A stretch of DNA of 64,000 nucleotides from Narcine bancroftii (Eukaryota), in assembly GCF_036971445.1 (NCBI RefSeq), contig NC_091471.1, positions 132,928,001-132,992,000 of the forward strand. Reading direction: 5' to 3'. Below are positions 1 through 64,000 of the stretch, in pieces. The notes under the pieces were generated by a model, which ran no database searches, was not told the DNA's origin, and was given only the letters and a program-made list of their open reading frames with translations. The translations under genes and the position numbers were made by a program. Position 1 is the stretch's first letter; each line of letters opens with the position of its first letter.

Positions 1-364
1 CAGGAGGAGTGGTGTGCAGTGTTTGGGCATGACCAGGAGCCTGAATCCTGTGTAAGTCTCCCCTCCCACCTTTATATCGACTGAGCAGTGCCTGAGGGTA
101 CCAACATTTTTATCCTTGGTGGCGAGGGCGATCAAGCAGGTGGTGGGGTGAACCTTTAACCTTAGGGAGTGGGCCACACTTGGGTGAATGAAGCTCTCAG
201 TGTTGCCACTGCTCAACAGGCACTTTGTTACCTGCCCATTGACTCACACATCCATCATCGAGTGCCCGAGATCGTGGGTAATGTCCCTGGTCAGCATGGT
301 GGCGGCCAGGACCATCTCGGAGTCGGAGTCGTCTCTATCAAGAGGGATGAGGAGCGTCAATTGG

Positions 365-592
365 GCGGCCTGGTCATAGCCCATGTTGGCCATGTTGACA
401 AAGGTCGTGAGGTGCAGCATGCAGTAGGCAATGGCTTCCAGAGGCATGGGGAGTGTCGGTAGGGCAGCCTGGTCATCGCCCATGTTGACCACGTTGCCAT
501 CGGTCGCTGGGTGGGGGGTTCAGCAGCTGATGGCACCTGGAGGCGTAGGGAGCGTCGGTAAGGCAGCCTGGTCATCGCCCGTGTTGACCACA
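365..592. repeat. Three imperfect copies of a ~30-bp unit at ~99-bp spacing, between gag and protease
   Basis: GGCAGCCTGGTCATCGCCCATGTTGACCA-like unit at about 365, 463 and 562. Confidence 0.75.
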
Positions 593-1784
593 TCATTCTC
601 AATGTCGTCGGGGGCCCTCTGTGTCCCTGTGCCTGGCCCAAGGTGGCAGCGGCACGTAGGGAGCCGCTGCATGGCTGACCTTCTTCCCCAGCCGTGTCCG
701 CTGCACCGAGAGAAGTGTCATCATCACGGCCAGCGGCCGTGACTTCATTAAGTCAGCCGGAAGTGACATCACTGTAGTTCTCAGCGAACGGCGAGGGCAA
801 GGGCTGGTGCAGATGCACGGGGCACACACTGCGACGGTTGCTGGCGGGGCCGGATGTTGCGCGGTCGAAGTCGGGGAAGGCGGAAGTCGTCGCGGGGACA
901 ATGGCACCCTTCAGCCATGAGCACGTGGAGGGGGGTCTGTGGGGGAGGTAGGGAGGTCATAGAGGGGCGCTGAGCTGCCAGCAGGTTTAGAGAGGCACAC
1001 TTTTGCAAAGTGGCCTTTCTTGCCGCATCGGGAACAATATAGGTTCCTAGCTGGGCAGTTTTGGCATGATCATCGATCTGACCCACACCAGGACCCACAG
1101 TACTTACAGGGGTGCTGGGCGCCTGCTGCAGCGATGTTCTACTCCCCAGCTCAGCCAGGGGCTGCAGCTGCAGTGTGAGAGGGCCATGAGAGAGCCTGGG
1201 GGAACCCAGAATTGAAGGCTTCAACGTGTAGGGTTGGCTGCTGCTTCCAGGGTTTGGACCACTTCCACAGTCCTGGTTAGGGCATAGATGTTGTCCTCCA
1301 GCAGCTTCTGCCGGATGGCCCACGAGCATAGCCCTCGGACGAAGGCATCCCAGATCAGCCTCTCGACCTCCTCTCACCTACCCCGGGTTCAGCCAGACAT
1401 GGTCGGGCCAACTCTCGCAAGTGTCCCAGGTAAGACTCAGCCATCTCCCCGGGTTGCTGGGCTTGGGTGTTGAGGAGATACCTTGCACAGACCACATTCA
1501 TGGCGGGCTTGTACAAGTTTTCAAGAGTTTCCATTGCGCTCTTGTACGTGGAGCAGCCTTTGGTTACCTGGAAGGCTCAGGGACCCAGCTTTGACCGGAG
1601 TAGGACCAACCTCTTCTGATCGGAGTCCAGGATGTCGCCCTCGTGTGCCTCGATGATTGCTTTGACCGCGTGCTGCCAGATATCGAAGCATGTCTGGTCT
1701 TCCGGGTGGCGTGGGTTGACCTCGAGGCTCCCTGCACACAGGAGTTTTTCCATGGCAGCTGTGGGAAAATTTTGTGGATTAAAT

Positions 1785-2050
1785 TGTGGTGTGCTGTTGG
1801 ACAGAATCAGACACACACAAGATAAAAACTGAACAACAGGCTTTAATCCACAAAAACCTCCACAGAACCAGGCTGGCTGTGGCTGCAGCAACTCAGTGTG
1901 AGGCCTCGGGAGGCCAGCACAGGCTTATAATCCCGGAGGGTGATTGACACCCGATCGGGTGGGGTTTGATCCATTCAGGCCGACTGATTGGCCTGTCTCC
2001 TTACACTCCTGCAGGTACAGAGATTGCCCCCTGCAGTAGGTATACCACCA
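1785..2050 (-). repeat. 5' LTR of the Gypsy element at 1-2050
   Basis: TG...CA termini, TATA-like TATAA and ATTAAA on the minus strand, directly upstream of gag; related to the LTR at 31891-32106. Confidence 0.8.
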
Positions 2051-2499
2051 AAGTTACCATCTTGAAGACCCTGATGGGGCAAGTTTCATCAGCGAGACCC
2101 TGAGGTGACTAGTGGTGGTACCTCAGTTGTGGAAATCGTGGAGCAACAAATATCTCTCTCTGCAAACCCTACAAGAACCTTCCTGAGCAGTAAACATTTA
2201 CCTTTCAAGCACCAAGCCTGATGATCTTTATACATGTTAAATTCTGAGCACAGTATGGTGATTGCCTGCAACCAGAGAACTTGGAGGAAGGAGAAGTGAG
2301 ATTGAACTGCGAACCAAAGAACTTTTCTTGAATTACACACACATTGCATACACGTGCGCTTAGAATTAGAAGGGGGTTAATTTGGGTTAGTTAAGTAAAG
2401 AGTTAATGTTTGATTCTATTTTCATGTTTGAAGTTGATTAAAAATACCTTTTGTTTTGTCTATTGCTGCTGGGTTTTGGAGTCTTTTGGGCTTGTAACA
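2051..2499 (+). repeat. 3' half of an LTR of the Gmr1-like family, interrupted by the Gypsy element to its left
   Basis: Aligns by eye with 17586-18080 and 20092-20534 (GTTACCATC...GGGCTTGTAACA). Confidence 0.85.
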
Positions 2500-2955
2500 A
2501 CAAAATAAAGGTAATGTTCCCGTATTTGGATAATGTCACCATATGCGGCCATGACGTGGAGGAACACGATACAAATCTAAGGGAATTCCTCGTCACGATA
2601 AAAATCTTAACCTGATGTATAATCAGAAGAAGTGCGTGTTCTGCACTTATAGCTGGTGATATTGGGGTACGTGGTGGAGGGAGAGATCATGTCCCCTGAC
2701 CCTGAGAGAATGTGCCCCTTAGGGAACTCCCGTTGCCCCAGAACCTGAAATCCCTGAAAAGATGCCTCGGGTTCTTTTCTTATTATGCCCAATGGGTTCC
2801 CAATTACATGGACAAGGCCTGGTCATTAGTGAAAACAATGGAATTTCCCCCATCAGCGGAGGCTCGTAAAGGCTTCGAAGTCATCAAGGATGAGATTGCC
2901 AAGGCAGAAATACATGTCATTGAAGAATCCATCCCATTCCAAGTGGAAAGTGAAT
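2500..2955 (+). mobile_element. Gypsy reverse transcriptase / connection fragment
   Basis: FPYLDNVTICGHD (YLDN at 2523-2534), then LPLPQNLKSLKRCLGFFSYYAQWVPNY...IPFQVES. Confidence 0.85.
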
Positions 2956-5355
2956 ATCTTTGCTAAATACAGATTCTAAATTAATTGCAAAATTACTAGT
3001 GAATAGATTGACAGATTATGTACCAAAGTTAGTGAAAATAGATCAGACAGGATTTGTTAAAAATAGAAGAGTGGCAGATAATGTCTGTAAATGTATTAAT
3101 TTAATCCACACAGCACAATTAAATAAGGCACCAACTGTAGCAGTAACTCTAGATGCTGAGAAATATTTCGATAGGGTGGAATGGAATTATCTGTTTAAAG
3201 TACTACCTGAAAAATATATTAATTGGATTAGAGCATTGTATAATGGACCTTTGACAAAAGTAGTAACAAATGGACACATTTCAGATCACTTTAAATTGAG
3301 TAGGTCAACCAGATAGGGATGTCCACTATCACCTTCCCTGTTTGCTTTGGCCATAGAACCATTGGCAGAACTGATAAGAAGGGAACCTAGGATAAAGGGA
3401 ATAAAAGTAAAAGAGGAAGAATTTAAAATTAGCTTGTTTGCAGATGACATTATAGTATATTTAACAGACCCAAATAAATCAATAAAAAGATTATATATAA
3501 AATTGAAAGAATATGGAGAAATATCAGGATACAAGGTTAATATCAATAAAAGTGAAGTGAATTGAATGAACAAACTCAATTATGCAAAATATAAAAAGGA
3601 AACCCCTTTTAAATGGCAACCACAGGCTATACGTTACCTTGGTATCAGGATAGATAACAATTTAAATCATTTATATAAGTTAACTATGAACCATTAATAA
3701 AAAAATACAAGATTTAGAAAAATTGAAAGATTTGCCATTAACTTTAATAGGAAGAGTAAACTGCATTAAGATGAATATCTATTTCAAATGCTACCGATTC
3801 CCTTGACAGGATTTTTTTTTAATGAAACTGAATAAATTAATAAGAAATTTTTTTGTGGAAGGGGAAAAAATCAAGAGTAGCTTTAGAAAAATTAACAAGG
3901 ATGTATAAACAAGGAGGATTATAGTTACCAAATTTCAAAATTTATTCTAGGGCAGCATAATTAAGATATCTATCAGAATTTTATCAGATGGGAGAAAAAC
4001 CAAACTGACTCAAGATAAAATTATACAAACTAGGAGAAAAAATCCCAGAACGTTAACTTTATAAATGGGATGAAAAACTGGTGCAACACAACAATTTACC
4101 AATACTACATCATATACTAAAAACATGGAAGTGAATACATCTGGAGCAAAATATGATAAATTATCAAATACCAAAAATGCTACTAACACAAAACCCATTC
4201 ATTCCTTTTACAATAGACAATTTATTTTTTTAAAGAATGGGTGAGAAAAGGTATTAAAAGAATAAAAGATTGCTTTTTGGGAAATAATTTATTAACATTT
4301 GAACAGTTAAAAGACAAATACGGAATATCACATCGTACAATATTTTCATACTATCAGTTGAAAATGTATTTAAAAGAAAAATTGGGAGCTAGCTTTAGAT
4401 GACCTGAGAGTAGCTGCTATGCATACTTAATTACAAACACAACAATAGTAAAAAAAAATGATCACAAATATGTATAGAAAATTGCAATACAAAGAAAATG
4501 ATGAAGCAATGTACAAACTTAAACAAGGTTGGGAAAAAGATTTAAAAATCCGAATAAAGAACAAAACATGGGAGAAACTATGCACAGGAACCATAAATAC
4601 TCGGATTCATATGATACAATATAATTGGCATTTAGATTATAGGTGACACCACAAAAGTTAAAAGAATGGAATCCAACAATGTTGGACAGATGTTTCCATG
4701 ATAAACAAGGAATTAGGACAATATTACACACAATTTGGACATGTGCAAAAATGAAAACTTCTTGGCAGAATTTAAACTTAATATTAAATAGAATTACAAA
4801 AAATAAGATACCAAAAGATCCAGAAATCTTCCTGTTAAACAACAAAGAATACAAAAAATTAGGCCTAAAATAGACAGGATTCAAAAAAAAGATTTATTAT
4901 GATTGCACTTGGCAGCAGCAACATATTGGAAAATGGAGGCAACCTTAAAAATGCAACAATGGTACATAGAAATGAACAAGTGTATTCCATTCAAAAAAAT
5001 TACATAATCTAAAAGACAAATATACTTTATTTGAACAAATTTGGAAACCATACATAAAGTATACTAGAAACCACCAATTTCAGACCTCCATCACTTAAAA
5101 TGATAAGCTACAAGAACAAAAAATACTTAAATATGGAATTTAGGATGTCACTATTTTTTTTTCTTTTTCTTTTGTATTCTTTTATTGTTTATTTATTTTT
5201 CTTCTTTCTTTTAGTTTTGCTTTATGTTATAAGGGGTAGGGGTGGGGAGAAATGGAGGAAAAATATCACTGTGTATATTTTAATGAATGTTTGGAAAAAT
5301 TGTTATTGAAGTGGTTCACAGTGAATTATTAAATAAAAATTATAAAAATAAAAAG
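2956..5355 (+). mobile_element. L1/Tx1-clade LINE, 5'-truncated, decayed ORF2 (RT and C-terminus)
   Basis: LNTDSKLIAK, DQTGFVKNR, LDAEKYFDRVEW, GCPLSP, ISLFADDII motifs; A-rich 3' tail with AATAAA near 5332-5355; several stops and frameshifts. Confidence 0.92.
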
Positions 5356-6204
5356 AGAGAAGCTAGGGTTGGGTAAATAAAGATACTGCAATCACAAGAA
5401 GTATTTTTGCAACAGAGATAAAAACAATAGGAGGATATTAGGAAAATAAAACATCAGTTAAAGTGATGTTGACATTTGCAGATTTGTGGCCAGCATGTCT
5501 AGGCCACAGCAATTTTCTCCCTTGCCTCTCATAGCTGCCCAGATATATCTCAGCAGGCCTAGGGGATTTATCCACTTTAAGCTCCATAATAATAAAATAT
5601 TATTTATTTTTAGTGATAACACATTTAAGAATTTCATAGCTTCCTTTGTACAATCCACAAATATAAATGCATTTCTTCGTAGTGAATACAAATTGGAAAA
5701 TTGATTAGGAATTCACCTCTGCCCTCTGGTTCAATGCACATATGGCCATTTTGATCCCAAAAGCCCCTACTCATTCCCTAGTCATCTTCTTGGCCTTTAA
5801 ATATTTAACTTTGGAACTTCTTTTAACTTTAAGCACCATTAATATTTTGCCCTCCTTCTAGTCTCCTGAATTCTTTGCTTAAATACCCCTGCACTTCTTC
5901 TGTACCCCCTGCAATACCCCCTGGACTGAATGGCCTTCCCTGTTTTAAGCTTTGAGGAGATTTTGCTTTTTTCACTTCATAGAGCCCTTGATATCCAAGG
6001 CTCCCCAGTTACAGAACTATGTTGATCCTCATTTTTATTTAAATAGAACTACTTGCAAATAGCTGTCACATTTAGAAGGGCTGGATGGCTTGCAGTTCAC
6101 CATATGTGGTCAGGAACGTTTTCTAAATCAATATATCGAGGTACCAGAGAGAAAGCAAACAGGTTTTCCTATTCAGGACCAAACAGGACAGGTGACAGAA
6201 GTAT

Positions 6205-7220
6205 GTGTATGGGGAACATTTTGGGTCCAGTGATCATTAGTTTCAAGTTAATTATGGAAAAGGATAGGTCTGCTCCTCAGGTTGTATTTCTAAACTGGAG
6301 AAAGATCAATTTTGAGGAAATGAGAAAGGATCCAGAAAGCGTGATTGGGACAAGTTGTTTTCTGGCAAGGATGACTTCAGTAAGTGGAAAGCCTTCAAAG
6401 GCAAAATTATAAGAATACAGAGTTTACATATTACTGTCAGGAGTAAAGGAAAAGCTAACATGCATAGGAAACCTAGGTATTTGAGGGATATTGGGGATTT
6501 GGTTCAGAAGAGAGGGGTATATCAGGTAACAAAGAGCAAATGAAGTACTCATGGAGTAAAAAAATGCAAGAAAAAAACTTACAGAAATCAGGAAGGCCAA
6601 AAGAAGACATGAGGTTGCTTTGGCAGACAATGTGAAGGAAATTCCTAAGGGTATCTACAGAGCAAAAGGATAGTAAAGAACAAAATTGGTCCCCTTGCAG
6701 ATCAGAATGGTTGGCTTTGTATGGAGTCAGAAGAGATGAGGGAGATATTTAATGTTTTTTTTGCATCAGTATTTACACAGGAAAATGTCAGGGTGATGGG
6801 AAGTAAGGAAAACAAGCAGTAAGGGCATGGAATCCATACAGATTAAAGAGGAGGAAGTACTTGTTGTCTTAAAACAAACAAGGTGGATAACTCCTACGTG
6901 TCTGACAAGATATTTCCTCAGACCTTGAGGGAGGCTATTGCAGAAATTGCAGGGGCCCTGGCAGAAATATTTAAAATGTCCTTAGCCACAGGTGAAGTGC
7001 TGAAGAATTGGAGGGTAGATCATATTGTTCTGTTGTTTAAAAAAGACTTGAAAAGTAACCCAGGAAATTATGGGTCAGTTAGATCAGATATACAAGTATT
7101 TGGATAGCCATGGACTGAGTATGGCTTTGTATGTGTAATGTTATGTTTAACCTATCTTATAGAGTTTTTCAAGGAGGTTACCAGGAAAACTTATGGAAAA
7201 GCTGTGAATGTTGTCTATAT
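6205..7220 (+). mobile_element. CR1-clade LINE fragment (post-endonuclease to RT N-terminus)
   Basis: NWRKINFEEMRKD, WKAFKGKI, LAEIFKMSLATGEVLKNWR, NPGNY. Confidence 0.85.
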
Positions 7221-7975
7221 AATGATAGTGATCATATTTGCATGGCCACTAGCAAGGCCTTGATTACAGTTACTGTTTGATTAGACTTGGCTGCCAACAG
7301 GGGGCTGACAGAGAGCAGGAGGCACAGTATGTTTGATCTGTAATGGAGCCTTGCAGCCTCATGGCATGCTTCATGGTGCTGTTTACAACAACTTTAAGGT
7401 AAAGAACCATTTCCTTCATCCATGTGTTGTCAAAGAACTCACACATACAAATATAAAATGAAACATTGTGTCAGAAGTGGGATGAAGGAAATTAAAATGA
7501 AATACTTTAAAAGGTAAAATCTAAAATAAGCAACGGATCAGTGAAGAGAAGCTAACAAAGAGAAAAGTGGAAGGATAACATCCACCAGCAAAACTTCAGT
7601 TGACAGGTAATGTGGCTGAAAGTTCGAACAGATTTAAACAGCATTTTGAATTGTATTTAGTGGCAGTCGGAGTTGATGAGAAAAGTGATAAAGTGAAAGC
7701 GTCAGTTTTCTTAGACGTTGTGGGTGATGAAGCCCTGGAGGTGTATAATAACTTCACATTTGCTGCTGAAGGAGACTAAATGAAATTGGAAAAAATAATG
7801 GAACAGTTTGAGGCATACTGGATACCTAAACGTAATGTGACATTTGAGAGGCCCAGATTTTTCACATATATAGAGGAAATGGAGGAAGGTATTGATCAGT
7901 ATGTGACTGAATTGAGAAACAGAAGCAAAATGTGTGAAAGAAGGCTTGTGTGTAGTATTCCAGATAATAGTCCCC
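7221..7975 (+). mobile_element. Gypsy LTR, tRNA-Leu-type primer binding site and gag fragment
   Basis: LTR-like end ...AACA followed by TTGTGTCAGAAGTGGGAT (7466-7483, close to TGGTGTCAGAAGTGGGAT); gag FELYLVAVG...VGDEALEVYNNF...FEAYWIPKRNVTFER. Confidence 0.78.
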
Positions 7976-8397
7976 TCCATTCTAAACCAATACACTTTTG
8001 CACCAAGTATTCAAACAAATATTGCTTTACAATGAAACTGAAAGTGTTGTAATTAACCTACAATTTTGTTTTACTGTTAACACACATCCAGTTGTAATTC
8101 TTAATTCTTCTCTCACCTGGTGTCCATCAAGGTTTGCAAGCTCACCTCCCTAGAGACTGTCCCCTCTGCAAATTTTGATGTGGGATTTCACGCTGGCTCC
8201 AGCCACCCATGTTCTGGAACCTTCCTTTTCAAGTCTCATCCTGGTCCCGGCCACCCGCATGCCAGAGCCACCAATGACTTTGCCCCTGACCCCAATCCTG
8301 ATCTTCCACAGGCTGGAGCCACTGATCCTCCACTGCTAAATCCTGCCACAATTACCCACAGACAGGTGCTCCCGACACCCCATCAATGCAGGTACAT

Positions 8398-9487
8398 TCT
8401 TTGGCTTGGCTTCGCGGACGAAGATTTATGGAGGGGGTAAATGTCCACGTCAGCTGTAGGTTCGATTGTGGCTGACAAGTCCGATGCGGGACAGGCAGAC
8501 ACAGTTGCAGCGGTTGCAGGGGAAAATTAGTTGGTTGGGGTTGGGTGTTGGGTTTTTCCTCCTTTGTCTTTTGTCGGTGAGGTGGGCTCTGCGGTCTTCT
8601 TCAAAGGAGGTTGCTGCCCGCCGAACTGTGAGGCGCCAAGATGCACGGTTTGAGGCGATATCAGCCCACTGGCGGTGGTCAATGTGGCAGGCACCAAGAG
8701 ATTTCTTTAGGCAGTCCTTGTACCTCTTCTTTGGTGCACCTCTGTCAAGGTGGCCAGTTGAGAGCTCGCCATATAACACGATCTTGGGAAGGCGATGGTC
8801 CTCCATTCTGGAGACATGACTCACCCAGCGCAGCTGGATCTTCAGCAGCGTGGACTCGATGCTGTCGGCCTCTGCCATCTCGAGTACTTCGATGTTAGGG
8901 ATGAAGGCGCTCCAATGAATGTTGAGGATGGAGCAGAGACAATGCTGGTGGAAGCGTTCTAGGAGCCGTAGGTGATGCCGGTAGAGGACCCATGATTTGG
9001 AGCCGAACAGGAGTGTGGGTATGACAACGGCTCTGTATATACTTATCTTTGTGAGGTTTTTCAGTTGGTTGTTTTTCCAGACTCTTTTGTGTAGTCTTCC
9101 AAAAGCGCTATTTGCCTTGGCGAGTCTGTTGTCTATCTCGTTGTCGATCCTTGCATCTGATGAAATGGTGCAGCCGAGATAGGTAAACTGGTTTACCGTT
9201 TTGAGTTTTGTGTGCCCGACGGAGATGTGGGGGCGCTGGTAGTCATGGTGGGGAGCTGGCTGATGGAGGACCTCAGTTTTCTTCAGGCTGACTTCCAGGC
9301 CAAACATTTTGGCAGTTTCTGCAAAACAGGACGTCAAGCACTGAAGAGCTGGCTCTGAATGGGCAACTAAAGCGGCATCATCTGCAAAGAGTCGTTCACG
9401 GACAAGTTGCTCTTGTGTCTTGGTGTGAGCTTGCAGGCGCCTCAGATTGAAGAGACTGCCATCCATGCGGTACCGGATGTAAACAGT
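8398..9487 (-). mobile_element. RTE-clade LINE (AviRTE-like), 5'-truncated, young
   Basis: Open 338-aa frame with LFADDAAL, FTYLG, LRWVSHVSRM and a C-terminal C2H2-like CNRC..H; 3' end TTCGTCCGCGAAGCCAAGCCAAAGAA; near-identical to 58118-59647. Confidence 0.95.
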
Positions 9488-9929
9488 GTCTTACCCCAGT
9501 CACAACCACCCCTATTCCAGTGCCCATGCTGACACCTTCACCAACTCCCTCACCAACTTCATCCTCCATAAGCCTAAAGCCTTGGATACATCTGCTGGTA
9601 GATCCCACTACCTCATCCCTCCTCCACCATTCCTTACCCTACCCTATCCTCACACCTCTCCCTACTCATCCCCTGACTATGTTCCCCACACCCCAGCCCT
9701 CTGATCCTCTCATCTCCCTATCATCTTCCCCCTCTGACCACCCTACCTTTCACCTCCCCACTCTGATTGTCCTATGCTCCACCATCCCATCTCATCCACA
9801 ACCCTCCACTTCCACTCCCACATCCCAAAACACTCCACCTACCACCATGATGTCCCCTATCCTCCTCCACCCAAAAACATCCACCATACTAATCCCCACT
9901 TTCCACAGGGACCACGCATTCCTTTTCAC

Positions 9930-10630
9930 CAAGGTGTGACCAGGAAATGCTTCACTTGTGCCCATACCTCCAGCCTCACCAGTATTCGGGGCCACAAACA
10001 GCCCTTCACTCGGGAATCTGCAGGAGTCGTATACTGCATTCAAAGCTCCATCTGTGGTCTCCTCTACATCACAGAAATTGGATGTAGACAGAGATGTAGC
10101 CTCCCGGAGGCTAACCATTTGAATTCTGTGGCCCACTCCCACATCAACACATATGTCAATGGCCTCATGCACAGCCTAACTGAGGCCAACCTTGAATTGA
10201 AAGAGCACCCTAATATTCCATCTGGGCACTATCCAACCATATGGTGTTAACATCTCCAGTTTCTCTACGGCCCTCCTCTGTCTTTCTCTCTTTCCCTTTC
10301 CCTCTGTCTCCTTTCCTCCATTTGCTCTGCACTCAGAGAATTATCCCCTCATCATATCACTTCCCAGCTTTTTATTTCTTCTACCACCCCCCCCCCCCCA
10401 CCAATATCCAACTAGCACTCTTGCCTATGCTGTGGGTGGTGTGGACCTGTGCTCCTCCCTCTGTCCCACCTCCCCCCACCAAACCCCTCCCCCCCATACC
10501 CCTGTTTTATTCAAGGCCCTGTCTGGTTTTTGCTCATACCACGATGAAGGGTTTCAGCCCAAAACATTGGCAAAGTCTCTTTTCCGGAAGGAACGCTGCG
10601 GGATCTGCTGAGTTTCTCCAACACTTTTGT
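9930..10630 (+). mobile_element. Penelope-like element 3' part (GIY-YIG endonuclease relic and pLTR)
   Basis: RKCFTC...FTRESAGVVYCIQSSICGLLYITE; terminal GATGAAGGGTTTCAGCCCAAAAC...CTGCTGAGTTTCTCCA. Confidence 0.8.
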
Positions 10631-10659
10631 GTATCAAGCTATTTTTTTAATCGTAGAAA

Positions 10660-11560
10660 CTAGTATCAGGAACCATTTACCTTTCAAGCTTCCTCCACCA
10701 TTTGATAAAATCAGGGCCAATTTCTACCATCATCTTTCTGCACTAACTTCATATCCTTTAGACTTTTAGTTATTAATTTTATCTGCCTCAAATATAATCA
10801 GTAACCCAGCCTTTACAGTCCTCTTGAACTGAGTCTTCGAAGGATCTGGGTGAAGAAATTTGTTCTCTCATAATTCTGAGAGGACAATCCTTTAAGAACC
10901 CTCGATCCTTGAAAAATCATCCAGAGGATAGATTAATCATGAATCTACCCTGTAAGAATTGTGTCTAACTGGAGAATACAAATGCAGAGTTTGCTTAACC
11001 ATTCCAAGAGTGACAAAGCTGCCATCCCGGGAATTGATTTGATAAACCTTTGCTGAGTTCAATTTATCAGAGCTGTATCCTTGCTTAAGCAGGGAGACCA
11101 GACCTGAAAATAATATTGAATACAGTTTCATCTGACCCCCATATAAATGAAGCTAGAAGTCTCCACTTCTGGACGCAAATCCTCTTGCACAAAATCTAAC
11201 ATCACTCTGTCAAGGCTTTTGCTGTAACTGAAATTTCATTTTCAGGTGATGTTAGGATATTTTCATTTGTGGGAAAATCTCACATTAGAAAGCATCATCG
11301 TAGAATAAGAAGGCAAATGTTTATGAATGAGGAATAATTTCTTCTCATTATGGATTGTGAATCATTGGACTCCTTGCTCCAGAAAGCTGTGAAAGATAAA
11401 TACTTGTATATATTCAAAACTGAGACAAAGGGAACCAAAGGTTTTGGCATAGAACATGTCTGTGAATGTGGAATGTTGCTTAGCCATGATTTTATTAAAT
11501 GAGAAAGTAGTTAAGGAGCTGAATGGCCTACTCCTGTTCCTATTTCTTCTGACTTTGTGC
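10660..11560. mobile_element. Old CR1 3'-end remnants in both orientations
   Basis: CR1-type tail GAATGGCCTACTCCTGTTCCTAT at about 11521-11543; degraded reverse copy upstream. Confidence 0.6.
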
Positions 11561-11700
11561 TCTGTAAAGCTTCATTCTCTTTTTCAAGTTTTTTTTAAAT
11601 TTTTAACAAATTACAAAATTATATTTGAAACTATCTCAAAATTTCAACACATTTCTTTTTAATATTGAGTTTTCTAATTAACTCCATATTCTCTGCTGCA

Positions 11701-11800
11701 CCAATCACTGTCCTCAGGGCCGCACAACCAGTATTTTGCCCAACCATGAATTGTTCAGCCTCAGATTATAAATACTGGCGTTAAGCTAATCGGAGACACA
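11701..11800 (+). promoter_or_regulatory. Proximal promoter of the CXC-chemokine-like pseudogene
   Basis: CCAAT 11701-11705, C/EBP-like TTGCCCAA 11736-11743, TATAAATA 11767-11774 about 85 nt before the ATG; paralogous copy at about 30385-30435. Confidence 0.55.
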
Positions 11801-11855
11801 AAAGAAGAACCAAGCTGAATCAAGAAGTCAGAACAGGGAAGATTGGAACCTGAAC

Positions 11856-11919
11856 ATGAACTATAGAGTTACTGTCACACTCCTGCCATGCCTTGGAAAT
11901 TAAGCAGCTTTCTCTGTGT
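11856..11919 (+). pseudogene. CXC chemokine-like pseudogene, exon 1 (signal peptide)
   Basis: MNYRVTVTLLPCLGN*AAFSV+T then GTAAGG: 64 coding nt, phase 1, the exon-1 geometry of CXCL8 and JCHAIN. In-frame TAA at 11901-11903. Confidence 0.62.
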
Positions 11920-12229
11920 GTAAGGAAAAAACCCTGCACCTTCTAATTTACCAACTGCATTGAGTGTCAGCTTCATAGTTATGGAAAACTTGAATTTGGG
12001 ATTCATTAATTAGTAGTTTAAACAGTCATTGATAAAACTTGGTGATGCCAGTAGTTGGCAATAGAGATAAAAAACACAAGAGATAGCCAACAGGTTAGCA
12101 GAGAGCGGAACAGCATTTACATTTATGTCAGTGACCCTTCATAAGAATTGTAAAATTGAGAAAATATATGTGTAATGTTGAAGTGGGTGGTGAGGGAGTT
12201 GGGTAGGTCGAGACAACAAATCAAATGGA

Positions 12230-12630
12230 TCGGAGGTCAATCCACAGGACCATAAGAGTGGCAGAGAGGCTCACTGGATTCTCACTCACCTACATTGACG
12301 TGATCTACTGGGATTGTTGTCTGATGAGGGTGGGCATATCATAGAGGACCCTTTCCACCCTGCACCCAGTATCTTTCAGCTGCTCTTGCCGGGAAAGTGG
12401 CAGTGAGAATGCTGAACAACCAAAGAAACTGCTCACACTAACCAATAGAGACTTTAAAATATACAAACCAATATTTATTTATTTGTTTACTTCTTCTGCA
12501 TATGTATTGTTTGTCTTCATGTGGGTTATGTCTGGTTGTATGTTTGCATGTTTTGGACCAAGGATGGAGAATACTGTTCATTGGATTGTACTTGCAAAAT
12601 CAGTGACAATAAATTTGACTTAGCTTGAAA
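12230..12630 (+). mobile_element. Rex1/Babar-type LINE 3' end
   Basis: Similar to the reverse complement of about 22850-23040; ends AATAAATTTGACTTAGCTTGA. Confidence 0.65.
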
Positions 12631-13584
12631 TGTCTGTCAGAGGATAGAGACCAAGGATGGAGATTTTCTCCAGCAATTTATTTTCATAATGAGCAGATTA
12701 AATTTTGTGTATGTTAAAATACCATCCTGGTACCTTAATAGAAAACTGAGAATTGCCATGCAATAAAAGATGCAATTTTGTGATTACATATTTCATCTCC
12801 CTGCTTTGAGTCCTGCTCATTGTTAAAATTTCAACCAACTCACATGGATCCAATGGGTACAATTCTGTCAATAATGGTGCTGTGATAGAGTACTGAAGGA
12901 GATCATTTGCCTCATCATGCTCTCTCAACTATTCAAAATTTTTTTTTTTATCCGGGGCATTTTGAAAGCCATTCCATTTATTAACCACACCACCCTCAGC
13001 AACCCTCTTTGTCAAATCACCCAAGATGTCAATCAAGTTGGTAAAATCAACAACTGGGTAGAGGAGGACTTGGAGAAGTTCATTTCTTTCCTCACGACCC
13101 CACACTGATGAGGAATGATGAGCCTTCAGTTTAAGGTCGATTCTTCATGACCAAGGTTGCTGAATACATCATCCATCCTGGTACCTTGATGTGAAACTGA
13201 AGATTGTCACACTCTAAAAGGTGCCGTAATCTGAAGATGTTATTTCCATTCTAATCATTCACCACATTAAATAATATTTCCTAATTAAATCAATCAACTA
13301 TGGAAACAGTGATCATGTTTCATCTTGTTCACTTTTATATTACAAAGGTGCACAAGTAAATTATGTATAAGCAGTTCTCAAAATTTAATTTAAAATCCCA
13401 CAATAAGGAGTAATTAAATTGGCACTCACTCGACTTCAAGGAAACTAACATTACTGAGAAAATGGCAATTTTGTTCCTATGGTCAAAACTGGTAATAAAT
13501 TGGATCATGTCCATTGGTCATCTGTATCACGTCTGAAAGAGTGTGTGCAAAAGACAGTAAAAATGAAGAAAAAAGAGATAAACT

Positions 13585-14950
13585 CTTCTTCCAACGTCTG
13601 TGTCTATGCCTACTTCTTCCACCAGGATTCTTCAGCCCCTTCTAAAGCCATCCTCCCACCTTGAACCTGCATCCACCTCTTGTACACCTCATTTTGGCCT
13701 TCTGCCCACAATTAATTTTCACACGTTCAACTTCCACTTAGACATAAACTTCTCAACTTCACACTCCCATGACTTATCTAATCCCAACCACTCAGAACAT
13801 TCTTCCCTCCAATCTCTCCCCACCATAACCTCACTATAAAGATGCATATGTGTGGTGTTGTTGTGACACACTGATCTCTGCCTTGTCAAGGCCAGACGAC
13901 AGCTCTCAGACAACTCTTCTTAGTTACCTCTTGAAAGAACCAGGCAATCACCACAAACAAAGAGCCCCACCAAAAATCATAAAGCTGTCACTTCTGGTCA
14001 TCTCCCGTCCTCATCCTCCAACATTATTGTTTCCAACCCCACACTGTCCGCTTCTACCTCCTACCCAAGATCCATAAACCCATTTGCCACACAAGACCCA
14101 TTGCTTCCATGTGATCCTGCCCCACCAAACTAGTACATTGACTCCATTTCATTGCACATGGTCCAGTCCCTCCACACCTACATCCACGATATCTCATATC
14201 CTTTCCATTACATCCACAACTTCCAGTTCCCCGAACTCAGCTGCCTTATCTTCACCATGGACATTCAATCGCTCTACACCTCTATCCCCCATACTGAAGG
14301 CCTCAAAGCTCTTCATTTATTCTTAAAAAACAGACTGATTTCTCTCCCTCACCTCCTACACCCTCCTCTAGTAGGCAGAACTTATCTTCACCCTCAATAA
14401 CTTCTCCTTTCATTTATCCCACTTTCTTCAAGTTGACTTTAGTCTGTCATATGGCTGATCAAAATTCACCAACAGTAGAAATTGCCTAGCACCCCTTATA
14501 GTCAGAAAAGAGAAGCAAAAGAGACTCCCCCAGAGTCACTGGTGGTCCAAGGATTAGCCACGCCCACAGCCTCAGCAGCCCACAGACTTCAATCGTGACC
14601 TGAGCCACAGATCGAAACCTCCGATACAATCCTGAAGACTTCAGCACCCTTTAGACCCTCTCACATCCCAGTTCCAATACCTGATGCCCCTGCAGCCAGA
14701 CTCGAGCCAGTCTCCAGCAGTCCACAGCCTGGTGTGAATCCTTCTACCAGAGTCACTAGCAGCACACTAACTGTGGCATTTTCTTGCCTCAAGTCACCAA
14801 CAGCCCACCATCTGTATGTTCTTCAGCCACAGAGCCCCTCACTGGTCCACTCCCATGGGGTATCCATGGGTACCCACATGGGCCTCAGCCTTTTTGTTGG
14901 TTATGTGAAGCAATCCATGCTAAAATTCTCCAACTCTTCCTCCGCTTCTT
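13585..14950 (+). mobile_element. Penelope-like element RT relic, split by a repeat at about 14430-14850 that is related to 53125-53880
   Basis: LIFTMDIQSLYTSIPHTEGLKAL, LTLNNFSF, GVSMGTHMG...LFVGYV. Confidence 0.8.
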
Positions 14951-16969
14951 TTTGTTTGAATATTTTATTTAAGTTTTTAAAGCCAAACAGGCAATCACCA
15001 AAAACAAAGAATAAAATTAATTCAGAGTAAACATAATGATATGTCATACATGATGTCTATAATCCCACCCTCCCATGAAAAGTTAATAAACAAGAAAGTC
15101 TCAAATAAAAAGATTGAAGAGAAGAAGGAAGAGAGAAAAGAAAAAGGAAAAAGAGAAAGAGGGATTGTCAGGGATCCATCTTCTACCCCACAAGTTTCAC
15201 ATTTTCACAATTTACCTGAATCTCAAGGGGATACTTGTGCAGGTCTCGTGGGTGAGATAGGGCACAATTAAAAATTTGCACTTACATTTTGTAGATATGG
15301 CTGTCATAATTGTAAGAAAATGTCATACTTATTTCTTAGGTTATAGGTAACCTTATCAAGGGGAACACAACTATGCATTTCCGCATTCCAATGGGCTACA
15401 CCTAGATGTGAGTCAGACTTCTAAGTAACTGCTCTACATTTTCTGGTGACTGCCAATGTGATCTTGACAAACCTCATTTTAGGTCTTACACCAGCAATAT
15501 TCTCCAGTAAGAATAGTTCTGGGTTCTGTGGAAATTAAATTCCAGTAATTTTCTCTTGGTTTCCCCAGATCCACCCAAAATGTGTTTACCTTGGAACATG
15601 CCCAAGTTGAATGTAAAAAAGTTCCTATCTCCTCATTGCACCTAAAGCATTGATCTGAAATGTCTGATTTTTAATTTTTTTTGCAGTGTGAGATATAGCT
15701 GGTGCAAAAAATTATATTGCACTAATCTGTATCCTATATTTATTGTGTTTGTCATAGAGTCCTGACATAAATCAGACCAGCTTTGGTCACCAATATTTAT
15801 ATTCAAGCCTGATTCCCATCTCGGTCTTGAATTATGTTCCCCCATTTGAAGTGATAAATACATTTCTTTGTGTTTCCCTTATGAATCAGAGTCTCCATAT
15901 CACTCCACTTATTGTCCAGCCCAGTTTATCCCTTTAAGTATGCTCTTAACTGAAAATAGCAGAATATTGCATTGTTAGCAATACCATATTTATGTTTTAA
16001 TTGTTCAAAAGACATAAGTTATCCCTGCTCATAATAATCCTCAATAAACCTGATTCCTTTTCAGGACCAGGTATCCAAAATCTTATTACACATTGTTAAG
16101 GGTATAAGTCTATTCTGAGTCAGGGGTGTTTTTGGAGATAGTCCCCCTTAGTCCCCATATGCAAATTTATTTTGCTCCAAATATTAATTATATGTTTTAA
16201 CAAGGGGGCTTCTTTCTCACCAGGTATTAATTTTGAGTCCCATTTATATGTAAAATCCTCTGCTATGTTTTCTCCCACTTTATGCAATTCTATTTTCACC
16301 CATGAAGACTTATCTCCTCTCTCAATAGGGAGATAGGAAATTTAGTCTGGGTTGCCCAATAATAAATTTTAACATTTGGGAGTTGTCAGCCTCCCGGTTC
16401 ATATTTCCATATTAATTTTTCTATGGAGACTCTAGTCATCTTACCTTTCCAGATAAATTTTCTGACATGTTTAGTTAGTTACTGAAAAAAACCTTTGAGG
16501 CAATGGATTGGGCAGTGTCTGAAAGAGATATTGGACTCTGTTCAAATCTTCTTCAACATTGTTAAGAAAGGGGAGATCATTTAATTTGTATAAATTCTGT
16601 AAATTATTATTTTTTACTCCCTAAATATTTTATCTCGTTGAGTGACCATTTAAATTGAGTATTTCTTTGACATTGACTATAATCCCCATCCATAAGCGGC
16701 ATAATTTTGCTTTTATCCTAATTTATTTTATAACCTGAGACATTCCGATACTCTTTCAATTTTCAGTACAATTTCTGTAAGGAAGTTACTGGTTCTGTCA
16801 AATATATCAATACATCATATGCAAATAAATTAATCTTATATTCTTCCTGGTTAATCCTGAATCCCTTTATGTCTGGATCTCGCCGCATTGCTTCCACCAA
16901 CAGTTCTATAGCCAAAATAAAGAGAGCCAGAGAGAGTGGACATCTTTGTCAACTTAATCTAGTTAATGG

Positions 16970-19900
16970 TGTGACCAGTTATGTTTTTTTTTGTTTATAG
17001 GTATGTTTTAAATAAGATAAATTGTGGCAGGTTTTTTAGTGTAGGTCACATACAAAAACTTCAAAACAGATCTCATTTTAAATGCTGGAGCTCTGCTCAA
17101 ATCACACAGACCTAGTGCTTTACAAAAACTTTGAAGAATGCCTATAAGGACTTCACAAATAGGTGTTAATTGGACATGCTGTGGAGCAATGGATTATTGT
17201 TTTGGAAAGCAACAGATGAACAAACTCGGAAGATTAGGTTCAGAGCCACAGCCCATTTGAGTGTAGTGGGTGTTCTAAGGGGGTCATTTGGTTTTGCAAG
17301 CAGAGAGGGTCAAACAGGTTTTTTTCTCTGAGTGAGAGAGAGAGAGAGGGAGAGAGAGTTTGAAAGAGAAAGAATTCAGTTCTACAGTTCAGCTGCAGCA
17401 GCTGGAACTGAAACATGATAAGCTGCCAAGGTTGTGGAAAAACCCCATTTTGAAGATGGGTTGTGAGTTCTTAGTTTAGCCTGGTCAAAGTCCTTGTGGT
17501 CCATACAAGAGGAGAGGACTAGCTGCCTAATGTTTCACTTGAAATAAGGGAAACAAAAAGAACTCTGTAGTGACCTGAAAGGAAAAGGTTACCATCTAAA
17601 AACCCTGATGGAGCAAGTTTCTTTGGCAAGACACTGAAGTGGCTGATCTGAAGGAATCAGTTGTGAGTGTCCAACGAACAACAAATCTGTCTCGCAAAAC
17701 CAACAAGAACCTTCCTGAGCAGCAACCATTTTAAGTTCTGTGAATAGTTTAAGAATTGCCTGCAACCAAGGAACTTGCAGGAATGAGAAGTGAGATTGGA
17801 CTGTGAATCCTCACTTCTCCTTTCATTCATCCCACTTTCTTCAACTTTCTTCAAGTTAACTTTAGTCCTCAATTTTCTGAATTTATACAAACATTACATA
17901 CACGTGCACTTAGAATTAAAAGGGTGTTAAGTTAGGTAAAGTTAAGTTAATAGTAATAAGTTTGAGTTTGATCCTGTTCTCATGTTTAAAGATAATTAAA
18001 AGCAACTTTTGTTTAAGTAACAATTTGTCTTGGTGAATTTCTATTGCTGCTGGGTCTTGGGGTCCTCTGGGCTCATAACATTGGGGGCTTATCTTTTCAA
18101 ATTGAAAATTGGAGTTTTGGAATCATAAATGTTTGAAGTTACATAGAAACAGAAAATAGGTGCAGGAGTAGGCCATTTGGCCCTTCAAGCCTACACTGCC
18201 ATTCAATATGTTCATGGCTGTTCAGTACCCAGTTCCTGCCTTCTCCCCATACCCCCTGATCCCCTTAGCACAAGGGCCAAATCTAACCTACTCTTAAATA
18301 TTGACAAGGAACTGGCCTCAACTACTTCCTGTGGCAAAGAATTCCACAGATCTACCACCCTCTGAAAGAATAATTTTTTCCTCATCTCAGTCCTAAAACA
18401 CTTCTCCCTTAACCTTAAACTGTGACCTTTGGTTCTAGTTTTTTTCCCAGCATTGGAAACAACCTTCCAGCATCTAGTCTGTCTAAACCCTTAAGAATTT
18501 TATATGTTTCTATAAGATCCTCCTCAATCCTCTAAATTCCAGAGTATATAAACCCAGTCTATCCAACCTTCTTTTATATGCAAGTCCTTCCATCCCTGGT
18601 ATCAGTCAAGTGAACTTTCTCTGCACCCCTTCCATGACGCCCCTCTTGCTATGAATACAAATATACCATTTGCCTTCCTCACTGCCTGCTGCACCTACAC
18701 GCCCACTTTCAATGACTGATGCACATCCAAGTCTCTCTGCATCTCCCCTTTTCATAAACAGATACCATTTAGATAATAGTCCTCTTTCCTGTTCTTATTT
18801 ATTGGTTGATTGGTTTTTCCAAGCTAATTTAAAGCTTTTGTGTGTGTAGAAAACACCAGCAATGGATGTTGATAAACTTTTGTCACAACCATCTACTGCA
18901 GAGCTGCAGAGGAAGAAAAAAAGAGGAACTGATGGTTATTTCTAAGGCATTAAAGCTGAATAAAGTCAAGCATTGGATGAGGAAAATACAAATACAGAGA
19001 ATTATAGTGAAATATATAGGTGAGGGAAAATTTGTTGATAAAGACTTAGAAAAATTTCCGGAAGATAGGTCTGTTCAATTGCAGTTGAAATTGGAGAAAT
19101 TAAGGGTGTTGAAAGAAGGAGAGAAACAGAACTTTGAACTGCAGAATTTTGATGTATAACTCGGTACTTCTCATGAACCAACTTTGATACTTACTGACCA
19201 CAATCCCCTGGTGTTTTTGAATAAAATGAAGAATAAAAAGAGAAGATTGTTAAACTGGAGTTTAATGTTGCAAGAATATAATCTGCAAATTAATCTTATC
19301 AGAGGTACAAAAAATGTGATGGCAGATTGTTTGTCACGATGTTAAAATTGATCATGTATAGAAATATATACTCTCAACATTGGGTTACATTGTTATAACA
19401 TGTTATATATTGTATATTGTTATCATTTTAGTTTTATAAAGTCAGTTTAATTATAACTGAATTTTAACTCGAGAGTTAAAATTCCTTTGTATGGGGAAAG
19501 TGTGACAGATTATGTTATATTTTATTTTGTATATGTTTTAAAGGAGGTAAATTGTGGCAGATTTTTTTTAGTGTAGGTCACATAAAAACAATTCAAAACA
19601 GATCTCATTTAAAATGCTGGAGCTCTCTCAAGCCAGACAGTCCAGGCTCCTAGTGCTTTACAAAAACTTTGAAGAATGCCTACAAGGACTTCACAAGTAG
19701 GTGTAGAGCAATGCTGTAGAGCAATGGACTATAGTTTTGGAAAGCAACAGATGAACAAACTTGGAAGATTGGCTCCGGAGCCGCAGTCTGTCTGAGTGCA
19801 GTTGGCTGTTTTAAGAGGATCGTGTGCTTTTGCAAGCAGAGAGAGTCAAACAGGTTTTTTTCTCTGAGAGAGAGAGAGGGAATTCAGTTCTACAGTCAGC

Positions 19901-20534
19901 AGCAGCAGCAGCTGGGACTAGAACAGGACAATCTGCCAAGGTTGTGGAAAAACTCCATTTTGAAGATGGGTTGTGAGTGCTTAGTTCAGCCTGGTCAAAG
20001 CCCTTGTGGTCCATACAAAAGGAGATGGCTGGCTGTATTTCACTTGAAATAAGGGAAACAAAAGGGAACTCTGTAGTGACCTGAAAGAAAAAGGTTACCA
20101 TCTAGAAAACCCTGATGGGAAATTTTCTTTGGCAAGATTCTGAAGTGGCTGATCAGAAGGAATTAGTTTGTGGGTGTCCAGCGAACAACAAATCTCTCTC
20201 TGAAAACCGACAAGAACCTTCCTGAGCCGTAACTATTTACCTTTCAAACACCAAAGCCCGGTGAACTTCATAAATGTTAAATTCTGTGCATAGTTTAAGA
20301 ATTGCCTGCAACCAATGAACTTGGAGGAGTGAGAAGTGAGATTGGACTGTGAATCAAAGAACATTTCTGAACATATACACACATTACAAGGGGGTTAAGT
20401 TAATAGTAATAAGTTTGAATTTGATCCTGTTTTCATGTTTAAAGATAATTAAAAGCTACTTTTGTTTAAGTAACCATTTGTCTTGGTGAATTTTCTATTG
20501 CTGCTGGGTTTTGGGGTCCTCTGGGCTCATAACA
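16970..20534 (+). mobile_element. Gmr1-like Gypsy LTR element, internally deleted; LTRs 16970-18080 and 19501-20534
   Basis: TGTGAC...TAACA LTR pair; 4-bp TSD ATGG (16966-16969, 20535-20538); tRNA-Pro-like PBS TTGGGGGCT at 18081; gag start about 18862 fused to RNase H (TDHNPLVFL...WSLMLQEY...NVMADCLSRC*), which ends shortly before the purine tract and 3' LTR. Confidence 0.9.
18140..18800 (-). mobile_element. CR1 3' end nested in the leader of the LTR element
   Basis: ACATAGAAACAGAAAATAGGTGCAGGAGTAGGCCATT is the reverse complement of a CR1 tail. Confidence 0.8.
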
Positions 20535-22759
20535 ATGGAAATGGTGGAGAAATTTGTCAGTTAGTTACAATTTTGGCTTTAGATTCATAATATAATGCCC
20601 TAATTCAAATCTTTTCAGCATTTAAATATGAAATCCCATTCCAGTCTATCAACTGCTTTTGCTACATCCAGGGCCACAGCTATACTCAAATCACTTCTCA
20701 TTTGGGCCAAATGACTTACATTAATTGGCCTGTTTACATTAGCAGCAGACTGTCTGTTTGATCCATATTTATTTATTTTGCCAAAATTTTCACCAATCTG
20801 TTTGCCAAAGCTTTGGCAATAATTTTATAATCTGGATTCAATAAGGAAATAGGTCTAGAAGATGACAGTTTCAATGGATCCCTATCTTTTTTTAGGTATC
20901 ACTGTAATTATTGCCATTGAAAATGATTCTGGGAGAGTATATGTCTCAACTGCCTGATTGAACACTGCCATAAAGAGAGGTATCAAAAGATCCTTAAATT
21001 CTTTATAAAATTCAAGGGGAAACCCATCCTCCCCTGGAGTCTTGTTGACTTGCATAAACTCAATGCCAACCCTATCTCCATTTGAGTGAAGGGGGGACTG
21101 GGTTCTTCCTGTTTTTCTTAATCTAAATTTGGAAGTTCCAATTGTGATAGGAACTCTTCAATTTTATTAATATCTCCTTGAGATTCTGATTAATATAATG
21201 TAGAATAAGATTGTCCAAAAGCCTCATTAATTTCTTGCAGATTATGTCCTTTTTGTATCTATTTTAACCATATTGTTTGTTCTTGAGACCTGTTCAGCTT
21301 TCAACTGCCAAAAAATGACCTTATGGGCTCTTTCCCCTAGCTCATAGTACCTTTGTTTAGTTCTTAATATTGCTTTTTCTGTCTTATATGTTTGTACTAT
21401 ATTCTGCTTGAGTTTTTTATTAATAAGTAATCTACATTTTTCTTCAGAACCCCTTTGCTAAAGCTCTTTTTCCAAATAAAGTATCTCCTTTTCTAATCCT
21501 TCCACCTCCTTTGTGTATTCTTTCTTAATCCTTGATGTATAACATTATTTGTCCTCACAGATATGTTTTTAAAGCATCCTGTATAATAAATTTATTGGTA
21601 GTTGTATTACAGTTGGTCTCACAGAACATCTCAATTTGTCTCCTATAAAATCACAAAACTCTCGTCTTCTCAACAACAATGAATTAAAGTGCCATCTCGA
21701 AGTTGTTTTTTGTTTGTCTGGCATTGAGATTGTTAATACTAGAGGTGAATGATCTGATAAAAAAAAGTTTTGCTTTGTATTCAGCCTCCATTATCCTACC
21801 CTGCAACTGAATTGGTGCCAAAAGATAAATGTATCCTAGAGTAGGAATTGTGCCTATTAGAATAGAAAGAATAGTCCCTCTCCCTTGGATGAGATCTACT
21901 CCAGACATCCATTAAATTCAATTCTCTTATTAATACCAAGGTAGCTTTCACCACCTTTGTCCTAACAACTGCCCTTGTTGATTTATCTAGAACCAGATCC
22001 AGACAAAAATTAAAAGCCCCTCCACTTAAGATGTTTTCATGTGCATCTGCCAATTTGAAAAAAGTTTCTTTAATAAAAATTCTCCAGCACTTTTGAGTAT
22101 TAAGGTGAACAAGAAAGCTTCAGAATTTTGATAGAGTGACAACAATCATGGAAGGTTTAGAGAGGATAAATTCAGAAAAAAACAGATGGTGTGAGAAGAC
22201 TTTGTTCAGCAGAGAAAGAGAACTCTAATCTGGGAATGGTGGATGTCAAGTGTTCAGATCCTTTCATAGGAAGATGGATAGTGACTTGAAAAAAATTGTT
22301 TGGCTACAGGGAAAAGTGGAGAAATGGAAATTAACAGATTACTCTGCAGAATCTGGCATGAACTTGTTTGGCAACTGGTTTCCACCTTTGCTTCATCAAT
22401 CCTGCCTTTATACTTTATGAGTAGAGACTTTGCCAAAGTTATCTTCGTACATTGTCTCCTAATAATAATAGTTGATATTGGCCCAACTGCTGCATGCTCA
22501 GTCTGTGTAAGAAGATCATCTTTTGGATTCAATTCGAGAGCACATAATTTCTGCTGGTGCTCCTGCTTGTAACTGCAAGAGTCCTGTACTATTGGAGTCA
22601 CTGTCATTTAAATGAGACAGTTGAAACAAGTTCCCATTTTCTCAGCTGATATGTGATCACGTGATATATTGTGGAAGCTCTCAGAGTTCTGTTTTTATTT
22701 TACTGAAGTCTAAAAAACAACTGATCTGGTCATTTTTCTCTCATCATTTTAGCAGTAGA

Positions 22760-23890
22760 CGGTTCATAAATCAATTGTGCATTACGTATAGTTCATCAGT
22801 CGTTCAGCAGTCTCACTGCCTGTGGGAAGAAACTGTTCCTCAGCGTGGTGGTTCATCTCTTTCTGAACGGGACGAGCTGGAACATGCTGCATGGGAGGTG
22901 GTCGGTTTCCTTCCTGATTTTGAGAACCTCTTTAAACAATGATCCCAGTAAATCACACCAGTAGAGGGGAGGGAGAGCCCAGTGATATTCTCCTTCACTC
23001 TTATAATCCTGTTCATTGATCTCTGACCTGATGCTCTGCAGCAACTGTACCAGACTGTGATGAAGCCAGCGTGATCGAGCTCCTGTAGAAAGTTCTCAGG
23101 ATGATGGCTGCTAATCTTGCCTGCCTCAATCTTTTCAGGAAGTGAAGTCACTGTTGTGCTTTCCTGACAAATAAAGATATGTTGTGTGTCCACGATAAGC
23201 CACTTCTTTAGTGGCCTATGAGGAACATGGTGCTTTCTCTCCACTACCAAGCTATTAATGTGTAGTAGAGGGTAGTTGTCCCTGGTCCTCTTGAAATCCA
23301 CAATCATCTCCTTCACCTTGTCCACATTGAGACTCAGGTTGTTATTCTCAAACCATTTCACAAGAAATAGTAGAGTGATTCATCATTGTTGCTGATGAGA
23401 CCAACTACTGTCATGTCACCTGCAAACTTGATGACTCTGTTAGAGCTTGATCTGGCAAAGCAGTCGTGGGTCAGCCACATGAATTGGAAGGAGTAGGTTG
23501 AGCACACTGCCCTGAGGTGTGACAGTGCTCATTGTGATGGTGCTTGAAGTTCTGCTACCATCTGTGGTCTTTCTGTTAGGAAGTGCAGAATCCAGTTAGG
23601 GAGAGGGGTGTTGAGTCCCAGCGAGGACCACTTCTCCGCCAGCCTCTGGGGAATGATCGCATTAAATGTCGAGCTGAAGTCAATGAACAGCAACTTGGCA
23701 CATAAGACTCATTCTCCAGGTAGAACAAGATGGAATGGAAAGAAAAAGCTGTAGCATCATCAGTGGAACACTTCCATCTCTAGGCAAACTGAAATGGGTC
23801 CAATGTCTTTGAGAGGTGCGCTTTGATGCGTTCCATCACCAGATACTCAAAGCTTTCCATATTGGTGTTGACAAGTGCCACAAGTGCGGG
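22760..23890 (-). mobile_element. Rex1/Babar-clade LINE RT and 3' region
   Basis: KFAGDMTVVGLI, WFENNNLSLNVDKVKEMIVDFKR, ITVWY. Confidence 0.85.
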
Positions 23891-24566
23891 CTCTCCTGCA
23901 ACTCTATTCATTCATCAATGTGCCGCAGAACAAAACAGAAGGTAGGGTTACACAGAGAGACCAGTTCAAATGGAGTAAGAGCAACAGTACCTTAAACGCT
24001 GATAGTGGTAAGAAAGGGTCTGTCCTTAAACCTGGTGATGCGTGATTTCACAAGATTCAAGGACAATGTTTTTTTACTGTTGGGAGGAGGGCACAATTAG
24101 TCTGGCTGAGGTGAGATGAGCCCTTCACTAAGTTGGCTGATTTTCTAAGGATTTAGATACTTAGATGGAGTCAATGAAGGAAAGGGGATTTCTGTGATGT
24201 TGCATGGTGCATTCACAATTCTGAGTTTATTGCAGTCCCATACCATGCAGCGATGCACCCTCACATGATACTCTGATGGTACTGTTGTACTTGAGGGAAG
24301 ATAGGATAATGCCAAATGTCCTCAAGTTTCTGAGATTGTAGAGGCAATTCTTTATATATAATAGTGAAGACAGAAAATTCAGTAGCGAATTCAGTGCTAA
24401 GTCCAGAGACTGTAATGTGCACAGATGAAAACGAGATATCATTCTCCATGCTACAATTGACCTTTTTGCAATGGTGCCAAAGGCTATGGTGAAGGGCCAC
24501 ACTTTGAACACTGAATACAGTAAACATTTATTAAAGAACAAATTTTTATATCCAATTTTCTTACAA

Positions 24567-24724
24567 CTGCTCCCTGTAAATAACAATGAGAACATGCGAT
24601 ATCTCCTTTAAGTCACGATGAGAACATGCAAAGTCAATGCATACAATATAAAAAGAGAAAAGCACCATGGAGAATAATTTATGACACTAACAAGTACCAC
24701 AAGTTGCATGCATACAGAGGTCAT
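24567..24724 (+). pseudogene. CXC chemokine-like pseudogene, exon 2
   Basis: Reconstructs to AP-VNNNENMR/Q-(S)QCIQYKKRKAPWRIIYDTN / STTSCMHTEV-AT|GT. AGT-CAA-TGC at 24632-24640 is one change from C-Q-C; third Cys at 24705; TEVI ends at a phase-2 GT (24725). Lesions: acceptor reads TTACAA instead of TTACAG, a 12-bp duplication with filler, and frameshifts. Confidence 0.68.
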
Positions 24725-24822
24725 GTAAAAATTGTTTGTGTATTTACATTTTCTTGTTTATATTTCAATGGGAAAGTGCTGATAATATGGAGAAATTGGG
24801 TGAATGACAGTTATATCTCCAG

Positions 24823-24970
24823 ATCACCACCAAAAAGTAAATCTTACCAAAAAAATTAACATTTTTAATGAACCAAAATGAAGCTCTCACTCTTTCATGG
24901 GCAAACTTCTTGGGTGAAGGAACTTGTTGACAGTTCACTGACAAATTCTACAATGTCAGATATATTTTGA
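24823..24970 (+). pseudogene. Possible exon 3 relic of the chemokine pseudogene
   Basis: Follows a 98-nt GT..TCTCCAG intron; the phase-2 frame contains stops but leads to QTSWVKELVD (TGG at 24911), like the chemokine WV helix; fourth Cys not recognisable. Confidence 0.35.
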
Positions 24971-25726
24971 AGGGCTTGATTGCTGTAATAATATCCTGAT
25001 GTTAAAGATACACGCTCTTTCTTGCTTTAATTATGGAAGTGAAATTGCAACTCCTTTTTAAATTATCCTTCAAATTAGATGGCTTTCTAAAATTAATATG
25101 TTTGATCTTAATTCTAATGCTGAATCTCCTCTGTTAAGCAAACACCTTCATCATAAACCGTAGAATAAGGATTACAGCAAATGATTCAGACAATATGTCT
25201 CCATAATAATCCAAAAGATAAATTCAATTACTCCCTCCTTCGGATTGTCACCTCCCATCTACCCCACCCTCTTCCCATCCCACCAAACTCCATCTCCATT
25301 TCAACAATTCTCTGAAAGCATCCAAGTTTCTCTGCTTTAAAAACTTCTCCAACTCTCTATTGTAAATTACCGTTTAATCTGCTATCATTTCATTTTCAGA
25401 TCTACCACTCCGCACAACAATTTGTTTCCTTGCCTGGTTTCTGGTGCTAGAATTCTGCATCTGCTGGTTACTGTGTCTTGCATTGCTGGAAACAATTCCA
25501 TCTTACTTTCTCCATGATATGGTTCATGATATTGAATACACGCTTTAAATCTACCCTTAACACCATCTGTCCTGGCAAAAGCAATCCAGCATTTTCCATA
25601 TTCTCAATAAAACAGAAATTCCACAAACATAGTTTCATTCTCATAAATCTGCTCTGCAGGGATTTGATTTGGACCTGTGATATGGTGCCAAGAAATGGAA
25701 AAAAAACTTCAGCTAAAAGCTTACCT

Positions 25727-26733
25727 CACACATGTCAAACTCTGGCCCGCGATATAATTATATTTGGTCCGCAAGATCATTTCAAAAATGTATTAGAGGT
25801 GGCCTGCTGGCCGCCGCGCCAGTATAGCGCATGCACAGTAATACAACAAATCCCAGAATGCATTGGCGTCAGCCCGCTAATCGCCCCCACCTCCTCTGTT
25901 TACGTTGCAGGGTCTCACCGTGGACTCTGGTTTTGGGGCCTGGCCAGTGTCAGGGGAAGCCAAGGCCGCTTCCCAGCGACCGGAACCAGAGGCCTCGGGC
26001 CTGACCTCGCCAGGACCATTGCCCACTCCCCCTCCCTGCCGCAGGCCGACCCGCGACTCACGATGACGGGGCCGCTGATCCGCCGAGATGCCACCCTGCA
26101 GCGAGAGCCGATGCCCCCGCACTGTCGTTGTCCAACCCGATCGCCCGCAAACCCCACCCTCCCGCACACAGGCCTGAGTAAGTATTATGAACTTTAATCT
26201 CAGGGTGAAACGATCTTCCAATAGTTTCATGTCACAGTGATAAATATATTCCTGGTTAAAAATGGTCCTGCACCTGGATACAAGCTCATTAGGCATAAAA
26301 CTTGAAAAGTGTGTAAATCAAAGGATATCTGGTACCAATGGAAAAAGGGCATGGCAAATAACCCTGCTAGAGTTCATGCCCACAATCAGTCACCCATTTG
26401 ATTGTTTCAGGAATCATGTCGTTCTCCCACATTCTCAATAGCCCTCAGATTTTACTATTCGACAGCACACTAGCAACATTTGACAAATCCTCTATAGAGA
26501 AATATTATTTATTGAATATTTTATTTCTCATTTGTTAATGCTTCTGGAAAGAGTTTATCCAAAACTATTATTAAACATTTATTTTAATAAGAAAAAGTTT
26601 AACATTACATATGTTGAAAGAAGAGAAAACATGTAGATGTTGTTGAAAATTTTCAATAAATATTTAGTTCGGCCCTCGACTTAGTCCAAGTTTTTAATTT
26701 TGGTCCTCCGTGAATTTGAGTTTGACACCCCTG
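25727..26733. mobile_element. Non-autonomous hAT (Charlie-like) DNA transposon inserted in an old CR1
   Basis: Perfect 8-bp TSD GCTTACCT (25719-25726, 26734-26741); TIRs CACACATGTCAAACTC and GAGTTTGACACCCCTG; GC-rich core. Confidence 0.9.
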
Positions 26734-27024
26734 GCTTACCTGGATGTTTATGATGGGTTTTCATAATCCTTTGCATTTTATATTCTGTGTTAAAATGGAG
26801 AAAGCCAAGAAACTCATTTTCCTTTTTAATATCTTTCAAAGCATTCTCTGTTGTACTGAGTACTGAAGGAGGCTGATTGGTGCATATATCAAATTGGAAA
26901 AGTAGAATTTTACCCAACGCCTTTTGAAAGCCATTTCGTATATCAATCATACTACCCTCAACAACCTTCTTTGTCAAATAATCATCAAGTTTGTGAGATC
27001 AATGGCTGTGAAAATGAGGAAATA

Positions 27025-28700
27025 AGACCATAAGATATAGGAGCAGTAGCAAGCCATTTGGCCCATTGAGTTCACTCCATTATGAGCTGATCCAACTGCT
27101 CAACCCCACAGCCACCTGTGGTAGTAAATTACAGAGGTTCATCACCCTGCTCCAAAATAAATTTCTCCCTGTCGCCATTATAAATGGGTACCCTTTAATC
27201 CTGAAGTTCTGCTCTCTAGTACTAAACTCTTCTAAAATGGAACACAACTTTTCCACATCTACTCCACTCAGGTACTTCAACATTAAAAATGTTCCTCTGA
27301 AGTCCCCCTTATTCATCTGAACTCCAAAGAATACAGTCTAAAAGCTGTCAAATATTCTTCATGTGCTAACCCCTTCATTCCAGAAATCATTTTTGGGACT
27401 CTTCTCTGTACCCTCTCCAATGCCAGCCCAAAACTGTACCCCATATTCCATGAGGCCTTACTAGTGCCTTATGAAGCCCCAACATCACATCCTTGCTCTA
27501 ATATCCTATTCCTATAGATATGAATGCCAGCACTGCATTTGCTATCTTCAACACCAACTCAACCAGGAGGTTAACTTTTAGGGCAGTGGTTCTCAACCTT
27601 TCCTTCCCATCCACATACCACTTTAAGTAATCCCTATGCAATCATTGGTTTGTGATTAGTAAGGGATTACTTAAGGTGGTATATGGATGGGAAGAGAAGG
27701 TTGAGAACCACTACTCTAGACCCCAATGTTACTGAAATATTTTCCTTGAGATAAATTGTCATTGGCCCATTTTCTTTGGAGTTATGAAACTGCGCACGTA
27801 ATGAATCAATGAGGTACAATTAAAGCAGTGGTTTTCAAACTTTTTCTTTCCACCCACATACCACCTTAAGCAATCCCTTACTAATCACAGAGTACTTATG
27901 GCATAGGGAATACTTGAAGTGGTATGTGAGTGGAAAGCAAAAGGTTGAGAACCACTGCTTTAAGGTATCCTGCATGAGGACTCCCAAGTCCCTTTGCCCC
28001 TCTGAATTTTGAATTTTGTCCCATTCAAATTACCTTCTGCCCTTTTATTCATTCTACCAAAGTGCATGACCATACACTTTCATTTGCCACTTCTTTGCCC
28101 ATTCTCCTAATCTAAGTCTTTCTGCAGCCTCTCCTTTCCTCATCACTATTGCCCCTCCACTCGTCTTTGTATCATCTGCAAACTTAAATACAAAGCCCTT
28201 TATTCTACAATCCAAATAATTAACATACAACATGAAAAGAAGTGCCCACAACACCCCTGCGGTACACCACTAGTAATCGGTAGCTAACCAAAATAGGATC
28301 CCTTTGTTCCCATTCTCTGTTTCCTGCCAATCAGCCAATGCCTTACCCATGCTAGTATCCTTCCTGTAATTCCATGGGCTCTCATCTTGTTAAGCAGCCT
28401 CATGTTTGGCACCTTGTTAAAGGCCTTTAGAAAATCTAAAAATACAACATCCCATGTCTATCCTGCTTGTGGCTTCCTCAAATATTTGCAGTAGGCTTGT
28501 CAGGAAAGTTAGACCATTCAGCTTTCCAAGCATCTTCTCTCTGGTGATCATGACTGCACTCTCTTCTTTTCCCTGACACCCTTAACAATCAGTTATACTG
28601 CTGATGTCTCCCACAGTGGAGACTGATGCAAAATACTTATTCAGTTCCTCTGTCATTTCCTTGTCTCGAATTATAATTTCTCCAGTGCCATTTTCTATCA
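27025..28700 (-). mobile_element. CR1 LINE 3' part
   Basis: YVNYLDCRIKGFVFKFADDTK, LGEWAKKWQMK; CR1 tail (reverse complement) at about 27025-27065. Confidence 0.85.
27584..27957. mobile_element. Composite hAT MITE made of two ~130-bp palindromic units
   Basis: Outer TIRs CAGTGGTTCTCAACCTT and AAGGTTGAGAACCACTG; units at about 27584-27713 and 27826-27957; degenerate 8-bp TSD TTTTAGGG/CTTTAAGG. Confidence 0.85.
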
Positions 28701-30279
28701 GTCCTAATATATAAAACACACACTCTCTCTCTCTCTCTTAATAAAATAAAAGATTTTTTGGTATTCTTTTTGATAGTATTCAATTCCTTCCTTATGTTCC
28801 CATATTGGTGAGCTGGTGTGAGAAGTGATGAGCTCCAGTGAGTGACAAAGGTTGATTTGGCACCATAAGATTGAGTTGAATGGGCAATTATACCTTTCCT
28901 GATCTAATGACCTTCTATATCGAAGAGCAGAGGACTGCACCAAATCCAGCATTCTATCCACTGCTCTTGCCTTCTCAGAGATCATATTACCCTGCCATTC
29001 ACTTTTTCTCCGCCAGTACAGTCAAACTTTTTAATCCAGTGACATTAGGACCTGGCCATTGCCGGACCACAAAAAGTGCCGGAAAATAGAAAAAGCACAG
29101 AAACTAGTTGTCAAAAGTGCAGTAGGTGACTCGATCAGACACATTTTCTAAGCTAAAAGGATCAAATAAGCCACAAATAAAATTGGGGTTAGTTTAGCAG
29201 TTAGCACAATTCCTTTACAGTGCCAACGATCGAGACTGCAGTTTGAATCCCATGCTGTAAAGAGTTTGTACCAATGGCAGGTGCTGGTCTACAGTGTGCC
29301 AGATTTAAGAGGTTCAATTTGTAATAGGACAGGGGATATTAAATAAACACAAGAACTGCTGGTGCTACAATCTTGAGCAAACAATAAGAAGCTAAAGTGA
29401 CTCAGAAGGTCAGGAAGCAATATTGACTCGCCATTTCCTCATTGGATTCTGCCTGACCCCCTGGGTCCATTCAATTGTACGTTGTTTGCACGAGGAGTAT
29501 TAAATAATATGGATACTTGGCCATATCATTTTAAGCTATACTCAATCATGCACTGCAGGAAATTAGCCTGCAGATCAACTATCAACTTGCTAAATTATCT
29601 GTATGAAAAATGAAATGTTTCAATAAACTGCTTTTAAATCCAATACATGTATGGGTGTGAGAAAAAGACAAAAGTGGGGTAAATTCAATTAGAGTCATGG
29701 AGTTATACAACACAGAAACAGGTCTTACAGCCTACCATGTCCTTCAAGTACTCATCTATATTAAGCTCAAGGATGAGGTCTTGACCAACTATTGTCTTTC
29801 AATCCCATTAATTTCTCAGATACTCATTTCTTTGATTTCTTCATTCACCTGGACCTGTGCTTCTCTTCTACTTCTGGGAGGTTTTTTTTGTGCCTGCTCC
29901 CATAAAGGCAGGCAAAATATTTGCACAACTTCTCTCCCATGTCCTTATTCCAATGTGAATGAACCACAGGGACTGCAGCTGTAGTTTTAAAAGTTCTTTA
30001 TTCAGCAAGACAAGCAGACATTCAGTAGAATCAATCTCTCTTGGAGACGCTCCAGAGAAAAGCTGGAAGTTTCTGAAGTACACAAAAATAACAAAGTAAA
30101 TTAGCATATTTTCAGTGGTGTCTCTACTCACCAGTATCTCTTCTTTCACAGTGATGAACTATTTTTATTTCTGGCATTAATATTTTTTAAATCAAAATTC
30201 AACATTTCACTACTATCACATTATTTTGCCACTTAGCCCTTTTTCTGTCATGTCATTCCCCTTTTTCAGTTTCCTTTTC

Positions 30280-30570
30280 TGTAACAAATTACTTTGATAT
30301 CATCTGCAAATTTCAACATCTAGTTACTTTGTCTTACTTTTATCAATGTTTTCTCTTGCGCCAGAACTTGGTATTGTCGTTGCAAAACCCTTATTTGCCC
30401 AACCTGACTTCATCCTCAGATAGTACTGATCCTAAGCAAAAAAGCAAACAGAGAGATAGCCAGCCTGAATTAGAAAGGCGGGATGAATTGCAATGTAACA
30501 GTTGAAAGGAAAGAATGAGTGCACTGCAATTTTTAAATTGAGTGTCAATTTATAAATAGCTGTCCCTTTC
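30280..30570 (+). pseudogene. Second chemokine-like relic: paralogous promoter and truncated exon 1
   Basis: Colinear with 11600-11990 (TAACAAATTAC, AAATTTCAACA, TATTTGCCCAACC, TTCATCCTCAGAT, CTGAAT, ATTGAGTGTCA). ATG 30483 gives MNCNVTV versus MNYRVTV; the TATA box and the rest of exon 1 are deleted. Confidence 0.55.
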
Positions 30571-30699
30571 TTTTGATTTAAATTCTCTGGATGTGAGTTA
30601 CTTAATGTAACCTGATACTGAGTAAAATATTAAAATTTTGCAGGAGATGCTAAATTTATTCTATTAGTTCCAATCAATGTGAAGTCTCTCATGTTACCA

Positions 30700-31860
30700 G
30701 AGAATCCTTACCCGCATCTTCCGTGTCTCAAGCACTTCTGCTTCCACTCCATCCTCTCCCAGACAGAACAAGGATAGGTTTCTCACTTTTCACCCCAGCA
30801 GCCTCCACATCCCACCACCAGCCACATCTTCATCAACTTCCTCAAAGTATGTGGCTCTTCACAGGGATCATCATCTCCATGAATCTCTGGATTGATCTTC
30901 CCTCCCCACTCATCCTTCCACCCCCTTGGGCACTTCCCAATCCAACTGCTGAAGGTGCTTTACATTTCCCTATATATTCTTCCACACCTGTAGTAAACAG
31001 GGCTTCCAAGTGAGACTGAATTTTACATGCACCTCATCCAACCTAGTGCATTTGGATGTTGCCTCCTCTACATTGTTGAGCTCAAATGTAGATTGGGTGA
31101 CTACATTGCCAAGCACCAGCTCTCTGTCCTTTGGAATAAGCCTGAACTCCTGCTATATAACTATGATATATTGCACTCAGGTATCCTGAAACCCAACAGC
31201 TAACTCCACCTGATCCAGTTCCACTGTTTCCATCTTTCCTTCACCTGTTCCCATTTTCACTACTCACTCTTCTCTCAAACCTACTCCACCACCTCTTTCC
31301 CATCATAGTTTCCTCTCCTACCTTTCTCTCCACCTCACGTGTCCAATATTGATTGGCCCCTCCCCAGCCACTATTTCCCCCCCCCACCTTCTTTTAATAC
31401 TTGAGATCTCTCCTTTCTTTTCAGTTTTGAGAAAGGAAAAAACATTCACTGGCCATTTCTCTCCATGGATTAAAAACACACAATGCTGGAGAAGCTCAGC
31501 AGGTCAAACAGGGTCCTTTATGTTACAAAGGTAAAGCTACAAAACTGACGTTTCGGGCTTGAGCCCTTCATCAAAGTAGGAGAAAATGCCAGCAGGTGTC
31601 CGAACAAAAGTGTAGTGGGAAATGGGGGGGGGAGGGAGGTGGCAAAGGCAGGAGATGATAGGTGGAGAAAGAAGGAAGGAGACAGCAGCATTGAGGGGGA
31701 GGAGGGATGGCTGGGTGGGTGGAAGAACTGGAAAGGCACGAAAGGAGGAGTGGAAAGAAAAAGCGAGCAGGTTTGATGGAAACCAGAAAAGTCAACGTTA
31801 ATGCCATCTGGCTTGAAAGTGCCCAGACAGAAAAGAGTACATGGTCGTAGAACTTGAGAG
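30700..31860. mobile_element. Penelope-like 3' regions arranged tail-to-tail (+ about 30700-31470, - about 31470-31860)
   Basis: GIY-YIG relic (FTCTSSNLV...CCLLYIVE) on +; LGTFKPDGINVDFSGF and pLTR on -. Confidence 0.7.
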
Positions 31861-31890
31861 CGGCAGGGGTTACAGATGGGAAGCAGTGAG

Positions 31891-34700
31891 TGTGGTGATC
31901 CAACCACTACACTGGCCACACTCCTACCAGCCTACTGCAGGTAGGCAATCTGGGAGGCTGGCCCCACCTGCCAGCTGTCAATCACTGGCCCCTTTGGGAG
32001 CAGTCAGACACGTGGAGCCAGAAGTGTGTACAAGTTTAAGCTAATTAAATCCTGTTGTACAGTCTGTGGACTTTGCATCAGAATTATTCACAGAGCAGAG
32101 CTCACAATGTAATTAGATTAAAATTAAAGGACCATGGAGAAGTTCCTCACCATCGAGAGGCTGGATATTGACCTTCAGCATCTGGAATCTCCAACATACT
32201 TCGAGATCTGGAAGCATGTGATCAAGGTGATCATCCACACACAGGCTGAGGTCATCAATATAAACCAGAAAAAAACTCATGGTGCTTCACACCAAGCTGG
32301 ACCCGTGCACTTTCCAGGCTGGAGTTTGAATCAGCAATGGCCATCCTGGAAGGCCCCCGATTAACATACTCTATGCCTGGTACCTGCTCAGCATCAGGGT
32401 ACAGCAGTCAAGTGAGATGGCAGATGCTTACTTGGGGACACTGTGAGAGCTAGCATGCCCATGCACAATCAAAACTGGAGTAACTGCTGGGGAGGTGGAC
32501 CGACTCATCCGAGATGACTGCGAGAGTTGCAGTCAAGGGCATCTCAACAGAAACTGTTAGAGAAGATTAATGCTTCCCTCGCCAGGATCATGGAAGTGGT
32601 CCGCTCCCTAGAAACTGCAGCTCACCATGTAGAGGTCTTCGATATTCACCTCCCCCATCCTCCGGCCTGGCCAATGTCGACGACAGCAATCGCCAAACGG
32701 CCCCATGTAGAAGAGACGATCACCCCTGCCGACGCCATCTGCCGCTGTAAGTACTTCAGGTCCTGGTGTGGGTCAGACAGGCACTCCAAAAAGAACTCTC
32801 CCGCAAGGAACTCACATTGCTTCTGATGCAGCAAGAAAGGCCATTTCACAAAAGTACTGCAGTCCTCCGCAACCAACGGGAGCCCCTCTCATCCTTTGGG
32901 CACCCCCACGTGTGAATGCTGGGCAGCGCTATCACTTCACCCACCACTTCCGCTTGCACTGATTAAGTCACTTCTGGCCCGGCTGTCCAACCACGCTGCA
33001 ACCAAGTGCTCACTATTTTTAATCATCCAACTTCTGTCCAAACTGATGTCATCACTTCCAGCTGAGTCGCCGGACCACATTGATGTCATGTGCATCACCA
33101 TCACCTGGGCGCCACCATCTTGGGCCAGCCGACCCCCATCCACCCCAACTCGTTCAGGTTGCCAACCAAATGACGTGGTCACTATGTGCGTATAGAAAAC
33201 TGTGCACTCGTTGCACCCTACACTCCTAAAGACACCCACTGGCCACTACGCGCCATAACCATTGGCAGTCCTAGTGTCCACCAAGCTAGTGGAAGACATT
33301 CCCCATGGACTCAGGTGCTCGATAATAGACATTGCTGTCAATGGGAAGATAATAAAATGCCTGTTTGACAGCGGTAGTACTGGGAGCTTTGTGCACCCGA
33401 ACATGGTCCATGTGCTGAAACTCAAAGTATACCCAGTGAACATTGCTATCGCTTTCGAGGCCAGGACCACTCCATCACGCCACTGGGGGGGGGGGGGGGT
33501 GGGGGGAGACATACCAAGGGTTCAGTCTACTGGTCATACCCAGGCTCTGTGCCATGATTCTCCTGGGACTAGACTTCCAATGTCACTTCCACAGCCTCAC
33601 CCTTGCCTTCGGTGGGCCACTCCCCCCACTCTCCACCAACAGCACAAAATCCAGTGATCACCCCCAGTCCATCTACGAGCTCTCCCCCTTAAGGGTACCC
33701 CCTCTATCCCTCTTCAACTACCTAATGCTGGACTGCAAGCCTATAGTGGCCAAGAGCAGGAGTTACTGTGCGGCTGACAGGACCTTCATGAAGGCCAAGG
33801 TGAGATGGCTTCTGGTAGAAGGAGTTGTAGAGCTCAGCACCAGCCCAAATCCTTGTTGTAAAAAGGAGCAGCAAACTGAGGATGATCATCGACTGTAGTA
33901 AGACCATCAACCAGTACACCCAGCTGGACATCTACCACTGCCCCACATTGCCAACGTGGTCAATGAAATAGCCCAGTACAGGGTTTTCTCCATGACTGAC
34001 CTAAAGTTGGCCTACCAACAGCTCCCCATCCATCCCTGGGATAAACCTTATAATGTCTTAGAGGCGGAAAGATGCCTTTATCATTGGGTCCAGTTTGGGG
34101 ACACAAATGGAGTCTCTGTGTTTCAGCAGAAGATGGACCGCACGGTAGAGTGGCATAACCTGAGAGTGATTTTCCCAAGCCTGGACAATGTAACCATCTG
34201 CAGCCATGACCTGCAGGGCCACAATGCCAACCTTTTCTCCTTTCCTAGGAAATTGGTGACTGATGTGTCCCTGCATGTTTGGCTGATGTCTCTGGGGCCA
34301 ATACTCCTCCACAAACATGTGGGGACCCATAAATCCAGCCTCCTGGTCAAGCAGGTGCACCTCCTTCATGCAAACCGAAATTACCCCAATGGACGTGAGG
34401 ACACCATCTCAACCAGGGACCTGGCACCAGCAGAGATCCAACCCTCTGTCCCACACCTACACCCCCCCCTGCATACTGGACCCAGCTGACCCTCAGCCAG
34501 CCCTGCCCCTATCAACCATTCACTAGGAGACTGTCCTGCAACGATCCCAGAGGCATAGATGACCGCCTGAACTCATAGATTCTACTCGGTACCAAGAACA
34601 CCGCCCCCACCTTAATTTAAGAAGGGGGTGTGATAGTACAGACCTATCACCAATGTATATAGTATATAGTATATAGTTACAGTATCTAGAGTGTAATGAT
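31891..34700 (+). mobile_element. Ty3/Gypsy element (same family as 1-2050): LTR 31891-32106, gag, PR, RT, deletion to integrase C-terminus, PPT
   Basis: gag ATG 32134; knuckle CF*CSKKGH about 32818; protease LFDSGSTGSF 33361; RT VFSMTDLKLAYQQLPI...FPSLDNVTIC; REDTISTRDLAP; purine tract AAGAAGGGGG about 34619-34628. Confidence 0.88.
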
Positions 34701-35109
34701 ATTAAATTGAGGGGCATCTTTCTCTCTCCGCACTTTGCACAGATAGTGTACTTTCTCACTTTCATCTATATTATCTGCTGCAAAATGACCTGATATTGTA
34801 AAAACATCTTCATTTCGTGGTATTTACCAAGTTTAGCAGCACACAGGACCAATAGTCACAAAAGGATTGTAAATCTTCCATATAAAAAGGAATTACTTTG
34901 AAAGGGTTGGATATTTTAAAGAGTACTATATGACTGTGAGTTACTCCGCTTGAGTGGGTGGGCATATTGAACTGAGTATATCTGAACTCTGCCACAGGAA
35001 TATGGATAGGTTGAGTGAGTGGGCAAAAACTTGTGGGAGAGTGTGAGATCATGAACTTTGGGAAAAGGAATCTAAAGCAGATGGGTAAAATATAGAGGAT
35101 TAAAGTATT

Positions 35110-38100
35110 CTGAATGAATGGTTTATTGTCACATGCACAAATACAACATACAGATCCTATGACAGCCTTACTTGCTGCAGTTTCCCATGTACCTAAGACA
35201 CATTAACAACACCAAGTATAATTAACCCAATAGAGAAGAGGGAAAAAGATAATAAATATAATAGGAATGAAAAAAAAATAATAAATATCTACAGTTGGCT
35301 GGTTGGGCAAATAATATGGTGTGTCAGAAGTGTAGATAATTTTCAGGCAGTTTTGAAGCAATGCTGTGGTTAGAGTAGGAAAGATAAATTTAAAGGCCTG
35401 ATAGCTGCTGGAAAAAAATTAAAGATACTGGACTTGAGGCTTCTGTACCTTTTGTACTGAAGGGAGCAGCAAGATGAGAGCATGGTCATGGTAATGAGGG
35501 TCCCTTATGACACTGACTGCCTTTTTAAGGCAGTGCCACACATAGATGTCATCAGTGAAGAGTCCAGTGCATACCGGACCTGGCTAGGTTTGCCATTTTC
35601 TGAAACTGTCTGCGTTCCTGGACATTCATTTTTCCAAATTAGGCCATGATGCAACCAGTCAGCATGCTTTCCACAGTACACCATTTAGAAGTTAAGTAAA
35701 GTATTTGGCAACAAGCTGAATCTCCTGAAGTATTTGAGAACGTAGACATGTTGGTATACCTTCTTCATGGCTGTCTCAATGTGTTGATTCCAGAAGATGG
35801 CCTCCGATATGTGGACATCAAGGAACTTGAAGATACAAACCCTTTCCGCCATTGTCGGGTGAGTGAAGACAGGTGTGAGGTCCCTTGACTTCCATTTCTT
35901 GAAGTCCGCAATCAGCTCCTTGGTCTTGCTGATGTTAAGAGCATGGTTGATATTCTGGCACCAAAAGAAAACAGATTCTCGAGCTCCTTCTTATATACTG
36001 ATGTAGCGGGAGCTACACTGCTCCTGCAATAACACACACAACCAGACGGGCTGCTGGGCTGCACTTATACTCCCTGCCCAGACCTGGCTGAGAACCACAC
36101 TGGAGGGCGCTGACGTCATCCGGGCATCACGTGGTCACATGGGTTTCTGAGCCCCGTGCTGGAAGGAAGGGAATCCCCCGACAGCACCATTTTGGTCGGC
36201 TGCCCCACGGCATGGCTTACAAGCGGGGTCGGTTCACCTGCCTCATGGTGAGCCACCACACAGCACCCCCCCAGAACCGATACCAATGTCCTTTTTTGCC
36301 AGGCTGCCTCGCTTCTTGGCTGGGCAACGACCACAGGCTCGGTGAAATCGAGATGCGCCAGCTTCAGCCTGTCTATGGTAAATAGCTCCCGCCTGCCACC
36401 CATGTCCAGCATGAATGTCAAGCTGGAACGCTGCACAACCCGGTACGGCCCCTCGTATGATCGCTGCAGAGGTGCCGCGGTTGGGCCCCGCCGAACTAAA
36501 ACGTACTCTGCGGAAAGCACTTAGCCAGAAACGTGAGATGGGCGGGTGCCATGCCTGGGTGGTGGTGGGGGTTCAAACATGTCCAAGCGTGTCCTGAGGT
36601 GAGGAAGTAGTTCGTGCAGTGACCGCTGGGGATTGTGAGGTGCGTTGACGAACTCACCAGGTAGTGCCACTGGAGCACCATAGACCAGCTCAGCTGATGA
36701 CACCTGAAGATCTTCCTTGGGAGTGGAGCAGACGCCCAGGAGCACTCAAGGCAGTTTGTCTCCCCAGTCGGGACCGGTGAGGCGGGCCATGAGCGCCGAC
36801 TTAAGGAGGCGGTGCAGACGTTTGACCAGTCCATTGGCCTGCGGGTGGTAGGACATGGTGCGGTGTACCTGGATCCCCAACCTGTTGGCGAGCTGCACCC
36901 AGAGCGCAGATGTGAACTGGGCGCCTCGATTGCTGGTGAGATGACCCGGGACGCCGAACCGGGCGACCCAACCACGCAACAGTGTCCATGAGCGGAAGTC
37001 GGTGGAGGCATCTGGCATTGGGATCACCTCAGGCCAGCGACTGGTGTGGTCCGCCACCATAAACAAGTAATGGTTGCCCCGGGAAATGGGTAAGGGCCCG
37101 ACGATGTCCATGTGAATGTGGCTGAACCGTTCCCGAACATGCTCGAACTCCTGTATGGGCACCTTGGTGTGCCTGTGCACCTTGGACATTTGGCATTGGG
37201 TGCATGTTCTGGCCCAGCCCGCAATCTGCTTCCACAGCCCATGCCATACGAACCGTTCTGCCACCATCTGGACCGTGGACCTGATGGATGGATGTCAAAG
37301 GTCGTGGATGTGACGGAAGACCTGCCTGCGCCACTACTGGGGAACCACTGGCCGCGGGGTGCCCAAGAAGATATCGCACAGGATGATGCCTTTGCCACTC
37401 GGAGTTGGAAGGTCTCGGAACCACAGGCCGGTGATGGCGGTCTTGAAGGCCCTCGTCTCCTCATCAGCTTCCTGTTCCTGGGTGAGCTGGTCGAAGTCGA
37501 GGATGGGCATCAGCGTGCAGGTGGCCAGTTGCGAGAGTGCATCGACAACCACATTGTCCTTCTCTGCCTTGTGCCGAATGTCATTGTTAAACTCCAACAC
37601 GAAGGAGAGGTGACGCTGAAAAGTCCACCCCTCCAAAAAATAGCAGAAATGCCACATCGCCAGGAACATGCCCAGAAACTAACGGTCGAAGGCTCTATAC
37701 TTGCGTTCTGGCAGGCGGAGCAAGCGGCTGAAGAATGCCAGTGGCTTCCAATGTCCATTCACCTGTTGCTCCAGAACAACACCAATGGCTGTGGCGGAGA
37801 CATTAACAGAGTGCCATATGCAGGTCGGTGTGCGAGTGGGCAAGCATGGCTGCCTTTGCGAAGATGTCCTTAGTAAACTCGAATGTGGTGAAGGCTTCTG
37901 GGTTCCAAGCGAACGTTTTGTGCTTGTCTGCAATGAGGGTGAATAGCGGCTGCATGATGCGCGCAGCTCCCGGGATGAAGCGGTTGTAAAAGTTGACCAT
38001 ACCCGTGAACTCTTGCAGCCCCTTGAGGCTGTCCGGGCGTGGGAACTCCCTGATACCGGCGACCATTGCAGCGGCGGGTGTGGCTCCTTCGGCAGTGATG

Positions 38101-40420
38101 GTATGGCCCAGGAACTGCATGGACTCTTTCCCGAACTGGTACTTGGCCGGGTTGATGGTAAGGCCGAAGTCGGACAGCCGAGAGAAAAGGGCACGTAAGT
38201 GTGCCTTGAGTTGCGCCTGGTCCTTGCTGGCATTTAGGATGTTGTCCAAATAAATAAAAATGAAATCCTGCCGACAGAGTCCATGAGGCGCTGGAAGGTC
38301 TGAGCGGCGTTCTTGAGCCTGAACGGCATGTGCAGGAATTTGAACAAGCCAAAAGGGGTGATGATGGCTGTCTTGGGTATGTCCTCAGGGTGCACCGGGA
38401 TCTGATGATATCCGTGCACCAGGTCAACCTTGGAGAAGACCCTCACACCATGCAGGTTGGCCGTAAAGTCTTGGATGTGAAGGATGGGGTAACATTCAGG
38501 AACGGTTGCCTCAATGAGCCGTCGATAGTCTCCTCAGGGACGCTAGCCGCCGCAGGTTTTCGGGACCAGGTGGAGCGGCAAGGCCCACGGGCTGTCGGAC
38601 CACCAAATGATCCCCAGCTCCCACAGGTGCGAAAACTCCTCCTTCGCTACCTGGAGCTTGTCAGGCAGGGGCCGGTGTGCCTTGGCGTGAACCGGTGGGC
38701 CCTGGGTGGGGATGTGGTGGGAAACCCCGTGGCGCAGCAAGGCAGCAGAGAACTGTGGCTTGAGGAGTGTCGGGAACTCGTCTCTGGGTATGCTGATCAT
38801 GGCCATCTGCGGCTGCTCCAAGCAGGAGGCGTTGAGGCAAATGGCCTGGAAGGTACAGGCGTCTACCAGGCGCCTACCTCAAATGTCCACCAGAAGCCCA
38901 TCTGTGAGGAGGATGTCTGCACCCAGGATGGCAGTCGGGACGGACGAGACGGTGAACCTCCACGCGAACTTCCATTGGCCAATCTGGAAGTGGACTGTCT
39001 TGTCTCCATATGTCCGGATTGCTGATGCATTGGCCGCACGGAGGGGAGGTCCACGAGGTCAGTTCCTGGACTCGATGGCCGTGGCCAGGATGACACTGAT
39101 CTGGGCTCCAGTGTCAACAAGGAACCGCCACCCGCTGACTAAATCCCGCAGGTAGAGGAGGCTGTGTCCTTGGCCAGCCGGCGAAGCCATTAACAGCGAC
39201 CGACCTGGTCGTTTCCCTGGAACGAGCAGGGCTGACCACACTTCCGAGCCTTGGCTCCCCAGTGCTGGTGGTAGAAGCAGAGGCCTGAAGCGGATCATGT
39301 GGCCTTGGTTATGCTTTTGGGGGCCACTGCAGGGGCCGGGTGCTTTACCACAGTGCTATGGGTGGGTTTGGCCTGGTCATGCCCGTGCTTCGTGACCTGC
39401 TGGACCACTGAGCCCTCCGGGAATCGTGCGAGCCATAGCTCTTGGGCCTTCTGGGTGACCTTCCTCGGGTCGGTGAAGCTCTCCTGGACCAGCAGCAGCC
39501 GGATGTCCCCGGGCATATGGTTGAGGAAGATGCGCTCGAAGAGTGGGCAGTCGGTGTGCTCACCCAAGAGCGTGAGCATCTCATCCATCAGCTCCATCGG
39601 GGACCTGTCCACTAGGGCGTCAAGTGCAGCATCCGAGCAGCACGCTGGTGTTGGATAGTCCAAGGGACCCGGTAAGCACTCACTTGATGGTCTCATATTT
39701 GTCCTCGGCACGTGGGTGTTGAACAAGGTGCAGCATGCATCTGGCGGTGGTCTGGTCCAGGGCAGGGACCGCATGGTAGAATTTGGTCGTGTCGGATGAA
39801 ATCTGGCGGAGGTGAAACTGGGCCTCCACGTGGCCAAACCAGGTCTCCGGCTCCTGAACCCAGAATTCAGGCAGTTTTACGGCTATAGCGCTGATCCCAA
39901 GCTTGCTCATGTTGGGTTCAAAGATGTTTGAACCATTCGGGGTCACCAATTGTAGCGGTGGCAACACTGCTCCTGCAATAACTCACACAACCAGACGGGT
40001 TGAGCTCAGTAAGCAGACTGGTTTATTGCAGGTTGCTGGGCTGCATTTATACTCCCAGCCCGGACCTGGCTGAGAACCGTGCTGGAGGGCACTGACGTAA
40101 CCCGGGCGTCACGTGGTCCCACAGCTCAGGTTTCTGAGCCCCATGCTGGAAGGAAGGGAAACCCCCGACGGCGCCATTTTGGCTGGCTGCCCCGCCGCGT
40201 GGCTTACAAGCGGGGCTGGTTCGCCTGCCTCGTGGTGAGCTGCCACAGACTCAATATTACCTGTTATTTGGCCAACAACAGTGGTGGCATCAATAAATTT
40301 GTGAATTTCAATGTGGCTATGCAGTTGTGGGTATAAAAGGAATACAGCGCAGAACTAAGAACAACAGTTGAAGTGTTGCTGGTCGTTGATCAGTGAACGA
40401 TGTTACCTAACCGCACTAGA
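35110..40420 (-). mobile_element. Rex1/Babar-type LINE 3' part, split by the LTR element at 36002-40247
   Basis: Reverse strand gives NISKTKELIADFKK at about 35895-35936 and KFIDATTVVGQI at about 40260-40300. Confidence 0.7.
36002..40247 (-). mobile_element. CsRn1-clade Gypsy retrotransposon, near full length, decayed; 5' LTR 39951-40247, 3' LTR 36002-36260
   Basis: tRNA-Trp-type PBS TGGTGACCCCGA after the 5' LTR; gag VKLPEFWVQEPETWF with CHCC motif CFYH..C..C (39226-39279); GGGAAAC slippery site (39211-39217); protease FLVDTGA; [16 protein letters not shown]; RNase H PLAFFSR; integrase HIHMDIVGP...YHPQANG; GPY module. TSD is imperfect. Confidence 0.93.
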
Positions 40421-41410
40421 ATATTGAACATCGGTCATTACAGCACAGCAGGGGTCCTTTAGCCCACAATGTTGGACCAAATTCTATAAAACACATCAAT
40501 CTCACCCTTGGAGTGAAACATGAAAGTCTGCAGATGCAATGATCTCACAGCATCAATAGGAAGTAAAGACAGATAACTGGCTCAGGCCAGAAATGTTGGT
40601 TATACAGTATATTTTTACCTCCAATGGACAATGTGAGACCTGCTGAGTTCCTCCAACATTTCTGTGTCAATCTCACCCTTCCCTCCCTCATAGCCCATAA
40701 TTCTCCATCTTTCTTGTGCCTATCTCAGGGTTTTTTTAAAATGTCTCTATTTAACCAGCCTTCACCAATACCCCTGGCAATGCATTTCAGGTATTCATCT
40801 CTCTCTGTAAAAACAATACCTTGATCGGACGTTTCACCTACTCTTCTCTCCACTCACCTTAAGTGGATGTCCTCTGCTATTATCTATTGGCACCCTAGGA
40901 AAAATATACATTTCCTCCCCAGCACAATGAAAAGTGTGAAATGTTTGGTGGAGCCCATTAAAACGAATCCAATTTTCCAGCTAAAAATCCAAGACAGAAA
41001 TAGGGAAGCAAAATATTTTATCAACTAATGAACGACTTTGGTACCATCTTTAAAATACAAGGAGATGCTGATGATGGTAGATTAACTACCACACAGACCC
41101 TAGGCTGAGGCCCCCCAAGGTTGGCGTCATGAGGGGGTGGGCATTTGCAGCCCATGCCCACCCACTTAGTGGCATATCTATGGAAAATAGCTCCTATGAC
41201 AAGCACTGAAATTGCACTCCTGTCCTAAAATCTGACACCTAACTTTTAGATAACTTTGACAACTCAAAAATACAAGTCAAGGTCTCAATGCTTCAGAGAT
41301 CTCCCAATGTATCGATTCCCTCTTTGCCCCAGCCCAGCCACCAACCCCCCTCTCTCCCCAGTTACCCCTACCTTATCTTGGCCAGTGTATTAAGAGTAGA
41401 TTTTATCTTA

Positions 41411-41780
41411 AGCCACTTTTCCACTGGCAATCCAGTTAATTGACTGTGCAGTGTCTCAGAATAGGAATCCCTTTGTGACAGGACCACCCTTAACTAGGAT
41501 ACAAATGGCTTCTCCACTGAACACACTCGTCCCCAGGGATCGGAGTTTTCTACCTTCAATTGGAAATGGGTGACTTTCTGCTGTCCTTTTCCCAATGGTT
41601 TTATCGGCATGCCGGCGTCAGCAAAAACCAGGGATACGAGTAGGGGTAGAGGCAGTTAATCCCCGGTGTGAAATAACATCATTTGATGCTGGCATTTGGA
41701 CAATGTTCCTTTTCCACTGGACTCTGTCCCAGTAAATTCCCAGTTAATTCCTGGGACAGGGAGCCAGTGGAAAAGGGGCT
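41411..41780. mobile_element. PIF/Harbinger-type MITE
   Basis: TIRs AGCCACTTTTCCACTGGC and GCCAGTGGAAAAGGGGCT; 3-bp TSD TTA on both sides; internal TTTCCACTG repeats. Confidence 0.85.
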
Positions 41781-42997
41781 TTATATTTATTTCAAAGAAA
41801 TATGATGCATTACGGCCAAATCAGATCAAACAATTTTATTAATGTTAGTTTTCCAGTACTCCCACATCCCATCCCTGTGCAATTGTATTTGAATAGTAAA
41901 TAAAATTTACTGGTGTATGTATTATTTATACTTATCTGCATTAGGATTACAATTGTTTGAATTAACTCTATAATGACAATTTGGTACAGTTACAGATAGA
42001 AGGCAGGCTACGACAGGGATGCACGTTTCCCTGACACAGACAGAGCAGTTCCGGCTGCATGGGGAACTATGGGTAACAAAGACGGCCATTGATGCCACAT
42101 TGGGCCGTCGCTGTCCTGAGCAGGCCCTTTTTTTTAATGATTCCAGTGAATAGGTGAAAGCCAATCAACAAGAGCATTGAAAGCTTTTGCAGTTTTAAAA
42201 TACTTTTAATATTGTGGCTTAGTTCCCTTTGGTATCATTATATAGTAACATTTCTAATGTATCTCTTATCTCTATTGTTGTTTGACATCAGGCCCCCTAC
42301 CTTCTAGGCTCCTAGGATTGAGCCTACCCAGCCTAATGGTTAATCCACCACTGGGTGATGAGCATGCAAGACTGTTCATTTACAATTTATAATTGGGCAG
42401 TAATGTGATTTTTGCCACTGTGCAAAGTCCCGACTAGGGAGCTTTTGTAAGTAATGATGAACTGAAATTCCATATTCTGTAGTAAAATGTCTTTATTTGG
42501 GTTAACAGATTATAACAATTAAAACAGTTAACATAGGGATCTCCTTTCTGGTTCCTGGTCCCTTTATGCTACAAGCTGAACCCTCAATTATAATCATACT
42601 AAAAGTCAATCTCCTACTAATCCCATAAGAAAGGACTTGCCATGAAAGGCCAGTTCACTTGCCTGATGACAACTCTTGCCTCAGTAGTCCATTGTCAATT
42701 TTTTGAAGTTCTCTTCTCCAGACTTTCTCTTGACACTAACTTTGTGGATGAGTGCTCCCTCTTTCAAGGCAAAATCCTAAGGCCACAGATAATAAATAAA
42801 CCTGCAAAATTTGAACTCTGTTTGCCTGAGAAAGAGGTACTTCCACTCTCTTTCATGCACTTGTTTTCTGCAGTTGAACCAAGCCAAATCCATACCATGT
42901 GTATTTTCCTATTCCTAAAAGCAGCTTAGGACAAAATCCAGAACCTGTTTTACAACAGCATTGTGAAACTTAGCCCTTTAAAACAACATCAACCCAG

Positions 42998-43185
42998 NNN
43001 NNNNNNNNNNNNNNNNNNNNNNNNNNNNNNNNNNNNNNNNNNNNNNNNNNNNNNNNNNNNNNNNNNNNNNNNNNNNNNNNNNNNNNNNNNNNNNNNNNNN
43101 NNNNNNNNNNNNNNNNNNNNNNNNNNNNNNNNNNNNNNNNNNNNNNNNNNNNNNNNNNNNNNNNNNNNNNNNNNNNNNNNNNNNN
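42998..43185. other. Assembly gap
   Basis: Run of N. Confidence 1.
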
Positions 43186-45149
43186 ACTCTCATAAATTGT
43201 TCTTCTCTCAAGTATGATGCGACCTGGAAACATTTTTTCAGCTATTTCCTGGAATATGTCACAAGCAAAATAGTGCCAGCATAGCTTCTTGCCAGGTTAA
43301 CACAGAAACAGTTTGCTACTCCCCCTGCACTTACTGCTGGAAGCAGAAGAATCACCAGGGATATACTTCCCTTCTAAATTCAGATTTAATTGCTAACATC
43401 TTGAGTTTGTTGCAGGAGAAAGAACTGTGAAGACTCTGCCTAGTAAAGAAGGATAGGGATTGTGCTAATGTGGTAACAGGAAACCACAGTCAAGCCCAAG
43501 AACAAGGATATGGAATACAGCAGTGAGGGCACCCAAGTTTCAGGAACACAACTAATTGTGCTATTATATACCCCCTTTGCTGCTAGTAGGAAATTGGATT
43601 TATTATTAACTAAGTTACAATCAACACATGCACCATTATTGTGAACAGAAAGAGACCTATTGTTAACGGAGATAAACGAATAGATAAATAGATCTTTGTA
43701 ACTCCCATTCTGTAATTAAAACAGTAAAAATATGTTAATCAAGTTTATGTAAATTGTGTTCATTCAGAGTATAAAACCTGCACCAAAATTATGCTCAGTA
43801 GATCAGCTTTGACTGATCTGATACACCAGTTTTATAAATTGCTCATTGTTTCGACCACCATCACTTCATGGTATTTCTATTTTGCTCCTACAAACATCAA
43901 TTAAGACATCTGCCTAATTACCACAGGAAGAGAGCTGGTTTCAAAATATGGTCAAAGCTCCCACTGAATAGTTTTAGTCTTGCTACACTGAACATATATC
44001 ATTATGTCCTCCTTTTAAATCCCAAAAATTCACCTGTTTGGCCACTTTTTAATTACACTTCCTAAATATTGTCTCATCATTGTTATAATTTGAAAGTGTT
44101 CTTCTGAAATACATTAACACATTTTTTTTTCCATGGTAGGCACAAGCCAGATTTTGAATGATTTTGCCATTTTCCATAAATTTGGAAACTTCGATTGGAT
44201 ATATATCCATCTATAAAAACTGATAAAATTTGGATTCAAATTTTGTTACAGAATTCTCACAGTTATTTCATTAGTTTAGTCAACAATTAATTCTCTTAGG
44301 ATATGCAAAATGGCAGGTGTCAAGGTTTAAAAAAACTGTTATTTCCTGTTTGCAACCAGTGGAAAGTCTTTCTGAACATTACATTTAGACAGCTAGTCAT
44401 TTGCAAAATGTATACACCTACAATAATCAGAATGAAAGAGCAGAAGGTGACATCTTACAATATTTAAGCAATAAATATAATGAGGAACAACTTGAAACTT
44501 CCCACAATACAGAAAATATAGATAGATTTCTCCCATGAGAAGATCACTCATTTCCTGCAGATTCCAATGTTAAGCCGCTGTGAAGGGAGAACTCTCCAAC
44601 AACAGATTGAAAGCTTGAAATATAGATAATATCATTGTGGCCCAGTTGTATTCTGATGAAGACCAGCATGATGAAATGCTGGAGCTTTTCCACCTAGCCA
44701 GCTTTGTGAGAACAGAAAACAGAAATAGTAAAGGCTTAATGGGTAGTTTTCTTTTATTAATACTTTCCTTGTGAGATCAGGGGAAGCAGCAAACCTCCTT
44801 GAAAAGTTTGGTCCTCTTGTTCAGGTTTCTTTCACACTTCCTACCATCTCTTAACAACTCCACGTAACTTGTCTGAATGATCTCTTATGTCTCTGGCTTG
44901 ACTTTTTCCACTAAACCTTGCATTCTTACTTCCTGGCCCATCACCACTTCCTGATAATTTGGGGCAGTAAAGTGACTGACACATTTATAGATTAAGATTA
45001 CAAAAAGTCTGAGATTATCAAGGTTGTTTGTACAATTTAGGCTTGACTGTATTGCGAAAATTGGGATTTCCCAGTAGCCTGATGAATAAAGGGATTGCCT
45101 AAGATTTGTTTAAAGAACAGTTGACCAGAAGTCAGGATCTGCAGGTTAA

Positions 45150-46280
45150 ATTGAGGAAGAAAGACAAGAAATGGATGATTTGGGAATTTTAGATGAGAGA
45201 TACCGTAAATTTTATCAAAAGGAAAAAGGAAACACAAGTAAGATTTAGGAAGCTGAAATCAGACAGGGAAATAAAGAAAACAGGAATGAGGAGTACCAAA
45301 AAAGACATGAAATATCATTAGAAAATTGGATTAAAGAAAATCCTTGTTTTTTATACATATGTTAAATCCCCAGTTATTGAGAGAGGCAAGAGAGGTGGGG
45401 CCTTGAGAGATAGTTGGGGGCATAACAGAAATATTTATATCCTCTCTAGCCACAAGTGAGAGGTTTCAGAGTACTGGAAATTATCCAATGTCGTTCCTCA
45501 CCTTAAAAAAGATATTAGGGATAATCCAACAAATTATAGACTGGCGAACCTATCAGAGAGGATTCTTAGGGATAGGATTTACTCATTTTGAAAATCATCG
45601 AGTTATAAGAGAGAGTCAGAATGGCTTTGGGTGGGGCATGTCATGTCTTATGAACATAACTGAGCATATTGAGAAGATGGCAAAGATGGTTGTTGAGCAT
45701 AGTTAGAGGATGTTGTCCACTCTTGTAAGGCCTTTGACAAGTTCCTTCATGGTTGGCTGATCAAGAAGGTTAAGGCATATGGGATCCAGAGTGACTTGGC
45801 AAATTGGATTTAAAATCAGTTTAGCCAGAAAGGACAGAGGGTAGAGGTGGAGGCATGATGGTGTGCATGTATATACAGTTTGTGGATCATGTGCAGGTAC
45901 ATGGAATTAATTTAATTTGGCATCATAGTCACACAGATTTCATGGGCAGAAGGCCCTGGTCCTGTGATGCATTGTTTATGCTTTTTTTTTATATTGTGGG
46001 ACAATCTCAAACTGAAGGCCACCATTTAGAAATAAGGAGTCATTCTCTCTTTAAGACATTGTGAATTTCTGCAATGACTCCATCAAAATGGTATAGAAGC
46101 AGGAGCTTGGAATATTTTTAAGACAGAGGTGGAGAGAGTCCTGATAAGTAAGTGGGTATTACTTGGAATAGGTTGGAATGCTGTGTTGAGGTTGCAATCA
46201 GATTAGTCATGATCTTTCTGAATGATAGAGCAAGCTAGAGAGGCAGAGTGGCTGACTCCTCGTCTTATGTGTTCTGTATA
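45150..46280 (+). mobile_element. Degraded CR1 fragments
   Basis: IRESQNGFGWGMSCLMN, KAFDK, CR1-type tails. Confidence 0.7.
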
Positions 46281-46389
46281 TTGGTTAATTCCCATTATGT
46301 TTTAAGTGAGAAAAGACTTGAATGGAATTCCTAACACTAAGAGAATAAGACCTCAAAACACAGACACAAGACAAAAAAAAAATCAGTCT

Positions 46390-47410
46390 TGGTCAGCAAG
46401 ATTCAAAACCTAGGCTTCTGTACCACCCTCTCTAACTGGATCCTTAACTTCCTCATCGGAGGACCAGTCTGTGGAGATTGGAAACAAAATGTTCTCCTCA
46501 CTGATAATCAACAAAGGTACACCTCAGGGATGCATGCTTCGCCCATTCTCTTTACTCCCATGACTGTGGCTGGGCACAATTCAAATGCCATCTACAAATT
46601 TGCTGATGACACTACAGTTAATTGGCAAAAATCAGAGATGGCAATGAGGAAGCGCACAGGAGTGACATTGAGTGGTGTCACAACAACCACGTTGCTCTCA
46701 ACACAAGTAAAACGGAGGAATTGATTGTGGACTTCAGGAAGAATAAGCCAAAAGAACACAAATCAGTCCTCGTCAAGAGGTTAGCCCTGGGAAGGGTAAG
46801 AAACTTCAAATTCCTGGGTATCAACATCTCTGAAGATCTATTCTGGGACCGTCATGACAATGGAATCATGAAGAAGGCATGCCAGCAGATATATTTCATT
46901 AGGGGTTTAAGGAGATTTGGTAAATAACCAAAGACTCTTGCAAGTTTCTACAGGTGTACTGGTTGTATCATTGTCTGGTATGGACAGGACAAGAACAGGC
47001 TATAGAGAGTTGTATACTCGGCCAGCCCCATCATGGCCATTAATCTTCACTCCATTAACAACATCTTTCAGAGGCAGTGTCTCAAAAAAGCAGCTTCTAT
47101 TATCAAAGACCCTCAACACATAGACCATGCCCCTTTCTCACTGCTTTTTTCACAGGAAGGTGACTCAAGAGTCTGATGACATGTGTTAAATATTACAAAA
47201 CAGCTTCTTCCTCTCCGCCATCGCATTTCTGAATGGATAATGAAGCTATGGACACTACCTCACCTTTACTCTTTCTTGCACGAGTTATTTATTATTGTTC
47301 AATCTTGTATTTACGGAATTTGTAATTTATAGTAATTTTGCGCCTTGTTCTACACCATACTGCAGCCATAAAACAATTAATTTCATGGCACATTCATATC
47401 AATGAACCTG
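46390..47410 (+). mobile_element. Rex1/Babar-clade LINE RT and 3' end
   Basis: NWILNFL, IYKFADDTTV, WCHNNHVALNTSKTEELIVDFRK, FKFLGINIS. Confidence 0.88.
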
Positions 47411-49544
47411 ATTTTTATCTTTCAGTACTGGACTTGTGTGACTAGTAACATTTGGCATTAATTTTTTTGAAACTACGAAAACAATATTATTTGGGGTGTG
47501 TTAGGGTGGGATGAGGGGGTCCCACCAGCAAGGCTCACAAGCCACAGCAAATTAAAACAATAATTCCCATTCGAGACCTTGTCAGCGACTCTGGGGGATT
47601 CTCTTTTTCTTCCTTTTCTCTGATTGTAAGGAGTGCTGGGCAGTTTCTGCTAATAGCAAATCTTTGTCTGGTTACAGTAGACCAGGGCTTCCCAAACTTT
47701 TTAGCTCATGGAACCCTTTTGGGGAGCACTTGGAAATCGTGGAACCCAAATCGTCAATTACAGTTTAAAAGGCCTGGTATATCAAAGTAAGAAAGTAAAT
47801 AAACTCACCAGTAGTGGATTAACTACCACCCGGCCCCTGGGCTGAGCTTTATTAAGCCCCCCCCCCACCTTGATCTTGCACTGTGGCCTGCCGTTCTTTG
47901 CTCCCTGCCATGGCCCCTTCCACCCCAAATTTCCCCAGTCTGGTTTGGCTCCCCCCTCCCCCTCCATGGCCACCATCTTCTCTCCCCCCACCCCGGAACA
48001 AATTGGGAAACGCTATGGTAGACTAAAGGACATTTCATGTAATATCACATTTTCTATTTTATTACATGACATTAAAAGAATCTTGAATTTTCATTCCACT
48101 ACTGACCATTTCAACATCCAGATGACCACTGCTGATGCACACAAGACCTAATTAATCATTCCAAATTGTTGATGCACAAAGTTGCTGAACAGAGCCTTGA
48201 AAATCAAAAGCCAATGTTGGACATTTTAAAGAATACCTTCCATTCTCTATCCATTTCCAGCACCAGTATGTCCTGGTCTCAAGGCCTTCTAGCCATCTCC
48301 AGCCCCACCCTGTGTGACCCAACTTTTTCTAACTGACCCTTTTTGTTCCTCTTGCCTCTCTCGCCCTTTTTCCAGCACCTGCCCATCTATTTATCAATCT
48401 TTGCTCCTCCCTGGTTCAACAACCCACTGCTGTCCCTATCCAACCCCTCCTATTCCCTATCCTCATTATAATAGCTATCTCCCCTCTACCTCTTAGTCTT
48501 GATGAAGGGATCTGACCCAAAACACTGACCATTATTTTCTCCCACTGATGCTGCTCAACCCCCAAGTTCCTCCAGTAGATTGTTTTTGCTACAGTGCTAT
48601 CAGATTATCTTAGTTGGTTAGACCTCAAACATTAGTGGCTGAAATACCAGAAAATGTCTGCAAAGAGTGGAATAGCTCCATGTTAATCAAGTGAAATAGG
48701 AGATAAATAATGATAATGAGCTTGTTGTCATATACATAAGTAAAATGTATATATGCACTGAAGTTCTTCTGCAACCAAACAGGTACGCAAGAAATACAAG
48801 CTACAATAGTATACATTAAGTTACTCCAGGGCAGAAAGAGATAATAAATAGAAAGGATAGATAGATAACATTACATTACTGCAGTAAAAAAATGGTGTTT
48901 CAATAGTGCTGACAGGTCCTTTTGAGGTGCCCGAGTAGTCTATGATTAGTGTTCAAGAGCCTGATGGCCATTGGAAAGAAACTGTTCCTGAATTTAGAGG
49001 CACTGATCTTCAGGTTTCAGTACTTTCCTGCCAAAGGTAGCAGTGGGAAGAGGTTATATCCAGGGTGATCAAGATCCATTATTATTTTGGCTGCCTTATT
49101 GAGGTAATGACTCACATAGGTGTCTTGAATGATGGCTGGGGTCAAAATCTGTGATGGACTTGGCTCTATTTGCTACTTTTTGCAGCCTTCTGCATTCTTG
49201 ATCAATTGAATTTCTTTCCACTGTTCACCTGAATAAATTTGATAGGGTATTTGATGTCATACCTACATCTCTTCAGACTTTTTAGAAAGTAAAGTTGTTG
49301 TTGTGCCTTCTCCGCAGTTGTCTTGATGTGCTGGCTGAAAAGAATTGGTATTCCTACACTCTATACAGTTCGACTTTACAGAGTGTACATTTGTAGCAAC
49401 ATATCCTGCAGGAACACTGCTTATGCTGCTACCCTAACACAAGGTAGTCCTCACTTATATCTGCAACCTCAATAATAAACCTCAGTACAAGTTCACGCAA
49501 GTGTCTGTACTGCTCTCAAGGTTAAAGTCAAATTCAGCTCACTT

Positions 49545-50885
49545 TAGAGCCATAGAACATTACAATACAAAAACAGGTCCTTTGACCCTTCTAGTCTTTG
49601 CCAAACAATTATTCTACCTAGTCCCACTGACCTCCACCCAGTCCATTCCCCTCCCATCCATGTACCTGTCCAAATACTTCTTAAATGTTAAAACTGAGCC
49701 TGCATTCACCACTTTAGCTGGCAGCTCAATCCACACTCCCACCAATCCCTATGTGAAGTTATCCCTAAATATTTCCCTTTTCACTCTTAACCCATGTCCT
49801 CTGGTTTGTATCTCACCTACCTCCAATGAAAAAAGCTTGTCTACATTTACACTGCCTATACCTCTCAATTTTAAATACCTCTACCAAATCTCCCCTCATT
49901 CTTCTACACTCTAGGGAATAAAGTCCTAACCTGTTTAATTTTTCCATGTAACTCAGTCCCTGAAGTCTGGGCAACATCCTAGTAAATTTTCTCTGCACTC
50001 TTTCAATCTTATTGCAATTTTTCCTGTAGCAAGCCTGCACACAATACTCCAAATTTGGTCTCACCAATGTCTTGTACAACTTTACCATAACATTCCAACT
50101 CCTACACTCAATACTTTGATTTATGGAGGCCAAGATGCCAAAAGCTCTCTTTACAACCCTATACGTCCTTAACAACATTTCCAGGGAATTATGTATCTAT
50201 ATTCTCAGATCCCTCTGCTCTACTGCACTCCTCAGTGCCTTATATGTACATATACATACTGTATATGTCCTACCTTGGTTTGTCCTTCCAAAATGCAAAT
50301 CCTCACACTTGTCTGCATTAAATTCCATCTGCCATTTTTCATCCCATTTTTCCAGCAGGTCCAAATCTCTCTGCAAGATTGAAAGCCCTCCATAACGCTT
50401 CCAATCTTTTTGTTATCTGCAAACTTGCTGATCCAATTTACCACATTGTCATCTATATCAATGATTTAGATGATAAACAACAATGATCCCAGTATCTATC
50501 CCTGAGGCACACCACTATTCACAGGCCTCCAATCTGAGAGGCCATCATCCACCATCACTCTCTGACTTCTCACATACACCCAATATCAAAACCAGTTTAC
50601 TACCTCACCAGGAATACTGAGTGTCTGAACCTTCCTGTCTAACCTCCCTTGTGGGACATTGTCGAAGGCCTTACTGAAGTCCATGTAAACAACTTCCATA
50701 GCCTTTCCTTCATCAACTTTCCCTCGTGACTGAAATTTATTAAACATGACCTACCACTCACAAAGCCATGTTGACTGTTGCTAATCAGTCTCTGGCTATC
50801 CAAATATCTGATCTCTGAGAACACCTTCCATTAATTTACCTCCCACTGACATCAGGCTTATAGGCCTATAATTTCAGGTTTACTG
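49545..50885 (-). mobile_element. CR1 LINE RT and 3' end
   Basis: QHGFVSGRSCLIN, ISKFADN, LYKTLVRPNLEYCVQ, IERVQRKFTRM. Confidence 0.9.
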
Positions 50886-51394
50886 AGAAAAAGTCAAAAG
50901 TACTCTGCAAATGCCTTTTGCTAATTTGTGTCATAAAGCACTGCTGCATAACAAAATGTTAAAAAAAACCTTAACTATTATGGTGGAGAATCTACAATTT
51001 TTGGTTAAAGTAATGTTATTTTTCAGAGCTGAAATCTGCATTTCCTCACATGCAGACATTAGCGGCAGATTTCATAACTTACAGGAATCACATTGTGAAT
51101 TTTTACCCTCAAATACATTGTAACTTCCCGAAAGAAGTGTCTTTGGACAGGACAATATCTACTCTACTCACTAATCTTCACAAGCCTGCTGAAACACTTA
51201 ACCCCCGCACCCGCCCCCCCCCCCACCCCCCTCAACCCACTGTTAGAGAATTCACCCATCCCTGTCAACATTTCCCAATCACTGGAAACCACCACCCCCC
51301 CCCCCCCCCCCTTGCATTATGCTGTTACTGTTTAAAGCCTGCCCTCTTAGGTCAGCGGTGTGAGGATATATGCTGGAAGCATAAGAGGTTTGAG

Positions 51395-51590
51395 GTGGGC
51401 TCACCTCACTGACAAAAGGCAAAGGAGGAAAAACCCAACACCCAACCCCAACCCACCAATTTTCCCCTGCAGCCGCTGCAACCGTGTCTGCCTGTCCCGC
51501 ATCGGACTTGTCAGCCACCAACGAGCCTGCAGCTGACGTGGACTTTTACCCCCTCCATAAATCTTCGTCCGCGAAGCCAAGCCAAAGAAG
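51395..51590 (+). mobile_element. Short RTE (AviRTE-like) 3' end with target-site duplication
   Basis: Same 3' end as the other RTE copies; 12-bp TSD AAGAGGTTTGAG (51383-51394, 51588-51599). Confidence 0.92.
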
Positions 51591-51771
51591 AGGTTTGAGT
51601 AATTCACTCCTACTGTCCCTGAAAAAGAAGTGTTTCATGAGAGAGATGAATCCACTGATTTCAAGCAAGCAGTAACAAGTGTATTATTTTTTAGATATTT
51701 TCCATGCTGCATCAGGGAGATAATCTCAACATATATTCACAAGTATTGTTGCAAATACATTTTTTGCCCAT

Positions 51772-52171
51772 AATGTTGCAATAAGCAGCAGAGACCTACA
51801 GGTGGGTGAGATACAAGGCATGGTGACGTGGCTTAAAACAGTAACAGGAGCTGAAAAAAGGATAATTAAAAAAAAACTTTGCAAGTGTTATTAAGAACAA
51901 TACTAATGGTTTATTTCTGTAAACCTATTAAGTTTCATCACCAAATTTATTTGCAACTTTCCTCATGAGGGTTCATCTGTCTTTGGAGGACTCCATTTTC
52001 ACTTAAATTACTTGTTACAATATACTTCTTAAACCATTAGTATTGTTCTTAATAACACTTGCAAAGTTTTTTTTTAATTATCCTTTTTTCAGCTCCTGTT
52101 ACTGTTTTAAGCCACGTCACCATGCCTTGTATCTCACCCACCTGTAGGTCTCTGCTGCTTATTGCAACATT
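51772..52171. repeat. Perfect 142-bp inverted repeat with a 116-bp spacer
   Basis: 51772-51913 is the exact reverse complement of 52030-52171, including homopolymer lengths. Confidence 0.95.
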
Positions 52172-52319
52172 CAAAGCCACAATACCATTTTTCTACGCTG
52201 AAAAAAATATTGTAGGATCTCTCATTGAGGTTAGATAAATGATCTCAGATGCATCTTATTGTCTTTTAAAATCTCCCCCGTCGAAGGCAGGAGACTAACA
52301 TCTGGTTTCTGTTCTGAAG

Positions 52320-52370
52320 GGATTTCTTAAAATGGAACTGAAAATAATCTGGAGCTATTTAAAGGAACAC
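52320..52370 (+). promoter_or_regulatory. JCHAIN proximal promoter candidate
   Basis: Exact ETS-IRF composite GGAACTGAAA 52334-52343; TATA/MEF2-like CTATTTAAAG 52355-52364, about 110 nt before the ATG. Confidence 0.6.
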
Positions 52371-52469
52371 ATTAAAAAAACAGGCAAACCTGGTCTTTCA
52401 TTTTGTTTAAGTGTACAGATCAGTTCAAGTGAACAGCCAAAGGAAGATCAAAGAAGCTGACATTCCATT

Positions 52470-52533
52470 ATGAAGAGCAATCAAATGCTGAGGCCTTTGG
52501 CAGCAATTCTGCTTTTCACAGTCCTTGTAGCAG
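52470..52533 (+). CDS. JCHAIN: Immunoglobulin J chain, exon 1 (signal peptide)
   Basis: MKSNQMLRPLAAILLFTVLVA+G then CAG|GTAAGA donor; 64 nt, phase 1; splices in frame to 62378. Confidence 0.85.
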
Positions 52534-55039
52534 GTAAGATTTTTAACAATTATAGTTTCAATATGCAATGTGATGACTAAACATCTGGGTTTTTTTAGTA
52601 AATAGAAAACAAGGAAGTATAAAAACAAAAAAATGAAGGAGACCAAGTATTCTCTCCCTGATACCTGTAATTAGAAACACCATCAATGTATGTGGAGACA
52701 TTGGTTTGAGCATGTACAGAAGTAATTAATTAGGCTTGGTACAGAATAATTTGTGGACAGTGATATTGTACAATCATGTGGTTGTGCAATCTCTTTGCAC
52801 ATTGCTCTGATCACCTCAGCATGTGGTGGTCTCATTCATAAATAACTGTGTACTCAACTTTAGCTGTGAATTTTTTTAAATTAACTATTTTATTTTTCTT
52901 ACCATACTTGAATAATTATTTTTAAAATACATCTGTCACATAATTTTTAATGTCTAATCACCATAATTTAACTATAAAATAGCTCCAGTAGCAATCTGTT
53001 ACATTGGTATCAAATGAAAGAGAATATTTCTACTTAATCAGAGACACCTCAATTGGGGACCAGGGCTCTTTATCTCCATTTAGCCATTTATGTCAAGCGT
53101 CAGAAAAGGTCCCTAAGCAATCCAAAAATCAAGATTCAATTTATTATCCTAGTAATAAAACAGTGACTTATTACATGAAATTTCTTTTTGCCTGCTGCAA
53201 GGCAGACAGATTCACCACTGGCAGGAATTGCCTAAGTGCCTCTTACAGTCAGAGAGAGTGAGAATCAAAAGAGAGTTCCCCTAGAGTCCCCAAGTGTCTG
53301 TAGATTCAACCCCCCACAGCCACACAAAGTCCAGTCCAATCCATTGGAAACCCGAGCTCCAGATAAAAACCTCCAGCACCTTCTCTCACCTCAGTTCCAA
53401 TACCTGGCACCCCTCCAGCCAGTTCAAGCCAGTCTCCAGCAGTCCGCAGCCCAGCGTGAGTCTCCCAACAGTAATCTCCAGCAGCCCACAGCTCCCACAG
53501 GTTCCTTGCCTCGAGTCGCCAGCAGCCCGCCGCATCCACTAGTCCCTCAGCTGCAGAGCCGCCTCACTGGTTCGCCGCTGTGGTCACCATCCCTGTGGGT
53601 CATCTCCTCTCCTTCTCCCTCTCAGACTATGCATGATCTTCCCATCCTCTGGTGCCCTGCTCCAGTCCTCTGCTTCCCCGGAGTCTCCAGCCCCTTGTGG
53701 CTGCTGCCGATTAATAGGTGTAGCCATCTTAGGTGCAGACCCACGGCCGCGGGTTATCAACTAAAACCATTGTCTGCTCCCTGAACGGGTCATTCAAATC
53801 CCGTGCAGAGCTAACGGCAATCGACTGGGCAGCTGGACCCTGCAGGAACCCTGTATCTCTGCTCCCCGTGGGTCTGCGCCAGCCAAATAACTAGGCCCAC
53901 AGGAGACTGCAGATGCTGGAATCAGAAGCCAAACTCAATCTGCTTCAAGGACAAGGAAGATCAGTGGGCCAGATCCCATTCTTTTTTCCCCACTAAAGTT
54001 GCTTGACCCACTGAGAATGTTGTAAACAGGAAGTCCGAAGATCCTGAGGTCTATTGCAGTACATAAAAATGCTGGAGAAATTCAACAGGTCACATAGCAT
54101 CCATGGAAAGTAAAAGGTAATCAACACTTCTCGCCTTAAACCTCCTTCAGAAGTTCCGAAAATCAGGCCTGATTAAAAAGCTGGGATGGTTGGGGGGTGG
54201 GGGGTGGGGGCAGGAAAGAAAGAGGACAGATTGTGTTAGGTTACTACTTGGGCCATTCTGCCAATTTGAGGATTAATTTTTTTTTTATAAACAAGAAACA
54301 AAAGTTTTCAATCAAACATGAAGCAATGAAAAGTTGAAAAAGTCTAACAGAAAAGCACAATTATAAAATATAAAAATATAAATAAAAGTTTTAATGATAA
54401 AATGGCAAAAAAATCTAACTGTATTATTGAAACATTTTTCTTGCCCTAACTGTGAATATTTATCGATGTCTCCATTCATATTTATCCTATCTTTTTCTGT
54501 CTTGGCCTATTGTGATCATTTAATATATACAATTGCTGTTGTTTGGCTGCACCAAATATAAATTTTGGTGTATCTGTACATTACACTCATGTATAATGGA
54601 ATAGACTCTCTTCCTCATAATTCAAAACCCACAAAATTGAGATGAAATCATTCATAAAGCTATTTTAAAAACTAATTTTAATTTCTTAAAAAAAAACTAC
54701 CAAGAATATAATAAAATGTATTGTTTGATGAAATTAATTACAATAAACTCATCTTGTACTATATATTGTACAGCTTTTTAACTAAACATTATGCCATCCA
54801 GCCCCAAAGCCAAAAATATGCTCTCCATCTCAAGAGACATTTCCACTTCTTATATTAGTGATTACATAAGTTTTTTTCTTCTGTAGGGGCAACTCAGCTC
54901 AGGGTATTTGAGAAGTTTTAAAAAATCAAGAAATAAATGCAAAAATAAATGAAAAAGAATTGCAAGTGTTGTCAAAGTTAAGATCAAAATTTTTATTTAA
55001 TGTAAATGCATTGGAGAAAATAACCAGGAAAATATACTT

Positions 55040-58000
55040 TTTTTCAAACCTTAAAGATAGAAAAAACATAAAATATAGTCCAATAATCATCAAAAATTAA
55101 TTTTACAAATATATATTAAAAAAACAAAAAAAAAGACAGCAAAATTAAAATTAAAATAAAAAAAAAACCAAACCCGCCCTCCCACCCCTTCAGCCAGCTC
55201 CCTTAAGGGGAGCCAAAAATATAAAGTATATACAAACAAAATTATAAATGTTGAAAACAACTCAAAGTATATCTAAATGCATATATTCCAAATACGGAGA
55301 CCATTTTCTAATAAGAATAATTATCATGTAAATTATATGTAAATTTTTCCATAACAATACAAGTTTTCAATTCATTGTGCCGACGTAGTATATTAATCTC
55401 TATATTGTCTTTCCAAGTACTCGCAGCACATTTATGTGCTACTGATAACACCAAACATACAAAAGCAATTTGGATTTTATCCAAACCTAATTCCGTCAAT
55501 GAAATCAAATTACCCAGGAAGAAAATCATTGGGTCGAATGGTAATGTGAAGTTGTACAATTTTTCCAAAACTACTTTAATTCCTTGCCAGAATGGTTGAA
55601 CTTTAACACAAGTCCAAAGAGCATGTAAAAAAAGTTCCAATACATGAATCACATCTAAAACACAAGTCTGAATTACTAAATCCACATTTTTTAGTTTCTC
55701 TGGAGTCAAATATAATTGATGTAAAAAATTATAATTAACCATTCCATATCTTACATTAGTTAATTTGATTACATTGTCCTGACACATATCCACCCAATCA
55801 TCTTCAGGAAAAATAAACACTATATCACTCTCCCATTAAAGTTTAGATTTATCCCAATCTGGTTTATCCATATTATCTTGTAACAAATTGTACATAACTG
55901 AAATATAACCCTTCTTTGGTACAGAGGAAATCAAAGACTCAAATCTCGACAAAGTAGGTAAATTCATTTCTCTACCATAATTATCCCTTACGAAGGCTCT
56001 AAGTTGGTAACACACAAACAAAGAATTTACAGATATATCAAATCTCTCTCTCAATTGATTAAAAGAAAGAAATTGTCCCTCTTCAAAACAATCCTGTATT
56101 GTCTTTATACCCTTAAAATCCCAACTCTTTAAATAATTATTAAACATTGAAAAAGAAATAAGTTGGTTATTATACAATGGGGTTAAAATTGATCATTTAT
56201 CTTTTGGTCCCAAAACCCTATTTTTTTTTAAATACAGATCTTTAATAAATGTTTCAATACCGGCATATTATATTCCTGTAATAAATTCAAATTCCAACAA
56301 AATATAAATTCATGTACCTCGACCTCAGAAATACCTGCCATTTCCACCTTAGCCCAGCTAGGAGATTGATCTAGATCCATCAACCTGCTAATAAACTTCA
56401 ACTGGGCCACTTCATAATAATTTTGAAAATATGGTAACTGAACTCCACCTAACACATATTTTTGTACAATGCCACTCGAGCTAATTTACCTTTCCATAAA
56501 AACTCCTGCACTACCTTATTTAAATCCTGAAACAAACCTTTTGAAAGCAAACAAGGTATTGACTGAAATAAATATTGAATTTGGGGGAAAATATTCATTT
56601 TAATACAATTGACCCTACCAATCAAAGTCAATGGAAAATCTTTCCACTTAATCAAATCTGCTTTAATCCATTTAATATAGACACATAATTTAATGGATAC
56701 AATGACTGATAATTAACATAATCAAACACACCTAAATATTTAATTTTATTTCAAATGTTCTTTTTCTGTCAAATGTATTTCTTGTAAAAAGGCAATATCA
56801 ATTTTCATTTTTTAATACATAAGCCAATACCCTCTTTCACTTAATTGGATTATTTAATCCCTGAACATTAAAAGTTGCAAAATTCAAAGTAGACATTTTT
56901 ACTAAGTACTAATATATTTACACTCTATAAAATAATGCTCCCCTTTATAATCCTTCAAAAATACAAAAAACCCACCCCTCCCTCAATAATTTTTTTTAAA
57001 TGTTTCAAAAACTTCAAAAATATAAAAACCACCCAAAGGTAGTAACACCCTAAAAATCTGGGTATGGTAAGCCCACTAGTGGCAGATGACAGTCAAAGCT
57101 TTCAGTGTCATCCACTCCACACAGCCAGATATATATTCATTATGTAATTAAAAACAATCAAAAATAGTAAATATATTCAACCCAATGATTCCAAGCCCAA
57201 TGATTGTTCCAGATCTTCAATGTCAAGAAGACTTCGTGTCAGCTCTTCTTTCTTTCCATTCTTTCCATACCCATTCCTGTCCCCATTTCCATCTCCATTT
57301 CCCTTCCTCTTAGGAGACAATGGTGAAGGCCATCAATTTCTTCACAATTCTGGCAATGAATTAGCAAAAACCAAGGCATTGTGATCATTCTCAAAAAATT
57401 GAGATTGAAAGTTTCCGTAAAAAACCTTCAAAATTGCAGGATAACAAAAAGCAAACTTATAGCCCTTTCGCCATAAGACATCTTCAGGCGAATTAAATAC
57501 CCGTTGTCTTCTAATAACCTCTTGACTCAAATCGGAATTAAAAAAACATTACTTTTGAATCATCAACAGGGATTGACTCTGCCGCGCTTTCTGTACTGCC
57601 ATTTGTAGAATCATTTCTCTATCTTGATATTTCAAACAATGAATCAAGACCGCCTTCAATGTTTATCCTGGAGGTGGTTTTTTTCCTCAATTCTCTATGG
57701 GCCCGATCCAGTTCCAAACCTTCAGGAAAAAGCTCTTTACCCAGTACCTCTGGGATCCAATGCTTAAAATTTTTTATTGGATCAGAACCTTCAAAGTCCT
57801 CTGGAAGACCAACTATTTTCACATTATTTCTCCGGCTTTGATTTTTCAATGAATCAATCTTCATCAATAAATCCTTTCTTTGAATCCCCCAATCTACAAA
57901 AGGATCTTCTACTTTTTCCATTTTCTCTCTTTTGCGTTCCACCTGATTTTAACATTCAGAAAAGGCTGTTTCAATTTTTTTTAATTATCTTGTACAATAT

Positions 58001-60025
58001 CAACAGATTTTATACATCTGTTAATATCACTCTTAACTACAGTCATTTCTTGTTTCATAGTTGACATTTCTTCACACAAAGTATTCATTTTTGATTTCAC
58101 CTCCATAGGTGTCATATCTTCTTTGGCTTGGCTTCGCGGACGAAGATTTATGGAGGGGGTAAATGTCCACGTCAGCTGCAGGCTCATTTGTGGCTGACAA
58201 GTCCGATGCAGGAGAGGCAGACACGGTTGCAGCGGTTGCAGGGGAAAATTGGTTGGTTGGGGTTGGGTGTTGGGTTTTTCCTCCTTTGCCTTTTGTCAGT
58301 GAGGTGGGCTCTGCGGTCTTCTTCAAAGGAGGTTGCTGCCTGCTGAACAGTGAGGCGCCAAGATGCACGGTTTGAGGTGATATCAGCCCACTGGCGGTGG
58401 TCAATGTGGCAGGCACCAAGAGATTTCTTTAGGCAGTCCTTGTACCTTTTCTTTGGTGCACCTCTATCATGGTGGCCAGTGGAGAGCTCGCCATATAACA
58501 CGATCTTGGGAAGGCGATGGTCCTCCATTCTGGAGACGTGACCCACCCAGCGCAGCTGGATCTTCAGCAGCGTGGACTCGATGCTGTCGGCCTCTGCCAT
58601 CTCGAGTACTTCGATGTTTGGAGATGAAGTCGCTCCAATGAATGTTGAGGATGGAGCGGAGACAATGCTGGTGGAAGCATTCTAGGAGCCGTAGGTGATG
58701 CCGGTAGAGGACCCATGATTTGGAGCCGAACAGGAGTGTGGGTATGACAACGGCTCTGTATACGCTTATCTTTGTGAGGTTTTTCAGTTGGTTGTTTTTC
58801 CAGACTCTTTTGTGTAGTCTTCCAAAGGCGCTATTTGCCTTGGCGAGTCTGTTGTCTATCTCGTTGTCGATCCTTGCATCTGATGAAATGGTGCAGCCGA
58901 GATAGGTAAACTGGTTGACCGTTTTGAGTTTTGTGTGCCCGATGGAGATGTGGGGGGGCTGGTAGTCATGGTGGGGAGCTGGCTGATGGAGGACCTCAGT
59001 TTTCTTCAGGCTGACTTCCAGGCCAAACATTTTGGCAGTTTCCGCAAAACAGGACGTCAAGCGCTGAAGAGCTGGCTCTGAATGGGCAACTAAAGCGGCA
59101 TCGTCTGCAAAGAGTAGTTCACGGACAAGTTTCTCTTGTGTCTTGGTGTGAGCTTGCAGGCGCCTCAGATTGAAGAGACTGCCATCCGTGTGGTACCGGA
59201 TGTAAACAGCGTCTTCATTGTTGAGGTCTTTCATGGCTTGGTTCAGCATCATGCTGAAGAAGATTGAAAAGAGGGTTGGTGCGAGAACACAGCCTTGCTT
59301 CATGCCATTGTTAATGGAGAAGGGTTCAGAGAGCTCATTTCTGTATCTGACCCGACCTTGTTGGTTTTCGTGCAGTTGGATAACCATGCTGAGGAGCTTT
59401 GGGGGGCATCCGATGCGTTCTAGTATTTGTCAAAGCCGTTTCCTGCTCACGGTGTCGAAGGCTTTGGTGAGGTCAACAAAGGTGATGTAGAGTCCTTTGT
59501 TTTGTTCTCTGCACTTTTCTTGGAGCTGTCTGAGGGCAAAGACCATGTCAGTAGTTCCTCTGTTTGCGCGAAAGCCGCACTGTGATTCTGGGAGAATATT
59601 CTCGGCGACACTAGGTATTATTCTATTTAGGAGAATCCTAGTGAAGATGTCATATACACCTGTCATATACACACATGGACACTGTACTGGAACAGAGGAG
59701 TTACATGATTACATTTTATGCAAGAATTCTTTTTATAAGAATTGAAAAGCAATTCATTTGGTCATTTGAGTTGAAATTTGTTTTGACATATTATTCATTT
59801 GGGAGCAATCCCTTCCACATCTATACTTTTATATGGTAATTTCTTCTGAAGTTGAGTTTTAGATTTCTTCACATTGGTAGCCATGGTGAATCACTGTTAT
59901 TCAAAAAACTGTAAATATTATTTTTAACCACTTTTATACTTTTTTTTTTAAAATCGGGTATTTAAATATCCAGCTGGGAAAAGGTGGAACACATGTCTTT
60001 CTTCTACGCCATCTTGCCACGCCCC
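55040..60025 (-). mobile_element. L1-clade LINE with both termini and the RT deleted, antisense in JCHAIN intron 1
   Basis: TSD CAGGAAAATATACTT (55025-55039, 60026-60040); 5' end GGGGCGTGGCAAGATGGCG; ORF1 NQSRRNNVKIVGLPE...ELDRAHR; ORF2 starts MSTLNFATFNVQGLN at 56896 and jumps at about 56749 to IKYLG and the C-terminus. Confidence 0.9.
58118..59647 (-). mobile_element. RTE-clade LINE (AviRTE-like), 5'-truncated, nested in the L1 ORF1
   Basis: ESQCGFR, FVDLTKAFDTV, QGCVLAPTLF, LLFADDAAL; TSD-like TGTCATAT (58110-58117, 59648-59655). Confidence 0.95.
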
Positions 60026-61044
60026 CAGGAAAATATACTTGATAAGGATATAAAAGATTGTATTGAACATTAAGTGAATAGACCTTTATGAAATGAGTAT
60101 TTTATACCCACTTTTACAGAAGGGGAAAAAACATCAACACAAAAACAAAACTTCAATCAAGGAAAATGTAATAAATGTAAATATTAAAATGGAAAAGGAG
60201 AAAAATCCGGCTGTCTGGTAAATATTGAGTCTGCTAAAGGTTTGGAAAACTGGAAGTATTACTTTCTTTAAAAATGGGTTAAAAAACAGATAACCACTAA
60301 TTTGTCAGTTGTGGATGATGTTCTGGTCATTTTTATTGTGATCAACTTTTATGGAATGTAGATATCACTGGGAAGACGAGCACTCCTGGAAGTGTTTTTT
60401 TTCCTCAATGCTCTATGGGCCCGATCCAACTCCAAACCTTCAGGAAAAAGCACTGCATTTGCAGCACTGGAATCTGTCAGAGTGACTGAGAACCTGCACA
60501 GGCAAGGTCTGATCAAAGACTAACAGCATGGACTTAAGAGGGCTAGGTTACACTAGAACCACTTCTTTTTGAGAAGGTGCATCGGCAGGGAAGTACGCAT
60601 GGACACTGTACTGGAAAAGAGGAGTTACATGATTAAATTTATGCAAGAATTCTTTTTAGAAGAATTGAAAAGCAATGCATTGAAATTAAAGAATGCAATA
60701 AAATTGGTTGAGGGAAAGGATTTTAAATAAGAAAAATCAAGAAACTGAATCAGTTTGGTGGCATAGAAATATAATTGAAATATATGAAATCTTTTTGAGG
60801 TTTGACAGGGTAATTCCAGGGATTATGTTTCTGTTAATTGGGGAACCCAAAATCAAAGTTTAGCCTTTTGGGATGGACATCAGAAAAAAATCTTCACCCA
60901 GAGGGTAATGAGTGTTTGGTACTCTCTACCTAGGGAATCTATGGAGGCTGGGTTCCTGAATATATTCAAGAGAGAGACCAATGAATATTTAGATATCTTG
61001 GGATAGGAGCATCGTACAAAAAAGAGGTGAAAGATCAAGGCAGC

Positions 61045-61274
61045 ACAGTTAGCATTGGGGGGGATACCACGGTTAGCGTTAGTGCAACACTGTTACAGCA
61101 CCAGCGATCAGAATTGTGGCTCGAATCCCATACTGTAAGAAGTTCACATGTTCTCCCAGTGTCTGTGTGGGTTTTCCCCAAGTTCTGGTTCCCTCCCACC
61201 ATTCAAAAATATACCGAGGGTTGTAGGTCAATTGGGTGGCATGGGCTCGTGGGCCAAAAGGACCTGTTACCATG
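61045..61274 (+). mobile_element. tRNA-derived V-SINE-like element
   Basis: GGTTAGC A-box-like and TCGAATCC B-box-like motifs, followed by TGTTCTCCCAGTGTCTGTGTGGGTTTTCC, resembling the V domain. Confidence 0.7.
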
Positions 61275-61636
61275 NNNNNNNNNNNNNNNNNNNNNNNNNN
61301 NNNNNNNNNNNNNNNNNNNNNNNNNNNNNNNNNNNNNNNNNNNNNNNNNNNNNNNNNNNNNNNNNNNNNNNNNNNNNNNNNNNNNNNNNNNNNNNNNNNN
61401 NNNNNNNNNNNNNNNNNNNNNNNNNNNNNNNNNNNNNNNNNNNNNNNNNNNNNNNNNNNNNNNNNNNNNNNNNNNNNNNNNNNNNNNNNNNNNNNNNNNN
61501 NNNNNNNNNNNNNNNNNNNNNNNNNNNNNNNNNNNNNNNNNNNNNNNNNNNNNNNNNNNNNNNNNNNNNNNNNNNNNNNNNNNNNNNNNNNNNNNNNNNN
61601 NNNNNNNNNNNNNNNNNNNNNNNNNNNNNNNNNNNN
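61275..61636. other. Assembly gap within JCHAIN intron 1
   Basis: Run of N. Confidence 1.
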
Positions 61637-62340
61637 TATGATTTCTTCCAAAAGAGTCACAAGGGGGCAAAACACCTACTCCTGATTCTGCTTCTTTTGT
61701 TCATTGTAACATGTTATAGATTTGAGGACAAGAGTAAAGATGAAACAATTTCTCTTTGATACAATATTCTATAGCAAATAGGCTAGCTCATCAGGTTGTT
61801 CACCATTTGCAGCAATGATTTGAATCTTCAGAATAAACCTCAGTATATTATTTAGAATCAGGTTTATTGTCATGAACATGTGTCACAAAATTTGTTGTTT
61901 TGTTTCAGAATTGCACCTGTTCTGTGATGGGATAATACTGGTTAGATAACTCTGACATCTGCCGTAACTGCTACAAAAATTTGTTTCTCATTAGATAATG
62001 CCAATGAGGACCAGACACTCGAGAATGGTGTTTACAGCCCCCCTTGAATTCTGATCACCCATTTTTTTTTAAGTTTCAAACCTCTGCTTCAGCCGGATAG
62101 TGCCAATCTCAACACACAATGTCCTTTTATTAAAGAACATTTGTTCCTTGCCCCTATCACTCTGATGGCCATAGATTTAGAACACTAGCTCGAAAGCGGA
62201 ATAAGCATTTCTTCACATTCTGATACCATAGTTTTGTCTGTCCTGGCAAGACAATTAACATACGTTGAACATTTCTCATAATACAACACGTTCATTTAGA
62301 AGAACAAATGTTACTGATTAAGATGGCTAGCAACCACGTC

Positions 62341-62376
<36 letters not shown>

Positions 62377-62377
62377 G

Positions 62378-62504
62378 CTGATTCTGAAAAGCACCTTCTA
62401 GTTAAATCAAAATGTAACTGCCTGACTATGACATCCAAAACAGTCGTGAATGTATTGCCTTCTGGTGCACGTGTGGAACAGCTTATAAGAGATATAAAAA
62501 TTAC
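62378..62504 (+). CDS. JCHAIN: Immunoglobulin J chain, exon 2
   Basis: T30-ACAG acceptor and AC|GTAAGT donor; 127 nt, phases 1 and 2. (A)DSEKHLLVKSKCNCLTMTSKTV...VEQLIRDIKIT aligns with the mammalian J chain segment VLVDNKCKCARITSRII...IVERNIRII. Confidence 0.93.
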
Positions 62505-62919
62505 GTAAGTAAATGCATTTCCATGTTCACATTGTTTAAAAAAAAAGGCAATTATTGAAAACAACTTTATGCATTGGTTCATTGGATGATTATAACAGAA
62601 AGCAAACTGTCATTGTATCAGTCAGAATCAAATCCTATCTGCATACCTACTGACCATTTTATTCCCCAAGTGAATATGGAAGTCAATAAATGTGTGCCAG
62701 AATTTAATTGCTGGGTTCCAATGGGAAAAGAAACTTTATACTGTACTACTATATAGCCCAATTATTTGTTAGCATTTTTTAAAAATAACCAAATCAGGTA
62801 TTGCTGCACCAATGCAGAAAATTGAAAATTCTGTATGGTATCTGTAGTCAAGATTACCACAGAGAGGGGAAATGATCTTCAGTGAATTAAAAGATGAGAT
62901 GATAGTTTGTCATATACAT

Positions 62920-63710
62920 AATCAAAACACAGAAATGCTGGAGGAACTCAGCTGATCTTGTGCTGTCCATAGGAGGTAAAAATAGATTGCTTGAGCCCTT
63001 CTTCAAGGTGCAGAAATACTGAAGCAATAGCATGGATCTCCCCAGTGGCCACCCATTTCAATTCCCTGCCCCATTCCCTTGCTGATATGTCTGTCCATGG
63101 TCTTATGCACTACCAGGCTGAGACCACCCACAAATAGGAGGAACAACACCTCAGAGTGGCAGTTAACATAGCGGTTAGTGTAACACCTTTACAGCAGTAG
63201 CGATTGGGACCAGACGAGGGTTCCAGTCCAACGCTGTCTGTAAGGAGTTGGTACGTTTTTCCCGTGTCTGTGTGGGTCTTTTCCAGGAAAAAAAATCATA
63301 CCAGGTGTGTAGGTGAATGAGGTGCAAATTGGCCAGCACATATTCATGGGCCAAAATGGCCTGTTACCATGCTGCATGTCTAAAATTAAATGTTAATCTT
63401 CTGTCTGGGCACCCTCCTACTGGATGGCATTAATATAGACTACTCCAGCTTCCATTGCAACTCCCCCACCTTTCTCTTTCTCTCTCTCATCCACCTTTTG
63501 TCTATTGGTCTGTACTCCTCTCCTTCCCATTCTTCCCCCTTTCTTTCCCCAGCCTTTAATTTAGATGCCTATATTGTTTCACTCTTTCCTTGAGGAAGGG
63601 CTCAGGCCCAAAACATTGGTAATATCTCGTTACCTCCTCCAGATGCTGCGAGACCAGCTGAGTTTCTCCAGCAATTCTGTGTTTTGACTACAATGACTAC
63701 ATCTGCAGAC
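62920..63710 (+). mobile_element. Penelope-like 3' region with a V-SINE-like insert at about 63155-63390
   Basis: VATHFNS...EEQHL|IFCLGTLLLDGINIDYSSF reads across the SINE; pLTR end CTGCTGAGTTTCTCCAGCA-like. Confidence 0.75.
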
Positions 63711-64000
63711 ACTCCTGGCATATACACAAGTACAATGTGCAAATTAATTGAAGTTGTTCTTGCTTTCTGCATCTACACAGGTACATAAAATGTATCAATA
63801 GCATTACAACAAAAAATATAATTATTGATAGATGCAGCCAGTGGGAAAAAATGTGATATTACAGTAATACAGGTAGATCTTTGGAGCTGGAATATCAAAG
63901 ATACCTATTGGAGTGTATTAGTTAGTGTAGTACAGGAAGGGTCAAGAAGTTAGAAAAATTGTTCTTGAACATAGAGGTGCAAGACCTCAGGCCTCTGTAC

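What the first reader, a model, noticed from the sequence alone, without database searches (positions are those of the whole stretch)
11701..24970. Hidden CXC-chemokine pseudogene on the same strand upstream of JCHAIN
Seen: a TATA box, a 64-nt phase-1 signal-peptide exon with one stop (11856-11919), a relic exon reading (C>S)QCIQ...PWRII...SCMHTEVI that ends at a phase-2 GT (24567-24724), a 98-nt intron, and a WVKELV helix relic. Cys2 to Cys3 is 64 nt, so a 5- or 8-nt deletion from the usual 23-24 codons would explain the frameshift. Intron 1 is inflated to 12.6 kb by retroelements. Established: CXCL genes and JCHAIN share exon phases and an exon-2 CXC motif, and JCHAIN is proposed to be a co-opted CXCL linked to the chemokine cluster (Kawasaki et al., PNAS 2024). 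Inference: this is a dead chemokine about 28 kb from JCHAIN that annotation would probably miss, and its intact orthologue in related species could be the closest chemokine neighbour or relative of J chain.
Basis: partly seen in the sequence, partly recalled or inferred. Interest (0 to 1): 0.85.

Follow-up and report, generated by a model that had tools for sequence, protein, structure and literature searches.

The report
Decayed chemokine gene copy upstream of JCHAIN
About 27.5 kb upstream of the shark J-chain gene, on the same strand, lie what are probably the broken second and third exons of a CXC-chemokine gene copy whose intact-looking relatives elsewhere in the genome are expressed; this fits published synteny, so it adds to the known picture but is no surprise.

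Summary
Exon 2 has no AG acceptor at the stated start, and its two motifs lie in different reading frames. Direct homology tests were blank: Pfam IL8, PDB and two protein-database searches found nothing. The ESM Atlas gave chemokine-fragment clusters as its nearest neighbours, which is a lead only. In Monte Carlo runs, an exon-2-like constellation appeared about 0.015-0.03 times per 64-kb strand. The real window has exactly one, at the claimed site.

The main evidence came from laying public contigs on the region. At least three paralogous loci in the same genome are colinear with 24493-25500. In one paralog, the 30 letters upstream of the WV block read in frame N-K-I-C-L-H-R-S-M-(P)-W-V, which is the Cys4-to-WV spacing of CXCL8. 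In the likely RNA runs, paralog contigs lie on the exon-3/3'UTR blocks but not on the intron-2 block.

I judge a dead CXCL-family copy (exons 2-3 plus 3'UTR) likely, at about 0.7. Exon 1 at 11856 and the 12.6-kb intron are unverified. Kawasaki et al. 2024 already place CXCL8-like genes upstream of shark jchain, so this is a new member of a known kind.

The parts
11767..11775 (+).
   Evidence: Sequence read. It lies inside a 270-nt island (11571-11841) that has one in-window copy at 30252-30485 (nhmmer E=1.6e-8). That copy has a gap at the TATA.
11856..11919 (+). Candidate exon 1 (64 nt, phase 1, in-frame TAA at 11901-03). Unverified.
   Evidence: The pattern is not distinctive: 15 comparable candidates in the window and 116 without the TATA requirement. 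There is no significant similarity to unit B over this stretch.
22843..23911 (-). LINE reverse-transcriptase fragment inserted in the putative intron 1
   Evidence: ORF list. tblastn matches to other in-window LINE copies. Pieces with the FQFA motif. Multi-copy loose ends at 24052-24309 in the DNA run.
24493..24566 (+). 3' end of intron 1, with a decayed acceptor (AA at 24565-66)
   Evidence: 24493-24548 matches paralog contigs (X5 record 7, X1 record 4; 5 differences in 56 nt). The paralog runs on as CCCAATGTCGTTCTTTTACAG|ATGTTTCTG, where this locus has ccaattttcttacaa|ctgctccctg.
24567..24724 (+). Exon-2 relic (158 nt). It carries two stops, a 32-nt tandem duplication, Cys1>Ser (AGT 24632), Cys2 (24638), a frameshift between 24678 and 24704, Cys3 (24705), T-E-V and a split AT|GT donor in phase 2.
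   Evidence: It is the only locus in the window that meets an 8-of-9 feature model. ESM Atlas nearest clusters carry PF00048. No Pfam or PDB hit.
24725..24822 (+). The acceptor is unverified.
   Evidence: 24711-24798 matches paralog DNA contigs (X1 records 3, 4, 6). No paralog contig of the RNA? runs lies there. An X5 contig of this locus runs unspliced across 24574-24889.
24823..24970 (+). Exon-3 relic. It has three stops (24857, 24866, 24869), Leu in place of Cys4 (24890-92), W-V-K-E-L-V at 24911-28 and a TGA stop at 24968-70.
   Evidence: 24909-24999 is 88% identical to an expressed paralog whose preceding 30 letters read N-K-I-C-L-H-R-S-M in the Trp frame.
24971..25630 (+). 3'UTR-like tail, with AATAAA at 25606-11
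   Evidence: Blocks 25059-25102, 25129-25157, 25319 onward and 25426-25500 match paralog contigs. The spacing is the same in the DNA and RNA? contigs. Sequence read.
52470..52533 (+). JCHAIN exon 1 (64 nt, phase 1), the landmark for synteny
   Evidence: Exon 2 is at 62378-62504 (127 nt, K-C-N-C-L).

Best explanation
Window 24567-24970 (+), with its tail to about 25630, is the decayed 3' two-thirds of a CXC-chemokine gene copy: exon 2, intron 2, and a last coding exon with 3'UTR. The copy arose by duplication within the CXCL cluster that lies upstream of jchain in cartilaginous fish. It cannot make a chemokine. The exon-2 acceptor is lost (AG>AA). There are stops in exons 2 and 3. Cys1 is Ser and Cys4 is Leu. 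A frameshift separates Cys2 from Cys3. A LINE sits in intron 1. The locus is at most weakly transcribed and is not spliced at the proposed intron 2. Its relatives elsewhere in the genome are expressed and look intact at the two places that can be read. Shown here: the lesions, the paralogy and the colinearity. Inferred: that the paralogs are chemokines, and where exon 1 lies.
For: 1. Paralog P1: contigs of one locus (X1 record 3, X5 record 9, X7 record 25, sharing the same differences) match 24711-24771 (DNA contig only), 24909-24999, 25129-57 and 25426-25500. The 30 letters before 24909 read N-K-I-C-L-H-R-S-M in the frame of Trp 24911. That places Cys-Leu seven residues before Trp-Val, as in CXCL8 ELCLDPKENWV. 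My estimate of the chance of this is 0.005-0.02.
2. Paralog P2: X5 record 7 and X1 record 4 match 24493-24548. It ends 29 nt later, as expected for a k=31 graph branch at a splice junction.
3. Contig placement: in the RNA? runs, paralog contigs lie on exon-3/3'UTR blocks and none lies on the intron-2 block, although the DNA contigs of the same paralogs carry that block. Within X5, contig depths are 4.9, 188 and about 8000, against 4.5-15.7 for the same loci in DNA. So X5 behaves as RNA.
4. Chance: the exon-2 constellation is expected 0.015-0.03 times per 64-kb strand, and none of the simulated loci also had WV. The real window has one hit, at the claimed place. The reversed window has none.
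5. ESM Atlas on the 45-aa exon-2 piece: the two nearest clusters both carry PF00048 IL8 (scores 0.82 and 0.78), and all ten of the best family-bearing hits agree.
6. Synteny (PMC10801876): in sharks, jchain lies downstream of cxcl genes, next to CXCL8-like cluster A. Those genes have Glu and WV motifs and phase 1-2 introns.
7. An independent sample (X5) reproduces the lesions between 24574 and 24889.
Against: No piece gives an IL8 (PF00048) hit at E<=10. No PDB chemokine appears at E<=10. Two word-indexed searches on relic pieces found no relatives, and the WV piece has no Atlas hit. No paralog contig aligns at 80% or more to the body of exon 2 (24561-24611 and 24663-24710 stay at single-copy depth), although the flanking intron blocks do align. 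The paralogs are known only from 30-letter loose ends and block coordinates, so none could be translated or scanned. The Monte Carlo criteria were set after seeing the candidate. Contigs show presence, not absence, and the RNA label of X5 and X7 is the tool's guess. Exon 1 has no support.
Confidence: 0.7

Rival explanations
1. Chance resemblance in repeat-rich intergenic DNA. On this reading the motifs QCI, C..TEV|GT and WV are coincidences picked out by a reader primed by JCHAIN, and the paralogous contigs are old interspersed-repeat copies, some sitting in UTRs of abundant transcripts.
For: There is no Pfam or PDB chemokine hit. Exon 1 is non-distinctive. A 32-nt slippage duplication builds the N-terminal part of exon 2. 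The donor and WV lie in segments with other genomic copies, while the exon-2 body is unique. 24023-24350 is clearly multi-copy, next to a LINE. An X5 contig is unspliced across the proposed intron.
Against: It needs several independent coincidences. The exon-2 constellation is expected about 0.015-0.03 times per 64-kb strand. A paralog shows in-frame Cys-Leu-x5-Trp-Val, and another shows an intact acceptor at the homologous site with the contig ending 29 nt later. In RNA? runs the paralog contigs lie on exonic but not intronic blocks. The Atlas points to IL8. The position and strand match published synteny. No transposon protein or in-window copy covers 24400-25500.
Confidence: 0.2
2. A real pseudogene, but of an expressed, spliced small-protein gene family that is not a chemokine. 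The CXC-like strings would then be incidental.
For: Paralogy, colinearity and expression are shown only at DNA level. No IL8 profile hit exists for any piece.
Against: The exon phases (1 then 2), the split codon after T-E-V, Cys2-to-Cys3 spacing, Cys4-to-WV spacing in the paralog, a short C-terminal helix-like tail, the Atlas neighbours and linkage to JCHAIN all point to the CXCL family.
Confidence: 0.08

Closest known systems
CXCL8-like genes of chondrichthyan 'cluster A', upstream of jchain (Kawasaki et al., PNAS 2024, PMC10801876)
   Same: Same strand as JCHAIN and upstream of it. Phase-1 and phase-2 intron positions match. A CXC site lies in exon 2. Glu is present in T-E-V, and WV opens the C-terminal helix.
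   Different: This copy is dead: lost acceptor, stops, two of four cysteines replaced, and a frameshift. No ELR is present (it reads E-N-M-Q-S). The open frame after WV runs to a stop with no sign of a third intron. Paralog DNA and RNA? contigs keep the same spacing there, so the family may have three exons rather than four.
Human CXCL8 (IL-8), from my own knowledge of the sequence and gene structure
   Same: CQCI resembles SQCI. C-A-N-T-E-I-I with the split Ile codon at the exon-2 end resembles C-M-H-T-E-V-(AT|GT). ELCLDPKENWV resembles the paralog's KICLHRSM(P)WV. Exon 1 has 64 coding nucleotides in both.
   Different: Similarity is too low for any profile or pairwise hit. The Cys2-Cys3 gap is 64 nt here against 72 nt in CXCL8. 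The relic's exon 2 is 158 nt against about 136 nt.
JCHAIN of the same window (exon 1 at 52470-52533, exon 2 at 62378-62504)
   Same: The 64-nt phase-1 first exon, a CXC site in exon 2 (K-C-N-C-L) and a phase-2 end of exon 2, as Kawasaki et al. describe.
   Different: No sequence similarity between the relic and JCHAIN exons or flanks was detected. Nothing marks the relic as closer to J chain than any other CXCL.

Membership tests
CXC chemokine (Pfam PF00048 IL8) | Significant match to the IL8 domain profile | tested here: not met
hmmscan of nine stop-free pieces at E<=10 gave no IL8 hit. PDB phmmer at E<=10 gave no chemokine. Only separate pieces were searched.
CXC chemokine (Pfam PF00048 IL8) | Four conserved cysteines with a C-x-C motif | tested here: not met
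   Cys2 (24638) and Cys3 (24705) are present. Cys1 is Ser (AGT 24632). The Cys4 position reads Leu (24890-92), by alignment to the paralog's TGT. This is as expected for a pseudogene, so the locus is filed as derived from the family, not as a functional member.
CXC chemokine (Pfam PF00048 IL8) | Gene structure: intron 1 in phase 1 at the signal-peptide boundary, and intron 2 in phase 2 in the codon after [TV]-E-[IV] | tested here: inconclusive
   The phase-2 GT donor after T-E-V is present at 24725. The acceptor at 24565-66 is AA, but AG in a paralog. Exon 1 is unverified. The intron-2 acceptor is unverified, and an X5 contig is unspliced there.
Chondrichthyan CXCL8-like cluster A | Linked to jchain, upstream of it and in the same orientation | tested here: met
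   The relic is at 24567-24970 (+) and the JCHAIN ATG at 52470 (+).
Chondrichthyan CXCL8-like cluster A | ELR motif, conserved Glu and WV motif | tested here: inconclusive
   Glu (24717-19) and WV (24911-16) are present. There is no ELR before the CXC site (E-N-M-Q-S-Q-C).
CXC chemokine gene family of this genome | Homology to intact, expressed family members | tested here: inconclusive
   Three colinear paralogs match at 84-91% in blocks. One reads C-L-x5-W-V in frame and one has an intact acceptor.

The most novel reading that the evidence does not exclude
The relic is the remnant of the CXCL lineage most closely related to JCHAIN. If so, an intact orthologue in another cartilaginous fish would be a transitional form between chemokines and J chain. 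A lesser possibility is that this shark's JCHAIN-adjacent CXCL family has lost intron 3 and is a three-exon variant.
Probability: 0.04. Interest if true: 0.8.

Novelty: new member of a known kind. Interest (0 to 1): 0.4.

Why it matters
If it holds, this is the CXCL-derived sequence nearest to JCHAIN within this window, with no intact chemokine gene in the 52 kb upstream of JCHAIN. It also shows that the cluster next to JCHAIN has undergone duplication and decay. That adds detail to the published synteny argument that J chain arose from a neighbouring CXCL gene, but it does not test that argument. Nothing links this copy to J chain more closely than any other CXCL. For annotation, it is a pseudogene that gene predictors would miss. 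It also points to at least three expressed paralogs that are worth locating.

Tried and rejected
- Pfam scan of nine plus-strand pieces: no IL8 hit. Ten minus-strand pieces over 23783-25026 gave no transposon domain.
- PDB phmmer with the 89-aa and 44-aa pieces returned only unrelated noise hits.
- The search for homologous proteins with the exon-2 piece found no candidate. With the minus-strand 126-aa open frame, nothing scored. With a two-row alignment of the exon-2 and WV pieces, nothing scored.
- ESM Atlas on the WV piece gave no usable hit.
It returned only an unrelated 1715-aa protein.
- Kawasaki's datasets are not held as text.
- Rfam on 10-32 kb found nothing. TRF found nothing.
- A regex scan found no intact C-x-C exon anywhere in the window and no better 'CLxP..W' exon 3.
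- I first read the paralogous contigs as evidence that the donor and WV sit in transposon-derived repeats, and put the chemokine reading at about 20%. Translating the loose ends reversed that.
- The apparent MNYRVTV / MNCNVTV match between 11856 and 30484 is not significant at DNA level and was dropped.
- A suspected 114-nt and a suspected 70-nt internal duplication were not significant.
No tree was built because no intact chemokine sequence could be obtained.
Full report
**What is in the sequence**

The window is transposon-rich vertebrate DNA. It holds LINE and Gypsy-like open frames and two N gaps, which I left untouched. JCHAIN exon 1 is at 52470-52533 (+): 64 nt, phase 1, GTAAGA donor. 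JCHAIN exon 2 is at 62378-62504: 127 nt, reading ...K-C-N-C-L..., ending in phase 2.

- A TATA box lies at 11767.
- ATG 11856 to 11919 is 64 nt with one in-frame TAA and a GTAAGG donor.
- S-Q-C-I-Q and P-W-R-I-I lie in one frame.
- S-C-M-H-T-E-V plus AT|GTAAAA lies in another frame and ends at 24724.
- 64 nt separate the Cys2 and Cys3 codons.
- GT..AG bounds 24725-24822.
- WVKELV is at 24911-28, and the frame then runs to TGA at 24968-70.

- 24567 follows AA, not AG, and the phase-1 frame from there hits two stops.
- A 32-nt tandem duplication (24573-97 / 24605-29, 20 of 24 matches, above all 200 shuffles) lies inside exon 2.
- The proposed exon 3 has three stops and no Cys4.

**Direct homology tests**

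These were blank. No stop-free piece hits PF00048 at E<=10. No PDB chemokine appears at E<=10. Word-indexed protein searches found no relatives.

These blanks exclude only fairly strong similarity. HMMER's filters drop matches whose per-family P is above about 1e-5, and the pieces are 16-45 residues long. The ESM Atlas put the 45-aa exon-2 piece nearest to two clusters of short chordate proteins that carry IL8 (scores 0.82 and 0.78). The tool's own calibration makes that a lead only. The WV piece gave nothing.

**Chance**

Exon 1 carries no information. There are 15 TATA+ATG+phase-1-donor candidates with at most one stop in the window, and 116 without the TATA requirement upstream on the + strand.

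For exon 2 I scored nine features:
- Cys1, Cys2 and a hydrophobic residue after Cys2;
- Cys3, then x-x-[TVIA]-[EQ]-[VIL];
- a split [AG]T codon followed by a GT donor.

I also required 60-84 nt between Cys2 and Cys3, allowed one frameshift, required open frames, and allowed at most one miss. Markov simulations gave 0.06 loci per 64-kb window on both strands and 0.015 per strand. None of the 6 simulated loci had WV[KRQE] within 400 nt downstream. The real window has exactly one hit, at the claimed site, with WV. The reversed window has none. The criteria were set after seeing the candidate, so the true P is several-fold larger.

**Public contigs**

Contigs of the source sample (X1) reproduce 24000-25500 exactly. 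A second sample (X5) reproduces 24574-24889 and 24915-25144 with one SNP (24709 T>C), so the lesions in that span are not assembly errors. The X5 contig runs unspliced across the proposed intron 2. A closely related organism (X6) is about 99% identical where it covers the stretch, which is too close to be informative.

Many other contigs match parts of the stretch at 80-92% identity. I first took these for transposon copies, because 24023-24350 is clearly multi-copy and adjoins a minus-strand LINE. At that stage I put the chemokine reading at about 20%. Reading the loose ends changed that.

- **Paralog P1** (X1 record 3; X5 record 9 at depth 188; X7 record 25; all share the same differences). 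It matches 24711-24771 (DNA contig only), 24909-24999 (11 differences in 91 nt), 25129-57 and 25426-25500. The spacing is identical in the DNA and RNA? contigs. The 30 letters directly before 24909 read, in the frame of Trp 24911, N-K-I-C-L-H-R-S-M. The next codon begins with C and is completed by 24909-10. So Cys-Leu sits seven residues before Trp-Val, the CXCL8 spacing (ELCLDPKENWV, from my own knowledge). This locus reads L-F-H-G-Q-T-S-W-V at the same codons, with partial nucleotide identity (TTT CAT GGG against TTG CAT CGG). So Cys4 is lost here.
- **Paralog P2** (X5 record 7, X1 record 4). It matches 24493-24548 and continues CCCAATGTCGTTCTTTTACAG|ATGTTTCTG, where this locus has ccaattttcttacaa|ctgctccctg. 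The contig stops 29 nt after that AG. This is what a k=31 graph does when an unspliced path rejoins a spliced one whose upstream exon ends in G. This step is my inference.
- **Paralog P3** (X1 record 6; X7 record 26 at depth 677; X5 fragments at depth 7000-8400). It matches 24740-24798 (DNA contig only), 25059-25102 and 25319 onward. Its loose ends remain alignable by eye to the neighbouring window sequence.

In the RNA? runs, paralog contigs lie on the blocks from 24909 onward and none lies on 24711-24798, although the DNA contigs of the same paralogs carry that block. This fits an intron beginning at 24725 and an exon plus 3'UTR from about 24909.

Two caveats apply. Contigs show presence, not absence, and the RNA label is the tool's guess. 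However, within-run depths of 4.9, 188 and about 8000 for loci that are all near single-copy in DNA are hard to explain otherwise.

No paralog contig aligns at 80% or more to the body of exon 2. That is the main observation against the reading. It could reflect fast evolution of the mature peptide together with the indels in this copy.

**Synthesis**

Four lines agree on a decayed duplicate of an expressed CXCL-family gene covering exon 2, intron 2, the last coding exon and the 3'UTR (AATAAA at 25606):
- position and strand relative to JCHAIN, which match the published shark arrangement (jchain downstream of cxcl genes, beside CXCL8-like cluster A);
- the rare exon-2 constellation;
- the Atlas lead;
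- the paralog evidence.

I put this at about 0.7.

Exon 1 at 11856 and the 12.6-kb intron remain unproven. The 270-nt island at 11571-11841 has one copy at 30252-30485 (nhmmer E=1.6e-8). That similarity does not extend significantly over the exon, and the island abuts a dispersed LINE fragment at 11308-11571. The open frame from WV to the stop, and the equal DNA and RNA spacing in P1, suggest that the family lacks a third intron.

**Limits**

The representative search, spent on JCHAIN exon 2, found no J chain. No intact chemokine sequence could be obtained, so no profile test or tree was possible.

**Novelty**

Kawasaki et al. (PMC10801876) already show CXCL8-like genes as the upstream neighbours of chondrichthyan jchain. 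A dead copy between them is a new member of a known kind. Nothing found here ties it specially to J chain.

Noticed in passing
window 24573-24597 and 24605-24629: A 32-nt tandem duplication (84% over 25 nt; 20 of 24 matches, above all 200 shuffles) inside the exon-2 relic. It is probably replication slippage after the gene died.
   Followed up: partly
window 24709: T>C difference seen both in a second sample of the same organism (X5) and in the closely related organism B (X6). It is probably a shared polymorphism or the ancestral state.
   Followed up: no
window 11571-11841 and 30252-30485: A 270-nt island with two same-strand copies 18.7 kb apart (nhmmer E=1.6e-8). Its nature (promoter duplicate or repeat fragment) is undecided.
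   Followed up: partly
window 16968-18127 and 19499-20589 (also 2022-2503): About 1.1-kb direct repeats 2.5 kb apart (nhmmer E=2.8e-198), with a third partial copy near the window start. They look like an LTR pair or a recent local duplication inside the putative intron 1.
   Followed up: no
window 27566-27973: This stretch matches its own reverse complement (nhmmer E=1.3e-50), so it is a roughly 400-nt palindrome or inverted repeat.
   Followed up: no
window 14423-14865 and 53171-53588: The same dispersed element (E=6e-34) occurs upstream in the putative intron 1 and inside JCHAIN intron 1.
   Followed up: no
window 62378-62504: JCHAIN exon 2 (127 nt, ADSEKHLLVKSKCNCLTMTSK...). A phmmer search of its 41 residues against 1.84 billion representatives found no J chain, only an unrelated 1715-aa protein at E=4e-4.
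   Followed up: partly
window 25059-25102: A 44-nt block that matches contigs at very high depth in the RNA? runs (about 7000-8400 in X5, 677 in X7). It belongs to a very abundantly expressed paralog (P3) whose identity should be checked.
   Followed up: partly
window 24574-25234: Low-depth contigs of two RNA? runs cover this locus itself, contiguously with the genome. This suggests weak unspliced transcription of the pseudogene, or DNA carry-over.
   Followed up: no
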